64,000 bases of DNA from the NCBI GenBank assembly GCA_035518715.1, contig DATIXJ010000017.1:420-64419 (forward strand). Direction: 5' to 3'. Source of the DNA: Bacteroidota bacterium (lineage in GTDB: Bacteria; Bacteroidota; Ignavibacteria; UBA10030; SZUA-254). The notes beneath the pieces are model-generated. The model searched no databases, had not been told where the DNA came from, and saw only the letters and a program-made list of their open reading frames with translations. Both the position numbers and the translations under genes were made by a program. Of the stretch, positions 1 through 64,000 are shown one piece after another; position 1 is the first letter of the stretch, and every line of letters starts with the position of its first letter.

Positions 1-398
1 CCGAGATGATGAACATCGGTCATGAACTTTCCGTCGCCTCCGACGAACCGGTCGTCGACGCTGATCACCTTGAGACCAAGTGTATTTGCTTTTGCCATGA
101 TTGCCGGACCAAGCCGAACATCCGGGGTACAGATGACAAAGCCCTGCGCATTCTGAGCGGCAAGATTATCGATAGCGGCGAGTGTCTTCTCACCATCAGG
201 AACTCCGAGTTTGATGAGTGTGAAGCCGAACGAGTCGGCACACTGCTGTGCAAACTTCCATTCATTCTGGAACCACGGCTCGTCGGGCTGTTTGACGAGG
301 AAGCCGATCTTGATAGCGGCATGCGGCGAGCCGGAAGGCCGGCAGCCGTTCCCGACAAAAAGAAGTATGATGACCAAACACAGGAGTAAATTTCTCAT
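1..398 (-). CDS. araF: L-arabinose-binding periplasmic protein (AraF-like ABC substrate-binding lipoprotein), N-terminal part; gene runs off the window start
   Basis: Absent from the supplied ORF track because it is open at the window edge. Manual reverse translation from the ATG (complement of 396-398) gives MRNLLLCLVIILLFVGNGCRPSGSPHAAIKIGFLVKQPDEPWFQNEWKFAQQCADSFGFTLIKLGVPDGEKTLAAIDNLAAQNAQGFVICTPD... This tracks E. coli AraF as I remember it (LGFLVKQPEEPWFQTEWKFA...VPDGEKTLNAIDSLAA..GFVICTPD). It has a signal peptide with a Cys lipobox-like GNGC. Confidence 0.8.
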   Translation of the reverse strand, partial: MRNLLLCLVIILLFVGNGCRPSGSPHAAIKIGFLVKQPDEPWFQNEWKFAQQCADSFGFTLIKLGVPDGEKTLAAIDNLAAQNAQGFVICTPDVRLGPAIMAKANTLGLKVISVDDRFVGGDGKFMTDVHHL

Positions 399-440
399 GG
401 TAATTTTCGTTCAGCTCTTATCGGACCATTGTTTCCCGGC

Positions 441-3200
441 TCATTTCTGAGAGGAAAGGTGTACACTTCCGATCATCAGATTCACCCGCGATTCACCGGT
501 GTTCCACGGGTGAGGCGGCATCGGAACCGGACGACACGCATTCTTGAGAACAAAGGATATTTCTCTTGTCGGGTGCGTTTCCTGGGCGACCAACCACGCT
601 GCGGCGGTTCCCTTCCAGAGAGTTTCGTTCTTCCCGGGATGGACATCGGCCACAATAGTGTGCTTTCCGGACTCCACCGGAATGTGATACCACTGTGAGA
701 TTCCCTCCTGATTTTCCGCCTCCACTCGTGCAGGTTGGCTGTCGACCATTGCTGATACGGCGGGCGGAGATTTTTGTTCTTGTGCCGAATCAGGTGTGAG
801 GAGGAGCGCAACCTCGCCGGCCGAAACTGTTCCAGTGATATTCAATGACAGCTGAATCTGCGATGACGATTTTGGGTCCGCATGAATGCGGTGTTTTATC
901 AGACTGCTTGATTCACCGGGCGGCGGCGGGAATGAGAACGATTTCGGGTTGATGGATCTACCGTCGAGCGTTGCACTTTGAATGATGGAGGGATTGAGAA
1001 TTCTGACGTCTCCCGAGCCTGCAGAATACCGGATCGCGTAGTGCACCCCGGTGTCGGATACGACGTCGAACCTTCCTCCCGCGACGAGCGGTACTGTTGC
1101 AGCTGATACCGGATACAGCTCGTACACCGCGGTCTCATACCCTTCAAGCGGGATCGAAATGTTCTCGCCTGCCCGATACAGCTGCGGCAAAATCCTGTGT
1201 ACCGGATATTCCTCTTCCAGGACAAGCGAGGTCGCTTTCGGGTCGAGTCCCTGCTCGACCGAGAGCCTGACCGGGAGTGAAGCAGCATTCATAAACGGGT
1301 TCCGGACGGCAATAATTCCGCGGTCGTCCCGGAAATGGACATACCCATACGTCTCCCGCTTCATGGGATTCCCGCCGACCATCCAGGTAGTTGAGAGGAC
1401 AGGAAATCTGTCCCTCGCCCAGCTGAGCGAGGCGGCGAGAGAGTTCCACTCTCCTTCGCTGAGAATGTCGGGCGAAATATACAATTCGAACATCGTGACA
1501 CCGCGTGCGCAGTAGAGGAGCGCATCATCGGTAAACTTGTCGAGTGGTTCGTCATAGCTTCCGGTCGATTCCAGCTTCCCTTTGATGATGCCGTGTGTCA
1601 TGAGGTTCTGTATCGGAAACCAGAGATCGAGGTTCTTGAAATCGTCATACAAAATGAAATCCCGGTAGGTAATCGCCGCGTCGCGCTGGCTTATCGACGG
1701 GACATCGGAGAATCCGTAGTCCGCCCCCTGCATCCAGATGGTATTGGCATATTTCACCCACCAGGGGCTGAGCCATGTTCCCGAGGTGATATTGAGAAAC
1801 ACATCCGGATTTTCCCTGCGCACCGTTTCACACTTCTCGATAACCGATTGCATGACGGCCCTCCGCGAATAGATATCGATCGGATGCCCGTGGTCGGGCT
1901 CACTGCAGGAGAACTGAATCCCGTCCCATTTGAAATATCCCACACCGTCGTTCTTCACAAAATCGGAGATGCGTTGCCGGAAGAGCTGGCTGTATTTCGT
2001 TCCGGCAAGACAGAGCATCGTATTGTCCCGCGTTGTGCCGACTACTTCATACCCGTGATCCTTCATCCAGTTGATTCTCCGCATACGGAAAGAATATCCG
2101 CCGGTGGGTCCCATCCAGAGGCCGAGCGTTGTGTTGGTTTTCTTCAGCTCGTCGGCAAGCGGAAGGAGGCCGCGGGGCCATTGCGCCTGCCGCAGAAGCC
2201 AGTCGCTTTCGTAGACATCCCACCCGTCGTCCAGGACAAACGCATCCAGACGGATGTCGTGCTTTTCGATCATGTTTTCGCGCAGGAGCTTTGCCATCCC
2301 GAGAGCCGATTCTTCACTCATCCAGTGATCCTGCGGAACTTTGGGATATTCCGGTGAACGCAAATCATACCAGCTATTATAGAGCGTGTACGGTCGGAGC
2401 GGTGCAACCCGGATCGCATCGACATATTTGAAAAACCAGTTTTTTACGTAGGTGTCCGGAGTGATGCCTTCCACCACCCATTCACTCTCCAGCCATGTAC
2501 CTGAAATCTGTTCTCCAAATTCCTGGCCACATTTCAGGACTTCTTCACCGCGGCCGAGAGCTGTGATTGAATTTTCAGCGGTTGGATACTCGAGCCCGAA
2601 AAATGCACCTCCGTGTTCAAGAAGAAGCGCAACCGGTTGTCCGAATCCTCCCGATTTCAGAATGGATTTTACGCCATTCACATACCCGCTCCGGGTCCAC
2701 ATCCACCGGAGAAAGTGATGCCCGAATGCTGTATCCATCACGGCGATGTTCCTGCGGACGAAGAACTCGCCCTTCTTCAACCGGTACGTGATGCGAAGAT
2801 CTATCGGATTTTCTCTTCCCTTCAGAAAGAGAACCAGTTCGCTGACACTTCCCGAATCACGTAATCTGTGATCAACAAGCTGGAAATCCTTTTTTGTGAA
2901 GAGGACAGGATTTTCCGCATTGTTTACTTTTCCCGGGGCCTGCCAGTCGGTGTACATCACATCAATTGCAAAATCTGCATCGGTCGCAATGGCCGGCTGT
3001 TTCTTCACCCCGAACTCTTCTGACCACGACGGGACAGTGCGGAGTTCATCACCCAGTAGCTGATCCTTTTGAACGATCACATTGAGAGAAACCCGATCGT
3101 TTTGAAGCACCAGGCGTTCCGTTGCGGCTGAAAGACCGGTAACAGAAAACGCCAGGAGCATGCCGAATATCATTTCGAAGTGATAATTCCTGAACATCAT
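441..3200 (-). CDS. Secreted glycoside hydrolase, clan GH-D (GH36-like alpha-galactosidase family)
   Basis: 919-aa ORF with an N-terminal signal peptide (FGMLLAFSVTGLSAA). Motifs DAFVLDDGWD and GYFKWDG resemble the DDGW and KWD nucleophile motifs of GH36/GH27 enzymes. The exact family and substrate are not resolvable here. Confidence 0.6.
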   Translation of the reverse strand: MMFRNYHFEMIFGMLLAFSVTGLSAATERLVLQNDRVSLNVIVQKDQLLGDELRTVPSWSEEFGVKKQPAIATDADFAIDVMYTDWQAPGKVNNAENPVLFTKKDFQLVDHRLRDSGSVSELVLFLKGRENPIDLRITYRLKKGEFFVRRNIAVMDTAFGHHFLRWMWTRSGYVNGVKSILKSGGFGQPVALLLEHGGAFFGLEYPTAENSITALGRGEEVLKCGQEFGEQISGTWLESEWVVEGITPDTYVKNWFFKYVDAIRVAPLRPYTLYNSWYDLRSPEYPKVPQDHWMSEESALGMAKLLRENMIEKHDIRLDAFVLDDGWDVYESDWLLRQAQWPRGLLPLADELKKTNTTLGLWMGPTGGYSFRMRRINWMKDHGYEVVGTTRDNTMLCLAGTKYSQLFRQRISDFVKNDGVGYFKWDGIQFSCSEPDHGHPIDIYSRRAVMQSVIEKCETVRRENPDVFLNITSGTWLSPWWVKYANTIWMQGADYGFSDVPSISQRDAAITYRDFILYDDFKNLDLWFPIQNLMTHGIIKGKLESTGSYDEPLDKFTDDALLYCARGVTMFELYISPDILSEGEWNSLAASLSWARDRFPVLSTTWMVGGNPMKRETYGYVHFRDDRGIIAVRNPFMNAASLPVRLSVEQGLDPKATSLVLEEEYPVHRILPQLYRAGENISIPLEGYETAVYELYPVSAATVPLVAGGRFDVVSDTGVHYAIRYSAGSGDVRILNPSIIQSATLDGRSINPKSFSFPPPPGESSSLIKHRIHADPKSSSQIQLSLNITGTVSAGEVALLLTPDSAQEQKSPPAVSAMVDSQPARVEAENQEGISQWYHIPVESGKHTIVADVHPGKNETLWKGTAAAWLVAQETHPTREISFVLKNACRPVPMPPHPWNTGESRVNLMIGSVHLSSQK

Positions 3201-3218
3201 GTGGGAAACTCCTTTTGC

Positions 3219-5564
3219 TCAGTGCTGAATAGGAAATTCCTTGAGGCGTGCATAGAACATGAAATCCTTGATCTTTCCGGGCGAGCTTCCGATCCGGGGC
3301 TGGTACACAAATCCGCCAATCCTCTCGACGGATCCCAGATCAATGGCAATCTGATGTGGATGGGGCGGCTGTGCCGCTCCCCATTGTGTGTGCCATAGTG
3401 TTTCGGGATCATCGTCCATGACGTTTTCTGCTCGACCATCTTCGGCGTGGAGCTCTTCGCTGTCCACGAAATAGATCTTCCAGCGTGATCGGTCGAGTTT
3501 CTTTCCGTGTTCATCGAGAAGATACAACTCCGCTATTGATGCGAACGGGTCGTTATGAAGTGATGATAAGGATTCCAGGCAGACGTACCGGGCAGATCGA
3601 GTGTTGAAACGGAAGCCCTGTGCGGAATCACCCAGCGCGAATGAACCCGATGCAATTTCATCAGAGTTCGACAATTCGATCTTCCCCTGCGGTCGTTTGG
3701 GCAGAGGAGGCGCCAGCAAATCCGGATATAGCGAGTTGAGAGTCGGTTCTTTCAAACCGGTGATGGTCCTCGTTGTGCTCTTTTCCATCTCGAAGACGAT
3801 CAGTTCATTCCTGCCTTTTCTCAACCACACACCGGGGCAGTAAAGAGTTTGCTGCGGACCGATATACCAGTATCGTCCAAGATTGTGACCGTTGATCCAG
3901 ACAGCACCTTTCGTCCAGCCGCGGAGATCAAGAAACGTGTCTGCCGCACTGTCGCAGACAAATGTTCCCCGGTAGAATGCCGGGAGATTTCCGATGTCCC
4001 GGTGGAAAAAGGATTGGGTTGAAGGATTGTCCATCGGCAGAGGAACCATATCCCACTCCTTGAGTGGGGTTCGATTCAGTACGACGTTACCGATGATTCC
4101 CTTGTTGTTTTCCAAGAGTTCACGTCCGTAGTTGATCTTCCCGTTTGCCTCAACAAGAAGATCGAGCTCTGCATGATCTGACGAGAGTGAAAAGGTGATC
4201 CGCTTCTGCTTATGCCGACGGTCGAGAGATCCGACCCTTTTATGGTCAACCATAACGACGGCATAATCCCGGATACCGTTTACGATGAGCGTGTCGGGGC
4301 CGCGGCCGCTGATCTGCGTTCGATAGAGAATGTATCCCGATTCCTGTCCGATTTCTTCCATCGGGAGAGTGCCCACGGAGTGGATCGGTTTTGGAAGAGT
4401 GTCAAAAATCGTGCACGCATCTTGCAGTTTGATAGTGGGGATCTCCATTACCCGAGGCGTCGGAGGAATATCGGGGAGCGGGGCCGACTCAAACTGATAA
4501 TTTTTCAGGACTTCACGGAGCCGGAGATATTTCGGGGTCGGCCTGCCTGCCTCGTCGAGAGGTGCATCGTAATCATAGCTCGTAGGCTGAGGCTGATAGT
4601 GACCTCCATAATTTGCACCGCTTGTAAATCCGAAATTCGTTCCGCCGTGAAACATATAGAGACTGACGGAGATTCCGCTGCGCAGGAGCGTATCGTATTT
4701 TCCGATGAATTCATTCACCGTAAGAACAGAATGCTCTTCTCCCCAGTGATCGAGCCAGCCGGGGTAGAATTCCGGACTGAAATACGGTCCCCTTCCGTCG
4801 TTCCATTCGTTCACCGTGTCGCGGATCGATTGTGGATTCTCGTCCCCGTTGATGGCGGGAAGGACACCGGCAATGTGCCCGTTCCTGCATTGGCCCGGGC
4901 CGTCGGCCGTATAGAAAGGAACGGTGAAACCCGCATTCCGGAGATCATCACGAATTGCGTTGAGGTATACCGTATCGTTTCCGTAAGAACCATACTCGTT
5001 CTCGACCTGCACCATGATGATTGGTCCGCCGCGGGATATCTGTAGCGGAGCAAGTTCTTCGCCAAGCCGGGTGAGATAGGTTTTGCTGGCGGCAAGAAAT
5101 CGGGGGTCGCGGGATCTCACCTTGACGGTGTTTCCCTTGAGCAGCCACCACGGGATTCCGCCGAAATCCCATTCCGCACAGACGTACGGTCCCGGCCTGA
5201 TAATTACCAACAAGCCTTCTTCCTGTGCAAGCCGGACGAATTCGGCTACGTTTCTGCTCTCCGTTGTAAAATCGAATGTTCCCTTCTCGCGCTCGTGATA
5301 ATTCCAGAAAATATATGTTGAAATGGTGTTGAGGCCCATTGCCCGCGCCATCTTCAGCCGTTCTCTCCAGTATTCGCGCGGAATGCGCGCATAGTGCATT
5401 TCACCGGAAAGTATCTGGAACGGTTTCCCGTCCAGGAGAAAATCACTCTTCCCCAACTCAAACGTATGCGTTTTTTCTGAAGAGCGGGATACGGAAGAAC
5501 AGAGAAGGATGACCGGCAGGAGGAGTGCCAAATACCCGATACGCCTGAGAAGTTCTGGAGGCAT
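3219..5564 (-). CDS. Beta-galactosidase, GH35, with C-terminal F5/8 type C (discoidin/CBM32-like) domain
   Basis: 781-aa ORF with a signal peptide. The N-terminus (FLLDGKPFQILSGEMHYARIPREYWRERLKMARAMGLNTISTYIFWNYHE) and VQVENEYGSYG match the classic GH35 signature and acid/base region. The C-terminal roughly 150 aa (ETLWHTQWG...IAIDLG...GFVYQPR) look like a discoidin domain. Confidence 0.85.
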   Translation of the reverse strand: MPPELLRRIGYLALLLPVILLCSSVSRSSEKTHTFELGKSDFLLDGKPFQILSGEMHYARIPREYWRERLKMARAMGLNTISTYIFWNYHEREKGTFDFTTESRNVAEFVRLAQEEGLLVIIRPGPYVCAEWDFGGIPWWLLKGNTVKVRSRDPRFLAASKTYLTRLGEELAPLQISRGGPIIMVQVENEYGSYGNDTVYLNAIRDDLRNAGFTVPFYTADGPGQCRNGHIAGVLPAINGDENPQSIRDTVNEWNDGRGPYFSPEFYPGWLDHWGEEHSVLTVNEFIGKYDTLLRSGISVSLYMFHGGTNFGFTSGANYGGHYQPQPTSYDYDAPLDEAGRPTPKYLRLREVLKNYQFESAPLPDIPPTPRVMEIPTIKLQDACTIFDTLPKPIHSVGTLPMEEIGQESGYILYRTQISGRGPDTLIVNGIRDYAVVMVDHKRVGSLDRRHKQKRITFSLSSDHAELDLLVEANGKINYGRELLENNKGIIGNVVLNRTPLKEWDMVPLPMDNPSTQSFFHRDIGNLPAFYRGTFVCDSAADTFLDLRGWTKGAVWINGHNLGRYWYIGPQQTLYCPGVWLRKGRNELIVFEMEKSTTRTITGLKEPTLNSLYPDLLAPPLPKRPQGKIELSNSDEIASGSFALGDSAQGFRFNTRSARYVCLESLSSLHNDPFASIAELYLLDEHGKKLDRSRWKIYFVDSEELHAEDGRAENVMDDDPETLWHTQWGAAQPPHPHQIAIDLGSVERIGGFVYQPRIGSSPGKIKDFMFYARLKEFPIQH

Positions 5565-5599
5565 GATTGAATTTCAATGAGGAGATGGAGAGGACATTC

Positions 5600-6694
5600 T
5601 CATGTTACCGGTTCAAGTCTTGATCCCTCATCGGGATGAACGAGGTACGCCCGACCTCCCGCCGATTGGATCGCTTCCGCGATTCTCTCCGGTTCTTCGG
5701 GTGCATAGGCGAACATGCATCCGCCTCCTCCCGAGCCATTGATCTTCCCGCCGAACGCCCCGGCTCCCAGCGCCGCATCCACCATCCGGTCGATCTTCGG
5801 CGTGGAAATGCAGAGAATATCACGGAGGATCTCTTCTTGCGCGCTCAGAAGCGAGCCGAGTTTATGAGGATCGGGATTCTTATTCTGAAGGAGAACAAAT
5901 CCTTCGCGCGTGAAGTCCCGGTTGCGAACTGTACCGTTGAGAAGTTCGAGTTCTTCTTGTTCGAGCGTACCGGTGTACTGCGGCAGATCCTCAATCCGGA
6001 TGGTCTGGAGCGAAAATGCCGGGTAGATTCTCCGGATGCGATTGACAATGTCGAGGACCCGGTTCTTGACGCGGGAGAGGATGGATTTCGTATCCTTCGG
6101 CTGAAGGGAATCCCCGAGAACGAATGTCCCGAGAACGGGGTGCAGTTCGGTTATCTGATCGTGAGGAAAAAAGCTCTGATAGAGAACTCCGCCGAATGCC
6201 GTGGCATACTGATCCATTTTTCCCCCGGGGCCATGGAATTCCACGACTTCCGCGGCGTGTGCAGTGACTGCAAGCTCCTGCGGGGTGAGAATTTTTTCCT
6301 CGTCACTGAGACGTCCGAGGAGGTTCATCCAGGAGACCAGCATTGCCGATGAGCTCGACGTGCCCGCGCTGATGGGGATTGTGCCGTGGATGGTACATTC
6401 GAATCCGTGTGAAAAAGTCATGCCGAGATTCTGCATGACCTTGATGCCGCTCCGGAAAAAATCCCGGTCGCGTTCCATATCAACCGGCCTGTCGAGAGGA
6501 ATGGAGAATGTCCCTCCCGTGTCGGGCGTGTGGACGATGACCCGGCAATCGTTGATCATGTGGGATACGATTGTGAGACGGAGCGAGATAGCACAGGAGA
6601 TAACCGGCAGGTCGAGATAATCCTGATGCTCGCCGAAGAGACAGACGCGTCCCGGAGTTGAAACCTTCAACGTCGTATGGCTATTGCTGGGCAT
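5600..6694 (-). CDS. GHMP-family sugar-1-kinase (galactokinase-like)
   Basis: PGRVCLFGEHQDYLDLPV matches the galactokinase signature GRVNLIGEHTDY. GTIPISAGTSSSSAM matches the GHMP ATP-binding motif PxGSGLSSSA. 364 aa. Confidence 0.8.
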   Translation of the reverse strand: MPSNSHTTLKVSTPGRVCLFGEHQDYLDLPVISCAISLRLTIVSHMINDCRVIVHTPDTGGTFSIPLDRPVDMERDRDFFRSGIKVMQNLGMTFSHGFECTIHGTIPISAGTSSSSAMLVSWMNLLGRLSDEEKILTPQELAVTAHAAEVVEFHGPGGKMDQYATAFGGVLYQSFFPHDQITELHPVLGTFVLGDSLQPKDTKSILSRVKNRVLDIVNRIRRIYPAFSLQTIRIEDLPQYTGTLEQEELELLNGTVRNRDFTREGFVLLQNKNPDPHKLGSLLSAQEEILRDILCISTPKIDRMVDAALGAGAFGGKINGSGGGGCMFAYAPEEPERIAEAIQSAGGRAYLVHPDEGSRLEPVT

Positions 6695-6807
6695 CTCGCG
6701 GATTGAAGTTGCCGTATTATACCAAATTCCCGCAGAAAATCAATCCCGCACAGACCCATTCATCCGGAAACACTCCTGATCACGTTGCATTGTACCCAAT
6801 CTCGATT

Positions 6808-6836
6808 TTGAAAGATTCCTGGAATATCAGTATACT
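6808..6836 (+). promoter_or_regulatory. Sigma-70-type promoter candidate (TTGAAA-17 nt-TATACT) for the downstream gene
   Basis: TTGAAA at 6808-6813, a 17-nt spacer, and TATACT at 6831-6836. It lies about 45 nt upstream of the ATG at 6881, which has an AGGAG Shine-Dalgarno at 6868-6872. Confidence 0.4.
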
Positions 6837-6880
6837 CGAAGAGACTCTGAAACTTTTTATCAGGAATGAGGAGACATACA

Positions 6881-7393
6881 ATGAAATCCTTCATCAGTAT
6901 TGCCTGTGCAATCTTCATAGCGGGATACGCAGTGGCCGGCGACAGTCCACAGACTGCAACAACACCTCAATTCGACAGGCTGAAATCACTCGTGGGAAAC
7001 TGGGAAGGAAAAACCGATGACGGAAAGCCGGTGAACGTTTCGTACAAGCTGGTATCATCGGGGAGCGCGCTCATGGAAACGTTGAACAGCTATGAACACG
7101 TGGATGCCATGATCACGATGTATCATCTCAATGGCACGAAGCTCATGATGACCCATTACTGTTCGGCGGGAAATCAGCCGAGGATGCGGGCAGAGAAGAG
7201 TTCAGCAGGCGGAAACGAAATCGTCTTTAAGTTTATCGATGCGACAAATCTCGCCAGTCCAAAAGACATGCACATGTCGAAGCTGGTCGTTAGGTTTAAG
7301 GACAAAAATCACTTTACGCAGGTATGGACGATGAGCAAGGACGGGAAGGAAGCAGAAACCAGCACCTTCGAGTACGTCCGCGTGGTTGATTAA
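6881..7393 (+). CDS. Secreted hypothetical protein (possibly DUF1579/lipocalin-like beta-barrel)
   Basis: ORF 6866-7393. I prefer the ATG at 6881 because an AGGAG lies 8 nt upstream and the product starts MKSFISIACAIFIAGYAVAG (signal peptide). The family call rests only on the HYCSAGNQP motif as I remember it, so it is weak. Confidence 0.55.
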   Translation: MKSFISIACAIFIAGYAVAGDSPQTATTPQFDRLKSLVGNWEGKTDDGKPVNVSYKLVSSGSALMETLNSYEHVDAMITMYHLNGTKLMMTHYCSAGNQPRMRAEKSSAGGNEIVFKFIDATNLASPKDMHMSKLVVRFKDKNHFTQVWTMSKDGKEAETSTFEYVRVVD

Positions 7394-7446
7394 TCCGCGG
7401 CGCTCCATATTTCCGGAAGCGATTTGAGAGATGGTATCCCGGAAAC

Positions 7447-7480
7447 AAAAAATCCCGCCCTTAGGGCGGGATTTTCGTTT
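7447..7480. terminator. Bidirectional intrinsic terminator between convergent genes
   Basis: AAAAATCCCGCCC tta GGGCGGGATTTT forms a roughly 12-bp GC-rich stem with an A-run on one side and a T-run on the other. It sits between the stop at 7393 (+) and the stop at 7499 (-). Confidence 0.65.
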
Positions 7481-7498
7481 GTGGTACTGACGATCCGT

Positions 7499-7699
7499 TC
7501 AGACGATGGAGACGTTTGCGGCCTGCATTCCTTTCGGACCGCGTTCAACATCAAACTCCACGTTATCGCCTTCGTTCAGACTTTTGTATCCGTCGCCGGA
7601 GATTGAACGAAAATGGACGAAGACATCTTCCCCGCCCTGACGTGAGATAAAGCCGTAACCTTTGGCTCTATCGAACCACTTGACTGTTCCTTTTTCCAT
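7499..7699 (-). CDS. cspA: Cold-shock protein, CspA family
   Basis: The internal Met of the 100-aa ORF gives a 66-aa product, [33 protein letters not shown]..., with canonical RNP1/RNP2 motifs (KGYGFI, VFVHF). The ATG is the complement of 7697-7699. Confidence 0.9.
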
Positions 7700-8019
7700 G
7701 GAACAAATCCTTTCATGAAATAAATTCTCCCAATAACCTGAGAGGAGTGTACACCAGCTTGTTATGGTTCTAAAACGAAAAATCGCAAGAATGGCATTCA
7801 CAACTTCACCATTACTTGCGATCTTGAATTGCTGGTACCGCTCGACTCTAAAGGTACAAACGTTACAACAGCATCATCTTAAAAGCAACTCAACGGCGTA
7901 CTGTTGATTGCATAAACAAGATACTGCTATTTTCAATAAGATGCAAGAAGAATCTTTGATCTTTTCCGGGGGCCATTCCAGATCAGACAGAATCAGATTC
8001 CCTCAGGCCAATGAGCACT

Positions 8020-9003
8020 TTACTTCAACCAGCCGTGCTCACGATACCAGGCGACAGTTTCCCGGATTCCCTGTTCGAGTGTCCGCTGTTCCGAATACCC
8101 GAGCTCACGTTGTGCTTTGGCTATACTGCAGGTCCACGCGTCCTGAACGATATCCTTTGCCTTGTCGTAGTTCAGGAGGACCGGCTGCCGTGAGACAACG
8201 GAATACGCTTCAGAAAGTACCGCAATGGCATACACCAGTGAGACCGGGACGCGCAGCCTGAGCGCCTTTTTTCCCATGGCACGGGCTGTTACCTCGCCGA
8301 CCTCTTTCCAGCCATAGTACCGTGTGCTCGAGATGAAGTACGTGTTGTTCACGCCTGCCGGGTGTTCTGCTGCGAGGAGTATTCCATGAACAAGATCGCT
8401 TACATGAATGAGACTCACTTCTTTGTTGTTGAAGCCCATCATCGGCTGAAGCCCCTTGTTGACCGATTCAAAAAATGTGAAGACATCGCGGTCGCGGGGA
8501 CCATAGACTGCTGGCGGGCGGGTAATTGTTATCGGGATCCTGTCGCGGAGCTTCAGGCATTCCTTTTCCGCCTCCATCTTGCTCCTGCCGTACGCGGTAA
8601 TCGGATGGAACGGCGTCGTTTCATCGACCGGGACGCCGTCGGCGCTCGGTCCGACTGCTGCCTGCGAGCTGACGTGGAGGAATCGCTTGAGCGGAGGACG
8701 TACGGCCAGGACGGCATCGAGGAGATTCTTTGTCGCGACATGGTTCCCCAGAAAATATCCCTTTGCCGAGCGTGCCTTCGTCACTCCCGCCACGTGCACG
8801 ATGAGCTCGGTGTCCGCGACAGCTTGTTGCAGGACGGCATGATCGAACAAATCGCCGTACACATACTCAATGGGGAGATGCCGGATCCATTCGAGGTTGG
8901 ATGTCTTCCGGACGAGACAACGCATCTGGTATCCTCTGGCATGAAGTGCTTCGGCGAGATGGCTTCCGATAAAACCCGTGGAACCGGTAATCAGTGCACG
9001 CAT
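8020..9003 (-). CDS. Extended SDR, NAD-dependent epimerase/dehydratase-family reductase
   Basis: MRALITGSTGFIGSHLAEAL carries the Rossmann GxxGxxG motif. YGRSKMEAEK carries the catalytic YxxxK. 327 aa. Confidence 0.8.
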   Translation of the reverse strand: MRALITGSTGFIGSHLAEALHARGYQMRCLVRKTSNLEWIRHLPIEYVYGDLFDHAVLQQAVADTELIVHVAGVTKARSAKGYFLGNHVATKNLLDAVLAVRPPLKRFLHVSSQAAVGPSADGVPVDETTPFHPITAYGRSKMEAEKECLKLRDRIPITITRPPAVYGPRDRDVFTFFESVNKGLQPMMGFNNKEVSLIHVSDLVHGILLAAEHPAGVNNTYFISSTRYYGWKEVGEVTARAMGKKALRLRVPVSLVYAIAVLSEAYSVVSRQPVLLNYDKAKDIVQDAWTCSIAKAQRELGYSEQRTLEQGIRETVAWYREHGWLK

Positions 9004-9341
9004 GAAAAGAGTGCTCTTGGCATGTGGCGTGGAGTGCTGAACAATTGACTTTTAGAAGCCAATGGAGTATATTAAATTTTAATCTGGCACGCAAATTTCT
9101 CGTAGAATCATCAGACATTCCCGAATTGACCAGTTCTTACTCCCTTTGTGATTTAGTGCGATCTACCATAAAGGAAATCATCGCATCCATCAAGATCGTT
9201 GCGTGATTCGTTGAGCAGGATACGATTGAGCACGGGTACTGAGGGGGCTGTCGCGAACCAGTGCAGCCATTTTTCCCCGAAGGTACCGAATAATCCTGCC
9301 GCCATTTCTTTCAACCGTTCTGAACAAGGAACCCGAGCATC

Positions 9342-10589
9342 ATGAGCCAGCCAGTAATCACGGAAAAGCCGTCAGCAACGCCCACAAAAACGGCTGTGGA
9401 TCTCTTCCAGAAGTGCTATGATTTCACGCGCGCCGACGAAGTAAAAGCCGCGGGCTTTTATCCGTATTTTCGTGCCATTGAGGAAAACGAAGGTCCGGTT
9501 GTGCAGATCGAGGGGCGCAAGGTGATCATGGCGGGATCCAATAACTACCTCGGTTTGACGGCACACCCGAAAGTCAAGGAAGCTGCCCGGAAGGCCGTCG
9601 AAAAATACGGCACCGGGTGTTCCGGCTCCCGCTACCTTACCGGCACTCTCGATCTCCATAATCAACTTGAAGCCCGGCTTGCAAAATTCATGGGCAAGGA
9701 AGCGTGCCTGCTCTTCAGCACCGGATACCAAACCGCGCAGGGAATCATCCCGACTCTTGTGCAACGCGGGGATTACCTTATTACCGACAAGGACAATCAT
9801 GCCTGCATCGTTGCGGGATACATGATGGCGAAGGGAATGTTTGCCGAAATCGTCCGGTACAAGCATAACGATATGGCAGATCTGGAGCGCGTCGTGGCGC
9901 GGCTTCCGCACGGTGCAGGAAAGCTCATCGTTTCGGACGGCGTCTTCAGCACCACCGGCGAGATTGTCGAGCTGGCCGGTCTCATTGCGATTGCCAAAAA
10001 ATTCAATGCTCGCGTTCTTATCGACGATGCTCATGCCATCGGCGTGATCGGCAAGGGCGGTCGCGGTACCGCGAGTGATGCCAGCCTCGAGGATGCGGTC
10101 GATATGACCATGGGAACGTTCAGCAAGACCTTTGCATCGCTCGGCGGATTTGTCGTCGGAGAAGAGCGTGTCATCAATTACCTCAAGCATCATTCTCCTG
10201 CCCTCATCTTCAGCGCGAGCCCGACTCCTGCAGCGGTTGCAGCGGCACTTGCGGCACTCGATATTCTCGAACGGGAGCCGGAGCGCATTGACCGTCTTCT
10301 CCGCAATGCCAATACCATGCGGGAAGGATTCCGGCAGATCGGCTTCAGAATCATTGACGGCAGGTCGGCGGTTGTCCCGGTTATCATCGGCGACGACCTC
10401 CTCGCATTCAAGTTCTGGCGGGCACTTTTTGATGCCGGCGTTTTCGTCAACGCGTTTATCAGTCCGGGCGTGCCACCCGGGCTCCAGATGATGCGCACGA
10501 GCTATATGGCGACGCACGAGGATCACCACCTGCACCGCATCCTCGAGATCTTTTCAACGGAAGCGAAGAAACTCGGCATCCTGAACTGA
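9342..10589 (+). CDS. spt: PLP-dependent alpha-oxoamine synthase, serine palmitoyltransferase-like
   Basis: [23 protein letters not shown] and GTFSK (PLP lysine) are present. The C-terminal [23 protein letters not shown]...MRTSYMATH resembles Sphingomonas/Bacteroides SPT (WQALLDGGLYVNMARPPATPAG...) more than BioF or Kbl. No other bio genes are nearby. Confidence 0.7.
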
Positions 10590-10677
10590 TCGTGCCTCGC
10601 GAGCCCCATCGCGTATCAAGAAGGAACCGGCGGCACATCTTCGTTCGCTGTCCTTTTCCATCATCGTCTGATTCGGC

Positions 10678-11796
10678 ATGAGCGCCATCGAAGTCCGACC
10701 ACTCTCCGACGGAACCGATACCAAGCGGTTCATTCAATTCGCGTGGGAAATCTACAAGGACTATCCGATGTGGGTCCCGCCTCTCCGGATGGACCGCCGC
10801 AAGCTCATGGACAAGAAAAAGAATCCTTTCTATGAGCATGCCGAAGCCGAGTTTTTCCTGGCGTACAAAGATGGCAGGATCGCCGGCCGCATCGGCGCGA
10901 TCTTCAATCATAATCATAATAAAGAGCACAACGAAAAGATCGGCTTCTTCGGGTTCTTCGAATGCCTCAATGATCAGGCGGTTGCCGATGCGCTCGTGAA
11001 GACTGCCCGTGAGTGGGTGAAGACGAAGGGGGGAACACTGATGCGCGGCCCGGCATCTCCTTCGGTAAATGACGAATGGGGACTCCTCATCGACGGGTTC
11101 GACAAACCGCCGGTCGTCCTGATGCCGTACAATCCGCCGTACTACAAAACCCTGCTCGAAAGATCGGGGATGAAAAAGGCAAAGGATCTCTACGCATACC
11201 GTCTGGAAGAAGCAAAGTTCGCGACCGAGAAATTGGCGCGTGTCTCCGAAGCCGTCAAGAAGCGGGAAGGGCTGACGTTCCGGACGATCGACATGAAGAG
11301 ATTCAAAGAGGAGGTCGCGCTCATCAAAGATCTCTACAACAGGGCATGGCAGTATAACTGGGGCGCGGTACCCATGACCGATGCGGAGTTCGATGCGCTT
11401 GCAAAAGATCTGAAACCGGTCGTCGTACCGGAGCTCGTCATCATTGCGGAATATCGCGGTGATCCGATAGGTTTTTCGCTGGCTCTGCCGGATCTGAATA
11501 TTGCCTTCAAGTACAACAAGAAGGGATATTTGATCCCGGGGCTTGTCCGACTGATGATGCACAAGAAGGAAATCAACTGGGCACGCATTATTGTTCTGGG
11601 TGTTGTCCGGGAACGCCTCAAAACAGGTGCCGCGAGTGTTCTCTTTTATGAAACCGGAAAGCGCTGTGTTGAACGGGGATACAAAACGGGAGAGGCCGGA
11701 TGGGTACTCGAAGATAACGTCATGATGAACAGAGGGGCGGAATTGATGAACGGGGAACGGCATAAAGTCTACCGCATTTATGATTGTCCACTGTAA
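10678..11796 (+). CDS. GNAT-superfamily-like N-acyltransferase (hypothetical)
   Basis: 372-aa ORF 89 nt downstream of the spt-like gene. The N-terminal FIQFAWEIYKDYPMWVPPL pattern matches proteins I recall as annotated GNAT-family N-acetyltransferases. No catalytic motif was verified. Confidence 0.5.
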   Translation: MSAIEVRPLSDGTDTKRFIQFAWEIYKDYPMWVPPLRMDRRKLMDKKKNPFYEHAEAEFFLAYKDGRIAGRIGAIFNHNHNKEHNEKIGFFGFFECLNDQAVADALVKTAREWVKTKGGTLMRGPASPSVNDEWGLLIDGFDKPPVVLMPYNPPYYKTLLERSGMKKAKDLYAYRLEEAKFATEKLARVSEAVKKREGLTFRTIDMKRFKEEVALIKDLYNRAWQYNWGAVPMTDAEFDALAKDLKPVVVPELVIIAEYRGDPIGFSLALPDLNIAFKYNKKGYLIPGLVRLMMHKKEINWARIIVLGVVRERLKTGAASVLFYETGKRCVERGYKTGEAGWVLEDNVMMNRGAELMNGERHKVYRIYDCPL

Positions 11797-11814
11797 TTCA
11801 GAAAGGAATCTGTC

Positions 11815-12741
11815 ATGCCTATTACACCTGTCGAAAAAATCTGGATGAATGGAAAGATGGTTGATTGGGACCAGGCGCAGATCCACGTCCTGTCCCACGT
11901 GGTGCACTATGGATCAAGCTGGTTTGAAGGGATCCGTTGTTACGATACGAAGAAAGGACTTGCGATTTTCCGACTCGACAAGCATCTCGAGCGGCTCTAC
12001 GATTCTGTGAAGATTTATCATTCCGAAATACCGTATACGCGCCAGGAATTCGAGCAGGCAATTATCCAGACGATCCTGGTAAACAAGATGCGTGCGTGTT
12101 ATATCCGTCCGATTGTCTACCGCGGGTACGGTGATGTCGGCGTGAACCCGCTGAATAATCCTGTCGATGTGGCGATTGCGGTGTGGAAGTGGGGGACATA
12201 CCTCGGTGCGGATGCGCTGTCGAAAGGCATCGATGTCTGTGTCTCCACATGGACCCGGCCGGCACCGAATACGCTTCCGACCATTGCAAAAGCCGGCGGC
12301 AATTATCTCAACTCGCAGCTGATCAAGATCGAAGCGGTGAAAGGCGGATACGCCGAGGGAATCGCACTTGACGGGAACGGCCACGTCAGTGAAGGAAGCG
12401 GAGAAAATATCTTTATGGTGAAAAACAATGACGTCTACACACCTCCGTTTACGTCGAGCATTCTCCCCGGAATCACGCGTTCTTCTGCGATGACGCTGCT
12501 GCGTGATGCCGGCTACCGTGTCATTGAAGCGCCGGTCTCCCGCGAGATGCTGATCGTTGCCGACGAGCTCTTCTTTACCGGCACCGCTGCAGAAATTACC
12601 CCGATACGCTCCGTCAATCGGTTGCTCGTCGGAGACGGTAATGTCGGTCCGATCACCAAGGTTCTCCAAAAGGGATTCTTCGATGTCGTGACGAACGGGA
12701 ATGACACACGCGGCTGGTTGAAATTTATCGTGAAGGATTAG
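11815..12741 (+). CDS. ilvE: Branched-chain amino acid aminotransferase
   Basis: [61 protein letters not shown] is collinear with E. coli IlvE ([46 protein letters not shown]...). Confidence 0.9.
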
Positions 12742-12806
12742 ATCAAGATTAATCCTGCCTGTCCCCTCCGGTACGGACGGGGCGGGACGGGAGTATAGGG
12801 GGAATT

Positions 12807-13310
12807 ATGAAAAGGGGTTCCGGGAAAAATTCTTCCCAACCGAAAGAAGGCACACGCGGTGCTGGCAAACGGGAATTTGCCATCCACCGTATTCTGGTCC
12901 CGATTGACTTCTCCGAGCATTCCAAGAACGCCCTGCGGTACGCCGTTGATTTTGCATCTGTGATGCATGCCGAGCTTCTTCTCCTCTATGTTGTAGAACC
13001 TGCGATTTATCCGGCAGATTTCAGCTTCGGTCAGGTCACGATCCCGCAATTCGAAAAAGAACTCGCCGAACGCGGTAAGAATGCACTCGAGGACCTGGCA
13101 GGAACGTCACTCAAAGGGAGCGTGCAGTCGCGTGCCATCATCCGGACGGGAAAACCGTTCATTGAAATCATCGATGTAGCAGATGAGGAGGACGTCGATC
13201 TGATTCTGATTGCCACGCACGGTCATACTGGTGTTGAGCATATTCTCTTCGGAGGAACTGCTGAAAAGGTTATCCGGAAAGCCCACTGCCCGGTGTTTGT
13301 GGTGAGGTAA
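12807..13310 (+). CDS. Universal stress protein (UspA family)
   Basis: ILVPIDFSEHSKNALRYAVDFA at the N-terminus and ATHGHTGVEHILFGGTAEKVIRKAHCPVFVV at the C-terminus are typical Usp ATP-binding motifs. The start codon is uncertain. Confidence 0.8.
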   Translation: MKRGSGKNSSQPKEGTRGAGKREFAIHRILVPIDFSEHSKNALRYAVDFASVMHAELLLLYVVEPAIYPADFSFGQVTIPQFEKELAERGKNALEDLAGTSLKGSVQSRAIIRTGKPFIEIIDVADEEDVDLILIATHGHTGVEHILFGGTAEKVIRKAHCPVFVVR

Positions 13311-13339
13311 GGAAAAGAATCCCTCCTCTGTCGCCGGGA

Positions 13340-14611
13340 TTACTTGTTCCGGCGGCGGTGTTGAATATCGTACGATTCCGACATCCCTCTCGCTCTCCAT
13401 CCCATCCACGCAACAGTAGCAAGCGTCATTATTCCGCCGAAGACGGCCGACGGAACGACTCCCATAATGCGCGCTGCCGTTCCGGATTCGAACGCTCCAA
13501 GCTCATTCGAAGACGACACGAAAATCCCATTGACCGCCATGACGCGCCCGCGCATCGAATCAGGAGTCAGAATCTGCAGCAGCGTCTGCCGGATGACGAC
13601 GCTGACGCTGTCGAAAGCCCCGCTGAAGAAGAGCGCGATGACGGAAAGAGTCATCCATGGCGAGACAGCGAAGACGAGTATGGCGACACCAAATGCTGCA
13701 ACCGAAGCAAGGAGGTTTCGCCATGCGTGGTCCATCGGGCTGATCCGCGAGAGTATAATGAGTGTAATCATCGCTCCGGCCGAAGGTGCCGCCCGGAGAA
13801 TTCCCAAACCTTCCGAACCCACCTTCAGGATATCCTGCGCGTAAATCGGGAGAATCGCCACAACGCCGCCGAAGAGCACGGAAAACAAATCAAGCGAGAT
13901 CGCATAAAGTATCGGCTTTGTATTCCACACAAAATTGAGGCCCTCTTTCACGCTCTCAATTAATTTCTCCGTTGCGGGCTCGAAGACTTCCTTCCGGCCG
14001 CGAATTCTGGAAAAGAGGGCAAGTGACACAATCAGCAGTCCGACAACTGCCAGGAGTGTGTTTGGAAAGCCGATCCAGGCGAAGAGAAAACCGCCGGCTG
14101 TCGGACCGACGATCGAGCCTGCCTGCCAGGCCGAACTGCTCCAGGTTGCAGCGTTGGTATAGACTTCAATCGGAACGAGAAATGCACGCAGCGACATCGC
14201 AGCGGGCGACTGGAACGCACGGCAGAGTCCGATGAGAAAGACCATACCGTAAATTACTCCAACCAGTACCGGGATCGGGAAATGTACCTGCGCGTCTTGG
14301 CGCGCGACAAGCTGCAGCACGAAGGACCCAAGAGTTATGATGCCGACTCCCCAGAGGATAATTTTACGCTTGCTCTGGCGGTCGGCGATGTGCCCTCCGT
14401 ACAGTGAAAGTCCGATGAAGGGGATCGCTTCGGCAAGCCCGGTAAATCCGAGGGCAAGTGGATCGCGCGTGATCGTGTAAAGCTCGTAACCGAGAGCGAC
14501 TTCCTGGATCAGGAGCGCGACGGTGAAGAGAAATGATGCGATGATGAGGTTGCGGTATTCCGGGAACCGCAACGCAGCATACGGGTCATCGGAAGAAGTT
14601 CTGGCGGGCAT
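13340..14611 (-). CDS. MFS transporter
   Basis: 423 aa, about 12 hydrophobic segments, with an MFS-like loop motif GGHIADRQSKRKI between TM2 and TM3. Confidence 0.75.
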   Translation of the reverse strand: MPARTSSDDPYAALRFPEYRNLIIASFLFTVALLIQEVALGYELYTITRDPLALGFTGLAEAIPFIGLSLYGGHIADRQSKRKIILWGVGIITLGSFVLQLVARQDAQVHFPIPVLVGVIYGMVFLIGLCRAFQSPAAMSLRAFLVPIEVYTNAATWSSSAWQAGSIVGPTAGGFLFAWIGFPNTLLAVVGLLIVSLALFSRIRGRKEVFEPATEKLIESVKEGLNFVWNTKPILYAISLDLFSVLFGGVVAILPIYAQDILKVGSEGLGILRAAPSAGAMITLIILSRISPMDHAWRNLLASVAAFGVAILVFAVSPWMTLSVIALFFSGAFDSVSVVIRQTLLQILTPDSMRGRVMAVNGIFVSSSNELGAFESGTAARIMGVVPSAVFGGIMTLATVAWMGWRARGMSESYDIQHRRRNK

Positions 14612-14691
14612 GCAATGAACAAGTGAGCGTTATGCAGTTATCGATGTGCACATATTTTGGGAGGATGCCCGGGGCAGGCAGTGCAGAAGGA

Positions 14692-15663
14692 TCACTTGCA
14701 TCGTTCCATGACGAATTGCACGAAAGCGGTGAGTGATTCTTTTGCCGGTGAGGCGGGGAGCGGGTCAAGTGCATCGACCGCAAGTTTGGAGTAATGCTCA
14801 GCCCGCTGGAGAGTATAGGTGATGCCGCCGTACGAATCGGCAAACTCGACGACCGCATGGACATCCTTCCTTTTCGCACCGTTCCGTATGACCTGCAGGA
14901 TCTGCCTTCCCTCGCTTCGCGGCGCCTTGGAGAGTGAATGAATGAGCGGGAGAGTCAGCTTCTTTTCCTTCAGGTCGATTCCCGTTGGTTTCCCGGTAAT
15001 GCTCGTTCTCCCGATATAATCGAGGAGATCGTCACGGATCTGAAATACCAGTCCGAGGTTCTCTCCGAATTCCTTCATGCGTGCACGAAGATCGGGATCA
15101 TCCGAAACACTCGCGGCGCCGATCTGACAACATGTCGAAATCAGCGATGCAGTCTTATCTGAAATAATCCTGAAGTAAGTCTCCTCATCCAGATCCAGAT
15201 CACGACTTTTCGCGATCTGGAGGATTTCGGCTTCACTCATTCTGCGTACCGCATCCGACGTGATCCTCAGAAATTCAAAGTCCTCATTTCCGATCGAGAG
15301 GAGAAGTCCTTTGGCAAGCAGGTAATCACCCATCAGAACGGCAATCTTATTCTTCCAGACGGCATTGATGGATGCGAGTCCACGGCGTGTATCGGCATCA
15401 TCGACCACGTCGTCGTGGATCAGTGTTGCGGTGTGGAGAATTTCAACGAGTGAAGCGCCGCGGTAGGTGCTGTCATTCACGCCGCCACAGGCCTTCGCCG
15501 TCAGGAGCACGAGTGCCGGACGGATCCGTTTTCCCTTTTGCTTGACGATGTAGCGGGCAATCATGTCGACGAACGCGACCTTGGATCGCATTGCGTTCCG
15601 CATGTATTCTTCGAACTGATCGAGTTCTTCGCCGATCGGCTCCAACAGCTCTTTCAGCTTCAT
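14692..15663 (-). CDS. ispB: Polyprenyl diphosphate synthase (IspB-like, long-chain trans-prenyltransferase)
   Basis: First and second Asp-rich motifs are present: LIHDDVVDDADTRRG and FQIRDDLLD. 323 aa. Confidence 0.85.
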   Translation of the reverse strand: MKLKELLEPIGEELDQFEEYMRNAMRSKVAFVDMIARYIVKQKGKRIRPALVLLTAKACGGVNDSTYRGASLVEILHTATLIHDDVVDDADTRRGLASINAVWKNKIAVLMGDYLLAKGLLLSIGNEDFEFLRITSDAVRRMSEAEILQIAKSRDLDLDEETYFRIISDKTASLISTCCQIGAASVSDDPDLRARMKEFGENLGLVFQIRDDLLDYIGRTSITGKPTGIDLKEKKLTLPLIHSLSKAPRSEGRQILQVIRNGAKRKDVHAVVEFADSYGGITYTLQRAEHYSKLAVDALDPLPASPAKESLTAFVQFVMERCK

Positions 15664-16478
15664 GCGGTCCCCGGCTCCCCGGCTGCGGCCGCATCGCGTT
15701 TGCGCTTGGCAATCTTCGCGACGAAAATGCTGATTTCGTACAGAGCAAACATGGGAAGCGAAAAAACGGTCATTGTGATCGGATCGGTCGTCGGCGTGAC
15801 AACCGCGGCAATGAAGAGGATGAGAACGATCGCATGCCGCCAGTACCGGCGCATGAATGCCGGCGTGATGATCCCGAACCGGGCAAGAAAATACGATATC
15901 ATTGGCAGCTCAAAGACCAGGCCGGACAGCAGAATCAGCTGGAGCACAAAGCTCATGTACTCGTTGATCGAGACGAGATTTTGAATGCTCGTTGTGCCGA
16001 ACGTGGCAAAGAACTGCAGCATGTACGGAAGCATGATGAAATAGGCAAATGCCACACCGGCAAAGAAGCAGATTGAGGTGTAGGTCACGATGCCGGAGAT
16101 GTACCGCCGTTCCTTCGGCAGGAGGCCCGGTCGTACAAATTGCCAGAGTTCATACAGTATCCACGGTGTGCTGATGACCAGTCCCGCCACGATCACGCAC
16201 ATCATGTAAAATGTGATCTGTCCGTAAGGAACGGTGTTGATGAGGTTCAGCGGAGGCGTTGTCAGCCGGCTCGGGCGCAGAATAACGGTGTTGACGATCC
16301 AGTCCGAGAAGATGCCGCAGATGACAATCCCGACGAGCGAGCCCATGGCGGCTTTGACGATCCTCCAGCGCAGCTCTTCGAGGTGTTCGAAGAACGACAT
16401 CTCCTGGTCGTCGGTCTCGTACGTGGTTTCGCGTTCTTCGTCGACCACTGGTCCGGATTCTTCGGGGGTGTCTGCCAC
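15660..16478 (-). CDS. tatC: Twin-arginine translocase subunit TatC
   Basis: MSFFEHLEELRWRIVK is the typical TatC N-terminal motif. Six predicted TM segments. The stop overlaps the ispB start (ATGA, 15660-15663). Confidence 0.85.
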   Translation of the reverse strand: MADTPEESGPVVDEERETTYETDDQEMSFFEHLEELRWRIVKAAMGSLVGIVICGIFSDWIVNTVILRPSRLTTPPLNLINTVPYGQITFYMMCVIVAGLVISTPWILYELWQFVRPGLLPKERRYISGIVTYTSICFFAGVAFAYFIMLPYMLQFFATFGTTSIQNLVSINEYMSFVLQLILLSGLVFELPMISYFLARFGIITPAFMRRYWRHAIVLILFIAAVVTPTTDPITMTVFSLPMFALYEISIFVAKIAKRKRDAAAAGEPGTA

Positions 16479-16481
16479 GGC

Positions 16482-17801
16482 TTACTTTCTCGTCGGTGTC
16501 TCGCCCGCGGCGGCTTCGCTGTAGAGGGGGAATTTCAGGCAAAGTTCGCTGACCGCCTGTTCCACCTCCTTGTAAATTTTCGTAGTGCCGATGTTCGTCA
16601 GAACGCGGTCGATATACGCCCCGATCGTCTCCATCTCCGGCTCTTTCATGCCGCGTGTCGTCAGAGCGGGAGTGCCGATGCGGATGCCGCTGGTGATGAG
16701 CGGGCTCTTGTCATCAAAGGGAACGGCGTTCTTGTTTACGGTGATGCCGGATTGATCGAGAGCTTCCTGTGCATCCTTTCCGGTGAGGCCCTTGTTCCTC
16801 AGATCGAGGAGCATGAGATGATTGTCGGTGCCATTGGAAATGATATAATACCCGAGCTTGATCAGTTTTCCGGCAAGCGCCTGTGCGTTTCTGATGATCT
16901 GTTTCGCGTACGATTCAAATTCGGGCTGGAGGTTCTCCCTGAAACCGACGGCCTTCGCGGCGATCACATGCATGAGGGGTCCACCCTGAATTCCCGGAAT
17001 CACCATCGAATCGATGAGCTCGGACATCATCTTCGTCCTTCCCGATTTCGGAGCTACGATGCCGAATCTGTTCTCGAAATCCTTTCCCATCAGGATCAAT
17101 CCGCCGCGCGGTCCTCGCAGCGTCTTGTGCGTTGTCGAGGTAACCACGTGGCAATGGGGAAGGGGATCATGCAGGAGCTTTTTGGCGATCAGGCCCGCCG
17201 GATGTGCAATATCCGCAAATAGGAATGCGCCAACCTTGTCGGCAATCTGCCGGAAGATTTTGTAATCGATGTTCCGGGAATAGGCGCTCGCACCGACGGT
17301 GATCATTTTCGGTTTTTCGCGGACGGCAATGGATTCGACCTCATTGTAATCGATATACCCGGTTTCTTTCTTCACACCGTATGCAACGAACTTGTAGAGC
17401 TGACCGGAGAAATTCACCGGGGAACCGTGTGTGAGGTGACCGCCATGGGATAGATTCATTCCCATGACCGTGTCGCCGGGTTTAACGAAGGTAAAGTAGA
17501 CCGCCATATTCGCCTGGGATCCGGAATGCGGCTGGACATTGGCGTATTCTGCGCCGAAGAGCGATTTCACGCGGGTGCGTGCGAGCTCTTCGGCAACATC
17601 CACAAATTCGCATCCGCCATAATACCGTTTACCGGGATATCCTTCGGCATATTTATTTGTGAGGACAGAGCCCATAGCTTCCATAACTGCTCTGCTGACA
17701 AAATTTTCGGATGCGATGAGTTCGAGCTTGGTATTCTGCCGGTGAGTTTCGTTGCGAAGTGTTGCAAAAATTTCGGGATCCTGTGCACTCAGATTGTTCA
17801 T
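16482..17801 (-). CDS. glyA: Serine hydroxymethyltransferase
   Basis: [19 protein letters not shown] and the [15 protein letters not shown]-lysine motif are present. I chose the internal Met ([15 protein letters not shown] = complement of 17799-17801) over the 469-aa ORF start, which adds a non-conserved extension running into rpiB. Confidence 0.95.
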
Positions 17802-17838
17802 AGCGCTCCGGTAAGGATAAATCTCATGAATCACATGA

Positions 17839-18276
17839 CTACAGATTGGTGAGGGAGTGGATCTTCTCGACGCGGCGCTCATGCCGTCCACCCTCGAATC
17901 CCGTGGAAAGAAATGTCTGTATGATTTCCTTTGCCTTTTCCCACGTGGTCAGGCGCGCCCCGATTGCAAGAACGTTCGCGTTGTTATGCTGCCGGGCGAG
18001 GCGGGCTGCTTCAACCGACTCCACGTTGCTTGCACGTACACCTTCATGTTTGTTTGCGACAATCGACATTCCGATGCCCGTTCCGCAGACAAGGATGCCG
18101 TATTGCGCTTTGCCGGTTGAAACTTCCTCCGCGACCTTATGCCCGTAATCGGGATAGTCGGTCGATTCCTTGGAAAATGTTCCGAGGTCTTCGAATGGGA
18201 TCTCCAGGGACCTCAGAAGGTCCTTGATGCGTTCCTTATATTCAAAACCCGCGTGATCTGCGCCGAGAGCGATCAT
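17839..18276 (-). CDS. rpiB: Ribose-5-phosphate isomerase B
   Basis: [17 protein letters not shown]...[24 protein letters not shown] is the RpiB/LacAB signature. Start set at the internal Met (18276), so it does not overlap the upstream stop at 18284. Confidence 0.9.
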
Positions 18277-18283
18277 CCATCCC

Positions 18284-19549
18284 TCATTCCTGCTCGGTCC
18301 GAACGAACCATAATTCTCCTCCACTCAGTGTGAGTGATATACGGAGAATTTTGTCCTTTTGCAATTGGTTATCAGTCGTTCCGCGGAAACTATACTGGAT
18401 GCCGATGTTGAGGCGCGAATCTCCAAATACCGGTATGCCGAATCCGCCCGTCAGTCCGGTCTCATTGATGGGTGTACCGAACAGCTCATAGTACGATTCA
18501 TCATAAAAGAACCCGAGCCGGTATGCCCAACGCTGTGTAAACGGCAGATTCGGCCCGCGCTTCGGTGTCAGTTCGGCACCGATACTATAGCGCTTGTCAT
18601 CGCGGAGCGTCGCTCCGCTGGGGTCCAGAGTCACTCCCCAGTGCTGGTGGTACATGTCTGCGGCGACCTGGAAACGTTCCGTGGAGAAGGTGATCCCGCC
18701 GCCAGCCGCGTAGGGGAGTTTGGTTTTGAAATCGGGCGCGGCAATAGTATCGCCGGTCTGAAGAGTCGAAGAATTATAGGTATAGAACCGTTCATCGGTT
18801 TCGGTGAGATATGAAGTTGTGGTCAACACCCCGCCGATCGTCAGGGATGAAGTCGATGGGAGCTGCAGGAGCTTCTCCAGCCCGCCCAGAATCGCACCGA
18901 ATGAAAAACCAATACCACGTAATTCGTTCGAACGCACAATTTCCGAGCTTGCATAATCTGCCGTAATGAAATTCTGTCGCGTGGTGTATTCCAGAGTTCC
19001 GAAATAATAGTCGAGCTTCGCGCCGATGTGCAGGTCATGCCCGATGGTTGCCGAGGAACCGATGTAGGCGAGGGAAAGTCCTCCCGACCCGACATACTGC
19101 GTGGTGAACGATAAATCACTCTCGGTGATCGGGACGATCACGTTATAGTTAACCCGGCTGTAGGGCAGAAGTCCGGCGCTGACGACAAACCCGGATTCCG
19201 TGCTTACCGGGAGGGCAACGGAGGCGCCGTTGAACACCATGTGGCTGCGGTACGATGAGGAGGAGATATCTGATGTGGAGAACCCCTCATAAAGTGTACC
19301 GAGGAAAAACCTTGTATGAGTAATGTCCGCCCAGGAGGCGGGATTCAGCTCGCTGATTTCGTCGACGGGGAGAGAAGCAAGGCCTGCGCCTCCCATTCCA
19401 GCGGCACGACTGTCAACGAAATATCTCAAATCGCCGAGTCCGTACCGGGAATATCCCGATCCGCCGCTGTCATCCGCAAGCAGCGTGGAGCTCAACGAGA
19501 TGACCAACAAGCCAAGGGCGACAGTGGTGTGACGGATGAGAGCGATCAT
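18284..19549 (-). CDS. Outer-membrane beta-barrel protein, FadL/PorV-superfamily-like
   Basis: Signal peptide (VALGLLVISLSSTLLADD). The N-terminal motif SRAAGMGGAGLASLP...ELNPAS parallels the PorV copy in this window (ARADGMGEAGGALADD...WNPAG) and E. coli FadL (GLGRAYSGEGAIADDA...RNPA). Alternating beta-strand pattern throughout. Confidence 0.55.
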   Translation of the reverse strand: MIALIRHTTVALGLLVISLSSTLLADDSGGSGYSRYGLGDLRYFVDSRAAGMGGAGLASLPVDEISELNPASWADITHTRFFLGTLYEGFSTSDISSSSYRSHMVFNGASVALPVSTESGFVVSAGLLPYSRVNYNVIVPITESDLSFTTQYVGSGGLSLAYIGSSATIGHDLHIGAKLDYYFGTLEYTTRQNFITADYASSEIVRSNELRGIGFSFGAILGGLEKLLQLPSTSSLTIGGVLTTTSYLTETDERFYTYNSSTLQTGDTIAAPDFKTKLPYAAGGGITFSTERFQVAADMYHQHWGVTLDPSGATLRDDKRYSIGAELTPKRGPNLPFTQRWAYRLGFFYDESYYELFGTPINETGLTGGFGIPVFGDSRLNIGIQYSFRGTTDNQLQKDKILRISLTLSGGELWFVRTEQE

Positions 19550-19556
19550 TGACAGC

Positions 19557-20741
19557 TCACTTGTAGACAGTATAGGTGATGATCAATCGCGGTTTGAGTC
19601 CGGCGGCAGCCGAGCTGTTGTACAGCGCAAACCGGTCGAGAATGGTGGATTCACCGTACGCCCGGATAACAAGCCCGTAATTCGGTTCACGCGTGATCCA
19701 TTCCTGGACGATCTGCGTGATATTCCCCTGGTAGATTTTTTGTCCGTTCACAATCGTCGGCGCGCAGATTGTGGCATAGGCGAGAGAATCGAATGGGTAG
19801 TAGCTTCTCCGCAGGAGCTGCACGACGAGTGAATCGCGCGTAAAGACGTTTGTTTCCGAGTTGGCCGCATCGAGCGAGAACTGGACAATCGCACGTGCAA
19901 TGCTCGCACGTGTGGGTATGTGGAGTGAATCGAACTGTACGCGGCAGCGGTACGAAATTCCCGCCTGCGAGAACATGTCCCCGGCAGTGTTCGGCTGAGG
20001 CGCATGCGCGACAAATGCCCGCTGGGTTGTTGCAAGAATCAGGCTGTCTGTAGTCGTGTCGGATACGGAGGTTCTGTAGTAGATGCGAAGCCGCGGCCGG
20101 GTGTCGACCGTGCTGTTCGTAATCGAGCCGACAATGAGCGTGGAAGATATCTGACTCGGCAGCAGGATGATACCGTCCGGCGTGGTAGTCGCGTTCTGAA
20201 CCCATTTCTGGACGAGGTGATCGATGTGGAAGCTCAACGCGGTATCACCCGAAACGATGTTTGTCAGAACCGTCGTATCCGGGGTTGATGAATATTCCGA
20301 GGGAATATTGGAGGTATCCCACGTAAAGGTACTCTGACTCCAGGCATTGAGCATTTCATGAACTGTGAAGCTCAGGGTGCCGACCGTGTCGAGAAACCTG
20401 TACGGTATCGACATCACGAGAACTGCCGAATCCACGATGCTGGAGGAGGAGATCGAGGTGAATCCGGAAAACTGCATCACCGCGCGGGCTTCGAGATCCT
20501 GGTAAATTCCGACCAGATCATTATCTGGGGTGCTGACCCGGGAAAGAAAGGATGTGTCGGCGACACCACTGACGCTGACCATATCGAGTGCCAGCGCATC
20601 ATTCGGAGAAATCAAGCCCTTCCCCAGCTCGCTTGGATCGTCACTGCATCCGGGTGTCAGAAGAAAAAATGCCGGAAGGATAACAATGGCGAAGGGGAGA
20701 ATCCTTTTCCACCAATCGGAACTATACTGCCGGAGATGCAT
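19557..20741 (-). CDS. Lipoprotein with two tandem DNRLRE-like domains (hypothetical)
   Basis: I chose the internal start MHLRQYSSDWWKRILPFAIVILPAFFLLTPGCSDD (lipobox LTPGC; ATG = complement of 20739-20741). The 466-aa ORF start would overlap gmhB by about 235 nt. Two internal repeats end in RPRLRIYY and KPRLIITY, each preceded by a Q(K/E)W(V/I) motif. Confidence 0.5.
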   Translation of the reverse strand: MHLRQYSSDWWKRILPFAIVILPAFFLLTPGCSDDPSELGKGLISPNDALALDMVSVSGVADTSFLSRVSTPDNDLVGIYQDLEARAVMQFSGFTSISSSSIVDSAVLVMSIPYRFLDTVGTLSFTVHEMLNAWSQSTFTWDTSNIPSEYSSTPDTTVLTNIVSGDTALSFHIDHLVQKWVQNATTTPDGIILLPSQISSTLIVGSITNSTVDTRPRLRIYYRTSVSDTTTDSLILATTQRAFVAHAPQPNTAGDMFSQAGISYRCRVQFDSLHIPTRASIARAIVQFSLDAANSETNVFTRDSLVVQLLRRSYYPFDSLAYATICAPTIVNGQKIYQGNITQIVQEWITREPNYGLVIRAYGESTILDRFALYNSSAAAGLKPRLIITYTVYK

Positions 20742-21315
20742 CTGCCAGCAAACTGCGTTTGATATACTGGACGGCGCCGTAGAGATTATCCGCAACATAA
20801 TCAGGAGAACTCCCTTCGGTCTCACAAAGTTCCTGCTCTTTCTTTCCGTAACCGGTGAGGACAAGAATGCACCGTGCACCCGCTGCAGAACCCATCTGCA
20901 TATCGAGGAGGCGGTCGCCCACGACGAATAATTGATCCGGATCAAGGTCGAATTCATGAATTGCCCTGGTCATCATTCCGATATTGGGTTTACGGCAGTC
21001 GCAGACGGCCCGATAGGGAGGTGTACCAAACTCCGGATGGTGCGGACAATAATAGATGGCATCGATCGCCGCGCCGTGCGCGTGGAGTTCATGTTCGAGT
21101 TTCGAGTGAATTTCTGCAAGTTGTGCTTCGGTGAGATACCCGCGGGCGATTCCTGATTGATTCGTTACCACGAACACGCGCCATCTCTGCTGATTGAGCT
21201 CCCTGATGGCGGGTGCCGAACCTTCGATCAGATGAAATTCCTCCGTAGAGCGGACGAAATCCACTTCTTCATTGATCGTGCCGTCCCGATCGAGAAAAAT
21301 CCCCACATGACCCAT
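20722..21315 (-). CDS. gmhB: D-glycero-beta-D-manno-heptose-1,7-bisphosphate 7-phosphatase (HAD-IIIA)
   Basis: GIFLDRDGTINEE (DxD nucleophile motif), VVTNQSGIARGY, the Zn-loop YYCPHHPE...CDCRKP, and VVGDRLLD are present. Confidence 0.8.
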   Translation of the reverse strand: MGHVGIFLDRDGTINEEVDFVRSTEEFHLIEGSAPAIRELNQQRWRVFVVTNQSGIARGYLTEAQLAEIHSKLEHELHAHGAAIDAIYYCPHHPEFGTPPYRAVCDCRKPNIGMMTRAIHEFDLDPDQLFVVGDRLLDMQMGSAAGARCILVLTGYGKKEQELCETEGSSPDYVADNLYGAVQYIKRSLLADASPAV

Positions 21316-22172
21316 CAGATGCTCTTGGCGAGGTCATGATAAATGTCGACAAGCTTCTGCGCGATGTGGTTGTGGCCGTTACCGTTTTGGAAATTCATCG
21401 AAATGATGCTGTTCTTCCGGAGGTGGAGGATCTTTTCCAGATCGGTATCAGGTTCGAGGCGAATGGATTTTTCGGCTTTGCTTCCGAATGTTGTGACGCA
21501 GTCGGCAAAAGTCAGTCCTGCACGGAGGAAGTTCAATCGGTCTGGACCGGAATTGTTCTCCGGAAGCAGGCCGGCGGGCAATCCCGATTTCGCGTAGGAA
21601 TTGCGCGGAAACGATGCATGTGACGCCAGGCTGTACGCCGTAAATACGGTCTTGACATTCCTGAAAAACGGGTCGTTCTTGTAGAGTGTCTTCAGATAGA
21701 CAGGAATCAGGCCGCACTGCCAGTCGTTGCAGTGGATGATGTTCGGCTGCCACCGCAGGCGCTTGAGCGTTTCAAGAATTCCACGGCAGAAGAAAATAAA
21801 CCGCTCGTCGTTGTCCGGAAAATATTTCTTCGTTTCGGGATGGAAGTACAATCCCTCCCGGTTAAAATACCGGTCATTGGAAAGGAAGTAAACGAGTACT
21901 TTCTGATTTTCGCTTGTGAGATAGGAAGATTTGATGTATGCCTTTTCCAGATCATTGGCAACAGGCACAACAATATCCTTCATCCGAAGGAGATTGTGGA
22001 TCTGAAAGCGGCGGCTGTTAAGAAAGCCGTACCCCGGAAGCATGACGCGTACATCATGTCCGAGCGCTTTTACACTTTTTGGAAGACTTCCCGCAAGGTC
22101 ACCGATCTTTCCGGTCTTTATGAACGGTTCCGCTTCGCTGGCTACAAAGAGTACTCCGATCGACTTAGGCAT
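21315..22172 (-). CDS. Glycogen/starch-synthase N-terminal-domain protein (Glyco_transf_5 only, short GlgA-like)
   Basis: IGVLFVASEAEPFIKTGKIGDLAGSLPKSVKALGHDVRVMLPGYG is the GlgA N-terminal KxGGL-type region (here KTGKIGDL). It is only 285 aa, and no C-terminal GT1 domain follows because gmhB starts immediately. Confidence 0.65.
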   Translation of the reverse strand: MPKSIGVLFVASEAEPFIKTGKIGDLAGSLPKSVKALGHDVRVMLPGYGFLNSRRFQIHNLLRMKDIVVPVANDLEKAYIKSSYLTSENQKVLVYFLSNDRYFNREGLYFHPETKKYFPDNDERFIFFCRGILETLKRLRWQPNIIHCNDWQCGLIPVYLKTLYKNDPFFRNVKTVFTAYSLASHASFPRNSYAKSGLPAGLLPENNSGPDRLNFLRAGLTFADCVTTFGSKAEKSIRLEPDTDLEKILHLRKNSIISMNFQNGNGHNHIAQKLVDIYHDLAKSI

Positions 22173-22248
22173 GCCGTTACAAAGTTGGGGAAAAACATTT
22201 ACTTGTAACGTAATTTAAGAAGAATCCGGGTCAAAATCAACTCCCGTC

Positions 22249-22277
22249 TTGACAATGGTTTCAACTTTCTCTATATT
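22249..22277 (+). promoter_or_regulatory. Near-consensus sigma-70-type promoter (TTGACA-17 nt-TATATT)
   Basis: TTGACA at 22249-22254, an exact 17-nt spacer, and TATATT at 22272-22277. It sits in an AT-rich, ORF-free intergenic region. Confidence 0.5.
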
Positions 22278-22283
22278 AAGTGG

Positions 22284-22474
22284 TTGAAATTGTACACTTA
22301 GGAGATAAGCCCGCACGATTTTGTTAAAGGTTGGATTCTAACGCTGGTTGTGTTCTTTTTCGCAGCGTCATGTTGTTTGACGTTCAGCGATATGGCGGAT
22401 GCCTTTGACAACGTGAGGTGAAGAGTTTCTGGTGTAACCGAATGTCAGGGTGTTCTGGCGTTCGGTTTTTTTTT
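22284..22474 (+). ncRNA. Candidate ~190-nt non-coding transcript or structured 5-prime leader, class unknown
   Basis: Bounded by the promoter above and the intrinsic terminator at 22436-22474. The six-frame track has no ORF of 60 aa or more in 22209-22496. It contains an internal hairpin, ACGCTG(22341-46)/CAGCGT(22363-68). I recognised no known RNA family. Confidence 0.3.
22436..22474 (+). terminator. Intrinsic terminator
   Basis: CCGAATGTCAG (22438-22448), loop GGTGTT, then CTGGCGTTCGG (22455-22465). This is an 11-bp stem with two G-U pairs, extended by AA/TT and followed by a run of 9 T (22466-22474). Confidence 0.65.
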
Positions 22475-22496
22475 GTAATCGGTCATATTATCTAAA

Positions 22497-23036
22497 GTGA
22501 ACAAAATCAACATACTTGCCCGGGCGATGCACAACGCCGAGGAGGTATCAGTGAAAGCAGCTTTATTTTACCTGACATCGGGCATCCTCATCGGATGCTC
22601 GCAGAATCCGGTTTCCAGCCCTCCAGATATCCCGATCAGCCAGTTGCTGGCATCACCCGATACCATTACCATGGATAGACGACAACTGTATCTTGCAACT
22701 TCCATGCGGAGAGACTTTCAGCCCATTAGTCCGCCGGATGGCAAACCGCTCGTTGCCATCTGTTCAGTCACAGCGACAGACTCGACGCGACTCCCGGCTT
22801 CGATTTCAGCCGACGCAGTTTGGATTGTCTACCGCAACCAGGTCTGGAACACCTGGTTTACCAATGAGACCATCCCGACTGATGAATTGAGGCCGAACAA
22901 AGTCGTGAAGTACGCCCGTAATGGTCCAAAGTGGGGACCGAATTCATCAGTCGACGTCATCGTGAGGGTTACAGGTGCGGATGGGAAATTCCAATTACTG
23001 CGAGCGCCCAACCAGTGGATAGGACGCACCGATTGA
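22497..23036 (+). CDS. Hypothetical lipoprotein, first gene of the porU operon
   Basis: 179-aa ORF starting with GTG; an alternative ATG lies 30 nt downstream (MHNAEE...). LTSGILIGCSQN is lipobox-like. I recognised no family. Confidence 0.45.
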   Translation: MNKINILARAMHNAEEVSVKAALFYLTSGILIGCSQNPVSSPPDIPISQLLASPDTITMDRRQLYLATSMRRDFQPISPPDGKPLVAICSVTATDSTRLPASISADAVWIVYRNQVWNTWFTNETIPTDELRPNKVVKYARNGPKWGPNSSVDVIVRVTGADGKFQLLRAPNQWIGRTD

Positions 23037-23060
23037 TCGTGCACGGCATTCTGCATAAAA

Positions 23061-26000
23061 ATGATCCGTAAGATTAACAAATTGAACTCTGACGTCCCGA
23101 CCGCGGGTGCATTCCGTCTTCCACTAGCACATGGATTTGTAGATAGTGGCAACCGGATACCCGTTCTCATTCTAGGCGCTCTTGTGGTCTGTGTTCTGTT
23201 TGGACCTTCGCTCTCACACGCCGCAGGAACAGAGGCCGGAGACGTTCATCTGATTCAATCGGATGGCTCGGGATGCGTAATAGAATACACTCCGGTCTAC
23301 CATGCCGAAAGAGTGAAACTGCAGAACGGGCCGGCTACTCTCCGGTTTCGCGTTGATGGCGGAATTCCCCTTAACCGACAGATGCCTGGTGCGCCGCAAT
23401 TCTTTCAACGCTCGATACTCCTCCGGTTCAGGGGCAGCAAGGGAAATTCCGTCCAGGTGATCAGGACCGAGTATGAGGATTCATCGAATGTTCTCCTGGC
23501 GCCGGTTCCCGGATTTCAGGAAGGCGGGATGGATCCTCAGCCGACGTACACCATGAACGCGGCTGAATATTCCCGGACCGGCATGATGCCCGATCAGCTT
23601 GTTTCACTTTCCGCCGTGGGAGAATCCCGCGGCGTGTATCTTGGTCATGTTGAAGTTGCTCCGTATGAATATAATCCGGCGCTCCGCGTTCTGCGGAGAT
23701 TCAAAAGCATCGTTGTGCGCGTGACATTCGGCCCATCCGAGCCGGCTCGCAGCGCCCGGATGACCACTGCCCGGCTTGCGGTCAACGATCAGACCGTTTC
23801 AGGTTTGCAGCCCGCCCCTGCACCGGCAAGGGTCACGCTCCTGAACAGCGTCCTGAGTTCCGGAACCTGGTACCGCATCCCGATTACAACCGAAGGGATG
23901 TACAAGATCACGGGTCAGGCACTCCTTAACGCTGGGGTTCCTTCATCAACCGATCCGAAAACCATCAAGATCTATGGCAATGGCGGAGCAGAGACACCGC
24001 TGTCACCCACATCGGTTGCCGTGGATGATCTCCTCCCCAACGCGGATTACGTTTACGACGGCGGAACTTCGGGAAAACTCGACGCGTCTGACTATGTAAT
24101 TTTCTATGGAACTCCCACCAACAGCTGGACCTATGACCCGGTTACAAAAACGTATTCCCACCACATCAACCGGTTCAGCGAGACGAACTACTGCTGGCTG
24201 ACGTTCGGCGGATCTCCGGCGAAATCGATGACGGTCGTGCCGTCACTCAATGATCCCGCGGCGTTTGCTCCGCCTACCGGTACCGCAAAACTTTTCCGTG
24301 AGGATGAAAACGAAAATATTCTCGCTTCGGGCCTCAACTGGCTCGGACAGGTCTTCAATACCGGAGATCAGATCACGTACGTCCATCAGCTTCCGGGAGT
24401 TGATGTCACGCAGCCGATTTTTTACAGATTTGATATCGGTGCTCAATCAAACGGATCCTCACAATTCTCGGTTCAGGAACATTCCACCACGATCACAACG
24501 GTTTCGCTTCCAGGAACCTACACGACCGGTGACTCCTATTATATTTCCTCACAGTTTATCAATCGCATAGTTCCGGTTTCGATCGCTCCCAATCAGATCA
24601 ACGGGTTCACCGACGCGCAAAGTCGTCTCCGCTTCCTTTTTTCCTCTACGAGCTCTGCGGGGGTGGGGTATATTGACTGGTATGAAGTGGCGTATAATCG
24701 TTTTCTCTTCGCGCAAAACGATGTCGTCAATTTTTCATCGTACGACACAACGGCAACGATCCAATACCGCGTCCACGGTTTCAGCGGAGGACCGGTAATG
24801 ATATTTGATGTCTCCCGGTTCGACAGCGTGGTCATGATTTCGAACCCCCAGATTGTCGCCGATACGGCCACGTTTCAGATCCAGCAAACGGCGCGGAATC
24901 CGAGGCAGTTGTTTGTGGTCGGACCTGGCGGCTTCCGATCTCCCGGAAGTCTCACCCGCGTGGAGAATCAGAATCTCCACGGGACCGATCCAGGTGCGGC
25001 GTACATTATTGTCACCGAAAGCGATTTTCTTTCAGCAGCTCAGCGCTTGCAGACGTATCGTCAGCAGACGAGCCCAAATCCAATCTCAACTGTTGTCGTC
25101 GATGTCAACCAGATTTACAATGAATTCAGCGGCGGACTTCTGACACCTGTTGCAATCCGGAATTATCTCCGGTATGCATATCAGAACTGGGCACAACCTC
25201 CGAAGTATGTGCTGCTCTTTGGCGACGGGGATTATGACTACCGGCGGATTATTGCGACGGGGCCGGAATGGGTGCCGCCGTGGGAAACGGAGGAATCGTT
25301 CATTCCGCTGAATACCTATTCGAGCGATGACCAGTTCGTCATCTTCAATTCGGCGGACCTTGTGGGGATGGGTATCGGCCGGCTGCCCGCGCGGTCGGGT
25401 TCAGATGCCGATGCGATGGTGAGCAAGATCATTCAATATGAAACGCATGCAGTTGCCGACGACTGGAAATCGCGCTTTACATTCGTGGCGGATGACGGAC
25501 CGGCCGGCCTCAGCAGTTCGGGTGTCATCGATGACGGGTTCCTCCATACCTCGGAGGCGGAAGCAGTCTCAACCCTTGTTCCCGGTCTCTTCGATAAAGT
25601 GAAGATTTACGAATGGGCGTACCCGACGATCGAGGCAGCCGGAGGAAGGCGGAAACCTGACGTCAATGCGGCGATCGATAATCAAATCAACCAGGGAACG
25701 CTCGTGCTCAATTACACGGGACACGGAAATCCTCATCTCTGGGCGGATGAGCATGTCTTTACCGTTGAAGGGGATTTTGCGCTTCTCCACAACACGGCGA
25801 AATATTTTTTCCTCGTTGCTGCCACATGTAATTTTTCGAACTTTGATGCAATTACGCCGCAAAGCGGAGGCGAGCAGCTCGTTGAAATGCCCTCTGCAGG
25901 TGCGATCGGGGTCTTCTCTGCAACGAGGCCGGTTTATGCATTCGAAAATTTTGCACTGAACCAGTCACTCTACAATAAAATGCTTGCAGCCGATTCCATC

Positions 26001-27197
26001 GGCCGCGTGATCCCGCAGCGGCTCGGAGACATTGACTACGAAACCAAGCTTGAACGTAATGATGTGAATGACGCGAAATACTTCCTTCTCGGTGACCCCG
26101 GACTTACGCTTGCTTTTCCCAAGCTCTACGCCTCGATCGACAGTGTGAATCATCTCCCGGGAAATCAGGTGGTCCAGTTGAAAGCGCTCGAACAGTCGAC
26201 CGTGTCGGCACATGTCCGTGATACGTCACAAGCATTTTCCAACGCATTCAACGGAACCGCCGAAGTCGTGGTCTATGATGCAAGTTACGGCGTTACACTG
26301 ACCGACCCTGATCCGGAGGTCATTCCGAACACCTTCACGTATGTCGCGGCGGGCACCCCGCTCTTCCGCGGCCAGGCGAGCGTAACGGCGGGCGCGATGA
26401 ACGTGAGTTTTGTCGTTCCGAAAGATATTTCGTATTCCAGCAACAATGGACGAATCTCGCTCTATTTTTCGAATCCTCTGACCGACGGCTACGGTTACAC
26501 GACGAATATCGTAATCAACGGAACCGATTCAACTGCTGCGCCGGATGGGGTTGGACCGCAGGTGCGTCTCTTTCTCGATAACCGCGGATTCCGGTCGGGA
26601 GATGTCGTTGGAGGATCGCCGACGCTGATTGCAGATCTCTTCGATTCGAGCGGCATCAATACGTCAACATCCGGAGTCGGTCACGGAATCGAAGTCTGGC
26701 TCGACAATCAATCACAAAGCATCGATGTGAGCAGTTATTACAAGAGCAAGACCGACACGTATCGCGAAGGCACGGTTGACTATCCTCTCGGTGCGATTGG
26801 TGAAGGTTCCCATAAGCTCCGCTTCCGGGCATGGGATACCTACGATAATTCCACGACAACGGAAACCGTCTTCGATGTTCTCACCGGTGTCGGCATGCAG
26901 CTGACATCTGTATTCAATTTCCCGAACCCGATGTCGAGCTCGACGCTCTTCACGTTCCAGCACAATCAGGTGTCGATCATCGATGCGGAAGTGAGGATCT
27001 ATACTGTCGCCGGACGGCTGATACGTGATATGAAGAAGAACGGCATCACTACCCAATTTGTCCAAATTCCTTGGGACGGGAGGGATAAGGAAGGCGATGC
27101 GATTGCCAATGGAGTCTATCTCTATAAAGTAAGTGCCAGGACGGAAGATGGACGATTCTCGAGCGAGGCGTTTGGAAAGCTCAGCGTTTTGAAATGA
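23061..27197 (+). CDS. porU: T9SS C-terminal-signal peptidase / sortase PorU (peptidase C25 family)
   Basis: 1378 aa. Gingipain-type catalytic dyad context: NYTGHGN (His codon 25722-25724) and VAATCNFS (Cys codon 25827-25829). Type-A T9SS C-terminal domain at 26913-27194 (FNFPNPMSSSTLFTF...IYTVAGRLI...WDGRDKEGDAIANGVYLYKV...GKLSVLK). porV lies immediately downstream. Confidence 0.85.
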   Translation: MIRKINKLNSDVPTAGAFRLPLAHGFVDSGNRIPVLILGALVVCVLFGPSLSHAAGTEAGDVHLIQSDGSGCVIEYTPVYHAERVKLQNGPATLRFRVDGGIPLNRQMPGAPQFFQRSILLRFRGSKGNSVQVIRTEYEDSSNVLLAPVPGFQEGGMDPQPTYTMNAAEYSRTGMMPDQLVSLSAVGESRGVYLGHVEVAPYEYNPALRVLRRFKSIVVRVTFGPSEPARSARMTTARLAVNDQTVSGLQPAPAPARVTLLNSVLSSGTWYRIPITTEGMYKITGQALLNAGVPSSTDPKTIKIYGNGGAETPLSPTSVAVDDLLPNADYVYDGGTSGKLDASDYVIFYGTPTNSWTYDPVTKTYSHHINRFSETNYCWLTFGGSPAKSMTVVPSLNDPAAFAPPTGTAKLFREDENENILASGLNWLGQVFNTGDQITYVHQLPGVDVTQPIFYRFDIGAQSNGSSQFSVQEHSTTITTVSLPGTYTTGDSYYISSQFINRIVPVSIAPNQINGFTDAQSRLRFLFSSTSSAGVGYIDWYEVAYNRFLFAQNDVVNFSSYDTTATIQYRVHGFSGGPVMIFDVSRFDSVVMISNPQIVADTATFQIQQTARNPRQLFVVGPGGFRSPGSLTRVENQNLHGTDPGAAYIIVTESDFLSAAQRLQTYRQQTSPNPISTVVVDVNQIYNEFSGGLLTPVAIRNYLRYAYQNWAQPPKYVLLFGDGDYDYRRIIATGPEWVPPWETEESFIPLNTYSSDDQFVIFNSADLVGMGIGRLPARSGSDADAMVSKIIQYETHAVADDWKSRFTFVADDGPAGLSSSGVIDDGFLHTSEAEAVSTLVPGLFDKVKIYEWAYPTIEAAGGRRKPDVNAAIDNQINQGTLVLNYTGHGNPHLWADEHVFTVEGDFALLHNTAKYFFLVAATCNFSNFDAITPQSGGEQLVEMPSAGAIGVFSATRPVYAFENFALNQSLYNKMLAADSIGRVIPQRLGDIDYETKLERNDVNDAKYFLLGDPGLTLAFPKLYASIDSVNHLPGNQVVQLKALEQSTVSAHVRDTSQAFSNAFNGTAEVVVYDASYGVTLTDPDPEVIPNTFTYVAAGTPLFRGQASVTAGAMNVSFVVPKDISYSSNNGRISLYFSNPLTDGYGYTTNIVINGTDSTAAPDGVGPQVRLFLDNRGFRSGDVVGGSPTLIADLFDSSGINTSTSGVGHGIEVWLDNQSQSIDVSSYYKSKTDTYREGTVDYPLGAIGEGSHKLRFRAWDTYDNSTTTETVFDVLTGVGMQLTSVFNFPNPMSSSTLFTFQHNQVSIIDAEVRIYTVAGRLIRDMKKNGITTQFVQIPWDGRDKEGDAIANGVYLYKVSARTEDGRFSSEAFGKLSVLK

Positions 27198-27308
27198 ATA
27201 CCATGCCCGATTCCAGTTGTTTTTTAACACGAAAGGTGGTATTTTAATGTACCCCGGATACCAGAATTTGATCAACTCATCTCATTTTTTCATAGAAGGA
27301 ATCCCGTT

Positions 27309-28448
27309 ATGAACTCAAAAGTGGTAGGGAGGTTTCTCCCCTTTTTCATCGTGGCACTCGGAATTATCGGGGTGTTGTTGCCGAGTTCCCAAGTTCTGGC
27401 ACAGGGGGAATCAGCCGTCCCCTTCCTGCTGATTGCACCCAATGCCCGTGCCGACGGGATGGGGGAAGCCGGGGGTGCCCTTGCCGATGACGGATCTGCC
27501 GGATACTGGAATCCTGCGGGACTCGCGTTCCAAAATGGTCAGGAAATCAGTCTCACACACTCGAACTGGCTTCCGCAGTTTCAGCTCTCCGATCTCTTTT
27601 ACGAATATCTTTCGTACAAGAATCATCTCGACGACTGGGGTGGAACGATGTCGGCGAGCATTATCTATCTGAGTCTCGGTGAATTCAATATCACCGGTGA
27701 AGTCGGGCCCGAGATTCTCGGAACGTTTAAAGCGTACGAAGTCTCGGCAACGGTGGGATATGCGTGGAAGCTCAACGAAGAACTCGGACTCGGTTTCAAC
27801 ATGCGCTATATCCGCAGTTCGCTTGCCGATTTTAATGTTCAGCAACAGGATAGAAAAGGTATTGCCTCGGGCGTGAGCTTCGACGTTTCCACACTCTGGA
27901 AGCCGAGCAGCATTCTCGATGATCGTCTCAGCGTCGGCGTGGATCTTTCCAACCTCGGACCGAAGTTGACGTATATCGATGCCGATCAGGCGGATCCTCT
28001 CCCGACGGATCTGAGACTTGCTTTTGCCGGGAAGGTCGTCCGGTCGGAATTCAATAATCTCACACTCATCGTGGATTTTACACGTCTCCTTGTCCGGCGC
28101 CATGCCGCACCCGTCGATTCTCTCGGAAACGTGGGCGAAGCTCCGCCTCCCGACAATCTTCCCAAGTCGCTGATCACGGCCTGGAGCGATGGCGGGTTGA
28201 GGAAAGTTCAGATTGCCACAGGTTTTGAATACTGGTACGGCGCTCCCAAACTCTTCGCCATCCGTATGGGATATTTCTACGAGGATCCCAGCTACGGCAA
28301 CAGGAAGTTCCTCACCTTCGGTGCCGGCATCCGTTACGATGTGTACGGATTTGATTTCAGCTACCTCTCTGCGGTTGATGAGACCAGCCCCCTGGCGGAG
28401 ACCTTACGCTTTAGTCTTTCAATTGCCTGGGGCGGCAAGCAGGACTAA
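27309..28448 (+). CDS. porV: T9SS outer-membrane shuttle protein PorV (LptO)
   Basis: 379 aa with a signal peptide. GESAVPFLLIAPNARADGMGEAGGALADDGSAGYWNPAGLAF is the characteristic PorV N-terminal motif. FadL-like barrel. Conserved porU-porV synteny. Confidence 0.8.
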   Translation: MNSKVVGRFLPFFIVALGIIGVLLPSSQVLAQGESAVPFLLIAPNARADGMGEAGGALADDGSAGYWNPAGLAFQNGQEISLTHSNWLPQFQLSDLFYEYLSYKNHLDDWGGTMSASIIYLSLGEFNITGEVGPEILGTFKAYEVSATVGYAWKLNEELGLGFNMRYIRSSLADFNVQQQDRKGIASGVSFDVSTLWKPSSILDDRLSVGVDLSNLGPKLTYIDADQADPLPTDLRLAFAGKVVRSEFNNLTLIVDFTRLLVRRHAAPVDSLGNVGEAPPPDNLPKSLITAWSDGGLRKVQIATGFEYWYGAPKLFAIRMGYFYEDPSYGNRKFLTFGAGIRYDVYGFDFSYLSAVDETSPLAETLRFSLSIAWGGKQD

Positions 28449-28471
28449 GAGCTGCGTACGTTTGAGGTGAA

Positions 28472-28504
28472 CATCCGCGTGAGCGGCTTCCCGTCACGCG
28501 GATG
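28472..28504 (+). promoter_or_regulatory. Perfect 11-bp inverted repeat (stem-loop) in the porV / downstream-gene spacer
   Basis: CATCCGCGTGA (28472-28482), an 11-nt loop, then TCACGCGGATG (28494-28504). No U-tract follows. Confidence 0.4.
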
Positions 28505-28533
28505 ATTCACCGACCTCTTGTCCGCTTCTCATC

Positions 28534-31500
28534 ATGAGCATGAGCATCCCAACGTCATTTACCCTTGCTGATATTCGTGTTACGAGAGCGATCCTGATCG
28601 TCCTCCTTGCGTTCGTTCCGTTGAGGGCCTTCTCCGGCCCGCCGGAAACCCGCGTCGTATTTGGACACCCTCTCAATTCAGCTCCGCAGCAGATCCGGCC
28701 CCGCATTGGTGCTCAGGTCTTTCCGGAAACAACGCATGTTCTTGCGGTGATGACGGATTTCGTGCAGGACAAGGACGATCGCACAACCGGAACGGGAAGC
28801 TTCGATCTTTCCGCGGCAACGAACGTCATTGATCCCACTCCTCATAACAAGGCATATTTTGATCAGCATGCCGCGTTTCTTCAGAACTATTTCCGGAAGT
28901 CTTCCGATGGCCGGTGCATTGTCGAAGTGACGGTCCTCGACAGTGTCTACCACCTTTCCCATAAGATGCGCTATTACAGTCCTTCGCCGAAAAGTCCCGA
29001 CAACCGCGAAATCGGATTGATGATGCAGGAGACCTGGCATCTCGTCGATTCGCTCAACCCGGGTTTTCCGTTTCGTCAGTATGATGTTTTTCTGATATTT
29101 CATGCCGGAGCGGGGAGAGATATCGACTTCGTCAGCATCTATGGATATGATCCGACACCGTTCGACATTCCCTCGATTTATGTCGGTCCTGCTGCGCTGA
29201 AGAAGATGTTCGGAAGCGCGTATGATGGTATTTCCGTGGGAAATGGTCTGGACACCATACGTAATTCTCTCATCATTCCGGAAACCGAAAGCCGCCCGCT
29301 CAGCGGAGGGGCAGGGACTTCGCTGCTTCAGCTTGGGATCAACGGACTTCTCGCAGCGACCTTCGGGAGCTCTCTCGGACTTCCCGATCTTTTTGATACA
29401 AAATCCGGAGCCAGTGGCATCGGGCGTTTCGGATTGATGGACGGTCAGTCGATTTTCAGCTGGAGCGGGATTTTTCCTCCACAGCCATCGGCATGGGAAC
29501 GCTATTTTCTCGGGTGGTCGACTCCGATCACCGTGAGCGCATTCGATTCTGTCTATACGTTTCCCGCGAGCAGTCTCCCCGGAGCCGAGGATTCACTGTT
29601 TCGTGTTCCGATCAGTGCGAGAGAATACTTTCTTGTTGAAAACCGCTGCCGCGATGCGCATGGTGACGGCGCAATCATCACACTTGTCCGCGACGGATCG
29701 ACCATAACGAAGACGTATCCTCGGGATTTTGATCCCGGTTTCAATTTCTCGAGCCAGGACTCCCTCTACGGTGTAGTTACCGATGTCGATGAATTTGACT
29801 GGAGTCTGCCCGGCTTCAGTCCGACCGGATCAGAAATGGCAAACGGCGGACTCCTCATCTGGCACATCGACGAAAATGTCATCGATGCGTCGATTGAGAC
29901 GGATGCCGTCAATGCCAACCCCATTGATCGCGGCGTCAATCTGCTGGAAGCGGACGGATCTCAGGATATCGGCCAAACCTACGATCTGCTCTCTCCGGGT
30001 TTTGGAAGCGAGAACGGAACCTCGATTGATTTCTGGTATGGAGATAACTCCGCACCGGCAAGGCGGATATCGAATGTCTTCTCGCCGACTTCGCTGCCGA
30101 GCAGCCGGAGCAATAATCAGGCGAATACACACATTGTGATTTCCGGATTTTCCCTCCGCGGCCCGTACATGACTGCCCGGATTCAGCTGGGAGACAATGT
30201 CGTTAGTCCGATTCCCGGGTTTCCGAAATATACCGGCATGAAGTTCGGCAGAAATTCGGTGACTATAATAAACGACAAGCCAACACCGGATTCGACTTCA
30301 CTCGTCGTTGCCACCGATGTCGTCGGCGTACAGCTGCCCGCCACTCCCACGGGATTGCCGATAAGCAGTGTCGGTGAATCGAAGCTCTACGGCTGGCACA
30401 TTGCCGGCGGGACTCCGCTCCTCACGACCGGAAGCGCCGACGGCCTTCTTGTGACCTCCGGGAATGCCTCTCGCGCATTTGTCGGTAAGCCCGTGGAGGG
30501 TAATCTCGCACAGAACGGTACTGCAGACTTGGCAATTGGGATGGTGGATAATGCAGTCTTTCTGCCCCCGGCTACTCCGCTCCAGAGCGCGAACACCGGC
30601 TGGGGTCTGCAGGATCTGAACAGCGACGGGAAAGCAGATTCACTCTTTGCCACGAAAACGTTCCGCAGGATCACAACCTCTCCGGTTCTATCGGATTCTT
30701 TTGTGGTTTATGGTGCGGAGCATGGGACGGTCTATATCTTTCGGTACGATGGCACCTTATCAGACAGCGTGACCAGTTCGCAGGATACCTCCGGGGTTGT
30801 CGGGATTTGCCTCGAGCCGAACCCTGCGGGAACATTTGTTGCAGTAACCATAAACGGTTCGTTCATCCAGAGTCCGGGACGAGGGTGTGTTCGAACAACC
30901 ATCACCGCGGGTTCTCCATTCCGCTCGGCGCTGCAACAAGGGTTGTCGCCGGCGGTGCTTGGAAGAACTCCGCCGTATAACCTGCGAACCGTCATGGTCT
31001 CGCCGGCGGGGATGGTCTACGATTTCAATGAGTGTCTGGGAATTGAAATGGGGTTCCCGGTGTCGACGGATGGAACAATTTCCAACGCCCCCGCAATTGC
31101 AGATATCGACGGTGATGGAAGCCCTGATATCATAGTGGCGAGCGGCAAGAAGATCTATGCGATCAACAATGCCGGCGCGGTTCTCGACAATTTTCCGGTT
31201 ACGCTGCCGACGTATCAAAATATCCTGAGCTCTCCAATTGTTGCTGATGTCGAAGGGAACGGCAGTGTTGATATTGTGGCGGTGACTCAGGAAGGTCTGG
31301 TCGTTGCGTACAATCGTTTCGGGAAAATGATCAACGGATTTCCGCTGCAGGGAGGTATCAACGGCGGTTCGACTCCTGCGGCGTTTCTCTTCAGGTCAAC
31401 CCAATGTCAGGGCTGCGAGGCAGCGATCGGTATTGCCGTTGCGTCGGACGACGGAAATGTGTATGCCTGGCAGACAGGAACGGTTGCATCGCTTGCAACC

Positions 31501-31884
31501 CCTGTGAAGATGCCCTGGCCGCAATATCTCCACGATGCTCAGAACAGCAGTATAGGAGATCCGGTTTCGGGAGGATCACTTCCCGCATCCGATTTCTTCC
31601 CGGCCTCCCGTGCGTACAACTGGCCGAACCCTGTCGGGAAGGAGCAGGCATTCAAGACTCACATCCGGTATTACGTCGGGACAGATGCACAGGTCCATAT
31701 CAAGATTTATGATCTGGCCGGAGAGATGGTGACGCAATTCGACGGCCCCGGTACGGGCGGCAGGGATAACGAGGTCGAGTGGGACGTTTCCGGGATTCAG
31801 AGCGGTGTCTATTTTGCACATATCGACGCGCAGGGATCCGGAGGAACCGGCAACGCCATCATCAAGATTGCGGTGGTGAAGTGA
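28534..31884 (+). CDS. Secreted M6-like pseudo-metallopeptidase with FG-GAP repeats and a T9SS C-terminal sorting domain
   Basis: 1116 aa with a signal peptide. M6 (immune inhibitor A)-type scaffold: VLAVMTDFVQDKDD, AATFGSSLGLPDLFDT in place of AHEFGHxLGLPDEYDT (29353-29400), and LLIWHIDENV. FG-GAP-like repeats: ADIDGDGSPDIIVASG, ADVEGNGSVDIVAVT, LNSDGKADSLF. Type-A CTD at 31615-31881 (YNWPNPVGKE...IKIYDLAGEMV...SGVYFAHI...IKIAVVK). Confidence 0.7.
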   Translation: MSMSIPTSFTLADIRVTRAILIVLLAFVPLRAFSGPPETRVVFGHPLNSAPQQIRPRIGAQVFPETTHVLAVMTDFVQDKDDRTTGTGSFDLSAATNVIDPTPHNKAYFDQHAAFLQNYFRKSSDGRCIVEVTVLDSVYHLSHKMRYYSPSPKSPDNREIGLMMQETWHLVDSLNPGFPFRQYDVFLIFHAGAGRDIDFVSIYGYDPTPFDIPSIYVGPAALKKMFGSAYDGISVGNGLDTIRNSLIIPETESRPLSGGAGTSLLQLGINGLLAATFGSSLGLPDLFDTKSGASGIGRFGLMDGQSIFSWSGIFPPQPSAWERYFLGWSTPITVSAFDSVYTFPASSLPGAEDSLFRVPISAREYFLVENRCRDAHGDGAIITLVRDGSTITKTYPRDFDPGFNFSSQDSLYGVVTDVDEFDWSLPGFSPTGSEMANGGLLIWHIDENVIDASIETDAVNANPIDRGVNLLEADGSQDIGQTYDLLSPGFGSENGTSIDFWYGDNSAPARRISNVFSPTSLPSSRSNNQANTHIVISGFSLRGPYMTARIQLGDNVVSPIPGFPKYTGMKFGRNSVTIINDKPTPDSTSLVVATDVVGVQLPATPTGLPISSVGESKLYGWHIAGGTPLLTTGSADGLLVTSGNASRAFVGKPVEGNLAQNGTADLAIGMVDNAVFLPPATPLQSANTGWGLQDLNSDGKADSLFATKTFRRITTSPVLSDSFVVYGAEHGTVYIFRYDGTLSDSVTSSQDTSGVVGICLEPNPAGTFVAVTINGSFIQSPGRGCVRTTITAGSPFRSALQQGLSPAVLGRTPPYNLRTVMVSPAGMVYDFNECLGIEMGFPVSTDGTISNAPAIADIDGDGSPDIIVASGKKIYAINNAGAVLDNFPVTLPTYQNILSSPIVADVEGNGSVDIVAVTQEGLVVAYNRFGKMINGFPLQGGINGGSTPAAFLFRSTQCQGCEAAIGIAVASDDGNVYAWQTGTVASLATPVKMPWPQYLHDAQNSSIGDPVSGGSLPASDFFPASRAYNWPNPVGKEQAFKTHIRYYVGTDAQVHIKIYDLAGEMVTQFDGPGTGGRDNEVEWDVSGIQSGVYFAHIDAQGSGGTGNAIIKIAVVK

Positions 31885-31887
31885 GGT

Positions 31888-32547
31888 GTGGCATTGCGTT
31901 TCGTCATCGTCATGCTCTTCGGCTTTGTTGTCCTTTCGTGCCGCGATGTGCAACCTCTGCCGGTATCGACTCCGGTATCCGGTTATCAGCTGAACGGCAT
32001 ACTCACGACTTCCAACAGCATCCCCATTTCCGGCGCTCAGGTGATCCTCTATTATAACTATATTCCGGTCGATTACGGACCGGTTGATTCCATCCAGGTC
32101 GTTGTTCGCGATACCAGCGTGACCGTCGATGTGTCAGTCGTAACAACGGGATACGATTTTGTAGTGACATTATTCCACGGGCACCGGAGTGCCGGACCGC
32201 TTCCGCCGTATTTCTGGAACGGGACCGACGCGCGCGGAGCTCTGCGGCCGAGCGGTAAGTATCTCATCCGGTATTCTCTGGGAAGCACGATCGTGAAATA
32301 CTCCACCTTCATTCTGGAGGGGACTCCGACGGCAACGACCGATGTGAATGGTCTTTTTACCATCACCGATGATCATTTTCCTATCGGTGAAGTGTTTGAT
32401 GTATATAACGATGACGGCTCCTATTACGGAACGCTTGAGCTCATACCGAATGTTGCACTGCAGTTCCAATATGGAAGCCATGCATCGGTTTTCCCGTCCG
32501 TCGACCTCACTCCCGATTACATCACCTTCGGTGCATTTACACTCTGA
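31888..32547 (+). CDS. Hypothetical lipoprotein (CarboxypepD_reg-like / FlgD-Ig-like segments)
   Basis: 219 aa, GTG start 3 nt after the upstream stop. FGFVVLSCRD is a lipobox. YQLNGILTTSNSIPISGAQVILY resembles a carboxypeptidase-regulatory-like fold, and YFWNGTDARGALRPSGKYLIRY resembles an FlgD-Ig-like motif. Confidence 0.45.
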   Translation: MALRFVIVMLFGFVVLSCRDVQPLPVSTPVSGYQLNGILTTSNSIPISGAQVILYYNYIPVDYGPVDSIQVVVRDTSVTVDVSVVTTGYDFVVTLFHGHRSAGPLPPYFWNGTDARGALRPSGKYLIRYSLGSTIVKYSTFILEGTPTATTDVNGLFTITDDHFPIGEVFDVYNDDGSYYGTLELIPNVALQFQYGSHASVFPSVDLTPDYITFGAFTL

Positions 32548-32553
32548 TCGAAT

Positions 32554-35500
32554 ATGATGATGCGTCGCTTCTGGGTTCTCACAGTTCTTCTTCCGGTTCT
32601 CTCACTCGTTGCGTATGCTCAGGACGATTTCTTCCATCCGGAACTCGACTGGCGGACCATCGAGACCGAGCATTTTTCCGTCCACTATCATACCGGGGCG
32701 GAGCGAACTGCACGAGTCGTGGCGAAGGTCGCGGAAGATATTTACGAGCCGGTGACTTCACTCTACCATCATAAGCCCGATGGGAAGGTGAATTTTGTGA
32801 TCAAGGACGTTGACGACTACTCAAACGGCGGTGCGTACTTTTTTGATAACAAGATCGAGATCTGGGCGTCGGCGCTCGATTTTGATCTTCGCGGCACGCA
32901 CAACTGGCTCCGGAATGTCGTCACCCACGAGTTCACGCACATTGTCCAGATCCAGACTTCGTTGAAATTCGGGCGCAAAGTTCCGGCATTGTATTTTCAA
33001 TGGCTCCAGTATGAGTCGGAGCGCCGGACGGATGTCCTCTACGGTTTTCCCAACGGCATCGTCTCGTATCCGTTTTCGGGATATGTTGTCCCAAGCTGGT
33101 TTGCAGAAGGAGTGGCGCAGTATAATCGGAAAGAGCTCGGCTACGACACATGGGATTCACACCGTGATATGATTCTCCGGATGTATGCGCTCGACAGTAC
33201 GCTCCTTTCATGGAACGAGATGGCGGTCTTCGGCAAGACAAGCCTGGGGAACGAATCGTCGTACAATGCGGGCTTTTCGATCGTACGGTATATCGGTCAG
33301 CATTACGGAGATGACAAGCTCGAGGAAATCTCGAGGAACCTCTCGTCGCTCACAGCCGTCACGATCGACGGGGCGATTGAAAAAGCGATCGGCAAGAGCG
33401 GAAGCGATCTCTACGACGAGTGGAAGAATGCTCTCATGAAAGATTATGCAGAGCGGACGGCGGGAATGAGGAGCTCACTTGCCCAGGGCGAGATTGTCGG
33501 GGGCATCGGCTTTGGAAACTTCTATCCAACCTTCTCGCCAGACGGAAAAGCGTTCGCCTACGTCAGCAACAAGCACGCGGATTATTTCGGGCTGTCTTCT
33601 CTCTATCTGTACGATATGCCAACGAAGAAAGAGAAAATGTTGAAATCAGGGGTCCGTTCCACGCTTTCCTGGTCGCCCGACGGTACCAAGCTGTTCTACT
33701 CGAAACTCAGTCGTGATAACAGCCACTGGTCGAACCTCTTCGATGTATATGTCTATGATATATCCCGCGACGAAGAAAAACGTCTGACATTCGGTGCGCG
33801 TGCCAACTCACCGGCAATCTCTCCGGACGGAAAGACGGTGGTCTATGTGGCGGGAAGCGACGGTACGCTGAATCTCTTCGCCATGAATTCCGACGGATCC
33901 AACATCCGCCAGCTCACGAAGTATGCGAACGGCGAGCAGGTCTATAATCCGAAATGGTCTCCCGACGGATCGACGGTGATTTTCGATTATTCGTTTCTCG
34001 ACGGGCGGGATATTGCGACGGTGCCTGCCGCCGGCGGCGAAGTGACGATGCTTCTTGCCACTCCCGACGATGAACGAAATGCCGTCTACACTCCGGACGG
34101 CACACATATCATTTATGCTTCCGACAAAACCGGTGTCTTCAATATTTATCAATATGATCTTCATTCGAAAGAATCCGAGCAGTTGACGAATGTTCTCGGT
34201 GGTGCGTTCATGCCATCGGTCAATGCGAGCGGCTCACTCGCATTCGCAACCTATACGTCCAGCGGATACAAAATTGCCCTGATCGATTCGATGCGCTCAC
34301 TTTCCCATCCGGTACCCTATCTCCGAAATTCCGGAAATGAAAGCGCCGACACCGCCGCGCTTGCCTCGGCAAAGAGCGCAGCCCCGACCCAGCAGTTCGA
34401 CTGGGCGTCCCTCAGGTCGTATGACGACACGAAGCTGGTTCCGCTCAGGGATACAACATACAAAACTGTTGCAACCGACCTGACGTTTGTTCCGCTTCTC
34501 CGTGTCGACAACTACAATCCGCGCAACAAAGGTATCGATGAAGTCAAGTTAGGCCTGTTTGCGTTCTCGTATGACATGCTAGACCAGTACGGCTTTAACC
34601 TCGGAGCAGCGATCAATAAGGGCGGTGAGCGCGATCTGTTTCTCTCGTTCGATTATCGCGGCAAGATACCGGGACTCTTTCAGCTTGGACTCGAACCCGC
34701 TTTATCCTTCGAGGCATATAACATCACGCGCAATGCCGACAGCTTTGTGGCCCTTCCGACCGATACCATCGGAGTCGGGGTCTGGTACAATTTCCTCGAG
34801 TTCGATCTCGCGCTCAAGCAGAAAATTATCAATGAAGCAACCGATCTTGAGATTCGTTATGCGCACAGCCGGTATACTGCATCGATCGATGCATTCTCAC
34901 TTCCTGCAACCGGTCAGCTTGTGCCTGCATTCAGTGAGCTCTATCTCATCGGCAACGATCTCTCTCTGACGCTGAATATTGAAGCGCTGGTTCCATCGAG
35001 AACATCCGAGATCAACCCGGTCGGAAGAAAAATCCGGGTACGGTATGATTATGAGGCAAACAAATTCAACCCGACGGGCCAATATGCCGTCGACCCGGCA
35101 AGCGGGCTTCTTCTTCCCGAATACGAACAGATCAATATGCACCGTCTGGAATTGAGCTGGCGGGAATCGCAGGAACTGCCCGGATGGACACACACGCTCT
35201 CCGGTCAGCTCCGCGGCGGGACGATATTCGGTCCGCCGGTAGACGATTTTTTTGATTTCTACATCGGGGGGCTCGAGGGGATGAAGGGCTATCCGTTCTA
35301 TTCACTCGGCGGAAACGAATATGTGTACGGAAATCTGACGTACCGGTTTCCGGTCGACGAGCATCTTGATTTTCGTGTGCTGCAGTTGTACTTTGACAAG
35401 CTCTATGCGGCATTCTACGGCGACGTCGGCGATGCCTGGTCGGGCGGAGGACTGGAAGGGCGCAACTACAAACGGGATGCAGGCATGGAGTTACGGCTGG

Positions 35501-35661
35501 AGGCATTTTCCTATTATGCTTTCCCGACGAGAATATTTTTCAATGCGACGTACGGATTCGATCAGTTCACGCACTACGTTCAGAGTACCAATACGACCGT
35601 TACCTATGGCAAGGACTGGAACTTCCATTTCGGTGTTCTGTTCGGATTCGATCTCGATTAA
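32554..35661 (+). CDS. Outer-membrane fusion protein: MA-type HExxH peptidase-like domain + PD40 (TolB-like) beta-propeller repeats + Omp85-type beta-barrel
   Basis: 1035 aa with a signal peptide (VLLPVLSLVAYAQD). HEFTH lies at 32926-32940, with WFAEGVAQY about 55 residues downstream. At least five PD40-like repeats: FSPDGKAFAYVS, WSPDGTKLFYS, ISPDGKTVVYVAGSDGTLNLF, WSPDGSTVIF, YTPDGTHIIYASDKTGVFNIY. The C-terminal roughly 380 aa carry Omp85/Bac_surface_Ag-like motifs: IGGLEGMKGYPFYSLGGNEYVYGNLTYRFPV, FYGDVGDAWS, AGMELRLEAF...RIFFNATYG. Confidence 0.7.
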   Translation: MMMRRFWVLTVLLPVLSLVAYAQDDFFHPELDWRTIETEHFSVHYHTGAERTARVVAKVAEDIYEPVTSLYHHKPDGKVNFVIKDVDDYSNGGAYFFDNKIEIWASALDFDLRGTHNWLRNVVTHEFTHIVQIQTSLKFGRKVPALYFQWLQYESERRTDVLYGFPNGIVSYPFSGYVVPSWFAEGVAQYNRKELGYDTWDSHRDMILRMYALDSTLLSWNEMAVFGKTSLGNESSYNAGFSIVRYIGQHYGDDKLEEISRNLSSLTAVTIDGAIEKAIGKSGSDLYDEWKNALMKDYAERTAGMRSSLAQGEIVGGIGFGNFYPTFSPDGKAFAYVSNKHADYFGLSSLYLYDMPTKKEKMLKSGVRSTLSWSPDGTKLFYSKLSRDNSHWSNLFDVYVYDISRDEEKRLTFGARANSPAISPDGKTVVYVAGSDGTLNLFAMNSDGSNIRQLTKYANGEQVYNPKWSPDGSTVIFDYSFLDGRDIATVPAAGGEVTMLLATPDDERNAVYTPDGTHIIYASDKTGVFNIYQYDLHSKESEQLTNVLGGAFMPSVNASGSLAFATYTSSGYKIALIDSMRSLSHPVPYLRNSGNESADTAALASAKSAAPTQQFDWASLRSYDDTKLVPLRDTTYKTVATDLTFVPLLRVDNYNPRNKGIDEVKLGLFAFSYDMLDQYGFNLGAAINKGGERDLFLSFDYRGKIPGLFQLGLEPALSFEAYNITRNADSFVALPTDTIGVGVWYNFLEFDLALKQKIINEATDLEIRYAHSRYTASIDAFSLPATGQLVPAFSELYLIGNDLSLTLNIEALVPSRTSEINPVGRKIRVRYDYEANKFNPTGQYAVDPASGLLLPEYEQINMHRLELSWRESQELPGWTHTLSGQLRGGTIFGPPVDDFFDFYIGGLEGMKGYPFYSLGGNEYVYGNLTYRFPVDEHLDFRVLQLYFDKLYAAFYGDVGDAWSGGGLEGRNYKRDAGMELRLEAFSYYAFPTRIFFNATYGFDQFTHYVQSTNTTVTYGKDWNFHFGVLFGFDLD

Positions 35662-35674
35662 TGAAAGGTCTTGT

Positions 35675-36646
35675 ATGAAAATTCCCGCGTGCTGTCTCAT
35701 CGCATCGTTGTTCCTCATTTCCCGGGCATTCTGCGGCGACGACGGATCAGTCCATCTTACGGGGAACCGTCACATTGATTTTTTCGGAACTCCGGCACAG
35801 CAGCTCGCATTTTCGTCTCCGGGGTCCCTGGCACTCGATGTCCTCTCGGCGTCGAATGAGGAAGTGGGAACCCGCAGATCGCCCTGGCTTGCAGGTGCCA
35901 TGTCTCTCGCCGTCCCGGGGTCCGGCGAAATTTATTCACAGCAATATCTTCGCGGTGCCCTGTTCATTGCCGCGGAAGCGGCTTCGTGGTTCTTCCACAT
36001 TTCCTACGGCAAGAAGGGAGACAATCAGGAAGTTCTGTTCGAGAGTTACGCCAACGCACACTACAGTGTCGTTCGCTATACCAACTGGACACTGAATCAT
36101 CTCGCCATCCTGTCGTCGAACGGAAGTCTTCCCTATAGCGAGTCCCAGTATGCCCAGCTCATTTACGGTACGACGACCCTCCCGGACCCGAGTAAAGTAC
36201 CCCCGCCGTTCAGCGACGTCCACTGGGATGAACTCAATGCCATGGAATCCGATATCGGCAGTGTTCCGGGAAGCGGATACTCTCACCAGCTCCCATTCTA
36301 CAATACTCAGCAGTATTATGAACTGATCGGAAAGTATAACGAATTCAGCCGCGGCTGGGATGATGCGAACCCTTCAGATCCTCGTGATCAGATTGTCCCA
36401 CTGGTGAGCACGTCGAACGAAATGTTCATTTATCACGACATGCGCGCGCAGGCGAACAACTATTACGACGTCGCGACGACCTTTGCGAGTGTGATCGTGG
36501 CAAACCATATTCTGAGTGCGATCGACGCGTTCTGGGCGGCAACGCAATACAACAGCTCGCTTCATGCCGATATTCACATCAACATGCAGCCGAGTCCGCA
36601 GGGATATGTCCCCGTGACGGAGGCGGTCCTTCAATACGATTTTTAG
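35675..36646 (+). CDS. Hypothetical membrane protein (DUF5683-like helical hairpin), last gene of the porU operon
   Basis: I prefer the ATG at 35675 (MKIPACCLIASLFLISRAFCGDD, signal-like) over the track start at 35366, which lies inside the upstream gene. Hydrophobic pair SPWLAGAMSLAVPGSGEIYSQQYLRGALFIAAEAASWFF plus a C-terminal hydrophobic helix. Confidence 0.5.
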   Translation: MKIPACCLIASLFLISRAFCGDDGSVHLTGNRHIDFFGTPAQQLAFSSPGSLALDVLSASNEEVGTRRSPWLAGAMSLAVPGSGEIYSQQYLRGALFIAAEAASWFFHISYGKKGDNQEVLFESYANAHYSVVRYTNWTLNHLAILSSNGSLPYSESQYAQLIYGTTTLPDPSKVPPPFSDVHWDELNAMESDIGSVPGSGYSHQLPFYNTQQYYELIGKYNEFSRGWDDANPSDPRDQIVPLVSTSNEMFIYHDMRAQANNYYDVATTFASVIVANHILSAIDAFWAATQYNSSLHADIHINMQPSPQGYVPVTEAVLQYDF

Positions 36647-36770
36647 TGCCATCGCAACTGATTGTAGCGGGCAACGCGAAGCTAAAATTATTGTGGCATT
36701 GAGCACCCCGCCGGTTCCTGTCGGGATCGGGTTCCAGAGATGAGTTGAAAAAGGAGATATGTCCGGGAAG

Positions 36771-37856
36771 TTACTTCGGAACGCGCAGGAGTGTGTAAAT
36801 TCCTGCCGCGAGAAAGAGGATGTTCGCCAGCCATGCCGTGAGGAGCGGATCAAGATCCCCGTTATAACCGAACGCCTGGCTGATCTGCAGAAAAATGATG
36901 TAGAGGAAACAAATGCCGATTGCGATGGCGAACTCGATCCCGAGCCCGCTCCGGCGCTTCACGGATGAGAACGGCACGCCGAATAGGACGACGATAACGC
37001 TGGCAAACGGGAAGGCGATCTTGCCATAGAAATCGACGAGCCACCTGGACACCTCATGTCCCGCACGCTGCTGGTTGTCGATGAACTGCTTCAGGTCTGT
37101 ATAGTCCATTTCTTCCGGTTTTTCCTGCTTCTTCCGTATATCCTCCGGTGAAAAATTCAGCTTGCCGATCGAAAGGAAGGGGAATTTCGTAATGGTCTCG
37201 TGTTCACCCTGAAAGGTCCGCTCGACTCCGTTGATCAGCTTCCACGTATTCAGCACCGGGTTCCATTCCATCTGATCCGCATCGTACCGGTCAACGAGTC
37301 GTGTGGGATTGAGGGAATCAAAATCCTGTATGCTTACCTGGAGTGCCATGTTCCGTGGTTCATCAAATAACCCGATCGACAGGATGCGCGTTCGTGAATC
37401 CTGTATGAAGATGTTGTTCCGCGAGACATACTCGATATCTTTTTGAAAATAGATGCGTCCGATCTCGTACTTCTTCTTGTTCGCAAACGGAACGACCCAG
37501 CCGTTGAAATAGATCGATCCCAAACTTACCAGCAGTGCAAATATGAGGAGGGGAGCCATGAACCGGTATAGGGAGACGCCGCCGGATTTCAACGCGCTCA
37601 GCTCGTTGTATGTGGAGAGGCGTCCCGTGGTGAACAATGCCGACATGAGCATCGCCATCGGTATCATCAGTTTGATAATTTCCGGAATGAAGTAGAGGTA
37701 ATACGTGGCGATCATTCCCACCGAGGCATGCTTGTCGAGAAAGTCATCGAGATTGTCCATCATGTTCACGGCGACGAAGATGATGGTGAAGATGACCAGC
37801 GAATAGACCATGGTCATGACGAACTGCCGGAGGACGTATCGATCGATCCTGGTCAT
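36771..37856 (-). CDS. LPS export ABC permease, LptF/LptG family
   Basis: MTRIDRYVLRQFVMT matches the YjgP/YjgQ N-terminal signature; ATG = complement of 37854-37856, just after the upstream stop at 37861. Six TM segments with a large periplasmic loop. Confidence 0.8.
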   Translation of the reverse strand: MTRIDRYVLRQFVMTMVYSLVIFTIIFVAVNMMDNLDDFLDKHASVGMIATYYLYFIPEIIKLMIPMAMLMSALFTTGRLSTYNELSALKSGGVSLYRFMAPLLIFALLVSLGSIYFNGWVVPFANKKKYEIGRIYFQKDIEYVSRNNIFIQDSRTRILSIGLFDEPRNMALQVSIQDFDSLNPTRLVDRYDADQMEWNPVLNTWKLINGVERTFQGEHETITKFPFLSIGKLNFSPEDIRKKQEKPEEMDYTDLKQFIDNQQRAGHEVSRWLVDFYGKIAFPFASVIVVLFGVPFSSVKRRSGLGIEFAIAIGICFLYIIFLQISQAFGYNGDLDPLLTAWLANILFLAAGIYTLLRVPK

Positions 37857-37860
37857 GGGG

Positions 37861-39246
37861 TCATACTGTCGTCTGCGCGTTTCCTTCCGGCGGTCTGAGC
37901 CATTTCGGAAGGAATTTCCTGAAGAATGCCCATGGTATGGTTGGGGTTTCACGTCCCATCCGTATTGTCAGATACAACCCGAGAACGCTGAGGAAGATGT
38001 TCGCCGCCCACATGCCGAACCAGGGGCTGATGTATCCGCGGTCGGCGAGTTTTTCTCCGCCGATCAGCGATGCCCAGTAAATGACGAAGAAGCCAAGACT
38101 AAGCGAAGCCGCGACGCCGAAAGTGCCGCGTCGGGCGACAATCCCAAGCGGTGCTCCGATGAACACGAAGACGAGGCATGCCGCCGGTATGGAATATTTC
38201 TTGTTGATCTCGACAAGATACGAATCGATTCGCTTCTGATTATAATCGATGAACGAAAGTCCGTTGTTGATCGTTGCCTGCATCATGCGCTCGGTAGCGA
38301 GCGCCATACCGATTGCCCGGAGCCGCGTCGTCGGGGCGGTCTGGAGCGAGTGGGGGATCCGCGGATCGAACAACATGTTTCCGACGATCGGCGATGCTGA
38401 CTGGAAGATCTTCACACTTGCGTCGCGGTCCTGCTCTTCGAGGATACGGACACTGTCCTGCATTGCCTGTGCGCTCAGTTCCCGATCACCGCGATCGATG
38501 CTGTTTTCTCCCGTCCGCTCGAAGTCGAATCCTTCAGCACTCATGATGATCCGGTGGCGAGTGAAGTTCATCCTGCGGTACAAGTCCCTGTCGTGAACGC
38601 CGACTTGATGTATTTCGCCGTCGAAGAGATCCATGATGAGCTTACGGTAATCCGGTGTAAATGAAACTTTTCCGCGCTGGGCTGTGACTACGACGTCGGT
38701 CGTCGGATCGGTGTAATCATAAATCGTGACGCCTTCCAGATCGTTCGAATTCTCGAACGTCTTGCGGACGATAATGCTGTATCCCTGTATGTCCTGAGAA
38801 AAGAGCCCGGGCAGAAGCGTGAGCGTCGGCTTCGTGCGCCGAATATCGATCATGAGCACCTTGAACCGGTGGTTTGCTTCGGGAAGGACGTCATTGTTGA
38901 AGAGGAGGACGAGATACGTCACCGCAAGCGAAGCAAGAATCACGGGCGCCATCATGCGGTAGAGACTCACGCCGCTCGCCTTCATGCTGGTAATTTCATT
39001 TTGCGACGAGAGTTTTCCGAACGCCATAAGAGTGGCAACCAGGACCGCCATCGGTACCGCGAGAACGACCATCCATGATAGGCTTAACGCAAGAAGCTCC
39101 GCGATGACCCACGCACTAAGGCCTTTTCCGACAAGCTGATCGACCGCGCGCATGAGAAACTGGAGAAGAAAGATGAAAACCAGAGTCAGGAAGGAAAAAA
39201 AGAACGGGCCGACATGCGTCCGGAGGATGTAGAGAGACAGCTTCAT
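37861..39246 (-). CDS. LPS export ABC permease, LptF/LptG family
   Basis: MKLSLYILRTHVGPFFFSFLTLVFIFLLQFL is a YjgP/YjgQ-type N-terminus. 461 aa, adjacent to its paralogue. Confidence 0.8.
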   Translation of the reverse strand: MKLSLYILRTHVGPFFFSFLTLVFIFLLQFLMRAVDQLVGKGLSAWVIAELLALSLSWMVVLAVPMAVLVATLMAFGKLSSQNEITSMKASGVSLYRMMAPVILASLAVTYLVLLFNNDVLPEANHRFKVLMIDIRRTKPTLTLLPGLFSQDIQGYSIIVRKTFENSNDLEGVTIYDYTDPTTDVVVTAQRGKVSFTPDYRKLIMDLFDGEIHQVGVHDRDLYRRMNFTRHRIIMSAEGFDFERTGENSIDRGDRELSAQAMQDSVRILEEQDRDASVKIFQSASPIVGNMLFDPRIPHSLQTAPTTRLRAIGMALATERMMQATINNGLSFIDYNQKRIDSYLVEINKKYSIPAACLVFVFIGAPLGIVARRGTFGVAASLSLGFFVIYWASLIGGEKLADRGYISPWFGMWAANIFLSVLGLYLTIRMGRETPTIPWAFFRKFLPKWLRPPEGNAQTTV

Positions 39247-39549
39247 AGGGGTGCAATATATGCCGAATTCGACTATTTCACAAACGTTTTTCGGTTCTCA
39301 GAAGATGGTGGAATGAGCATCCCCGGAAAAATATGCCTGTGCGACTTTCGTTTTCACCATTTTCCCGTTCTTGGTGTGCGAAAGCACCATCTGTTTGCAA
39401 TTCATAATGGTTTTTCATACTTTTTACACAGCGGTTTCGTTCGGCTGAAACCAAAATTTTTTTAACCCTCGAAAGGAGCAATTCGTATAGGTTCTTGAGA
39501 TCGGTTCTGCAGTTGCCGGCCCTGAAGTTTCACACAATCATTCCGGCAG

Positions 39550-42500
39550 TTGCACTTTGATTCGAAAAACAAGATCGCTATAGAATTGACTCGCTTCCGC
39601 GCATACAGATGCTGTGGCGCGCTGGTACTCGCACTCCATTGGGCGACGATACTCGCGTCGATCGCTCTCTTTTCCGTCTCTGCTCAAGCCCAGACCTCCA
39701 GTTCCCCTGCGGATTCCCTTGCTCGTCTCGATAGTCTCCGTCGTATAGGTCAGCTTCCTGCGGCAGACACGACCGGTCGACTCCGAGCCGGCTTTCCCGA
39801 TACCGGCAAGACCGCGTTAAGTGATACCATCAAGATCGATACCACACAGCACTGGGTGGTCTATCTCGACTCGACGGCACGCATGAAAGAGTTCGTCCAC
39901 ACGCGCGATGATCTTCCCGTCGTCGAATTGTTCCCGCATCATACGTATAGTCTCTACCTTCGTGCAACGCCGATGGTCTACCAGCGATCGGTCGATCTGG
40001 ATACGACCGGGACGTATGTGGCCGTGCATGAAATGGTGAACACCGTCGACGTCAAGGTCCCGCTCCGCATTCCGCTGGACGAGTACATCCATCAACGCTC
40101 CGCCGAAGAGGTGCGAAATACCTGGCGGGCACTTGCCGGGAATTACGTCATGCGCCAGAACCGCGACGAGCTCGGCGGATTGCTCGGTAACTTCACCAAT
40201 ATTTCCATTCCGGTTCCGTCGAATCCTTTGTTCAGCAATATCTTCGGAGGCAAAGAAGTTCATCTCAACATCTCCGGCGGTGTCGATATTCAGGGGGCGT
40301 TCCGGAGCCAGTCTACGGATCAGTCGACCATTTCCTCCCTGGACCGGTCCAGTACCGAACCTAATTTCAAACAGGATGTTCAGGTCAGCGTGAACGGCAC
40401 CATCGGGGATAAATTGAATATCCTCGCGGACTGGAATACGACCCGGACATTCGACTATGAGAACCAGCTGAAGATCAAATACACCGGATATGACGACGAA
40501 GTCATACAGAGTATTGAGGCGGGAAACGTCTCGCTCCAGACACCGTCGCTAGTCGGCGGCGGCCAGGCACTCTTCGGCATCAAGGGGAAACTGCAGTTCG
40601 GCCCCCTGGCTCTGACGGCACTCGTTTCCCAGAAGAAAGGGCAGACAAAGGAGTTCAATGTTTCCGGCGGGGCCACTTCGACCGATATACAGATTTTCCC
40701 GCAAAATTACAGTACCAACCACTTCTTCATTGACAAAAGATACGCAGCATATTTCGAACAGCTTCGCAGTGCCGTCGTACCCGTATTGTCCTCGGACATG
40801 CTTGCAAACCAGATCATACAGATCAACGTCTACACAACGATTCAGAATGCAACGGCTCTGGTGAATGGCAACGTCTCGGTTGGCCGCGCGTACAGCGATC
40901 TCCCGCCACTGACTGCCACACAAAACGGTTACAGACAAACGGATCTTCCTCCGGGGACGGCGCCAGGTACATTCGAGCCGGGTCAATTTGTCCGGCTCAC
41001 CGTTAACAAGGACTACACGGTTGATCAGTACGGCGGTTTTATCAACCTGAATGTGAGCATTGCAGACAATCAGGTCGTTGCGGTGCAATACGTACTTGCC
41101 GGGTCGAACAATAAGCCGGAGACGTGTGGAGGGTTCTTCGTCGACAGTACGGGGAAAACAACGGATACGTTGATTCTCAAACTGCTCAAGCCGCAGTATC
41201 TCTCTTCCAATCCAAGCTATCCGGAATGGAACCTGATGATGAAGAATTTCTACCATCTTGGCGTTACCAATGTCAAGAGTGCGGGATTCAGTCTGGATAT
41301 TTATCGCCGTGTACCGGGCTCTGCGGATGTGGACCAGCTCCAGGGGAAACCCCTGCTCCAGGCGTTCGGCTTCGACCGGTTTGACGCGAACAATCAGCCC
41401 AATCCCGACAACCAGTTTGATTTCATCCCGAACCTGACGATTGATGTGGATCATGGCGAGCTGATATTCCCGACACTTCGGCCGTTCGATTCAGCGCTTA
41501 TCCGCTATTACTCCCGGTTGAACCCGCCCGTCGTCACGCCGGATTCCCTCCTGATCCCTCAGGTGTATGACACGACGTATACAGCGGCGACGGTAGCGCT
41601 GGGGAATCTCTACTATATCAAGGCAAAAGCATCGGGCTCGCAAACGAGCAGATTCAACCTGGGTTTTAATATCGTTGAGGGGAGCGTAGTGGTACTCTAC
41701 AACGGGGTGCCCATGACGCCGAACGTCGATTACACCGTCGACTATATCGTGGGAGAGGTGGTTATCCGGAAACCGGAAGCGCTCCTTCCCGGGGCGAACG
41801 TGCAGGTGAAATACGAGCAGAACGATCTTTTCGAGATCGCCTCCAAAACACTGATGGGCGTGCGAGGTGAGCTCGATATGTTTCCCAACACGACTCTTGG
41901 CTTCACCGCCATGAGACTCAATCAGGCGACACTGAGCGATAAGGTGCGACTGGACGAAGAGCCGACGGATAACTCGGTGCTGGGAGCGGATTTTTCCACT
42001 GGATTCAACCTTCCGTTCCTGACTTCGGCGATTGACGCACTGCCGTTTATCCGGACCAAGGAGATGTCATCGATACGCTTCAACAGCGAGATGGCGTACA
42101 TGATCCCGAATGCCAATACCAAGACGAGCACGATTCCGGGAGACAATGGCCAGAGCGTTGCCTATATCGACGACTTTGAAGGCGCACTCAAGACCATTCC
42201 GCTTCCGGTAAGTTATATCGGATGGTCTCCTTCAAGCGGTCCCGAACAGGATTCCCTCACCCAGTCGGGCTCGGATTCGCTCCGCAACTACACCCGGGCA
42301 ACGCTCAACTGGTACAACGTCCTTCCCACCGACGTCTTCACACAACAAATCTGGCCGAACCGCCAGACTCGTTCGGGGCAGAACCAGGTGACGGTTCTGA
42401 ATCTTGATTTCGATCCGAACAGGAGAGGTGTCTACAACTTCTCGCCGAACGTCGATTCGACGCTGCACCGAAAGCAAATACGGGGTTATCCGAACTCCGG

Positions 42501-45500
42501 GAAATTCGATACCGCTTCCGCCCGTGAACGCAACTGGAACGGCGTGATGCGGTATATCGGGGCGAGCGCCGGAAGCCTGCTCGAACAAAATATTACGACT
42601 CTCGAATTATGGGTGAAAGCGGAACCCGATGATCCGAATGATCTGAAAGACGGCAGACTATATTTCGATCTGGGGAGAATCACCGAAGCGGTAATTCCGT
42701 TCCCTCCCCATAAGCTCTATTCGGAGGATATGGTCCAGACCCCCTCGAACCCGCAGGGAATTCCGAATGGCGTTCTCAACTACGCCGATGGCGAAGATGT
42801 CGGTCTCGACATGCTTTCCGATCCGCAGGAAGCGGTTACGTACGCGGACTTCCTGAAACAGAACAGGGGTGATCCCGATGTGGATCCGGGTGATCCGTCC
42901 GGTGATGACTGGACGCCGTACAATAACGGCACGAACCTCACCAAGTTCAACGGAACCGAGGGTAACCATGCCGATCCCGCCGGCCTGCTTCCGAATACCG
43001 AGGATCTTAACGGCAATGCGTCTCTTGATGAAGACGATGAATATGCCGAATATGCTCTGACACTTGATACCACGGGGAATCCCTACCATGTCGGCGGACA
43101 GGGCGGATGGTATCAATACAAAATTCCGCTGCTGCTGCCTCAGCATACATTCCCGAACAGCGAAACGGTCACCTCGATACTCCAGAATGTCCAGTACTTC
43201 CGTGTCTGGATTTCCGGGTTTGCGAGCCCCGTGAGGATCCGCATCGCGGAGATGAATATTATCGGCAACCAATGGACGCCGGTGCGGCAAAACGATTCAG
43301 TCCTGCAGGTCTCTGCCGTCAATATCGAAGATAATCCCGATTATGCGGATGAGTGGGGACAGATGGGCATTATCCGTGAGCTCGACCGCACTGACCCGAG
43401 TCAGGTCATTGCAGGAAACGAGCAGTCGCTCGCGCTCCTCCTCACGGATCTCCCGTTCGACTCAGCCCGCGAAGCGACAAAATATTTTACCGTTCGTCCG
43501 CTGGATCTCTTCAATTATTCAACGCTGAAGATGTTCGTTCATGGAGACCACACCTGGACGTATCTTTCCGAAGGAGAGCACGATGCGGAGATCTATCTCC
43601 GGTTCGGAACCGATTCACTCAACTATTATGAATACCGGGAACCAATTCATCAGGGTTGGAATGTCGGATTCAATGACATCACGGTTGAATTCGAAAAATT
43701 GACTGCTCTGAAAACAGCACGGGATTCGATCAATCAATACAAATCTGAAACTGTGATCGGTGGACCGCCGGGTGCGGTTTATGGCGTGAAGGGCAATCCG
43801 TCACTGCGCCAGGTCTATCAGATTACGATCGGAATCATCAATACCGGAAGGAGTCCGACCCTGACGGGTCAGGTCTGGGTGAATGAGCTTCGGGTAGTGG
43901 GGGTGGATAACTCCCATGGCCTGGCATACAAAATGGACACGCAGATCAAGCTGGCGGATTTTGGAAGTGTCTCGGCGAACATCACGAGCACCGATCCGTA
44001 TTTTCATGCCCTTGATCAGAGGTTTGGTTCGCAGACATCGACGATCAACTGGTCGGTGAATGCGAGCGCATCGCTGGACAAGTTCTTTTCGCCCGACTGG
44101 CAGGGGACCTCGATCCCCATCGGTTATTCACACACGGAACAGCTCATCAAGCCGAGATATCTTCCGAACTCGGATGTCGTGGTGACCTCTGCCGCGGCGC
44201 TGGCGCAACAACGCGCGCTCGATTCCGCCAAAACATCCCAGCAGGCATCACAAATCGGCAATGATCTGATCACATCGTCGCAGACGCTGAGCGTCCAGAA
44301 CAGCTATTCGCTCTCGAATCTCCGGATTGTTTTCCCAACACAGGCATGGTATATCCGGGATACGTTCAGCAAGCTTTCGTTTGCCTTCACCTACAATAAT
44401 GCCAAGTACCGCGATCCGACGATCACCGAGCGGAGTTCCTGGCTCTGGAATGTCCGTGTGAATTATGCCGTCAATCTGCCAACGGATTATTACGTCCAGC
44501 CGTTCCATTCACTGTTCAACGGGCTCTTCATTCTGGATGATTTTAAAGACTGGCGGCTGTATTATATGCCGGTGATGAACCTTTCCGGAAGCGCGGGAGG
44601 AGACCGCTCACGGAGTTACCAGATTTCCAGTATTCAGGGTGCCCCTCCGCTCGAAAGCCGTCTGTTTGATGCTTCGAAGTCCGTCGGCTTTGGCTGGAAG
44701 CTCACCGAGGGCGGGCTCACAAATATCTCCGGCGATTACGGGCTTTCGATATCCCGGAATCTCCTTCCTCTCGACAACGACAGCGTCGGTGGACGGAGCT
44801 TTGGAAGTCTGATTCACAATCTCTTTTTCGGCGGAAGAGACGGGCAATATGGTCAGCGCATAACGGTCAACACCAGGCCCAAAATCCCGAACATCCTGGA
44901 TATTCCGAAATACCTTGATGTCAGCGGGACCTATGCGGTGAACTATGCCTGGCAGAATTCTTTCCAGGAGGGTGCCGGCGATCTGTCGAAGAGCGCGGGC
45001 TGGGATAACAACATCAACATGAACTTTACTTTCCGGTTGAAATCACTCATCGATCCTTGGTTTGAGTCATCTGATGAGCCGACACCACCACAGGGTCAGT
45101 ATCAGCCGCCGAGCAAGCAGTCGGACACGACACACAAAGGGGCGCCGGATACATCAAAGGCGGGCGGCTCGGCGAAGAAGCTGCTGCCGCAGCTCAAGTC
45201 GCTTGCCCGTGCGTTCATCAAGGTTCCGTTCCTCGATTACGAGAGTATTGCAATCACCTTCACGCAGACGAACCGGACAGGAAGCGGCGGTGTGCTTGGG
45301 ACGACCGGTTTTCAAAATTTCTGGGGGCGTCTCCCGTTCCAGGGCTCGACCATCGAAAACGGTCCATCGCGCCTCTATCAGCTCGGACTGATCTCTGATC
45401 CGAGCGGGACACTGCAGTTCGCTCCCTCATCCAGCTTCCCGTTCTTTCACTGGAACGTCATTCCAGGGCCTCGTGCAGTCAACGGGAATCTCACCGACCA

Positions 45501-46521
45501 GTTCTCTGAAACCAACAATCTGGCACTGCGCACGACCCGGCCCCTCTGGACGGGAGCCACGCTGGAACTCAATTGGAAAGTCGGCTGGCAGTTCAGTAAG
45601 ACAACGACCATCACGACAGATTCCATCTATGGCATTCCGACCCCCAGTGTGCCCCAGACATCGGGGAGCATTGAACGGTCGTATCTTAGTCTTCCTCCGT
45701 TCCTGTTATTCAAAGTCCTGAAGAGCAACCTGGAAGAGGTCGGCAAACAATACGACCAGGTCGATAAGACACTTCCCCAGGCCGAGCTCAATGCCGCTCT
45801 CGCACAGTCGTTCGAGAAAGGACTCGAAGCGCTCCCGTTCCTGAACAAGGTGTTCGGAGAATATATGCCGCGGGCCAACTGGACGCTGCGGTGGGACGGG
45901 ATCGAGAAGGTTCTCGGCATCAGCTCGATTGTCGATCGGTTGTCACTGGAACATGCCTATTCCTCAACCTTCCATCGCGATTACCGGTCGTATGCCGGAG
46001 TAGGCGAGGAGACCGACGACGAGCGCGTAACGTACGGCTTTGCCCCGCTTGCCGGAATTACGGCATCGTTCAAGGAGCTCTGGAAAGGAACCATGTCCGG
46101 GACGTTCCGCTATAATACCACCACCGCGTATGATCTGAATCTTGCTTCCACGCCGCCCGATATCGTCGAAACGTTTTCTCAGGAAATTTCCTTCTCTCTC
46201 ACTTATTCGCGCAAGGGATTTTCCTTCCCGCTCTTCGGTCTTAATCTCTCGAACGATGTCGACCTCACGATGACATTCTCTCTCACAAAAAATACGCGCC
46301 AGCGGTATGACCCGACGACTCTTTCATCCGATCAGACCGGAGTGCCGCTCGACGGAAGTACGCAGACGAACATGGAACCGAGCATCCGGTACGTGTTAAG
46401 TACGCGCGTGACGGCATCGCTCTACTACAAATACTCCAACACTTCTCCCGCCGCAGGCGGTTCACTGATCTTCGGCACCACTTCGAACGAAGCCGGTGTC
46501 AACATCCATATCTCCATCTAA
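39550..46521 (+). CDS. sprA: T9SS outer-membrane translocon SprA (Sov)
   Basis: 2323-aa ORF. The size and the conserved N-terminal block (NISGGVDIQGAFRSQSTDQ...FKQDVQVSVNGTIGDKLNILADWNTTRTFDYENQLKIKYTGYDDEVIQSIEAGNVS...ALFGIKGKLQFGPL...VSQKKGQ) are typical of SprA. There is no in-frame ATG near the 5-prime end; the candidates are TTG at 39550 or TTG at 39586. The latter gives TRFRAYRCCGALVLALHWATILASIALFSVSAQA, a good signal peptide. Confidence 0.9.
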   Translation: MHFDSKNKIAIELTRFRAYRCCGALVLALHWATILASIALFSVSAQAQTSSSPADSLARLDSLRRIGQLPAADTTGRLRAGFPDTGKTALSDTIKIDTTQHWVVYLDSTARMKEFVHTRDDLPVVELFPHHTYSLYLRATPMVYQRSVDLDTTGTYVAVHEMVNTVDVKVPLRIPLDEYIHQRSAEEVRNTWRALAGNYVMRQNRDELGGLLGNFTNISIPVPSNPLFSNIFGGKEVHLNISGGVDIQGAFRSQSTDQSTISSLDRSSTEPNFKQDVQVSVNGTIGDKLNILADWNTTRTFDYENQLKIKYTGYDDEVIQSIEAGNVSLQTPSLVGGGQALFGIKGKLQFGPLALTALVSQKKGQTKEFNVSGGATSTDIQIFPQNYSTNHFFIDKRYAAYFEQLRSAVVPVLSSDMLANQIIQINVYTTIQNATALVNGNVSVGRAYSDLPPLTATQNGYRQTDLPPGTAPGTFEPGQFVRLTVNKDYTVDQYGGFINLNVSIADNQVVAVQYVLAGSNNKPETCGGFFVDSTGKTTDTLILKLLKPQYLSSNPSYPEWNLMMKNFYHLGVTNVKSAGFSLDIYRRVPGSADVDQLQGKPLLQAFGFDRFDANNQPNPDNQFDFIPNLTIDVDHGELIFPTLRPFDSALIRYYSRLNPPVVTPDSLLIPQVYDTTYTAATVALGNLYYIKAKASGSQTSRFNLGFNIVEGSVVVLYNGVPMTPNVDYTVDYIVGEVVIRKPEALLPGANVQVKYEQNDLFEIASKTLMGVRGELDMFPNTTLGFTAMRLNQATLSDKVRLDEEPTDNSVLGADFSTGFNLPFLTSAIDALPFIRTKEMSSIRFNSEMAYMIPNANTKTSTIPGDNGQSVAYIDDFEGALKTIPLPVSYIGWSPSSGPEQDSLTQSGSDSLRNYTRATLNWYNVLPTDVFTQQIWPNRQTRSGQNQVTVLNLDFDPNRRGVYNFSPNVDSTLHRKQIRGYPNSGKFDTASARERNWNGVMRYIGASAGSLLEQNITTLELWVKAEPDDPNDLKDGRLYFDLGRITEAVIPFPPHKLYSEDMVQTPSNPQGIPNGVLNYADGEDVGLDMLSDPQEAVTYADFLKQNRGDPDVDPGDPSGDDWTPYNNGTNLTKFNGTEGNHADPAGLLPNTEDLNGNASLDEDDEYAEYALTLDTTGNPYHVGGQGGWYQYKIPLLLPQHTFPNSETVTSILQNVQYFRVWISGFASPVRIRIAEMNIIGNQWTPVRQNDSVLQVSAVNIEDNPDYADEWGQMGIIRELDRTDPSQVIAGNEQSLALLLTDLPFDSAREATKYFTVRPLDLFNYSTLKMFVHGDHTWTYLSEGEHDAEIYLRFGTDSLNYYEYREPIHQGWNVGFNDITVEFEKLTALKTARDSINQYKSETVIGGPPGAVYGVKGNPSLRQVYQITIGIINTGRSPTLTGQVWVNELRVVGVDNSHGLAYKMDTQIKLADFGSVSANITSTDPYFHALDQRFGSQTSTINWSVNASASLDKFFSPDWQGTSIPIGYSHTEQLIKPRYLPNSDVVVTSAAALAQQRALDSAKTSQQASQIGNDLITSSQTLSVQNSYSLSNLRIVFPTQAWYIRDTFSKLSFAFTYNNAKYRDPTITERSSWLWNVRVNYAVNLPTDYYVQPFHSLFNGLFILDDFKDWRLYYMPVMNLSGSAGGDRSRSYQISSIQGAPPLESRLFDASKSVGFGWKLTEGGLTNISGDYGLSISRNLLPLDNDSVGGRSFGSLIHNLFFGGRDGQYGQRITVNTRPKIPNILDIPKYLDVSGTYAVNYAWQNSFQEGAGDLSKSAGWDNNINMNFTFRLKSLIDPWFESSDEPTPPQGQYQPPSKQSDTTHKGAPDTSKAGGSAKKLLPQLKSLARAFIKVPFLDYESIAITFTQTNRTGSGGVLGTTGFQNFWGRLPFQGSTIENGPSRLYQLGLISDPSGTLQFAPSSSFPFFHWNVIPGPRAVNGNLTDQFSETNNLALRTTRPLWTGATLELNWKVGWQFSKTTTITTDSIYGIPTPSVPQTSGSIERSYLSLPPFLLFKVLKSNLEEVGKQYDQVDKTLPQAELNAALAQSFEKGLEALPFLNKVFGEYMPRANWTLRWDGIEKVLGISSIVDRLSLEHAYSSTFHRDYRSYAGVGEETDDERVTYGFAPLAGITASFKELWKGTMSGTFRYNTTTAYDLNLASTPPDIVETFSQEISFSLTYSRKGFSFPLFGLNLSNDVDLTMTFSLTKNTRQRYDPTTLSSDQTGVPLDGSTQTNMEPSIRYVLSTRVTASLYYKYSNTSPAAGGSLIFGTTSNEAGVNIHISI

Positions 46522-46606
46522 TCGGGATTTCATCGGATTCCTTGCTAATCCCTTGAAGTAGTACTTTGACTCTCGGCATAGAAATGTTTATTTTTTAGGA
46601 GATTAT

Positions 46607-48184
46607 ATGTCCACAATGACCGCAACAAAAGGAAAAATACTCTGGGTTGATGATGAAATCGAGCTGCTCCGTTCACACATTCTCCTCCTTTCCGAAAGAG
46701 GGTATACGGTGGAGACGGCCACAAACGGGGAAGACGCCCTTGATCTGGTAAAATCCAGAGCATTCGATCTGGTTTTTTTGGATGAAATGATGGCGGGGAT
46801 GGGAGGACTCGAAACCCTTTCCCAAATGAAGGATCTGCGCCCCGAACTTCCGGTCGTGATGATCACAAAAAATGAGGATGAAGGCCTCATGGAAGAAGCG
46901 ATCGGCGTGAAGATCAGCGACTATCTTACCAAACCCGTCAATCCAAGCCAGGTTCTTCTTGCCTGCAAAAAATTTCTCGAAGGGAAAAAGATTACCGGTG
47001 AGCATGTTTCACGGGATTATACGAAGGAGTTCAGCGACATCTCCCTTGCTCTTCATAATCCCCTTGGTCCAAACGAATGGATAGCGCTCTATGCGAAACT
47101 TGTCGACTGGTCTCTGGAAATGGACCGTCACCCGGAACTGGGGCTCACACAAACCCTTAACGATCAGATCAAGGAATGCAATATTCAGTTCTCGAAATTC
47201 GTCGAGAAGAATTACCGGAACTGGATCGAGCAGGAAAAACGGCCCGTGCTTTCGAGGGATGTGGTTGACCGCTTTCTCATTCCGGAGCTCAAGGAAACCG
47301 ACAGCTCGGTCTTCTTTTTTGTGATTGATTGTCTGCGCCTTGACCAGTGGATGGGGATGGAGACGGTACTGCGGGATTATTACGACATCACGCGCAATTA
47401 TTATTATTCGATTCTTCCGACGGCGACGCCGTACTCGCGGAACACAATATTCAGCGGCGCGTGGCCCGATGAGACGGAAGTGCGCTTTCCGGAAATCTGG
47501 GAGCAGTGGGAAGACGACGACAACAGCCGCAACAGGTATGAGCATCAGTTTCTCGATAAGCTTCTTGAGCGAAGAAAAATTCAACTTAAACCCGATTCAA
47601 AATACGTCAAAATTCTGGATGCTGAGTTCGGCAGGAGTATCGAACAGAATATCACGTCCTATGCAAAGAACCGCCTCACCGCGGTGGTGGTGAATTTTGT
47701 CGATATGCTTGCACACGGCCGGTCCGACTCCCAGCTTCTCAAGGAAATCGCTCCGGATGAAGCGGCATACCGGTCGCTGACGGCATCCTGGTTCAACCAT
47801 TCGTCGCTCCTCGGCATGTTGAGGACACTTGCCAAACAGAAGAACGTCACCATCATTCTGACAACCGATCACGGAAGCATCCGGAGTCTCCGGGGAACGA
47901 AAGTCATCGGAGACCGGGAAGCATCCACCAATCTCCGCTACAAGTACGGCAGAAATCTCAAGGTTGACGAGCGCCATGCGATATTCGTCAAGAATCCGTC
48001 GGACTTCCGGCTCCCGCGGCGGAGCGTGACGGTGAATTATCTCATCGCGAAGGAAGATTACTACTTCGTCTACCCGACGGATTATCACAAGTATCTCAAT
48101 CAGTATCGTGACAGCTTCCAGCATGGTGGGGTTTCTATGGAAGAGATGATCCTGCCGGTTGTGAAACTGAAACCGAAGCAGTAG
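46607..48184 (+). CDS. porX: T9SS response regulator PorX (receiver + PglZ/alkaline-phosphatase-superfamily domain)
   Basis: N-terminal CheY-like receiver (KILWVDDEIELL...DLVFLDEMMAGMGGLE...ITKNED...YLTKP). C-terminal PglZ-type motifs (FFFVIDCLRLDQW, NFVDMLAHG, LTTDHGS). 525 aa. AGGAG lies 6 nt upstream of the ATG. Confidence 0.85.
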   Translation: MSTMTATKGKILWVDDEIELLRSHILLLSERGYTVETATNGEDALDLVKSRAFDLVFLDEMMAGMGGLETLSQMKDLRPELPVVMITKNEDEGLMEEAIGVKISDYLTKPVNPSQVLLACKKFLEGKKITGEHVSRDYTKEFSDISLALHNPLGPNEWIALYAKLVDWSLEMDRHPELGLTQTLNDQIKECNIQFSKFVEKNYRNWIEQEKRPVLSRDVVDRFLIPELKETDSSVFFFVIDCLRLDQWMGMETVLRDYYDITRNYYYSILPTATPYSRNTIFSGAWPDETEVRFPEIWEQWEDDDNSRNRYEHQFLDKLLERRKIQLKPDSKYVKILDAEFGRSIEQNITSYAKNRLTAVVVNFVDMLAHGRSDSQLLKEIAPDEAAYRSLTASWFNHSSLLGMLRTLAKQKNVTIILTTDHGSIRSLRGTKVIGDREASTNLRYKYGRNLKVDERHAIFVKNPSDFRLPRRSVTVNYLIAKEDYYFVYPTDYHKYLNQYRDSFQHGGVSMEEMILPVVKLKPKQ

Positions 48185-48198
48185 CAGTAGATAATTTC

Positions 48199-48636
48199 AT
48201 GCCTTCGTATCTTACATATAGCGTTGAGGAAACTCTCCGTGTCGGACGGGAGTTCTCGAAGCGGCTGCATCCGGGAAGCACCGTGGCACTGTATGGCGAT
48301 CTCGGAACAGGCAAGACCCATCTGATCAAAGGCATCTGCGGCGGACTCGGCGTGCACGAGCATGTTGCGAGCCCGACATTCACCATCGTCAATGAGTACG
48401 TTCACGGAGATGTCAAAGTCTGCCACATCGACTGTTACCGTTTGAAATCCGAGAAGGAACTTGTTGATGTGGGATTTGAGGAATACATTTCGAGACGGAA
48501 TATCGTCCTGATCGAATGGGCTGACCGTGTGCAGTCCCTGCTCCCTCCGGTCCGGTTCGACATTCATCTGTCGTTCGGCACGGACTCCCGGACGAGGGAA
48601 ATTCTTATCGAAGAACATTCATTCGAACCTGCATGA
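48199..48636 (+). CDS. tsaE: tRNA t6A37 biosynthesis ATPase TsaE
   Basis: The P-loop VALYGDLGTGKTHLIKGI, SPTFTIVNEY and HIDCYRL are typical of YjeE/TsaE. Confidence 0.85.
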   Translation: MPSYLTYSVEETLRVGREFSKRLHPGSTVALYGDLGTGKTHLIKGICGGLGVHEHVASPTFTIVNEYVHGDVKVCHIDCYRLKSEKELVDVGFEEYISRRNIVLIEWADRVQSLLPPVRFDIHLSFGTDSRTREILIEEHSFEPA

Positions 48637-49355
48637 ACGTTTTGGGTATTGAGACCGCAACATCGATATGTGCCGCGGCGGTGATGTCAGGAGAGACTGT
48701 TGTGGCAGAATGCTCTCTCGAGGCGCCGCAGGTTCACTCGGAGAAACTCCTTCCCCTGATCGATGAATGTCTGAAAACAGCTCAGTTCGGCCTCGCAGAG
48801 CTCGACGGGATTGCGATTTCGATCGGTCCGGGATCATTCACCGGACTGCGCATCGGGTTGAGCGTTTCAAAAGGTCTTGCGTTCGCCTCCGGAAAGCCGC
48901 TCCTTGCTGTTCCGACACTCGAGGCGCTTGCTCTCAAGGCCTGCCATCACGGTGACGCCCTGAGCGGGGAGTACATTCTCTCTCTTCTTGATGCACGCCG
49001 CGACGAAGTGTATTGCGCACTCTATCGATGGGATGGCGTTCATCTGACTACCTGCAGGGGATCTGAGTCGCTCACTCTTCAGGGACTCTTATCTGTGCTT
49101 CCGGGCGATGGTCGCATTCTTGTTGCCGGGGATGGGGAAACAAAGTTTCTGGATTCTCTCTCCTCTGCGAATGCACCTGAATTGCAATCAAGAATTCGCC
49201 GGTCAGAGGCCCGGTGCAGCGGAGCGGCTGTTGCCGCAATCGGGATGATGCATCTGGAAGCCGGTGAAATCGCTGAGATCAAATCTCTTCAACCGTTCTA
49301 CGTCAAGGAATTCTATACTGTTGCAAAACCTCAAACAACCCAGGTGATACTCTGA
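48633..49355 (+). CDS. tsaB: tRNA t6A37 biosynthesis protein TsaB
   Basis: [17 protein letters not shown] and [24 protein letters not shown] are YeaZ/TsaB signatures. ATGA overlap with tsaE. Confidence 0.85.
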
Positions 49356-50197
49356 TGGCATGGTTCCGACGGTCGAAAGCGAGCATTGAGACGCCGGCTC
49401 CCCGCAAGGATGCACCCGAGGGGATGTGGACGAAGTGCGAGGGCTGCGGCGAGATCATTCATCGCAAACAGCTTGAACAGCAGGTTTACACCTGTATTAA
49501 ATGCAACTATCATTTCCGGATCGGAAGCAAGGAATACATTTCGGTTCTGGCAGATGAAGGGTCATTCAAAGAGCTCGACCGGAAAATGCGCTCCGTGGAT
49601 CCCCTGAGCTTTACCGACACGAAGGCATATCGCGATCGCGTCAAGGAATCGATGCGCAAGACAGGGTTGTTCGATGCGGTCCGGACCGGAACCGCGAAGA
49701 TCAATAAGATCCCGTGTGTGATTGCGGCGATGGATTTTTCGTTCATCGGAGGAAGCATGGGGTCGGTGGTGGGAGAGAAAGTTGCCCGTGCAATTCTGAA
49801 AGCCCTCAAGACCAAACGGCCTCTCGTCATTGTTTCTTCCAGCGGCGGCGCGCGTATGATGGAAGGAGCCCTGTCTCTCATGCAGCTTGCCAAGACCAGT
49901 GCGCGGCTCGGACAGCTGGCAGATGCTGGCATTCCGTTCATTTCCGTGATCACCGATCCCACAACCGGCGGCGTGACTGCAAGCTTTGCGATGCTGGGAG
50001 ATGTCAATCTTGCCGAGCCGGGAGCGCTGATCGGATTTGCCGGTCCGCGCGTCATCAAACAGACGATCGGCAAAGATCTTCCCCCGGGATTTCAGCGCGC
50101 GGAATTTCAACTCGAACACGGCTTTGTCGATACCGTCGTTCACCGCAAAGATATGAAAGAAACGGTGACGAAATTTCTGCAGTATATGTGGGAGTGA
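49355..50197 (+). CDS. accD: Acetyl-CoA carboxylase carboxyltransferase beta subunit
   Basis: Zinc-ribbon CEGCGEIIHRKQLEQQVYTCIKCNYHFR, then FSFIGGSMGSVVGEK and SSGGARMMEG. Confidence 0.9.
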   Translation: MAWFRRSKASIETPAPRKDAPEGMWTKCEGCGEIIHRKQLEQQVYTCIKCNYHFRIGSKEYISVLADEGSFKELDRKMRSVDPLSFTDTKAYRDRVKESMRKTGLFDAVRTGTAKINKIPCVIAAMDFSFIGGSMGSVVGEKVARAILKALKTKRPLVIVSSSGGARMMEGALSLMQLAKTSARLGQLADAGIPFISVITDPTTGGVTASFAMLGDVNLAEPGALIGFAGPRVIKQTIGKDLPPGFQRAEFQLEHGFVDTVVHRKDMKETVTKFLQYMWE

Positions 50198-50231
50198 TGC
50201 CGCATGAAGAAATATTAACTTGTCTCACCGC

Positions 50232-51137
50232 ATGACAATCCATATCATAGGAGTACCGATGGATCTCGGATCCGGAAGACGCGGGGTCGATATGGGACCA
50301 TCTGCGATCCGGATTGCCGGCGTTCACGAACGGCTTCGAGACCTGGGATACCGCGTCGTTGATGAAGGAGACCTGACCATCAGGACGCAGGAAGAGCAGC
50401 GGGTGAAAGATCCGCGTGCCAAGTATCTCCCGGAAATTGCCCGTGTCGTCAAGATTCTGCAGACGAAGGTTTTGAAGGCGATGCGGAAGAATCAGTTTCC
50501 CCTTGTTCTCGGCGGAGACCATTCGATCGCCATCGGAACTATCAGCGGCATTGCAAGCTTCGCCCGTCAGCGAAAAGGAAAAGTCGGAGTCCTGTGGATT
50601 GACGCCCACGGCGACTTCAACACGCCCGAGAGTTCGCCCTCGGGAAATATTCACGGCATGCCGCTTGCCGTCTGCTGTGGAATCGGACCCCGCTCGCTGC
50701 GTGCCGTCGGTGGAAATTTCCGGAAGGTCGATCCGGAGAATGTTGTCATTATCGGGTTGCGCAACGTCGACCGCAAAGAGCGGGAACATCTTATTGATCT
50801 TGGCGTGAATGTGTTTACGATGGAAGAAATCGACAAGTTTGGTGTTCACCGCGTGATGAAGAAGGCACTGCAGAAGTTTGAGGACACGGTTGATTATCTG
50901 CATGTCAGTTTTGACCTGGACAGTGTCGATCCGGTCTATGCCCCCGGCGTCGGAACCCCCGTCAAGGGCGGTCTCGATTACCGGGAAGCACATCTCATTA
51001 TGGAAATGCTGGCCGAGTCGAAAAGAGTGACGTCGCTCGAGCTGGTCGAGGTGAATCCGATTCTTGATAATCGCAACCAATCAGCTGAATTTGCCGTAGA
51101 ATTAGTACAATCGATATTCGGGAAAAAGATCCTGTAA
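50232..51137 (+). CDS. rocF: Arginase
   Basis: [27 protein letters not shown] is collinear with B. subtilis RocF ([25 protein letters not shown]). Mn-ligand motifs [20 protein letters not shown] and SFDLDSVDP are present. The ATG at 50232 is preferred over the TTG at 50220. Confidence 0.9.
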   Translation: [301 protein letters not shown]

Positions 51138-51160
51138 GAGGAGATGCATGAAGAAGAACA

Positions 51161-51940
51161 TTGGGGGATGAAGAGCCGGTGAGACGATCGTATTTTGCCG
51201 ACAAGGAATTTGGCAGAATTCGAACGAGCGCGCTTGTGATCAGCATTGTTCTTCACGGGTTGATCATTTTTGGATTGATGTATCACGCGGAGCAACAGGC
51301 AGAACTTGCGAAAGAGGAACAATTGAAATTCGGCAGCAGCGGGGGTGGAGGTGGTGAAGGTGCGAATGAGGACATGATCCAGTTTGGATCACAGGGAAGC
51401 ACTGAAAACGAGAATGGAATCGAGTCGATCTCGGGGCTGCAGCTGACGTTGCTCCAAATCCATGTCTACGATGATGCTGTTCACGCCACACCTGTCCTGC
51501 AGGTTGAAACCATAAAGCCGAAACTCAAACCGCGGAAATCAAAACCACAACCGATTCTTGCAGATAATTTGCCCACACGCTGGGTTCGGCGCGGTACGGG
51601 CCCCGGCACTGGCGGTGGAACCGGCGGCGGTAATGGAGGCGGGATCGGTCCGGGAAACGGTTTCTCCATCGACTGGGGCGGTGCAGGCTCCCGGCGACTG
51701 CTGAGTGGAAAGATCCCGAAGTATCCGGAGGGAACCAATAAACAAATGACGGTGATCCTGCGGTTCGCCGTCCTCCCCGATGGCACGGTTGATGCCATCG
51801 TACCAACCCGTAAGACAGATGAGCGTCTCGAAGGTGCGGCGATTGCCGCTCTCAGGACGTGGCGGTTTGATCCTCTTCCTCCCCAGATCGACCAGAAATC
51901 ACAGGTCGGTACAGCAACATTCACATTCAAAATAGAATAA
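51161..51940 (+). CDS. TonB/TolA-family energy-transducer protein
   Basis: N-terminal TM anchor (ALVISIVLHGLIIFGLMY). Basic/Pro segment KPKLKPRKSKPQP followed by a Gly-rich tract GTGPGTGGGTGGGNGGGIGPGNG. C-terminal TonB_C-like segment (PKYPEG...VILRFAVLPDGTV...AAIAALRTWRFDP). Non-ATG start: TTG at 51161 or GTG at 51179. Confidence 0.65.
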   Translation: MGDEEPVRRSYFADKEFGRIRTSALVISIVLHGLIIFGLMYHAEQQAELAKEEQLKFGSSGGGGGEGANEDMIQFGSQGSTENENGIESISGLQLTLLQIHVYDDAVHATPVLQVETIKPKLKPRKSKPQPILADNLPTRWVRRGTGPGTGGGTGGGNGGGIGPGNGFSIDWGGAGSRRLLSGKIPKYPEGTNKQMTVILRFAVLPDGTVDAIVPTRKTDERLEGAAIAALRTWRFDPLPPQIDQKSQVGTATFTFKIE

Positions 51941-51964
51941 CAACCTGAAAGGACGCTACTCGCG

Positions 51965-53848
51965 ATGGAATGTTATGGCAGACGACTTTGGACACTCTTT
52001 ACTCTCATCATTCTTGCCTATCTTCTCACCGATCCTCTTGAGGCACAACAATCTGCCGGTTTGCCGGTCTGGTGGTACGGCGGAGCGGTGGGGCCGAATC
52101 TCAATTCGTACAGCTCATCCGTCCAACAGCTGAATTCCACTACCCGGACCGCGCAGCCCTTTACCGGGGGTTCCGGAGCCGGCACCTTTCTGGCACCGAT
52201 GATTGAGTATCGTCCGAACAGGACGTGGGGCGGCATGCTCTCGCTCGGGTTCGACGGCCGCAGCGGCTCATTCGATAATGTGGGCAACGCGACACTCAAG
52301 ACCTCAATGAATTACATCTCTCTCGAACCGAATGTTCGCTATTCTCCGTTCGACGTGGATTTCTACTTTTTCGGCGGGCCGCGACTGGGATTCAATGTCG
52401 CCAAGACGTTTACGTATACTCCATCCGGAGGTTCCTCAACGGAGGCAGAATGGAGCGGCATCCGAAGTGCCGCAATCGGGATTCAGCTCGGAGCAGGATA
52501 TGAGTTTTCGGTAACTCCTGCACAGAATACGCTGCAGATTCATCTTTCCCCGTTCGTGTCAGGACTGTTCGGACAGGGACCACGGTCTGAAGAATCATGG
52601 TCGCTCGTCACCCTGCGCGCAGGGCTGGCTGTGCTCTTTGGGAACTCTGCCTTCGGGACTTCAGAGAATGAGGGTGTAGGCGAAGTACAGTTTTCCGCGC
52701 GTCCTCCCAGAATTATTCCCAACGCGCGAACTGTCCGCGAAACCTTCCCAATGAGGAATTATGTGTTTTTTGATGAGGGATCGAATGTCCTGCCCTCGCG
52801 ATACGTCACGCTGACGAAGGAACAGGCGTTAACATTCAAAGAAGAGCAGCTTCTGCATCCCGAGCCGAAAGATCTCACCGGGAGATCACGCAGACAGATG
52901 GTGACGTATCACAACATTCTGAATGTCCTTGGCGACAGGATGCGCCGGTACACCGAGGCAAAGGTTACGCTTCTCGGGAGCGCCGAAGAAGGTGCTACGG
53001 CTGGACAATCACTTGCGGAAACGATCAAGCAGTATCTTGTCTCGGTATTTGGGATCGATCCGATTCGGATCACCACGCAAGGTGCCGTGAAGCCGCCGAT
53101 TCCCTCGCACGAACCTGGCGGAACACGCGATCTCGAACTCGTGAAACCCGAGGACCGGAGAGTGGAAATTTCCAGTTCCGTGCCGGAAATACTGGATCCC
53201 GTGCAGATCGTCTCGCTGGAAGAGGATCCGCTGGAGAGCGATGTCTTTCTCAATGTTCCCAATGCAGAGACACAGCTGGCATCGTGGACCGTCGCGGTCA
53301 ATGACGAGCAGGGTGCGGTACAGCGATACGGTCCCTTCACTTCCGATCAGGCGCGCATTCCGGGAAGAACCATCCTCGGCAATCTCCCGCAGGGAACCTT
53401 TACGCTCACACTGGAGGGGCAGACCAAAAGCGGCGGGGTCATAACGAAAGAGCAGACGATCCGCCTGGTGCGGTCGAGTGAGCCGGAAGAAGCGCCCGGA
53501 TATCGCTTCAGCATCCTCTTTGAATTTGATCAATCAAAGACGGTAGCAACGTACGAGCGTTTCCTGACGGAGACGGTTGCACCGCTCATTGCTGACGGAA
53601 ACTCCGTCATCATTCACGGCCACACGGATATTGTCGGGGAAGAGAGCCATAACCTTGCGCTCTCCCGTGAACGTGCCCAGCAAACCATGGCTGCCCTCGA
53701 GCGTGAGCTTACGAAAGCCGGTAAAACGCACGTGAAGTTCGACACGTACGGTTTCGGCGAAGATGTTCGCCGCGCTCCATTTGACAACAAGCTTCCCGAA
53801 GAACGCTTCTATAATAGAACGGTGATCATCGACATCGTTCCGGAGTAA
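51965..53848 (+). CDS. OmpA-family outer-membrane protein with N-terminal barrel and two OmpA_C-like domains
   Basis: 627 aa with a signal peptide. The C-terminal canonical OmpA_C domain reads VIIHGHTDIVGEESHNLALSRERAQQTMAAL...NRTVIIDIV. A degenerate copy lies upstream: VFFDEGSNVL...VTLLGSAEEG...AETIKQYLVSVFGIDPIRITTQG. Confidence 0.75.
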   Translation: MECYGRRLWTLFTLIILAYLLTDPLEAQQSAGLPVWWYGGAVGPNLNSYSSSVQQLNSTTRTAQPFTGGSGAGTFLAPMIEYRPNRTWGGMLSLGFDGRSGSFDNVGNATLKTSMNYISLEPNVRYSPFDVDFYFFGGPRLGFNVAKTFTYTPSGGSSTEAEWSGIRSAAIGIQLGAGYEFSVTPAQNTLQIHLSPFVSGLFGQGPRSEESWSLVTLRAGLAVLFGNSAFGTSENEGVGEVQFSARPPRIIPNARTVRETFPMRNYVFFDEGSNVLPSRYVTLTKEQALTFKEEQLLHPEPKDLTGRSRRQMVTYHNILNVLGDRMRRYTEAKVTLLGSAEEGATAGQSLAETIKQYLVSVFGIDPIRITTQGAVKPPIPSHEPGGTRDLELVKPEDRRVEISSSVPEILDPVQIVSLEEDPLESDVFLNVPNAETQLASWTVAVNDEQGAVQRYGPFTSDQARIPGRTILGNLPQGTFTLTLEGQTKSGGVITKEQTIRLVRSSEPEEAPGYRFSILFEFDQSKTVATYERFLTETVAPLIADGNSVIIHGHTDIVGEESHNLALSRERAQQTMAALERELTKAGKTHVKFDTYGFGEDVRRAPFDNKLPEERFYNRTVIIDIVPE

Positions 53849-53855
53849 CCGGGGC

Positions 53856-56800
53856 TTGCGATCCATGCCCACATGGGTGTCTTCTCCCGTATTTGCGGCA
53901 GTGTTGTTCCTTGCCCTGACGGGTGGCGTCGTACGGGGCCAGGTCCCCGATGTACGTTCCACTGCGCAGCCGGATAATCTCGGTCCCGCCGACCAGTGGG
54001 TTTCCATCAACGGATATCACGTTGCGCGTCAGGAGCTGGAAAAGGTCTTCCCGCAGCTTCGGACAGCAGGCGACCGCCGTGATGCTTCCTTTCTCCTGAT
54101 GCAGTGCTCATTTGAAGATCAGCAGTACGAAGATGCGTTCGCGTGGAGCGCTGTGTATCTGCATGATTACCCGAACGACGGACGTTATCCCTCTGCTCTG
54201 TTTATCCATGGTATCAGCGCTTTCCAGACGCACCGGCTTTCCGATGCGCAGAAGTCGCTGAGTGCGTTTATCAATTCGTATCCCGCGCATCCGAAGATCG
54301 GCGCCGCGTATTTCTGGAGGGCAATGGGGATGCTGGATGAAGGAAACTCAGCGTCTGCGGAATCAGATCTCCGGCAGGCGTATGAAAATTCACCCGGTTC
54401 TGCCTACCGTGATGTAGCTCTCTCGGGCTGGGCTCTGTCTCTGGAGCGTCGCGGGGCGTATGCCGAAGCGATCCCTCAGCTTGAAAAATTCCTGAATGAA
54501 TTTCCTTCCAGTTCACTGGTACCCAGCGTACGGATTCGTCTGGCATCGCTTCTCATGAGGATGGGTGAAACCGGAAAGGCGGCAGAAACTCTTCAGGGCA
54601 CAAAGCCCCCGGGAAGAGAAGCAGAGGAGTACTCGCTCTTACGCGCAGAAGCAGACCTTCGCCTTCATCAGTATGAAAAGGGGCAAATAGAATACGAGAA
54701 TTTTGTCCGCGATTTCAGCGGTTCCTCATATGCCCGCAATGCCTGGTTCAGCATTGCCTGGGCGCGCACGAAGAGAGGTGATCCGGCAGGCGCCCAGGGA
54801 GTGCTCGATTCGCTTGCAAAAGGAAACGATTCCCTTGCTTACGAATCTCTCTACCAGAGCGGCGTCCTCGCCTTGTTGCGCGATCGTCCTTCTGATGCGG
54901 ATGTTCGGCTGAGTGCGCTGATCGACCGCTCTCCCTACGATGATCTGGCAGAACGCTCGTACTACCAGCTCGGGCTTCAGAATTACCGGGAAAACCGACC
55001 GCTGGATGCCCGCCGCTACTTTGAGCTCGCAGCGCGGATGTTTCCCGGAAGCAGCCGCCGTCCGGAGTCCTTCCGTATGCTCGGCGAAACAAATGTGGTG
55101 CTGGGCGATTTTTCAAACGCAGAGTATGATTTTGGTCAGGTTCGCCGCCTCGGTGGATCCGGCGAGCTGCTCTCCCGGTCAATGTATCAGCAAGGTGTTT
55201 GTCTCTACCATCTCGGGAGATTCAAGAGCAGCGCAGAATTATTCAAACAATTTCTCGATCGGTTTCCGCAGGATGCTCGGGTGGGAGAAGTAAATGTCTG
55301 GATGGCTGAGGCACTTTTCCAGGATTACCGCTTCGATGAAGCCGAGGAAGCATACGCAAAGGCCCTTCGCTTGTTTCCTTCCAATCCCAAACGCGCTGAA
55401 GCCGCGTACGGCATCGCGTGGTCTCTGTTTGAGGAAAAAAAATTCGCGGAGGCTGCGGACAACTTTGACCGTTTCACGAGAGATTATCCCGACAGCAGGC
55501 ACATGCTCGATGCGTCGCTGCGGAAGGCGGATTGTTACTTCTTCATGGGACAGTACGATAAAGCGAGTCAGTTGTATGCCTCGCTCGCTTCCAACCGGAC
55601 CGACAGCCGTACAATAGAGTATGCGGAGTTCCAGGTTGCGATGTCGTATATACAACGGGGCGAATCAGACCGGGGGATTCAGGAGCTTCGGAATTTTCTC
55701 GTAACATTTCCGCAATCGATCTACGACGAGGTAGTTCAGTTCAATATCGGGTGGGAATATTTTTCGCGGGAGGAATATCCGCTTGCCATAGCAGAGTTCC
55801 GGACGCTGATGCAGAAATATCCGTACAGCCAGCTCCTTCAGCGCGTCATCTTCAATATGGGCGATGCGTTTTATAATCTGAAACAGTACGACAGTGCACG
55901 TGTCTATTACCAAAGTGTCATTCGGGATTTTCCACAAAGCCTGCTTGTTTCGGACGCGATCAACGGGCTGCAGTTCACGTACGAAGCACAGGGGAAACCC
56001 GCCGGTGCACTCGCGGAAATTGATACCCTGCTGCGAAGCCGTGCGATTCAAACTCCCGCGGAAGAGCTTGAGCTGCGCAAAGGAGACATTCTTTTTGGCG
56101 AGGGAGATTTCGGGTCTGCAGTTCAGGAGTATCATCAGGTGCTTGGCGGAAAACCTTCACATGCCGTGAAGGCAAAAGCCCTTCATCAGTTAGGCCGGGC
56201 ATATGAACTGGAAGACAATCTCCCGCGTGCAATCACATACTATAAACAGGTATCGAAGGATTTTGCCGATGTCGACGTTGCTCCCGCAGCTACCCTCGAA
56301 CTTGGCATTGCGTACGTCAAGCAAAAAGCGTATGCCGATGCCGCGACGACGCTGAAGCCGTTTGAAGCTGCATTTCCCTCTTCGCCGCTTGTCTCCGAGG
56401 CAGAGTATTATTACGGCGTGGCACTCGCACACGGCGGTAACGATGCCGCGGCCATGAATCAATTTCAGAAGATTCTGGACAAATCACCGACAGACGTCTT
56501 TGCGGACAGGGGGCGTCTCGAGATTGCCGAAATTCTCCGCGGACGAAAGGAGTATCGCGCCGCTATTGATACGCTTGCCGGAATTCTCAACCGCCGCAGT
56601 GATGATATTGCCGCAGAGGCACTGAACACCATCGGCGACGATTTTCTTGCAATGCGAAAGTACAAGGATGCTCTGCAATCCTACAATGACGTCATCCGGC
56701 AGTATACGGATTTCCCGCTGATGATCGATCGCGCGCGCCTGGGCCTCGGAACTGCCTATGAAAAGCTTGGTGAGCGCATACAGGCGCGAGCCGCCTATCA

Positions 56801-56876
56801 GGAACTCCTCCAATCGGGAGTCGACCCGGTCCTTAAGAATGAGGCACAACAGCGCCTGAGGAAATTGAAGCGATGA
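53856..56876 (+). CDS. Very large tetratricopeptide-repeat protein (YbgF/CpoB-like repeats)
   Basis: 1006 aa with a signal peptide (VFAAVLFLALTGGVVRGQ). Repeated about 34-40-aa A/Y/F-rich units run throughout (e.g. YEDAFAWSAVYLHDYPND, YDKASQLYASLAS, YDSARVYYQSVIRDFPQS, YADAATTLKPFEAAFPSS). Confidence 0.75.
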   Translation: MRSMPTWVSSPVFAAVLFLALTGGVVRGQVPDVRSTAQPDNLGPADQWVSINGYHVARQELEKVFPQLRTAGDRRDASFLLMQCSFEDQQYEDAFAWSAVYLHDYPNDGRYPSALFIHGISAFQTHRLSDAQKSLSAFINSYPAHPKIGAAYFWRAMGMLDEGNSASAESDLRQAYENSPGSAYRDVALSGWALSLERRGAYAEAIPQLEKFLNEFPSSSLVPSVRIRLASLLMRMGETGKAAETLQGTKPPGREAEEYSLLRAEADLRLHQYEKGQIEYENFVRDFSGSSYARNAWFSIAWARTKRGDPAGAQGVLDSLAKGNDSLAYESLYQSGVLALLRDRPSDADVRLSALIDRSPYDDLAERSYYQLGLQNYRENRPLDARRYFELAARMFPGSSRRPESFRMLGETNVVLGDFSNAEYDFGQVRRLGGSGELLSRSMYQQGVCLYHLGRFKSSAELFKQFLDRFPQDARVGEVNVWMAEALFQDYRFDEAEEAYAKALRLFPSNPKRAEAAYGIAWSLFEEKKFAEAADNFDRFTRDYPDSRHMLDASLRKADCYFFMGQYDKASQLYASLASNRTDSRTIEYAEFQVAMSYIQRGESDRGIQELRNFLVTFPQSIYDEVVQFNIGWEYFSREEYPLAIAEFRTLMQKYPYSQLLQRVIFNMGDAFYNLKQYDSARVYYQSVIRDFPQSLLVSDAINGLQFTYEAQGKPAGALAEIDTLLRSRAIQTPAEELELRKGDILFGEGDFGSAVQEYHQVLGGKPSHAVKAKALHQLGRAYELEDNLPRAITYYKQVSKDFADVDVAPAATLELGIAYVKQKAYADAATTLKPFEAAFPSSPLVSEAEYYYGVALAHGGNDAAAMNQFQKILDKSPTDVFADRGRLEIAEILRGRKEYRAAIDTLAGILNRRSDDIAAEALNTIGDDFLAMRKYKDALQSYNDVIRQYTDFPLMIDRARLGLGTAYEKLGERIQARAAYQELLQSGVDPVLKNEAQQRLRKLKR

Positions 56877-58501
56877 GAATAGCCCCGATCATCTCCGGAA
56901 TTCTGATTGCCGTTTCCGTATCTGCCGGTCAGGAACAGGCGGCAATCACCGATACCTCGGGTATGCCGAGACTTGAGATTCCTGAGATCACCATCATTGG
57001 GAAGAAAGCCATCACTCTCCCGTTTGCGAGAAAGGGAGAAATCTACGATGTTGATATCTACAAGGTCCCGCCGCCGGATTCTACGCTCCTGCAGGACCGG
57101 CCGCCAATGCCGCTTCCCGTCGGACGGCTTCCGCGGTATGATGAACCGCTCGTTCCGCTTCACTACTCGGTCGAAGGTTCTCTCGGCAGCTATTTCACCG
57201 GCGGAGCCCGCGGATATCTCGATTATACGGGAAATCGATGGGGAATTTCCGGCAACGCCGGTTTCGACGCGACTCAGGGACACACCGATCATGCTTCAGG
57301 ATCCGCAGTCGGTCTCGAGACTCACGGGCATGCCCTAATCGATGCGGGGACAGGGGAGACAGGCGCTTTTCTTCTCAACGGAGGAATACTTCTCCGCCAC
57401 GAGGTCTACGGACTCTTCGGAGCCCAGGATCCATCTACCGATCGCACGCAGAATTCAACCACGCTGTCACTCGGCGCGGGCACCCTCGGGCAGGATGTGA
57501 ATGCGGTCAATTTCCGGCTCGCGGCGAACTTCCTCTCCGTCTCGGATGACCGCTCCGGTGTCGACTCATCGGTATCTACCGTTTCACCCGAAGTTTCTGC
57601 ATCCTTGCGGACAAAAGCGGGCGTCGTCGGCTTGTCGTCAGACTTCTCATTCCGGAGCTCGTCTCTTGATTACGCGCATCCTGTTGAGCTTCCGTCACTC
57701 CTGGATTTTTCTGCCGGGGCAGAATGGAGCCCGGTCGACCGCATCTCTCTGCGTGTTGGCGGAACTTATGATGAGGGAAGCACAAGCAATGGAGATAACC
57801 GCTCGATTCTTGCCCCGTTCGGGGAAGTGAAATGGGAAATTGATCAGGACCGGTCGTTCCGGTTCTGGATCCGGCCCTCGATGGATTTTCGTTCATACGG
57901 GGACTTCCTCCATGAGAATCCGTATCTTTCAAGAGAACTTGATATCCGTCCGGAACGCGCTCCCGTTCATTTCGGCGGGACATTCTGGTATAATGCCGGT
58001 CTCCTTTCATTGGAGATCAACGGCTCGTTCTCAAAAACATCCAATACTGCAGTGACCATCGCACAGGGCAGTACGCTGATTCTGAATTATGTCGATGCGT
58101 CGAAACTGGTCGTACGGGGGGATGCGACCCTGCGGGTCGAAAACGATCTGCTTCTCCTCCTGTTTGGCGTTGTACAGCCCTCGGTTGAAGACGGGACAAC
58201 CACGCAGCTCCCCATGGTGCCGCTGGTCAAACTCGGCGGAAGGGCTGAATCATCACTCGGAACCCCCCTGAACTTCTGGTCCACGGCAGAATACTGGAGC
58301 AAGCAGAATGTCGATCTGGCGGGTTCCACAACGCTCGGTGATCGCGTGCTCTTTGGTGTCGGAGCATCGGGCCGCATTGCCGGCAGGGTGGTACTTTCCG
58401 GGAGTATTGAAAATCTCTTCAATACTGCGTACAATTGGTGGAACGGCTATATTGCACCAGGTCGCCAGTTTATGCTCAACGCGAGAGTCAACCTCCAATG
58501 A
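56873..58501 (+). CDS. Outer-membrane beta-barrel protein (TonB-dependent-receptor-like barrel, no obvious plug)
   Basis: 542 aa with a signal peptide (ILIAVSVSAGQEQ). PEITIIGKK is reminiscent of the TBDR N-terminus. Alternating strand pattern, and the C-terminal NLFNTAYNWWNGYIAPGRQFMLNARVNL is TBDR-like. ATGA overlaps with both neighbours. Confidence 0.5.
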   Translation: MRIAPIISGILIAVSVSAGQEQAAITDTSGMPRLEIPEITIIGKKAITLPFARKGEIYDVDIYKVPPPDSTLLQDRPPMPLPVGRLPRYDEPLVPLHYSVEGSLGSYFTGGARGYLDYTGNRWGISGNAGFDATQGHTDHASGSAVGLETHGHALIDAGTGETGAFLLNGGILLRHEVYGLFGAQDPSTDRTQNSTTLSLGAGTLGQDVNAVNFRLAANFLSVSDDRSGVDSSVSTVSPEVSASLRTKAGVVGLSSDFSFRSSSLDYAHPVELPSLLDFSAGAEWSPVDRISLRVGGTYDEGSTSNGDNRSILAPFGEVKWEIDQDRSFRFWIRPSMDFRSYGDFLHENPYLSRELDIRPERAPVHFGGTFWYNAGLLSLEINGSFSKTSNTAVTIAQGSTLILNYVDASKLVVRGDATLRVENDLLLLLFGVVQPSVEDGTTTQLPMVPLVKLGGRAESSLGTPLNFWSTAEYWSKQNVDLAGSTTLGDRVLFGVGASGRIAGRVVLSGSIENLFNTAYNWWNGYIAPGRQFMLNARVNLQ

Positions 58502-59352
58502 AAATTGTTGCCGCCATACGTGAGATGCAGGATATCGCTCGCGGGCAGCGATTAAAGGGAGACACGATCGGGTTTGTTCCCACCATGGGATTTCTTCACG
58601 AAGGGCATCTCTCCCTGATTCGCCTGGCGAAAAGCCGGGCGGACAAGATCATCACATCGATCTTTGTTAATCCCACACAGTTCGGTCCGGGGGAAGATTT
58701 CTCACGGTATCCCCGCAATCTCAAAGGTGATACGCAGCTTGCGGATTCCGCGGGGAGCGATTATCTCTTTGTCCCCGAAGGTGCCGACATTTATCCTGAA
58801 GGATACGGAACATTCGTCCAGGTTGAAGAGATGACAGCCGTCCTGGAAGGTAAATCCCGCCCGACACATTTCCGCGGCGTGACGACGGTAGTGGCAAAGC
58901 TGTTGAATATCATTCAGCCGGACGTTGCCGTATTCGGTCAAAAAGACGCGCAGCAGGTTGTCGTCATCAAAAAAATGGTGAGAGACCTGAATATGGGCGT
59001 CGAAATCGTCGTCGGTCCAATAGTGCGCGAACCTGATGGACTTGCAATGAGTTCCCGAAACGTGTATCTTTCACCGACAGAACGGACGGAGAGCAGAGTC
59101 CTCTATCAGTCTCTGCTGCAGGCGCGTGACCTGGTGCTCAAAGGGGAGCGTAGGGGTTCTGTAGTCATCGATGCCATGAAGAAGACCATCTCGACCGTAC
59201 CCTCTGCAGCTATCGATTATATTTCCGTTTCAGACCCGGAAACACTCCGGGATATCTCCACAATAAAGGAGGGATCGAGCGTGCTCGTATCCCTGGCTGT
59301 ACGCTTCGGTACCACCCGATTAATCGACAACATTCTTCTGACAATATCATAA
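58498..59352 (+). CDS. panC: Pantoate--beta-alanine ligase
   Basis: GFVPTMGFLHEGHLSLI (HIGH-type motif) and VAVFGQKDAQQ are present. The ATG at 58498 overlaps the upstream stop (ATGA). The track ORF start at 58435 lies inside the previous gene. Confidence 0.9.
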   Translation: MKIVAAIREMQDIARGQRLKGDTIGFVPTMGFLHEGHLSLIRLAKSRADKIITSIFVNPTQFGPGEDFSRYPRNLKGDTQLADSAGSDYLFVPEGADIYPEGYGTFVQVEEMTAVLEGKSRPTHFRGVTTVVAKLLNIIQPDVAVFGQKDAQQVVVIKKMVRDLNMGVEIVVGPIVREPDGLAMSSRNVYLSPTERTESRVLYQSLLQARDLVLKGERRGSVVIDAMKKTISTVPSAAIDYISVSDPETLRDISTIKEGSSVLVSLAVRFGTTRLIDNILLTIS

Positions 59353-59357
59353 CACCT

Positions 59358-60128
59358 ATGCCCGATGGATCGAAAGTTGTGCCACTGGCGGTGATTATTA
59401 TGGCTGCGGGGAAGGGGACGCGCATGAACAACCCTGACATGGCAAAGGTCATGTATGAGATCGAGGGAAAGCCGATGGTGGAGTATGTCGTTGATCTTGC
59501 CACGACCCTCAGGGCGGAACGCATCCTCGTGGTTGTGGGATGGCAGAAAGAATCGGTCATTGGGCATTTGTCGGAGAAGAACCCCGCGGTCGAGTTTGTT
59601 GAACAAACGAAGCAGCTCGGCACCGGTCATGCGGTTCTCCAGACCTCGGAGAAGCTCGCGGGATTTGATGGAGATGTTCTGGTGCTCTCGGGCGATGTTC
59701 CGCTTCTCACGGAAAAGACTGCGAAGGCGCTTATCGGATATCACCGCGCGAGCGGGGCGGTGGCGACAATCCTCACGGCAGAAGTTGACGATCCATCAGG
59801 ATACGGCCGGATCGTCCATAATGAGGATGGAAGCGTGAAGAAGATCGTCGAACACAAAGACGCTTCGAAAAAAGAGATTTCCATCCGGGAAATCAATTCC
59901 GGCATTTATTTGTTTACAAAAGAGAAGCTCTTTGATTGTCTGGAGCGTCTGTCGCCGAATAATGCGCAGGGCGAGTACTATCTGACGGACATTTTTGAAA
60001 TGTTCTGGAAAAACGAATGGCGGGTATCGGCGGTGAAAGCCCTTGACGCCGTGGAAGTTATGGGCATCAATGATCTTCAGCAGCTCGAGGTTGCACGAAA
60101 AATTGTCGCCTCGCGCCAGACCGCGTGA
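59358..60128 (+). CDS. Sugar-phosphate nucleotidyltransferase, GlmU N-terminal-domain-like (no acetyltransferase LbH domain)
   Basis: AVIIMAAGKGTRMNNPDMAKVMYEIEGKPMVEYVVD matches the GlmU pyrophosphorylase motif LAAGKGTRM. QLGTGHAV, VLSGDVPL and EYYLTD are also present. It is only 256 aa. Confidence 0.7.
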   Translation: MPDGSKVVPLAVIIMAAGKGTRMNNPDMAKVMYEIEGKPMVEYVVDLATTLRAERILVVVGWQKESVIGHLSEKNPAVEFVEQTKQLGTGHAVLQTSEKLAGFDGDVLVLSGDVPLLTEKTAKALIGYHRASGAVATILTAEVDDPSGYGRIVHNEDGSVKKIVEHKDASKKEISIREINSGIYLFTKEKLFDCLERLSPNNAQGEYYLTDIFEMFWKNEWRVSAVKALDAVEVMGINDLQQLEVARKIVASRQTA

Positions 60129-60185
60129 TGGGTTGACAATAGAACCGTTTTTCTGTATAATGCAGGTGATAAACAGGGACAGTCG

Positions 60186-60674
60186 ATGAAGAAACTGCTG
60201 TTGATACTGATGGTCTGCGGTGTGAGTGTCGGAAACGCGCAATTCAAGTCTCAGCTCGATGAACAGACGTCCGCTTCGCAATCACTTGTTCATCCTGCGC
60301 CAACCATCAGCAGTCTCCTCGGCTTCTTCAATCCCGCAAATTTTTCGATGCGGCAGAATCTTTCGTACAGTTATATTTCGGCGGGAGGATCGGGACTCTC
60401 TGTGGCTTCCTATACCAACAGCATGTTTTATAAGATCGCCGATCCGCTGAATGTCCGGTTCGATCTTACACTTCAGGGAACTCCCTTCGGCGCATCGACA
60501 CCGTTTCAAAGCGCGCTCAACGGGGCATTCCTGAGTAGGGCTGAAGTCAATTATCAACCCTGGAAAAATGTTTTCCTCCAGCTCCAGTATAACCGTCTCC
60601 CGCTTACGTATTGGGGGATGTATAATCCGTGGTATGATAATTTTCCGGCGAACGACGCCGGTGGAGACCGGTAA
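60186..60674 (+). CDS. Hypothetical secreted protein
   Basis: 162 aa with a signal peptide (MKKLLLILMVCGVSVGNAQ). I recognised no family. It is followed by a strong terminator. Confidence 0.4.
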   Translation: MKKLLLILMVCGVSVGNAQFKSQLDEQTSASQSLVHPAPTISSLLGFFNPANFSMRQNLSYSYISAGGSGLSVASYTNSMFYKIADPLNVRFDLTLQGTPFGASTPFQSALNGAFLSRAEVNYQPWKNVFLQLQYNRLPLTYWGMYNPWYDNFPANDAGGDR

Positions 60675-60710
60675 GAACTGTTGAAGACGATCATACAAGG
60701 ATCTTCATGT

Positions 60711-60749
60711 CGAGTTAGTCCTCTGTCGAGGGGCTAACTCGTTTTTTTT
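60711..60749 (+). terminator. Intrinsic terminator
   Basis: CGAGTTAGTCCTC ... GAGGGGCTAACTCG forms a stem of about 12 bp (with G-U pairs and one bulge), followed by 8 T (60742-60749). Confidence 0.65.
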
Positions 60750-60755
60750 CATTCG

Positions 60756-61235
60756 ATGGACGCCGACCACACAGAGATGCAGTTGCCCGAAGATCCGGAA
60801 ACGGGGGGAACGTCACGAGTCCCTCGCATGAGGACGCTGTTCACGGGAATCATCCTGTTGCTTGTCCTCCTTGTCGGATATCTCGGCTATTCATTCATCT
60901 CCCGGAGTTCGGATACCGGCGGTAATCCCATCCCCAAAAAACCAATACAGCTTGATCTCCTGAACGGATGCGGTGCAAAAGGTGTGGGGTCGAAATTCAT
61001 GTCGTATTTGCGGGCGAACGGGTTCGATGTTGTGGAAATGAAGAATTACAAGACGTTCAATGTACCCCAGACGCTGGTGATCGACCGGACCGGGAATCTC
61101 ACCGCCGCCAAACGGGTCGCGTCAGCACTCGGCGTTCCGGACAAGAATGTGATCCAGCAGCTCAATGCGGATTATTTCGTCGATGTTTCAGTCGTGATCG
61201 GAAAGGATTTTGAATCACTCCATCCAAATCACTAA
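60756..61235 (+). CDS. LytR_C-domain membrane protein
   Basis: N-terminal TM segment (LFTGIILLLVLLVGYLGYSFI). LDLLNGCGAKGVGSKFMSYLRANGFDVVEMKNYKTFNVPQTLVIDR...AKRVASALGV resembles the LytR/CpsA/Psr C-terminal domain. Confidence 0.6.
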   Translation: MDADHTEMQLPEDPETGGTSRVPRMRTLFTGIILLLVLLVGYLGYSFISRSSDTGGNPIPKKPIQLDLLNGCGAKGVGSKFMSYLRANGFDVVEMKNYKTFNVPQTLVIDRTGNLTAAKRVASALGVPDKNVIQQLNADYFVDVSVVIGKDFESLHPNH

Positions 61236-61253
61236 CAGGAAAGTGGAGAACTG

Positions 61254-61649
61254 TTGACACCACGGACACTTGCGAAAAAGATAGCACAATTTGCCCTTGA
61301 GAAGAAAGCCGCAAATGTGACGATCCTCGATTTGAGGAAGGTGACCGACATGGCGGATTTCTTCGTGATCGGATCCGCTGATTCTGATGTCCAGGTAAAA
61401 GCCATCGCCGATCACATTGCGGAAGAAACCGGGAAGATCGGTGCCGACGTCTGGCATGAAGAAGGCCTTTCCCAGCGCCAGTGGGTTCTTATGGATTTCG
61501 TGGATGTTGTCGTCCATATTTTTCAGAGAGAAATCAGGAAATACTACTCCATCGAGAAGCTCTGGGGGGATGCCAAGGTGGAGGTTGTTGCCGATGTTCC
61601 CCCGGCTGCCCGGCCGGTCAGGAGGAAAAAGGTAGCAGCGAAGAAATGA
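61254..61649 (+). CDS. rsfS: Ribosomal silencing factor RsfS (Iojap)
   Basis: ILDLRKVTDMADFFVIGSADSDVQVKAIADHI...WVLMDFVDVVVHIFQREIRKYYSIEKLWGDA is the canonical RsfS pattern. TTG start. Confidence 0.85.
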   Translation: MTPRTLAKKIAQFALEKKAANVTILDLRKVTDMADFFVIGSADSDVQVKAIADHIAEETGKIGADVWHEEGLSQRQWVLMDFVDVVVHIFQREIRKYYSIEKLWGDAKVEVVADVPPAARPVRRKKVAAKK

Positions 61650-63280
61650 AAGAATATCTCGCTGCGGGAATCCTGCCCGCGCTCAGCCGTCTGGGTGTTG
61701 CCGAACTTCCCCCCCTTACATTCGAAAAACCCCGCAATCCGGATCACGGTGACCTTACCACGAACATTGCTCTGATGATCTCCAAGCGTACGCGGGGAAA
61801 TCCCCGCGAGATCGCCGCGAAGATCGTTGACCTCCTCTCGTTGGATTCCACCGTCGTCGACAGGACAGAAATCGCAGGACCCGGGTTCATCAATTTTCAT
61901 TTTACCGAGAAGTTCTATCACGAACAGATGCGCCAGATCCTTCGCCGGGGTGCTTCGTACGGAAAGATTGATCTCGGTAACGGGAAAAAGACGCAGGTGG
62001 AATTCGTGAGCGCCAATCCCACGGGACCTCTGACCGTCGGGCACGGACGCGGCGCGGTCTACGGCGATACGGTCTCCCGCCTCCTCGTGTGGACGAACCA
62101 CGATGTCACCAGAGAGTACTACTTCAACAACGCCGGACGCCAGATGCGCGTGCTCGCGGATTCTGTCCGCCTCCGGTATCTCGAGCTTCTCGGGCAGAAG
62201 ATAGCTTTTCCGGAGGATTATTATCAGGGAGAGTATATCAAAGAGATCGCTCAGCATGTTCTTGATCGTGAAGGAACTCCCGTTGCGCCCGACAAGCTGG
62301 AGACTATCTGCAGGAACGCGGCGGAACAGGAAATTTTTGACGACATCAAGAAAACACTCCGACGCCTCGGCATCGTACACGATGTCTACTTCAACGAGAA
62401 TACGCTTTATGAAACCGGGAAAGTGCAGGACGTGATCGATGAATTACGGAAGCGTGACCTTGCCTACGACCAGGAGGGTGCGGTCTGGTTCAGATCGACG
62501 AAGTTCGGAGGGGAAAAGGACAAGGTCATTGTGAAGAGCTCCGGCGAGCCGACCTACCGGCTTCCGGATATTGCATATCACCGTGACAAGCTTCAGCGCG
62601 GGTTTGCGCTCATCGTGGATATACTCGGAGCCGACCATATTGCGACCTATCCCGACGTGCTTGCCGGACTTCAAGCCCTCGGGTGTGACCCGTCGGCGGT
62701 AAAGGTGCTCATCCACCAGTTTGTGACCATCACGCAGAATGGTGAAGTGGTCAAAATGTCCACCCGGAAGGCAAATTTCATTACCCTCGATGAGCTGATT
62801 GATGAGATTGGATCGGTTGACGTTGTGCGGTATTTCTTTCTCATGCGCGGGATCGGCAGTCACCTCAATTTCGACCTCGGACTTGCCAAGGATCAGTCAG
62901 AACAAAATCCCGTCTATTATCTCCAGTATGCGCATGCCAGGATTGCAAGCATCATCCGGCACGCGGAGAGCACGGGCGTTGAGATTTCGGACTTGTTCGA
63001 AGGGAACAACCTCGCGCAACCGGAGGAGCTTTCTCTATTGAAGCTGCTGACAGAATTTCCTGATATGGTGGAATCATGCGCGCTCACCTATGAGCCACAT
63101 CGTCTCGCAGAATATCTTCATGAGGTTGCAGGGAGGTATCACAAATTTTACCACGCTCACCGCGTCCTGACTGAAGATCGTCCTGTGACGGCCGCAAGGG
63201 TCGCACTCTGTCTTGCCACCAAGACGGTTCTCGCCAACGGGCTTTCCATCCTCGGCATCCACGCTCCCCAAAAGATGTAG
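61646..63280 (+). CDS. argS: Arginine--tRNA ligase
   Basis: The ATG at 61646 (MKEYLAAGILPAL) overlaps the rsfS stop (ATGA); the track start at 61481 lies inside rsfS. FVSANPTGPLTVGHGRG is the HIGH region, MSTRKANF is the KMSKS-type region, and the DALR anticodon-binding tail ends in ...LSILGIHAPQKM. Confidence 0.95.
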   Translation: MKEYLAAGILPALSRLGVAELPPLTFEKPRNPDHGDLTTNIALMISKRTRGNPREIAAKIVDLLSLDSTVVDRTEIAGPGFINFHFTEKFYHEQMRQILRRGASYGKIDLGNGKKTQVEFVSANPTGPLTVGHGRGAVYGDTVSRLLVWTNHDVTREYYFNNAGRQMRVLADSVRLRYLELLGQKIAFPEDYYQGEYIKEIAQHVLDREGTPVAPDKLETICRNAAEQEIFDDIKKTLRRLGIVHDVYFNENTLYETGKVQDVIDELRKRDLAYDQEGAVWFRSTKFGGEKDKVIVKSSGEPTYRLPDIAYHRDKLQRGFALIVDILGADHIATYPDVLAGLQALGCDPSAVKVLIHQFVTITQNGEVVKMSTRKANFITLDELIDEIGSVDVVRYFFLMRGIGSHLNFDLGLAKDQSEQNPVYYLQYAHARIASIIRHAESTGVEISDLFEGNNLAQPEELSLLKLLTEFPDMVESCALTYEPHRLAEYLHEVAGRYHKFYHAHRVLTEDRPVTAARVALCLATKTVLANGLSILGIHAPQKM

Positions 63281-63293
63281 TACTACGGAAGTC

Positions 63294-63331
63294 GCTCGTT
63301 CGTATTTCGTTATTCGACGAGCATCATTTTT
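63294..63331 (+). terminator. Probable intrinsic terminator after argS
   Basis: GCTCGT(T)CG (63294-63302) pairs with CGACGAGC (63315-63322) around a 12-nt loop. TTTTT follows at 63327-63331. Confidence 0.45.
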
Positions 63332-63407
63332 GTCATTCCCAACCTGACCTTGGGACAGATACGGCAACTTCCGTCCAGGAAATATCAGGTATTCCGCACA
63401 CATCAAA

Positions 63408-63437
63408 TTGACTGCAACACCTCAAAATCGCTATATT
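63408..63437 (+). promoter_or_regulatory. Sigma-70-type promoter candidate (TTGACT-18 nt-TATATT)
   Basis: TTGACT at 63408-63413 and TATATT at 63432-63437, about 60 nt upstream of the ATG at 63496. Confidence 0.35.
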
Positions 63438-63495
63438 CATCATCCCAATGCAGTCAGCTCTGACTCAGCACCGCTGTCTTCCACGATCATGACGG

Positions 63496-64000
63496 ATGAG
63501 GTCATCTCAAGTGATTAAGATTCTGCTCCAAATACGCTTCCTTCTGGAGTGGATTGTTTTGAGAGGGATGTTGCGTTGTCTCCGCTCCGGTGATTTCCAA
63601 CGTGCGCGGAGAAGAACCATTCGCCTGTCTCACATGGGAACATATGTCCTGCGTCAGAATTGGAAATGGACGCTCAAGAACCTCTCCCTCGTTTATGGAA
63701 ATGCGCTCGAGCCCGACATCCGGAAAAAACTTGCCCGGCTCGTGTTTGAAGAACACTTTCAGAGTTATATGGAAGGACTGCGGCTTCTCGACATTACGGT
63801 CGAATCGGAAACGATGGGCCGCTTTCGTGAGGCGTACGCGAAAAATCGGGGAATCATATTGTGCAGCGTGCATCTGGGAAGCTGGGAGCCGGGCATTCGC
63901 CGGATCCGGGGGGAAGGTGTTCCGATCGTTGTGGTGTTCAGGAAGGCATATAATCCGATGAGCGACCGGGAGTTCATGAAGATCCGCTCTTCCTACGATG
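63496..64000 (+). CDS. Lipid A biosynthesis (Kdo2-lipid IVA) acyltransferase family protein, LpxL/HtrB-like, N-terminal part; runs off the window end
   Basis: Absent from the ORF track because it is open at the edge. Manual translation from the ATG at 63496 gives MRSSQVIKILLQIRFLLEWIVL...LSLVYGNALEPDIRKKLARLVFEEHFQSYMEGLRLL...GIILCSVHLGSWEPG...VPIVVVFRKAYNPMSDREF. CSVHLGSWE matches the HxxxxD/E acyltransferase motif of PF03279 proteins (HLGNWE). Confidence 0.65.
   Translation, partial: MRSSQVIKILLQIRFLLEWIVLRGMLRCLRSGDFQRARRRTIRLSHMGTYVLRQNWKWTLKNLSLVYGNALEPDIRKKLARLVFEEHFQSYMEGLRLLDITVESETMGRFREAYAKNRGIILCSVHLGSWEPGIRRIRGEGVPIVVVFRKAYNPMSDREFMKIRSSYD

What the first reader, a model, noticed from the sequence alone, without database searches (positions are those of the whole stretch)
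22497..36646. Seven-gene, 14-kb operon extending porU-porV with four uncharacterised envelope proteins
All seven genes are on the plus strand, and the distal ones have minimal gaps (3, 6 and 13 nt). The order is: lipoprotein, PorU, PorV, an M6-like pseudo-peptidase with FG-GAP repeats and a CTD, a lipoprotein, an HExxH-PD40-Omp85 barrel fusion, and a membrane protein. In Porphyromonas the attachment complex is PorU-PorV-PorZ-PorQ, with porZ and porQ encoded elsewhere. Here no recognisable porZ or porQ is present. Instead, a propeller-type CTD protein and an extra barrel are translationally coupled to porUV. This looks like an alternative or expanded attachment and processing module of the T9SS in a non-Bacteroidia lineage. 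It is the most likely place in this window for genuinely undescribed biology.
Basis: partly seen in the sequence, partly recalled or inferred. Interest (0 to 1): 0.7.

Follow-up and report, generated by a model that had tools for sequence, protein, structure and literature searches.

The report
Extended porU-porV secretion operon, Ignavibacteria
In this soil bacterium and its whole class, the two genes that finish type IX protein secretion sit in one conserved operon with a dead protease, an outer-membrane barrel carrying a live protease, and a small membrane protein, behind a previously unlisted structured RNA leader. None of these extra parts has been studied.

Summary
The seven plus-strand ORFs, their gaps and their domain calls are real. 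Across related genomes the conserved unit is smaller and has an extra part. PorU-PorV lies directly upstream of the M6-like pseudo-protease in 51 of 51 testable loci. The HExxH/propeller/Omp85 protein (g6) follows in 51 of 53 and the DUF5683-like protein (g7) in 50 of 53. This holds from Ignavibacteria to Kryptonia, where the flanking genes differ. The small lipoprotein g5 is optional (19 of 53). The first ORF, g1, was found in none of 35 relatives. Upstream lies a conserved sigma-70-type promoter and a roughly 190-nt structured leader ending in a terminator hairpin. It has no Rfam match and occurs only in front of porU. "Uncharacterised" is partly overstated. The pseudo-protease is NCBIfam NF052323, and the g6 architecture matches the "WD40-like Omp85" class catalogued in 2014. 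Neither has a known function, and I found no paper linking them to T9SS. M6i is not a PorZ homologue, and no gene in the module matches PorQ or has a PorQ-type barrel. Whether porZ and porQ exist elsewhere in the genome could not be tested. My reading is a lineage-specific accessory module of the T9SS sorting station. That is a new variant of a known system, of moderate to high interest.

The parts
22249..22277 (+). Sigma-70-type promoter (TTGACA-17-TATATT) of the operon
   Evidence: It matches 11 of 12 consensus positions and is the best promoter-like site in the region. TTGAC and TATATT are invariant, and the flanking bases nearly so, in 12 aligned relatives.
22284..22476 (+). Conserved structured 5' leader RNA. 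It has a 10-bp long-range stem (GUUAAAGGUU / GCCUUUGAC), a variable insert, a terminator hairpin (22436-22467) and a U-run.
   Evidence: MFE is -66.5 kcal/mol with z = -4.3. RNAalifold gives 21 pairs. On 30 sequences, 96.2% of cells pair, 12 pairs show double changes, and 0 of 500 shuffles reach this. Covariance model R1 hits the window plus 36 loci, always directly 5' of porU and nowhere else in 1.42 Mb. Rfam has no match. In relatives the porU start codon lies 6-35 nt after the U-run.
22497..23036 (+). g1, a 179-aa putative lipoprotein (lipobox LIGC). It is lineage-specific and inserted between the leader and porU.
   Evidence: The ORF is. It has no family hit. It has no homologue in 80 related loci, and relatives have an ORF-free gap of about 400 nt here. 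Its codon score is 0.07, against 0.26-0.34 for its neighbours.
23061..27197 (+). porU, the T9SS C25-family sortase, carrying its own type A CTD
   Evidence: NF033707 937 bits (cut-off 420), Peptidase_C25 E 3.7e-88, Por_Secre_tail 27 bits.
27309..28448 (+). porV, the T9SS outer-membrane shuttle/anchor barrel
   Evidence: NF033710 258.6 bits (cut-off 250), PorV_fam 304 bits, PF19572 E 2.2e-33.
28534..31884 (+). g4 (M6i): signal peptide, catalytically dead M6-like domain, FG-GAP beta-propeller region and T9SS type A CTD
   Evidence: NF052323 814 bits (cut-off 600), FG-GAP_3, and Por_Secre_tail 24.8 bits against a cut-off of 23. HExxH is replaced by ATFGS across the family. The propeller region resembles the PVL lectin propeller (E 2.9e-7). 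porU-porV lies directly upstream in 51 of 51 loci.
31888..32547 (+). g5, a 219-aa putative lipoprotein (lipobox VLSC). It is an optional member of the module.
   Evidence: It has no family above threshold. It lies between M6i and g6 in 19 of 53 loci. The other loci have only about 70-240 nt there.
32554..35661 (+). g6: signal peptide, MA-clan zinc peptidase (HEFTH...E185), Tricorn/TolB-like beta-propeller and a C-terminal Omp85-type barrel (about residues 640-1035)
   Evidence: Pfam and NCBIfam hits are. The catalytic motif is invariant in 28 homologues. The AlphaFold model has pLDDT 73 and roughly 16-18 strand segments in the barrel region. The propeller resembles TolB. It lies adjacent to M6i in 51 of 53 loci.
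35675..36646 (+). g7: 323-aa protein with a signal peptide, a DUF5683-like two-helix hairpin, an invariant QQYYELIGKY..GW motif, a C-terminal hydrophobic helix and a terminal Y-x-F
   Evidence: DUF5683 scores 21.7 bits (cut-off 26.7) in the window protein. Many orthologues carry recorded PF18935 or PF20382 hits. It follows g6 in 50 of 53 loci.

Best explanation
This is the Ignavibacteria/Kryptonia version of the porU-porV locus. It is one transcription unit encoding the T9SS cell-surface sorting station plus lineage-specific accessory envelope proteins.

Shown:
- A conserved sigma-70-type promoter is followed by a conserved structured leader of about 190 nt. The leader's terminator hairpin ends a few nucleotides before the first ORF.
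- The order porU, porV, M6i, (g5), g6, g7 is kept collinear and closely spaced across class-level divergence.

Inferred:
- Expression of the whole unit is gated by conditional read-through of the leader terminator.
- PorU (the sortase) and M6i both leave the cell through the T9SS by their type A CTDs.
- M6i is catalytically dead and carries a lectin-like FG-GAP propeller. It would act as a non-enzymatic surface subunit that binds glycan, LPS or cargo next to PorU/PorV. That is a PorZ-like role without PorZ ancestry.
- g6 sits in the outer membrane through its Omp85-type barrel. By the usual Omp85 topology, its active zinc peptidase and Tricorn/TolB-like propeller face the periplasm. There it would clear or trim T9SS-related polypeptides, or assist assembly of the module's barrels.
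- g7 is the membrane partner of the g6 barrel.
- g5 is dispensable, and g1 is a recent insertion that uses the same leader.
For: - Family memberships of PorU, PorV and M6i are above curated cut-offs.
- Synteny: porU-porV upstream of M6i in 51 of 51 loci, g6 in 51 of 53, g7 in 50 of 53.
- The core persists where protein identity to the window falls to 33-37% (PorU, M6i). In Kryptonia the flanks are different genes, for example DnaJ upstream.
- Stop and start overlap by 4 nt between M6i and g6, and g6-g7 are 9 nt apart, in L067. Gaps in the window are 3, 6 and 13 nt.
- The count of terminator-like sites across the region does not exceed chance (13 found, 15.1 expected).
- The leader is found only 5' of porU, in the window plus 36 loci, with covariation. 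porU starts 6-35 nt after the U-run, leaving no room for a separate promoter after the terminator.
- The window also carries sprA and porX 3-10 kb downstream.
- The M6i active site is lost family-wide while the g6 active site is invariant.
- In one natural variant the g6 barrel and g7 are both replaced by caspase-like domains, which suggests the two work together.
Against: - No experiment or transcript data exist.
- Sequence-level links of the accessory genes to T9SS are limited: M6i's type A CTD and its adjacency to porU-porV, and for g5-g7 gene order alone.
- The 'WD40-like Omp85' architecture that g6 matches was catalogued as a class with no reference to T9SS (PMC4104836). From my memory of the accession numbers, some members belong to Proteobacteria and Myxococcota, which lack T9SS. 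A general outer-membrane role for g6 is therefore plausible.
- The NCBIfam name treats M6i as a T9SS cargo, not a component.
- Two Ignavibacteriaceae loci (L063, L065) keep porU-porV-M6i but have unrelated genes where g6 and g7 would be.
- All 80 comparison loci belong to one broad clade, so part of the synteny is shared ancestry.
- The side of the membrane that the g6 peptidase faces is assumed, not shown.
Confidence: 0.5

Rival explanations
1. Strong form of the first reader's idea. M6i and g6 (with g7) replace PorZ and PorQ, forming an alternative attachment complex in lineages that lack porZ and porQ.
For: - M6i shares the PorZ logic of propeller plus type A CTD, and it is encoded right after porV.
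- PorZ is two propellers plus a retained CTD and binds A-LPS (PMC5121618, PMC8545088).
- No porZ or porQ lies in the 64-kb window, although sprA and porX do.
- A barrel protein follows M6i, as PorQ partners PorZ in P. gingivalis (PMC5562754).
Against: - M6i scores 16.6 bits on the PorZ model (cut-off 260), and only over the CTD.
- The M6i family profile finds no PorZ chain in the PDB at E <= 0.01.
- g6 is an Omp85-type barrel, not a FadL/PorV-type barrel like PorQ.
- L063 and L065 have M6i without g6.
- Genome-wide absence of porZ and porQ was not testable with these tools.
Confidence: 0.2
2. M6i is simply an abundant T9SS cargo, such as an adhesin or lectin. g6 and g7 are a general outer-membrane quality-control or assembly factor of the WD40-like Omp85 class. 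They are co-expressed with porUV because all are envelope genes, not because they act on T9SS cargo.
For: - NCBIfam names M6i with the same 'T9SS-dependent' convention it uses for the M36 peptidase NF038113. I read that convention as a cargo label.
- The WD40-like Omp85 class was described with no reference to T9SS and likened to a BamA-BamB fusion (PMC4104836).
- In closer relatives the operon is flanked by other envelope genes: a BamG-like gene, lptF/G and sprA.
Against: - Linkage of g6 and g7 to porUV-M6i survives where all other flanks are lost (L067, L069).
- Spacing is tight or overlapping.
- M6i was never found away from porUV in 51 of 51 loci, which is unusual for an ordinary cargo gene.
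Confidence: 0.25
3. The gene order is phylogenetic inertia within one clade and carries no functional meaning.
For: All 80 retrieved loci are Ignavibacteria/Kryptonia-type MAGs. In the closer relatives, 10 kb of flanking genes are conserved as well.
Against: The flanks are replaced in the more distant loci while the five-gene core, its orientation and its short gaps persist. PorU and M6i identity there is down to 33-37%. A dedicated conserved leader precedes the unit.
Confidence: 0.05

Closest known systems
P. gingivalis T9SS attachment complex PorU-PorV-PorQ-PorZ (PMC5562754, PMC5121618, PMC8545088)
   Same: PorU and PorV are true orthologues and are adjacent, as in Bacteroidia. A CTD-bearing propeller protein and an outer-membrane barrel accompany them.
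   Different: The propeller protein is an M6-like pseudo-protease with an FG-GAP propeller and is not a PorZ homologue. The barrel is Omp85-type and is fused to an active zinc peptidase and a TolB/Tricorn-like propeller, so it is not PorQ. All are in one operon, with an extra DUF5683-like protein and an RNA leader.
NCBIfam NF052323, T9SS-dependent M6-like inactivated metalloprotease
   Same: g4 scores 814 bits (cut-off 600). A Kryptonia orthologue scores 1013 bits over the full length.
   Different: The model gives only a name and implies cargo status. I found no published function and no paper describing the linkage to porUV, g6 and g7.
'WD40-like Omp85' subfamily of Heinz & Lithgow 2014 (PMC4104836)
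   Same: The architecture is the same: an aminopeptidase-like MA domain, a TolB-like propeller and a BamA/TamA-like barrel, with no detectable POTRA domain.
   Different: The class was catalogued with no function and no T9SS link. Here it is embedded in the porUV operon and followed by a dedicated partner gene. Direct homology of g6 to the listed members was not tested.
BepA, and PlpD (type Vd) as models for a hydrolase working with an Omp85 barrel
   Same: A hydrolase is functionally or physically coupled to an Omp85-family barrel. It could be periplasmic quality control (as for BepA) or a surface-delivered passenger (as for PlpD).
   Different: BepA is an M48/TPR protein and is not fused to the barrel. 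PlpD carries a patatin domain and a POTRA domain. g6 has an MA_2 peptidase plus a propeller and no clear POTRA.
Terminator-type 5' leaders (riboswitches, attenuators)
   Same: The layout is the same: promoter, conserved structured RNA of about 190 nt, a terminator hairpin with a U-run, and then the start codon within 6-35 nt.
   Different: There is no match to any of the 4227 Rfam families. The ligand or partner is unknown, no alternative anti-terminator pairing was identified, and the terminator stem sequence is itself conserved.

Membership tests
T9SS sortase PorU (NF033707) | Whole-protein score above the curated cut-off, C25 peptidase domain, own CTD | tested here: met
   937 bits against 420, Peptidase_C25 E 3.7e-88, Por_Secre_tail 27 bits.
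T9SS PorV (NF033710) | Whole-protein score above the curated cut-off | tested here: met
   258.6 bits against 250, which is marginal. PorV/PorQ family model 304 bits against 90.
NF052323 T9SS-dependent M6-like inactivated metalloprotease (g4) | Score above cut-off, loss of HExxH, type A CTD | tested here: met
   814 bits against 600. ATFGS replaces HExxH, with A275 invariant. TIGR04183 24.8 bits against 23.
PorZ (NF052228) for g4 | Sequence membership above cut-off | tested here: not met
   16.6 bits against 260, over the CTD only. The family profile finds no PorZ chain in the PDB at E <= 0.01.
PorZ for g4 | Retains its CTD on the surface, binds A-LPS and docks on a PorQ-type barrel | not testable with these tools
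   This needs proteomics and biochemistry.
PorQ (NF033711) for g5, g6, g7 | PorV/PorQ-family (FadL-like) barrel above cut-off | tested here: not met
   g5, g6 and g7 give no PorQ or PorV_fam hit. The g6 barrel is Omp85-type.
Omp85 superfamily (g6 C-terminus) | PF01103 match | tested here: inconclusive
   The window protein gives no hit at E <= 0.01. Five of 28 orthologues hit, best E 1.8e-9. One orthologue has an unmarked PF01103 hit on record.
Omp85 superfamily (g6 C-terminus) | 16-strand BamA-like barrel fold with the L6 (V/I)RG(Y/F) and FxDxG motifs | tested here: met
   Top Foldseek hits are BamA, TamA, CdiB and Sam50, at E 4e-6 to 5e-4. The model is weak (pLDDT 59) and TM-scores are 0.2-0.48. 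GGLEGMKGY (905-913) and YGDVGDAW (955-962) are conserved.
Omp85 superfamily (g6) | At least one POTRA domain before the barrel | tested here: inconclusive
   There is no POTRA hit. The 579-643 linker is low-confidence.
WD40-like Omp85 subfamily (Heinz & Lithgow 2014) | TolB-like propeller, with an aminopeptidase-like domain, N-terminal to an Omp85 barrel | tested here: met
   The architecture matches (against PMC4104836). Homology to the listed members was not tested.
MA-clan gluzincin peptidase (g6 N-terminus) | HExxH plus a downstream Glu ligand | tested here: met
   H125, E126, H129 and E185 are invariant in 28 sequences. Peptidase_MA_2 38 bits against 32.4. Activity was not tested.
DUF5683 (g7) | Pfam gathering score | tested here: not met
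   21.7 bits against 26.7, covering profile positions 3-46 only. Many orthologues carry recorded PF18935 hits.
Operon (single transcription unit) | Same strand, short gaps, one promoter, no internal terminator, one transcript | tested here: inconclusive
   Strand, gaps, the promoter and the lack of excess internal terminators are met. The transcript itself cannot be tested here.
Any Rfam family (leader RNA) | Covariance-model match | tested here: not met
   No match at gathering score over the whole window, and none at E <= 1 for 22150-23100.

The most novel reading that the evidence does not exclude
Ignavibacteria and Kryptonia run a differently built T9SS attachment and processing station. 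A dead M6 protease with a lectin-like propeller takes the PorZ role. An Omp85 barrel fused to an active zinc protease and propeller, with its DUF5683-like partner, anchors it or disposes of cleaved sorting domains. The whole sortase operon is switched by a new class of terminator-type RNA leader. That leader would be the first riboregulator described for a T9SS.
Probability: 0.2. Interest if true: 0.8.

Novelty: new variant of a known kind. Interest (0 to 1): 0.58.

Why it matters
T9SS mechanism is known almost entirely from Porphyromonas and Flavobacterium. How cargo is cleaved, anchored and released in the many other FCB lineages is open. A class-wide operon that ties the sortase and its shuttle to three unstudied envelope proteins gives named candidates. 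They can be tested by deletion, pull-down and complex prediction. It also gives the orphan 'WD40-like Omp85' class its first functional context. The conserved leader offers a handle on how T9SS sorting capacity is regulated.

Tried and rejected
- **g1 as part of the module: rejected.** There is no tblastn hit even at E <= 10 at the syntenic place. Relatives have an ORF-free gap of about 400 nt, or, in L010, an unrelated 143-aa ORF.
- **Sequence search of the g6 barrel against the PDB.** Neither the single sequence nor the profile gave a hit at E <= 10.
- **Fold search with full-length g6.** It returned only propeller matches. A second model of residues 575-1035 was weaker (pLDDT 59) but gave Omp85 hits.
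- **Exact-sequence look-up of the NCBI copy of g4.** Nothing is on record.
- **Leader as a known RNA: rejected.** Rfam has no match.
- **Leader as a free-standing sRNA with a separate porU promoter after the terminator: judged unlikely.** Only 6-35 nt separate the U-run from the start codon. A promoter inside the leader is not excluded.
- **Leader in I. album-type loci.** It was not found even with filters off.
- **Leader peptide.** I saw a 12-codon ORF in the variable insert of the window sequence. It lies in the part of the leader that does not align between relatives.
- **Literature.** Searches for Ignavibacteria, Kryptonia or Melioribacter T9SS, for M6 or Omp85 links, and for DUF5683 found nothing relevant.
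- **Upstream DNRLRE protein as BamH.** It matched only the DNRLRE domain model in NCBIfam. I did not check whether a BamH model exists, so I do not claim this.

Full report
**What is in the sequence.** Seven ORFs lie head to tail on the + strand at exactly the reported coordinates. The gaps are 24, 111, 85, 3, 6 and 13 nt.

- PorU scores 937 bits on NF033707 (cut-off 420). PorV scores 258.6 bits on NF033710 (cut-off 250). Both are orthologues by curated cut-offs.
- g4 (1116 aa) scores 814 bits on NCBIfam NF052323, 'T9SS-dependent M6-like inactivated metalloprotease' (cut-off 600). It also has FG-GAP repeats and a type A sorting domain.
- Aligned with 13 homologues, the M6 motif HEFGH-D reads A-T-F-G-S-S in g4. 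The alanine is invariant, while the following LGLPDLFD is conserved. The 'pseudo-peptidase' reading is correct.
- g6 (1035 aa) has a Peptidase_MA_2 domain. H125, E126, H129 and E185 are invariant in 28 homologues, so it looks like a live enzyme.
- The g6 propeller matches TolB by sequence and by fold. It also matches the Tricorn_N and Tricorn_2nd Pfam families on record.

**The Omp85 claim.** Pfam does not see Omp85 in the window protein. Three other lines support it.

- Five of 28 orthologues hit PF01103, best E 1.8e-9.
- A model of residues 575-1035 has BamA (F. johnsoniae, E. coli, D. radiodurans), TamA, CdiB and Sam50 as its best PDB matches, at E 4e-6 to 5e-4. The model is weak (pLDDT 59) and the TM-scores are low.
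- The conserved strings GGLEGMKGY and YGDVGDAW look like the Omp85 L6 and FxDxG motifs. That resemblance is my reading of the sequence.

The full-length model (pLDDT 73) shows roughly 16-18 strand segments in the barrel region. No POTRA domain was detected.

**The smaller ORFs.** g5 and g1 have lipoboxes. g7 has a signal peptide, a DUF5683-like two-helix hairpin that is below threshold in the window copy, an invariant QQYYELIGKY..GW motif and a terminal Y-x-F.

**Source organism.** The identical g4 protein is recorded from a 'Bacteroidota bacterium' MAG. The best genome matches are Ignavibacteria or Ignavibacteriales MAGs. More distant matches include Candidatus Chrysopegis kryptomonas and another Kryptonia MAG. 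The same locus is present in two metagenome assemblies.

**Is the order conserved?** I retrieved 80 genome loci centred on g4 relatives (at least 579 exist). I mapped all window proteins onto them with tblastn.

| Gene relative to M6i | Loci with it adjacent | Loci testable |
|---|---|---|
| porU and porV upstream, same strand | 51 | 51 |
| g6 downstream | 51 | 53 |
| g7 after g6 | 50 | 53 |
| g5 between M6i and g6 | 19 | 53 |

- The exceptions for g6 are L063 and L065, where a glycosyltransferase and unrelated genes follow M6i.
- Where g5 is missing, only about 70-240 nt separate M6i and g6.
- In the closer relatives the flanks are conserved too: a BamG-like gene, a DNRLRE protein, gmhB and a glgA-like gene upstream, and lptG/F and sprA downstream.
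- In Kryptonia and other distant loci these flanks are replaced, for example by DnaJ upstream in L067. The five-gene core remains, with M6i and g6 overlapping by 4 nt and g6-g7 9 nt apart.
- Identity to the window there is 37% (PorU), 55% (PorV), 35% (M6i), 49% (g6) and 38% (g7).

This is stronger than shared ancestry alone would give. All comparison loci still belong to one broad clade.

**g1 does not belong to the conserved unit.** It has no homologue in any locus, even at E <= 10. In 35 relatives the glgA-like to porU interval is typically about 400 nt without a credible ORF. Its codon score is 0.07, against 0.26-0.34 for its neighbours.

**An unreported part: promoter and RNA leader.** The interval upstream holds a near-consensus TTGACA-17-TATATT promoter (22249-22277) and the strongest terminator-like hairpin of the region (22436-22467, with a U-run). 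Both are conserved in relatives, together with two boxes, TTGTTAAAGGTT and AACCTTTGACAA, that can pair.

- The 195-nt stretch (22284-22478) folds at -66.5 kcal/mol, z = -4.3.
- RNAalifold recovers the 10-bp long-range stem and the terminator.
- A covariance model finds the element in the window plus 36 loci, at 33-134 bits. Every copy is directly 5' of porU on the same strand, and there are none elsewhere in 1.42 Mb. That is 35 of the 50 loci that contain the porU 5' region. It includes Kryptonia but not I. album-type loci.
- On 30 sequences, 96.2% of cells pair and 12 pairs show double changes. None of 500 shuffles reach this. The alignment was fitted to the model, which favours the structure.
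- Rfam has no match.
- In relatives the porU start codon follows the U-run by only 6-35 nt. The element is therefore best read as a 5' leader or attenuator of the operon, not an independent sRNA.
- In the window, g1 starts 21 nt after the U-run, so it sits in the place porU holds elsewhere. L010 has a different small ORF at the same spot.

**Comparison with what is known.** In P. gingivalis the attachment complex is PorU:PorV:PorQ:PorZ (PMC5562754). PorZ consists of two seven-bladed propellers and a retained CTD (PMC5121618).

- g4 is not a PorZ homologue. It scores 16.6 bits against a cut-off of 260, over the CTD only. Its family profile finds fungal PVL-type lectin propellers in the PDB, not PorZ.
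- None of g5, g6 or g7 matches PorQ, and the g6 barrel is Omp85-type.
- No porZ or porQ is in the window. The rest of the genome was out of reach.
- g4 is already a curated family. The architecture of g6 matches the 'WD40-like Omp85' subfamily of Heinz & Lithgow 2014. Their supplement records BamA/TamA, TolB and aminopeptidase template hits for at least 15 members, and they compared the class to a BamA-BamB fusion (PMC4104836). They give no function and no T9SS link.
- A profile search shows that the g6 family is large. Dozens of the 150 best 50%-identity clusters match over the full profile length.
- I found no paper on T9SS accessory genes in Ignavibacteria or Kryptonia.

**Interpretation.** The best-supported reading is a single regulated operon for the T9SS sorting station with lineage-specific accessory proteins.

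- M6i is a T9SS-exported, non-catalytic, lectin-like surface subunit.
- g6 is an outer-membrane-anchored active zinc protease. It is probably periplasmic, by the usual Omp85 topology.
- g7 is its partner. In one variant contig, the g6 barrel and g7 are both replaced by caspase-like domains.

All roles beyond family membership and gene linkage are inferred. The main rival treats M6i as ordinary cargo and g6/g7 as a general outer-membrane factor. It cannot be excluded.

**Verdict.** This is a new variant of a known system, with a probably new RNA leader as a bonus.

Noticed in passing
window 22249-22476: A conserved sigma-70-type promoter and a structured RNA leader of about 190 nt with a terminator hairpin lie directly 5' of porU. 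The leader is present in the window plus 36 related loci (Ignavibacteria and Kryptonia) and has no Rfam match. It is a candidate attenuator or riboswitch-like element for the T9SS sortase operon.
   Followed up: yes
window 18284-19549 (-) and 19557-20957 (-): A BamG-like FadL/PorV-type barrel (NF053685, 240 bits, just under the 250 cut-off) sits next to a DNRLRE-domain protein. The pair is conserved divergently upstream of porU in the closer relatives. BamG is an essential surface-linked BAM subunit in Bacteroidota (PMC12611786). Whether the DNRLRE neighbour is a BamH counterpart is open.
   Followed up: partly
window 39550-46521 (+) and 46607-48184 (+): sprA/sov (981 bits) and the response regulator porX (710 bits) lie adjacent, 3 kb downstream of the operon. 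lptG and lptF are convergent in between. This makes a T9SS and envelope gene neighbourhood of about 26 kb.
   Followed up: partly
window 20722-22172 (-): The 285-aa glgA-like ORF matches only the N-terminal half of glycogen synthase. It abuts a GmhB-type heptose bisphosphate phosphatase, sharing a single base (21315). A more distant relative (L083) has a full-length 494-aa glycogen synthase at this position.
   Followed up: no
ENA ERZ1426824 contig carrying P0170 (no DNA held): In this variant operon the g6 protein keeps the peptidase and propeller but ends in a Peptidase_C14 (caspase-like) domain instead of the barrel. g7 is replaced by a 605-aa C14 protein.
   Followed up: no
L010 4105-4536: An unrelated 143-aa ORF with a signal peptide sits between the leader RNA and porU. 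This is the same slot that g1 occupies in the window, so the position after the leader seems to accept insertions.
   Followed up: partly
window 32554-32640 and 27309-27410: The likely signal-peptide cleavage sites expose an N-terminal Gln (AYA|QDD in g6, with Q23 invariant in 28 homologues, and VLA|QGE in PorV). This resembles the 'Bacteroidetes Q-rule', which was reported as not general for the FCB group (PMC5837995).
   Followed up: no
window 51161-56876 (+): A cluster of a TonB-C-domain protein, an outer-membrane barrel/OmpA-like protein and a 1006-aa TPR protein. The TPR protein hits YbgF/CpoB and BamD models strongly and the PorW/SprE model weakly (100 bits, cut-off 250).
   Followed up: no
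L063 and L065, downstream of M6i: Two Ignavibacteriaceae loci keep porU-porV-M6i but have a GT2 glycosyltransferase and unrelated genes where g6 and g7 would be. Whether g6 and g7 are elsewhere in those genomes is unknown.
   Followed up: partly

Follow-up and report, generated by a model that had tools for sequence, protein, structure and literature searches.

The window analyzed here, a stretch of 64,000 nucleotides of Bacteroidota DNA, encodes a predicted metallopeptidase fused to an outer-membrane barrel that we consider a candidate new accessory component of the T9SS with an apparently intact protease site. The role that we propose for this protein, with belief and doubt about evenly balanced, is that of an outer-membrane-anchored, active peptidase that would be a dedicated partner of a T9SS module consisting of PorV and M6i, a T9SS-dependent M6-like inactivated metalloprotease. 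To our knowledge, no peptidase of this kind has been described as a T9SS component. What appears to be new, judging from the papers searched, is the tight coupling to PorV and M6i; the three-part architecture of the protein is already known.

From N- to C-terminus, the product of the open reading frame (32554..35661, + strand; 1035 amino acids, ATG start) consists of a signal peptide, a gluzincin, a TolB/PD40 propeller with six blades, a linker of 65 amino acids and a 16-strand barrel. A search found 4175 homologs at E<=1e-5, among them full-length orthologs at E=0, so that chance can be excluded. The signal peptide (32554..32619, + strand; aa 1-22, MMMRRFWVLTVLLPVLSLVAYA) is directly followed by Q23, which is invariant in 58 aligned orthologs and conforms to the Bacteroidota N-terminal Gln rule.

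The same combination of domains defines the WD40-like Omp85 subfamily of Heinz and Lithgow (2014, Front Microbiol 5:370; PMC4104836), which has been catalogued for more than 10 years without any function. In most of its members, the N-terminus is an aminopeptidase-like zincin. Table S3 of that work includes about 100 proteins in which a BamA/TamA barrel is combined with a TolB propeller and a match to an M1/M9 'aminopeptidase'; the Phyre2 matches were to BamA (4k3b) or TamA (4c00) for the barrel, to 2w8b for the propeller, and to M1/M9 peptidases at 98.7-99.6%. The authors offer a speculative analogy with a BamA-BamB fusion and no function, and T9SS, PorV and M6-like neighbors are unmentioned; a later restatement of the architecture reads 'WD40 and peptidase domains' (PMC11358297). 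All three parts are found in the protein studied here, which likewise lacks POTRA, and the architecture is identical to that catalogued in 2014, so the description of it as unusual in an earlier note on this DNA is not supported. The UniProt prefixes I0A..., I6Y/I6Z/I7A... and H1X... in the published list we take to denote Ignavibacterium, Melioribacter and Caldithrix proteins.

Domain architecture of the protein

The gluzincin (Peptidase MA) domain (32620..33477, + strand; aa 23-308) is the best-conserved region of the protein, with a column identity of 75-89%. An HMM search yields a match to Peptidase_MA_2 at 38.0 bits (cutoff 32.4), which the per-member Pfam table also contains for 44/44 orthologs, and a weak match of aa 119-293 to the flagellinolysin HExxH model; no relative of this domain was detectable by sequence in the PDB. 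The zinc-binding and catalytic motif HEFTH (32926..32940, + strand; aa 125-129, including H125, E126 and H129) lies exactly where the earlier note had placed it, and the other motifs quoted there are all present in the translation. The candidate third zinc ligand, E185, is located 55 residues past H129, beyond a highly conserved β-hairpin insert (aa 140-180), and belongs to the segment WFAEGVAQY (33097..33123, + strand; EGVAQY, aa 185-190), which forms a helix (aa 181-190) in the AlphaFold2 model. The modeled secondary structure, a β-rich N-terminal part followed by the active-site helix (aa 117-139), fits a zincin. None of the residues H125, E126, H129 and E185 varies among 58 orthologs; HExxH and W[FY]AEG are each kept in 80/81 loci, and HExxH together with WxxEG persists, down to ~25% identity, in almost every distant representative whose sequence includes the N-terminus. 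Thus, HEFTH, E185 within WFAEG and the Peptidase_MA_2 match identify the domain, at the sequence level, as a gluzincin of clan MA, and the invariance of these residues suggests that, as previously claimed, the HExxH module looks catalytically intact.

The six-bladed TolB/PD40-type β-propeller (33490..34287, + strand; aa 313-578) is matched by PD40 in an HMM search with E 7.7e-24 in 3 significant stretches. It contains five SPDG-type repeats and one degenerate repeat, which match the six blades of the AlphaFold2 model (~24 strands, pLDDT around 90) and agree with the at least five PD40 repeats that had been counted earlier. TolB chains from the PDB match the protein at E 3e-14, and TolB is the top Foldseek match of the full model (E 1e-14). 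Many database entries go further and name such proteins as TolB itself, the 'biopolymer transporter' component of Tol-Pal ('biopolymer transporter Tol', 'tolB protein precursor' in the source names), an identification with which the TolB-like propeller agrees. However, the TolB equivalog model TIGR02800 reaches 117.5 of the 343 bits that its cutoff requires and matches the propeller only (HMM positions 194-320 of 418). The N-terminal α/β domain of TolB, a soluble periplasmic protein, is unmatched, and a zincin domain and an Omp85 barrel are present in addition. With the equivalog cutoff failed and the architecture different, the TolB identity is effectively refuted, and we give it almost no chance of being correct.

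The juxtaposition of a propeller with a peptidase is shared with the propeller-gated peptidases, namely, tricorn protease, prolyl oligopeptidase and DPP-IV (S9). Tricorn_N and Tricorn_2nd are among the precomputed Pfam matches, and the structural matches include S9 propellers and tricorn. These enzymes are soluble serine peptidases whereas the protein described here is a predicted, barrel-anchored metallopeptidase; by analogy, its propeller might gate the active site.

The linker (34288..34482, + strand; aa 579-643) is poorly conserved (0.19-0.43) and is modeled mostly as coil, with two short helices, one short strand and pLDDT <50 at aa 594-613; a conserved FDWxxLRxYDD motif is located just ahead of barrel strand 1. 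POTRA is absent from the Pfam matches of the protein and from the 25 families listed for its orthologs; together with the mostly low-pLDDT coil that precedes the barrel, this upholds the earlier statement that the protein has no POTRA.

The C-terminal region (34483..35658, + strand; aa 644-1035) is, according to structural modeling, an Omp85-type outer-membrane barrel, as the earlier note had it. Sixteen long strands are present in both AlphaFold2 models (full-length and barrel-only), and the 50 PDB matches listed by Foldseek for the barrel-only model are all BamA, TamA, Sam50 or Toc75 (E 1.2e-7 to 6.6e-5, probability 1.00, TM 0.45-0.58). The sequence of the C-terminal 446 amino acids produces no Pfam match, PF01103 included, even at E<=10, and family profiles did not find BamA among PDB sequences. 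The PF01103 cutoff (24 bits) is passed by five full-length orthologs that are 56-61% identical to the protein (24.7-38 bits; E 1.8e-9 for the best one, at 38 bits), with matches that cover HMM positions ~115-293, and the barrel of the protein itself is therefore homologous to Omp85 by transitivity.

Both the loop-6-type motif and the strand-13 motif of the Omp85 superfamily are found in the barrel. The modeled loop between strands 11 and 12 (aa 893-921, flanked by strands 881-892 and 922-935) includes GGLEGMKGYP (35266..35295, + strand; aa 905-914), in which G909, G912 and Y913 do not vary among the orthologs and at least 90% of the sequences have K911; G[ML][KR]GY is found in 63/81 loci. We take the segment MKGY (aa 910-913, with K or R in orthologs) to be equivalent to the (V/I)RG(F/Y) motif of BamA loop 6. 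The next strand includes NLTYRFPV (aa 927-934). Strand 13 of BamA carries an FxDxG-type motif; the Omp85-like signatures YGDVGDAW and GMELRL, assigned by the model to strands 13 and 14 (35416..35499, + strand), consist of Y-G-D-V-G (aa 955-959) within a segment that continues as GDVGDAWS (aa 956-963), and of aa 977-982. Here D957 is invariant, and W962, G977, E979 and R981 vary little or not at all.

Genomic context

The first gene of the operon encodes the T9SS sortase PorU (23061..27197, + strand; NF033707, 937 bits) and is followed by the genes for the T9SS outer-membrane shuttle barrel PorV (27309..28448, + strand; NF033709, 304 bits; NF033710, 259 bits) and M6i (28534..31884, + strand; NF052323, 814 bits), a protein with FG-GAP repeats and a T9SS type A C-terminal domain (Por_Secre_tail). 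No HExxH or HxxxH motif was found in M6i; hence, of the two proteins that were checked, only the one analyzed here has an intact metallopeptidase site. The placement of the gene in a porUV operon beside a dead M6 domain, suggested in the earlier note, is thereby borne out. Because M6i and PorU both carry T9SS C-terminal domains, both are expected on the cell surface.

A gene for a small lipoprotein (31888..32547, + strand; 219 aa, MALRFVIVMLFGFVVLSC lipobox, weak FlgD_ig match) is inserted between M6i and the peptidase gene, 4 nt past the stop of the former and 6 nt ahead of the start of the latter; it is detectable in only 22/62 loci. On the other side, 14 nt past the stop, starts a gene for a DUF5683-like secreted or membrane protein (35675..36646, + strand; 323 aa, signal peptide, weak DUF5683 match). 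The SprA/Sov translocon (39550-46521, + strand; TIGR04189, 981 bits) and the response regulator PorX (46607-48184, + strand; NF052313, 711 bits) are encoded further downstream, and LptF/G also is near within the window; neither PorZ nor PorQ reached an equivalog score in the window search.

The synteny sample comprised 62 Ignavibacteria-type loci with enough flank, in which the protein shows 49-73% identity. The gene is downstream of PorV and M6i in all of these loci (62/62 for each), and PorU is upstream in 60/62. At 29-33% identity, the order PorV, M6i, peptidase, DUF5683-like protein recurs, including in a complete Calditrichota genome, and a variant with a fused PorV is found in Fibrobacterota (27% identity), including the cultured Chitinispirillum alkaliphilum; PorV and M6i are present in both the Calditrichota and the Fibrobacterota versions, and the module recurs in an unclassified clade as well. 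Homologs of the DUF5683-like protein occupy the same position in loci L001, L082, L088 and L089 (blastp E 1e-11 to 1e-74), and a 309-aa protein with a weak DUF5683 match follows the peptidase gene in L093; PorU was not seen beside the module at the distant-clade loci L082, L088 and L093. The genes for PorV, M6i and the peptidase often overlap or nearly abut. The protein thus has a conserved neighborhood with bona fide T9SS genes across lineages, and because the coupling is both tight and cross-phylum, a function shared with PorV and M6i is likely, judging from these sequence comparisons; the division of labor, or the insertion and processing device, that the earlier note envisaged is one possible form of it. 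A literature search did not find a fixed pairing of this architecture with PorV and a dead M6 protein across phyla.

The wider family bears on a different explanation, namely, that the protein is a general envelope housekeeping or nutrient peptidase that degrades periplasmic peptides, its position in a T9SS operon reflecting co-regulation only. The family is large (4695 cluster representatives at E<=1e-30), has several copies per genome in some species and is represented also in Proteobacteria (PMC4104836), and distant paralogs are found in unrelated contexts: next to an oligopeptide ABC transporter (Opp) and LptE, next to glycoside hydrolases, or with a different, 350-aa partner. If the coupling is co-regulation only, the protein is an ordinary member of a known, uncharacterized family. 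Against this explanation, which we rate as decidedly improbable, stands the order PorV, M6i, peptidase, which persists over 27-73% identity in at least three lineages of phylum level even as the flanks change completely. Two points weigh against a T9SS role: the wider family is not T9SS-specific, and synteny is no proof of a complex, be it physical or functional.

The barrel and the neighborhood jointly suggest another alternative, a specialized BamA-like assembly factor. The lateral gate of the barrel would insert or assemble T9SS outer-membrane components such as SprA (36-strand) or PorV, or else export or anchor M6i in a two-partner-like manner, with the propeller replacing POTRA/BamB as a dock and the zincin acting as a BepA-like quality-control protease. 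The protein shares the 16-strand fold, the loop-6 (K/R)GY and the strand 13/14 signature residues with BamA and TamA, which are its best structural matches, along with another insertase, Sam50, and a role resembling a BamA-BamB fusion has been proposed (Heinz and Lithgow, PMC4104836). Furthermore, the adjacent gene for a large secreted protein recalls TpsA/TpsB pairs, the window has SprA and LptF/G at a short distance, and a T9SS C-terminal domain was not detectable in M6i of Fibrobacterota. In Ignavibacteria and Calditrichota, however, M6i has a normal T9SS C-terminal domain; the linkage to SprA and LptF/G holds in only 26/49 loci and was not seen at the distant-clade loci L082, L088 and L093; and conservation is lower in the barrel than in the peptidase domain. 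The protein has no POTRA, which BamA, TamA and TpsB use to handle substrates; it has instead an enzyme and a propeller, and no adjacent genes for BAM-type lipoproteins. On balance, a role as an assembly factor appears unlikely.

Functional implications

This computational analysis establishes how the domains are arranged, which motifs are conserved and how the neighborhood is ordered; from these results we infer the following scheme for an outer-membrane-anchored peptidase associated with PorV and M6i. After cleavage of the signal peptide, the C-terminal 16-strand barrel would anchor the protein in the outer membrane. Both termini of an Omp85 barrel usually are periplasmic, and the soluble domains, that is, the gluzincin with HEFTH and E185 and the propeller, are therefore most likely located at the periplasmic face. 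The propeller could dock a partner or, in the manner of the propeller-gated peptidases, admit only peptides or unfolded polypeptides to the active site. Together with PorV, the DUF5683-like protein and the inactive FG-GAP protein M6i, the peptidase would form a single outer-membrane module to which it would contribute the proteolytic activity; possible tasks include the clearing or trimming of T9SS-related polypeptides, for instance C-terminal signal domains after their cleavage, or cargo stalled at the PorV shuttle. M6i and PorU are expected on the opposite, cell-surface side, which is a point counter to a periplasmic peptidase.

The surface location of these partners, inferred from their T9SS C-terminal domains, is what would be expected if the protein were self-exporting, in the manner of type Vd secretion or autotransporters, such that the barrel moves its own zincin and propeller to the surface, where, beside PorU and M6i, they would act on secreted T9SS cargo. 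The order of an N-terminal enzyme and a C-terminal barrel is that of autotransporters and of the patatin-like type Vd protein PlpD (discussed in PMC4104836), in which the barrel also is of the Omp85 type, and the low-complexity linker, with its 65 aa, could thread through the lumen of the barrel. But PlpD has a POTRA and its passenger, which is exported and released, is a lipase, whereas the protein analyzed here is a predicted metallopeptidase that lacks POTRA and shows no sign of a site for cleavage or release; some 560 residues, a closed six-bladed propeller among them, would need to cross the barrel unfolded; and the default Omp85 topology puts N-terminal domains in the periplasm. Self-export thus seems to have only a small chance.

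For a peptidase with periplasmic soluble domains, BepA is a plausible functional analogue in quality control: both would combine a zinc HExxH peptidase with an interaction scaffold on the periplasmic face of an Omp85 barrel, this face being assumed for the protein described here. BepA is a separate, soluble M48 protein with TPR repeats that works with BAM, in contrast to a barrel-fused Peptidase_MA_2 domain with a propeller.

The locus also invites comparison with the Porphyromonas gingivalis attachment complex PorU-PorV-PorQ-PorZ. Both include PorU and PorV, in this case as parts of one operon; M6i resembles PorZ in having β-propeller-type repeats and a C-terminal T9SS domain and in being partnered with a gene for an outer-membrane barrel, whereas PorQ is a PorV-like 14-strand barrel and the barrel encoded here is of the Omp85 type. 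PorV, M6i, the peptidase and the DUF5683-like protein might form a previously unrecognized outer-membrane complex, an alternative or ancestral module for T9SS cargo processing or attachment. An Omp85-family barrel, rather than a second barrel of the PorV/PorQ type, would partner the surface protein in this complex and would bring its only active metallopeptidase, and the module would be conserved across the Fibrobacterota-Chlorobiota-Bacteroidota group (Ignavibacteria, Calditrichota, Chitinivibrionia). We propose this complex tentatively and consider its existence possible but doubtful.

Almost all that is known about the outer-membrane biology of the T9SS comes from Porphyromonas and Flavobacterium. 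The strict cross-phylum coupling of one clade of WD40-like Omp85 proteins to PorV and M6i provides a testable hypothesis for both fields, and the protein would be the first functional handle on the POTRA-less class of Omp85 proteins. With culturable carriers, such as C. alkaliphilum, which has the module, genetics is feasible. The full operon is present in a Melioribacter roseus MAG, and Ignavibacterium album is expected to carry the module too, judging from the list in PMC4104836. Caldithrix abyssi, also culturable, is among the relatives, and further relatives are named in Zixibacteria, Latescibacteria and Marinimicrobia.

Domain architecture and conservation

The open reading frame at positions 32554-35661 of the forward strand is a genuine gene that encodes a protein of 1035 amino acids. 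The computations show that this protein is Sec-exported and combines an intact, strongly conserved gluzincin site with a TolB-like propeller and an Omp85 barrel; this anatomy and the family assignment are close to certain. All the motifs quoted in the earlier note are present at the respective places in the translation, including HEFTH at nucleotides 32926-32940, and both soluble modules proposed there are recognized by Pfam, the PD40 repeats with an E-value of 7.7e-24 and the Peptidase_MA-like module by Peptidase_MA_2 with 38.0 bits against a gathering score of 32.4. In NCBIfam, the protein yields solely partial TolB-propeller matches, far below the cutoff, and a weak flagellinolysin-type HExxH match.

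A database search detected 4175 relatives (E<=1e-5). The best 120 of these are full-length matches with 52-100% identity; the named entries among them come from Ignavibacteria/Bacteroidota metagenome-assembled genomes and most carry the label 'biopolymer transporter Tol' or 'PD40 domain-containing protein'. The rival explanation contained in the former label, that the protein is a TolB, is ruled out by the failed equivalog cutoff and by the architecture. One relative listed as 100% identical (P0001) contains Val at position 978, within G(M/V)ELRL, where the window (35485-35487) encodes Met, so that the window carries a near-identical, non-identical copy of the deposited sequence. Another relative, the 1348-aa protein P0050 (68% identity across 58% of the query), has a precomputed match to the caspase family (PF00656) beyond the zincin and PD40 parts, which would be a variant architecture.

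Conservation was assessed from an alignment of 58 orthologs and a per-residue profile. It peaks in the N-terminal zincin module (75-89% column identity); H125, E126, H129 and E185, the latter within WFAEG, are invariant, as are Q23, the first residue past the predicted signal peptide, and the beta-hairpin insert that lies between the HExxH and E185 helices. When compared alone to PDB sequences, the zincin domain produced noise only (E>1). The AlphaFold2 model of the full-length protein (mean pLDDT 79.5, pTM 0.75) consists of a mixed beta/alpha N-terminal domain (residues 26-308), a propeller of ~24 strands forming six four-stranded blades (313-578), a poorly predicted and poorly conserved linker (579-643), and sixteen long strands (644-1030), in agreement with the 16-strand barrel that had been anticipated; the long loop that joins strands 11 and 12 bears GGLEGMKGYP.

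Identity of the barrel

Sequence-level methods cannot place the barrel of the window copy, and structure comparison is needed. A Pfam search with the C-terminal 446 residues alone found no family at E<=10, PF01103 not being reached, and full-length and barrel-only family profiles run against PDB sequences retrieved propellers only or nothing, with BamA absent. The expected match to PF01103 thus failed for the window copy but was obtained for five orthologs (56-61% identity over the full length), which pass the gathering score, the best with 38 bits (E 1.8e-9); their alignments span HMM positions about 115-293, that is, the loop-6 half of the barrel. Foldseek matches to the full-length model are dominated by propellers, with TolB, S9-peptidase propellers and tricorn at the top; because these swamp the search, the barrel was modelled separately. 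All 50 PDB matches listed for the barrel-only model are Omp85-superfamily barrels, namely BamA of Flavobacterium, Bacteroides, Porphyromonas and E. coli as well as TamA, Sam50 and Toc75 (E 1.2e-7 to 6.6e-5, probability 1.00). Together, the five orthologs and these structural matches settle the Omp85 identity of the predicted barrel. Given that, in addition, no POTRA domain is detectable in Pfam, among the Pfam families listed for each ortholog or in the AlphaFold2 model, the observation of a POTRA-less Omp85-type barrel fused to an HExxH domain and a propeller is confirmed.

The three-part architecture, which the earlier note considered unusual, has already been catalogued. Heinz and Lithgow (2014) defined a 'WD40-Omp85' subfamily (PMC4104836), and Table S3 of that paper contains ~100 proteins with Phyre2 assignments to a BamA/TamA barrel and a TolB propeller, the 'best aminopeptidase hit' being M1/M9 gluzincins at 98.7-99.6% confidence; the sole functional idea offered is an analogy to a BamA-BamB fusion. 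The protein in the window is therefore a new member of a known, functionally unassigned Omp85 subfamily. The observation in the note stands, and its interpretation holds in part. Literature searches found no experimental work on the WD40-Omp85 family and no paper joining the zincin-propeller-Omp85 architecture to type IX secretion (T9SS). Judging by UniProt prefixes, we take some of the catalogued proteins to be from Ignavibacterium, Melioribacter, Caldithrix, Rhodothermus, Salinibacter, Cytophaga, Myxococcales, Vibrio and Geobacter.

Genomic context

The computations show that the gene for the zincin-propeller-Omp85 protein belongs to a tightly packed module that also encodes PorV and a dead M6-like protein bearing a T9SS C-terminal domain (hereinafter M6i). 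The order of the T9SS supercluster in the window is PorU, PorV, M6i (28534-31884, forward strand), a 219-aa lipoprotein (31888-32547, forward strand; lipobox VLSC, weak FlgD_ig-like match), the zincin-propeller-Omp85 protein and a DUF5683-like protein (35675-36646, forward strand), followed by LptF/LptG-type permease genes on the opposite strand (36771-39246) and, again on the forward strand, the SprA/Sov translocon (39550-46521) and the PorX response regulator (46607-48184). The NCBIfam scores are 937 bits for PorU, 814 for M6i, 981 for SprA and 711 for PorX. With LptF/G, SprA and PorX trailing the operon, many T9SS genes are clustered in the window. The predicted porUV operon with a dead M6 neighbour is borne out, given the presence of PorU, PorV and M6i upstream and the lack of HExxH in M6i; neither HExxH nor HxxxH was found in M6i in the four lineages checked. 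No relationship was detected between the zincin and the M6i domain (hhalign profile-profile probability 0.2%); a recent duplication into an enzyme and a pseudoenzyme is therefore unsupported. Literature searches on M6i, PorU2 and PorV2 returned nothing relevant.

The gaps between the genes around the Omp85 protein are 4, 6 and 14 nt, the first two flanking the lipoprotein gene that is wedged between M6i and the Omp85 gene; the lipoprotein was detected in no more than 22 of the 62 orthologous loci and is therefore a lineage-specific addition. A scan for sigma-70 promoters and terminators was uninformative, as expected if Bacteroidota-type promoters are in use.

Species-representative genomes contain at least 599 relatives, of which the best 80 loci, which share 49-73% identity and almost all carry the label Ignavibacteria or Bacteroidota, were analyzed. 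In the 62 loci whose upstream sequence extends for 9.5 kb or more, PorV and M6i precede the Omp85 gene in every case (62/62 each) and PorU does so in 60, with gene order and strand maintained. LptF/G is found downstream in 26 of 49 loci and, in distant clades, adjacency to LptF/G and SprA was not seen, which rules it out as a defining feature.

Distant relatives and paralogs

An exhaustive profile search yielded 4695 cluster representatives (E<=1e-30), and nearly all of those that cover the N-terminus retain both HExxH and WxxEG, even at identities as low as about 25%; the spacing between the two motifs falls into two classes, either 57 residues, the value of the window protein, or about 46-50. 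At 33% identity, the gene order is PorV, M6i (NF052323, 427 bits, below the 600-bit cutoff), the Omp85 protein and a 344-aa protein; upstream, no PorU gene was called. At 29-30% identity, one locus encodes PorV, an M6-like protein, the Omp85 protein, 341-aa and 258-aa proteins and an epimerase, and a second locus is equivalent but truncated, a faint DUF5683 match lying downstream; the 29% member has named relatives in LCP-89, Ca. Electryonea, Zixibacteria, Latescibacteria, Marinimicrobia and Calditrichota. A complete Calditrichota genome (L093) contains PorV, an FG-GAP protein carrying a T9SS C-terminal domain and the Omp85 protein, followed by a protein with a weak DUF5683 match, a 238-aa protein and an epimerase. 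In Fibrobacterota (Chitinivibrionia; 27% identity), including the cultured Chitinispirillum alkaliphilum, the module consists of a PorV-family barrel fused to a ~490-aa N-terminal extension with faint Reg_prop and weak PorZ matches (3734-6142 in locus L083, 3802-6186 in L091, 3830-6241 in L092), an M6i-like protein, in which no T9SS C-terminal domain was detected, and the Omp85 protein. A conserved gene of ~206 aa precedes the fused PorV and M6i-like genes.

Directly 3' of the Omp85 gene, the window and five other loci (L001, 13110-14129; L082, 8731-9765; L088, 8333-9358; L089, 5519-6415; L093, 13307-14236) encode a protein of 300-340 aa that has a signal peptide and matches DUF5683 weakly or faintly. 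It has no NCBIfam family match; all copies except that of L093 are mutually homologous in blastp (E 1e-11 to 1e-74). The constant position and the homology mark it as a likely fourth conserved component of the module. From the contexts of the distant members, the conserved core comprises PorV, M6i, the zincin-propeller-Omp85 protein and, usually, the DUF5683-like protein; PorU is therefore an Ignavibacteria-side addition.

More distant paralogs adjoin an Opp oligopeptide transporter and LptE, glycoside hydrolases or an unrelated conserved 350-aa protein. Such neighbours rule out a family-wide link to T9SS; taken as a whole, the family is therefore not T9SS-specific. At one locus (L086, 4006-13812), a 25%-identity paralog directly follows a complete Opp-type oligopeptide ABC transporter, and the next gene, LptE, begins at the last base of the paralog, which hints at roles in peptide uptake or LPS assembly for other branches of the family. 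The clade of loci L084 and L090 has the shorter HExxH-to-WxxEG spacing and its own conserved upstream partner of ~350 aa (8956-9999 and 4214-5269, respectively); the two partners are homologous to each other (E 1e-12), with no match to Pfam or NCBIfam families.

Functional implications

A functional link of the zincin-propeller-Omp85 protein in the window to T9SS is fairly likely. The barrel would anchor the protein in the outer membrane with the soluble domains on the periplasmic side, following the Omp85 topology rule; the propeller might dock a partner or limit substrate access, and the peptidase could provide proteolytic activity for the T9SS module centred on PorV and M6i. We give this combined scheme an even chance. 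The periplasmic placement is in tension with the expected location of M6i and PorU on the cell surface, where the rival explanation of a type Vd-like self-exported peptidase would place the protein itself. Further rivals are a BamA-like factor, either dedicated to assembly or two-partner-like, and a general envelope peptidase that is co-regulated with the T9SS genes. The cross-phylum PorV-M6i-Omp85-peptidase module, of which literature searches found no description, is what the present analysis adds, and it is experimentally testable in culturable carriers.

Other genes in the window

On the reverse strand, a glycogen/starch synthase gene (20722-22172) is apparently split: a 285-aa frame (21315-22172) with the Glyco_transf_5 domain only abuts a 197-aa frame (20722-21315), the two overlapping by 1 nt. 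In locus L001, the equivalent gene encodes 509 aa with both domains; the split may reflect a frameshift or a sequencing error, or it may be genuine. Downstream of the T9SS genes (51161-56876, forward strand), genes for a protein with a TonB/TolA-like C-terminal domain, a 627-aa protein with an outer-membrane barrel and an OmpA domain, and a 1006-aa TPR protein with eight YbgF/CpoB-like stretches and weak similarity to PorW and PorE may form an envelope or Tol-Pal-like cluster.
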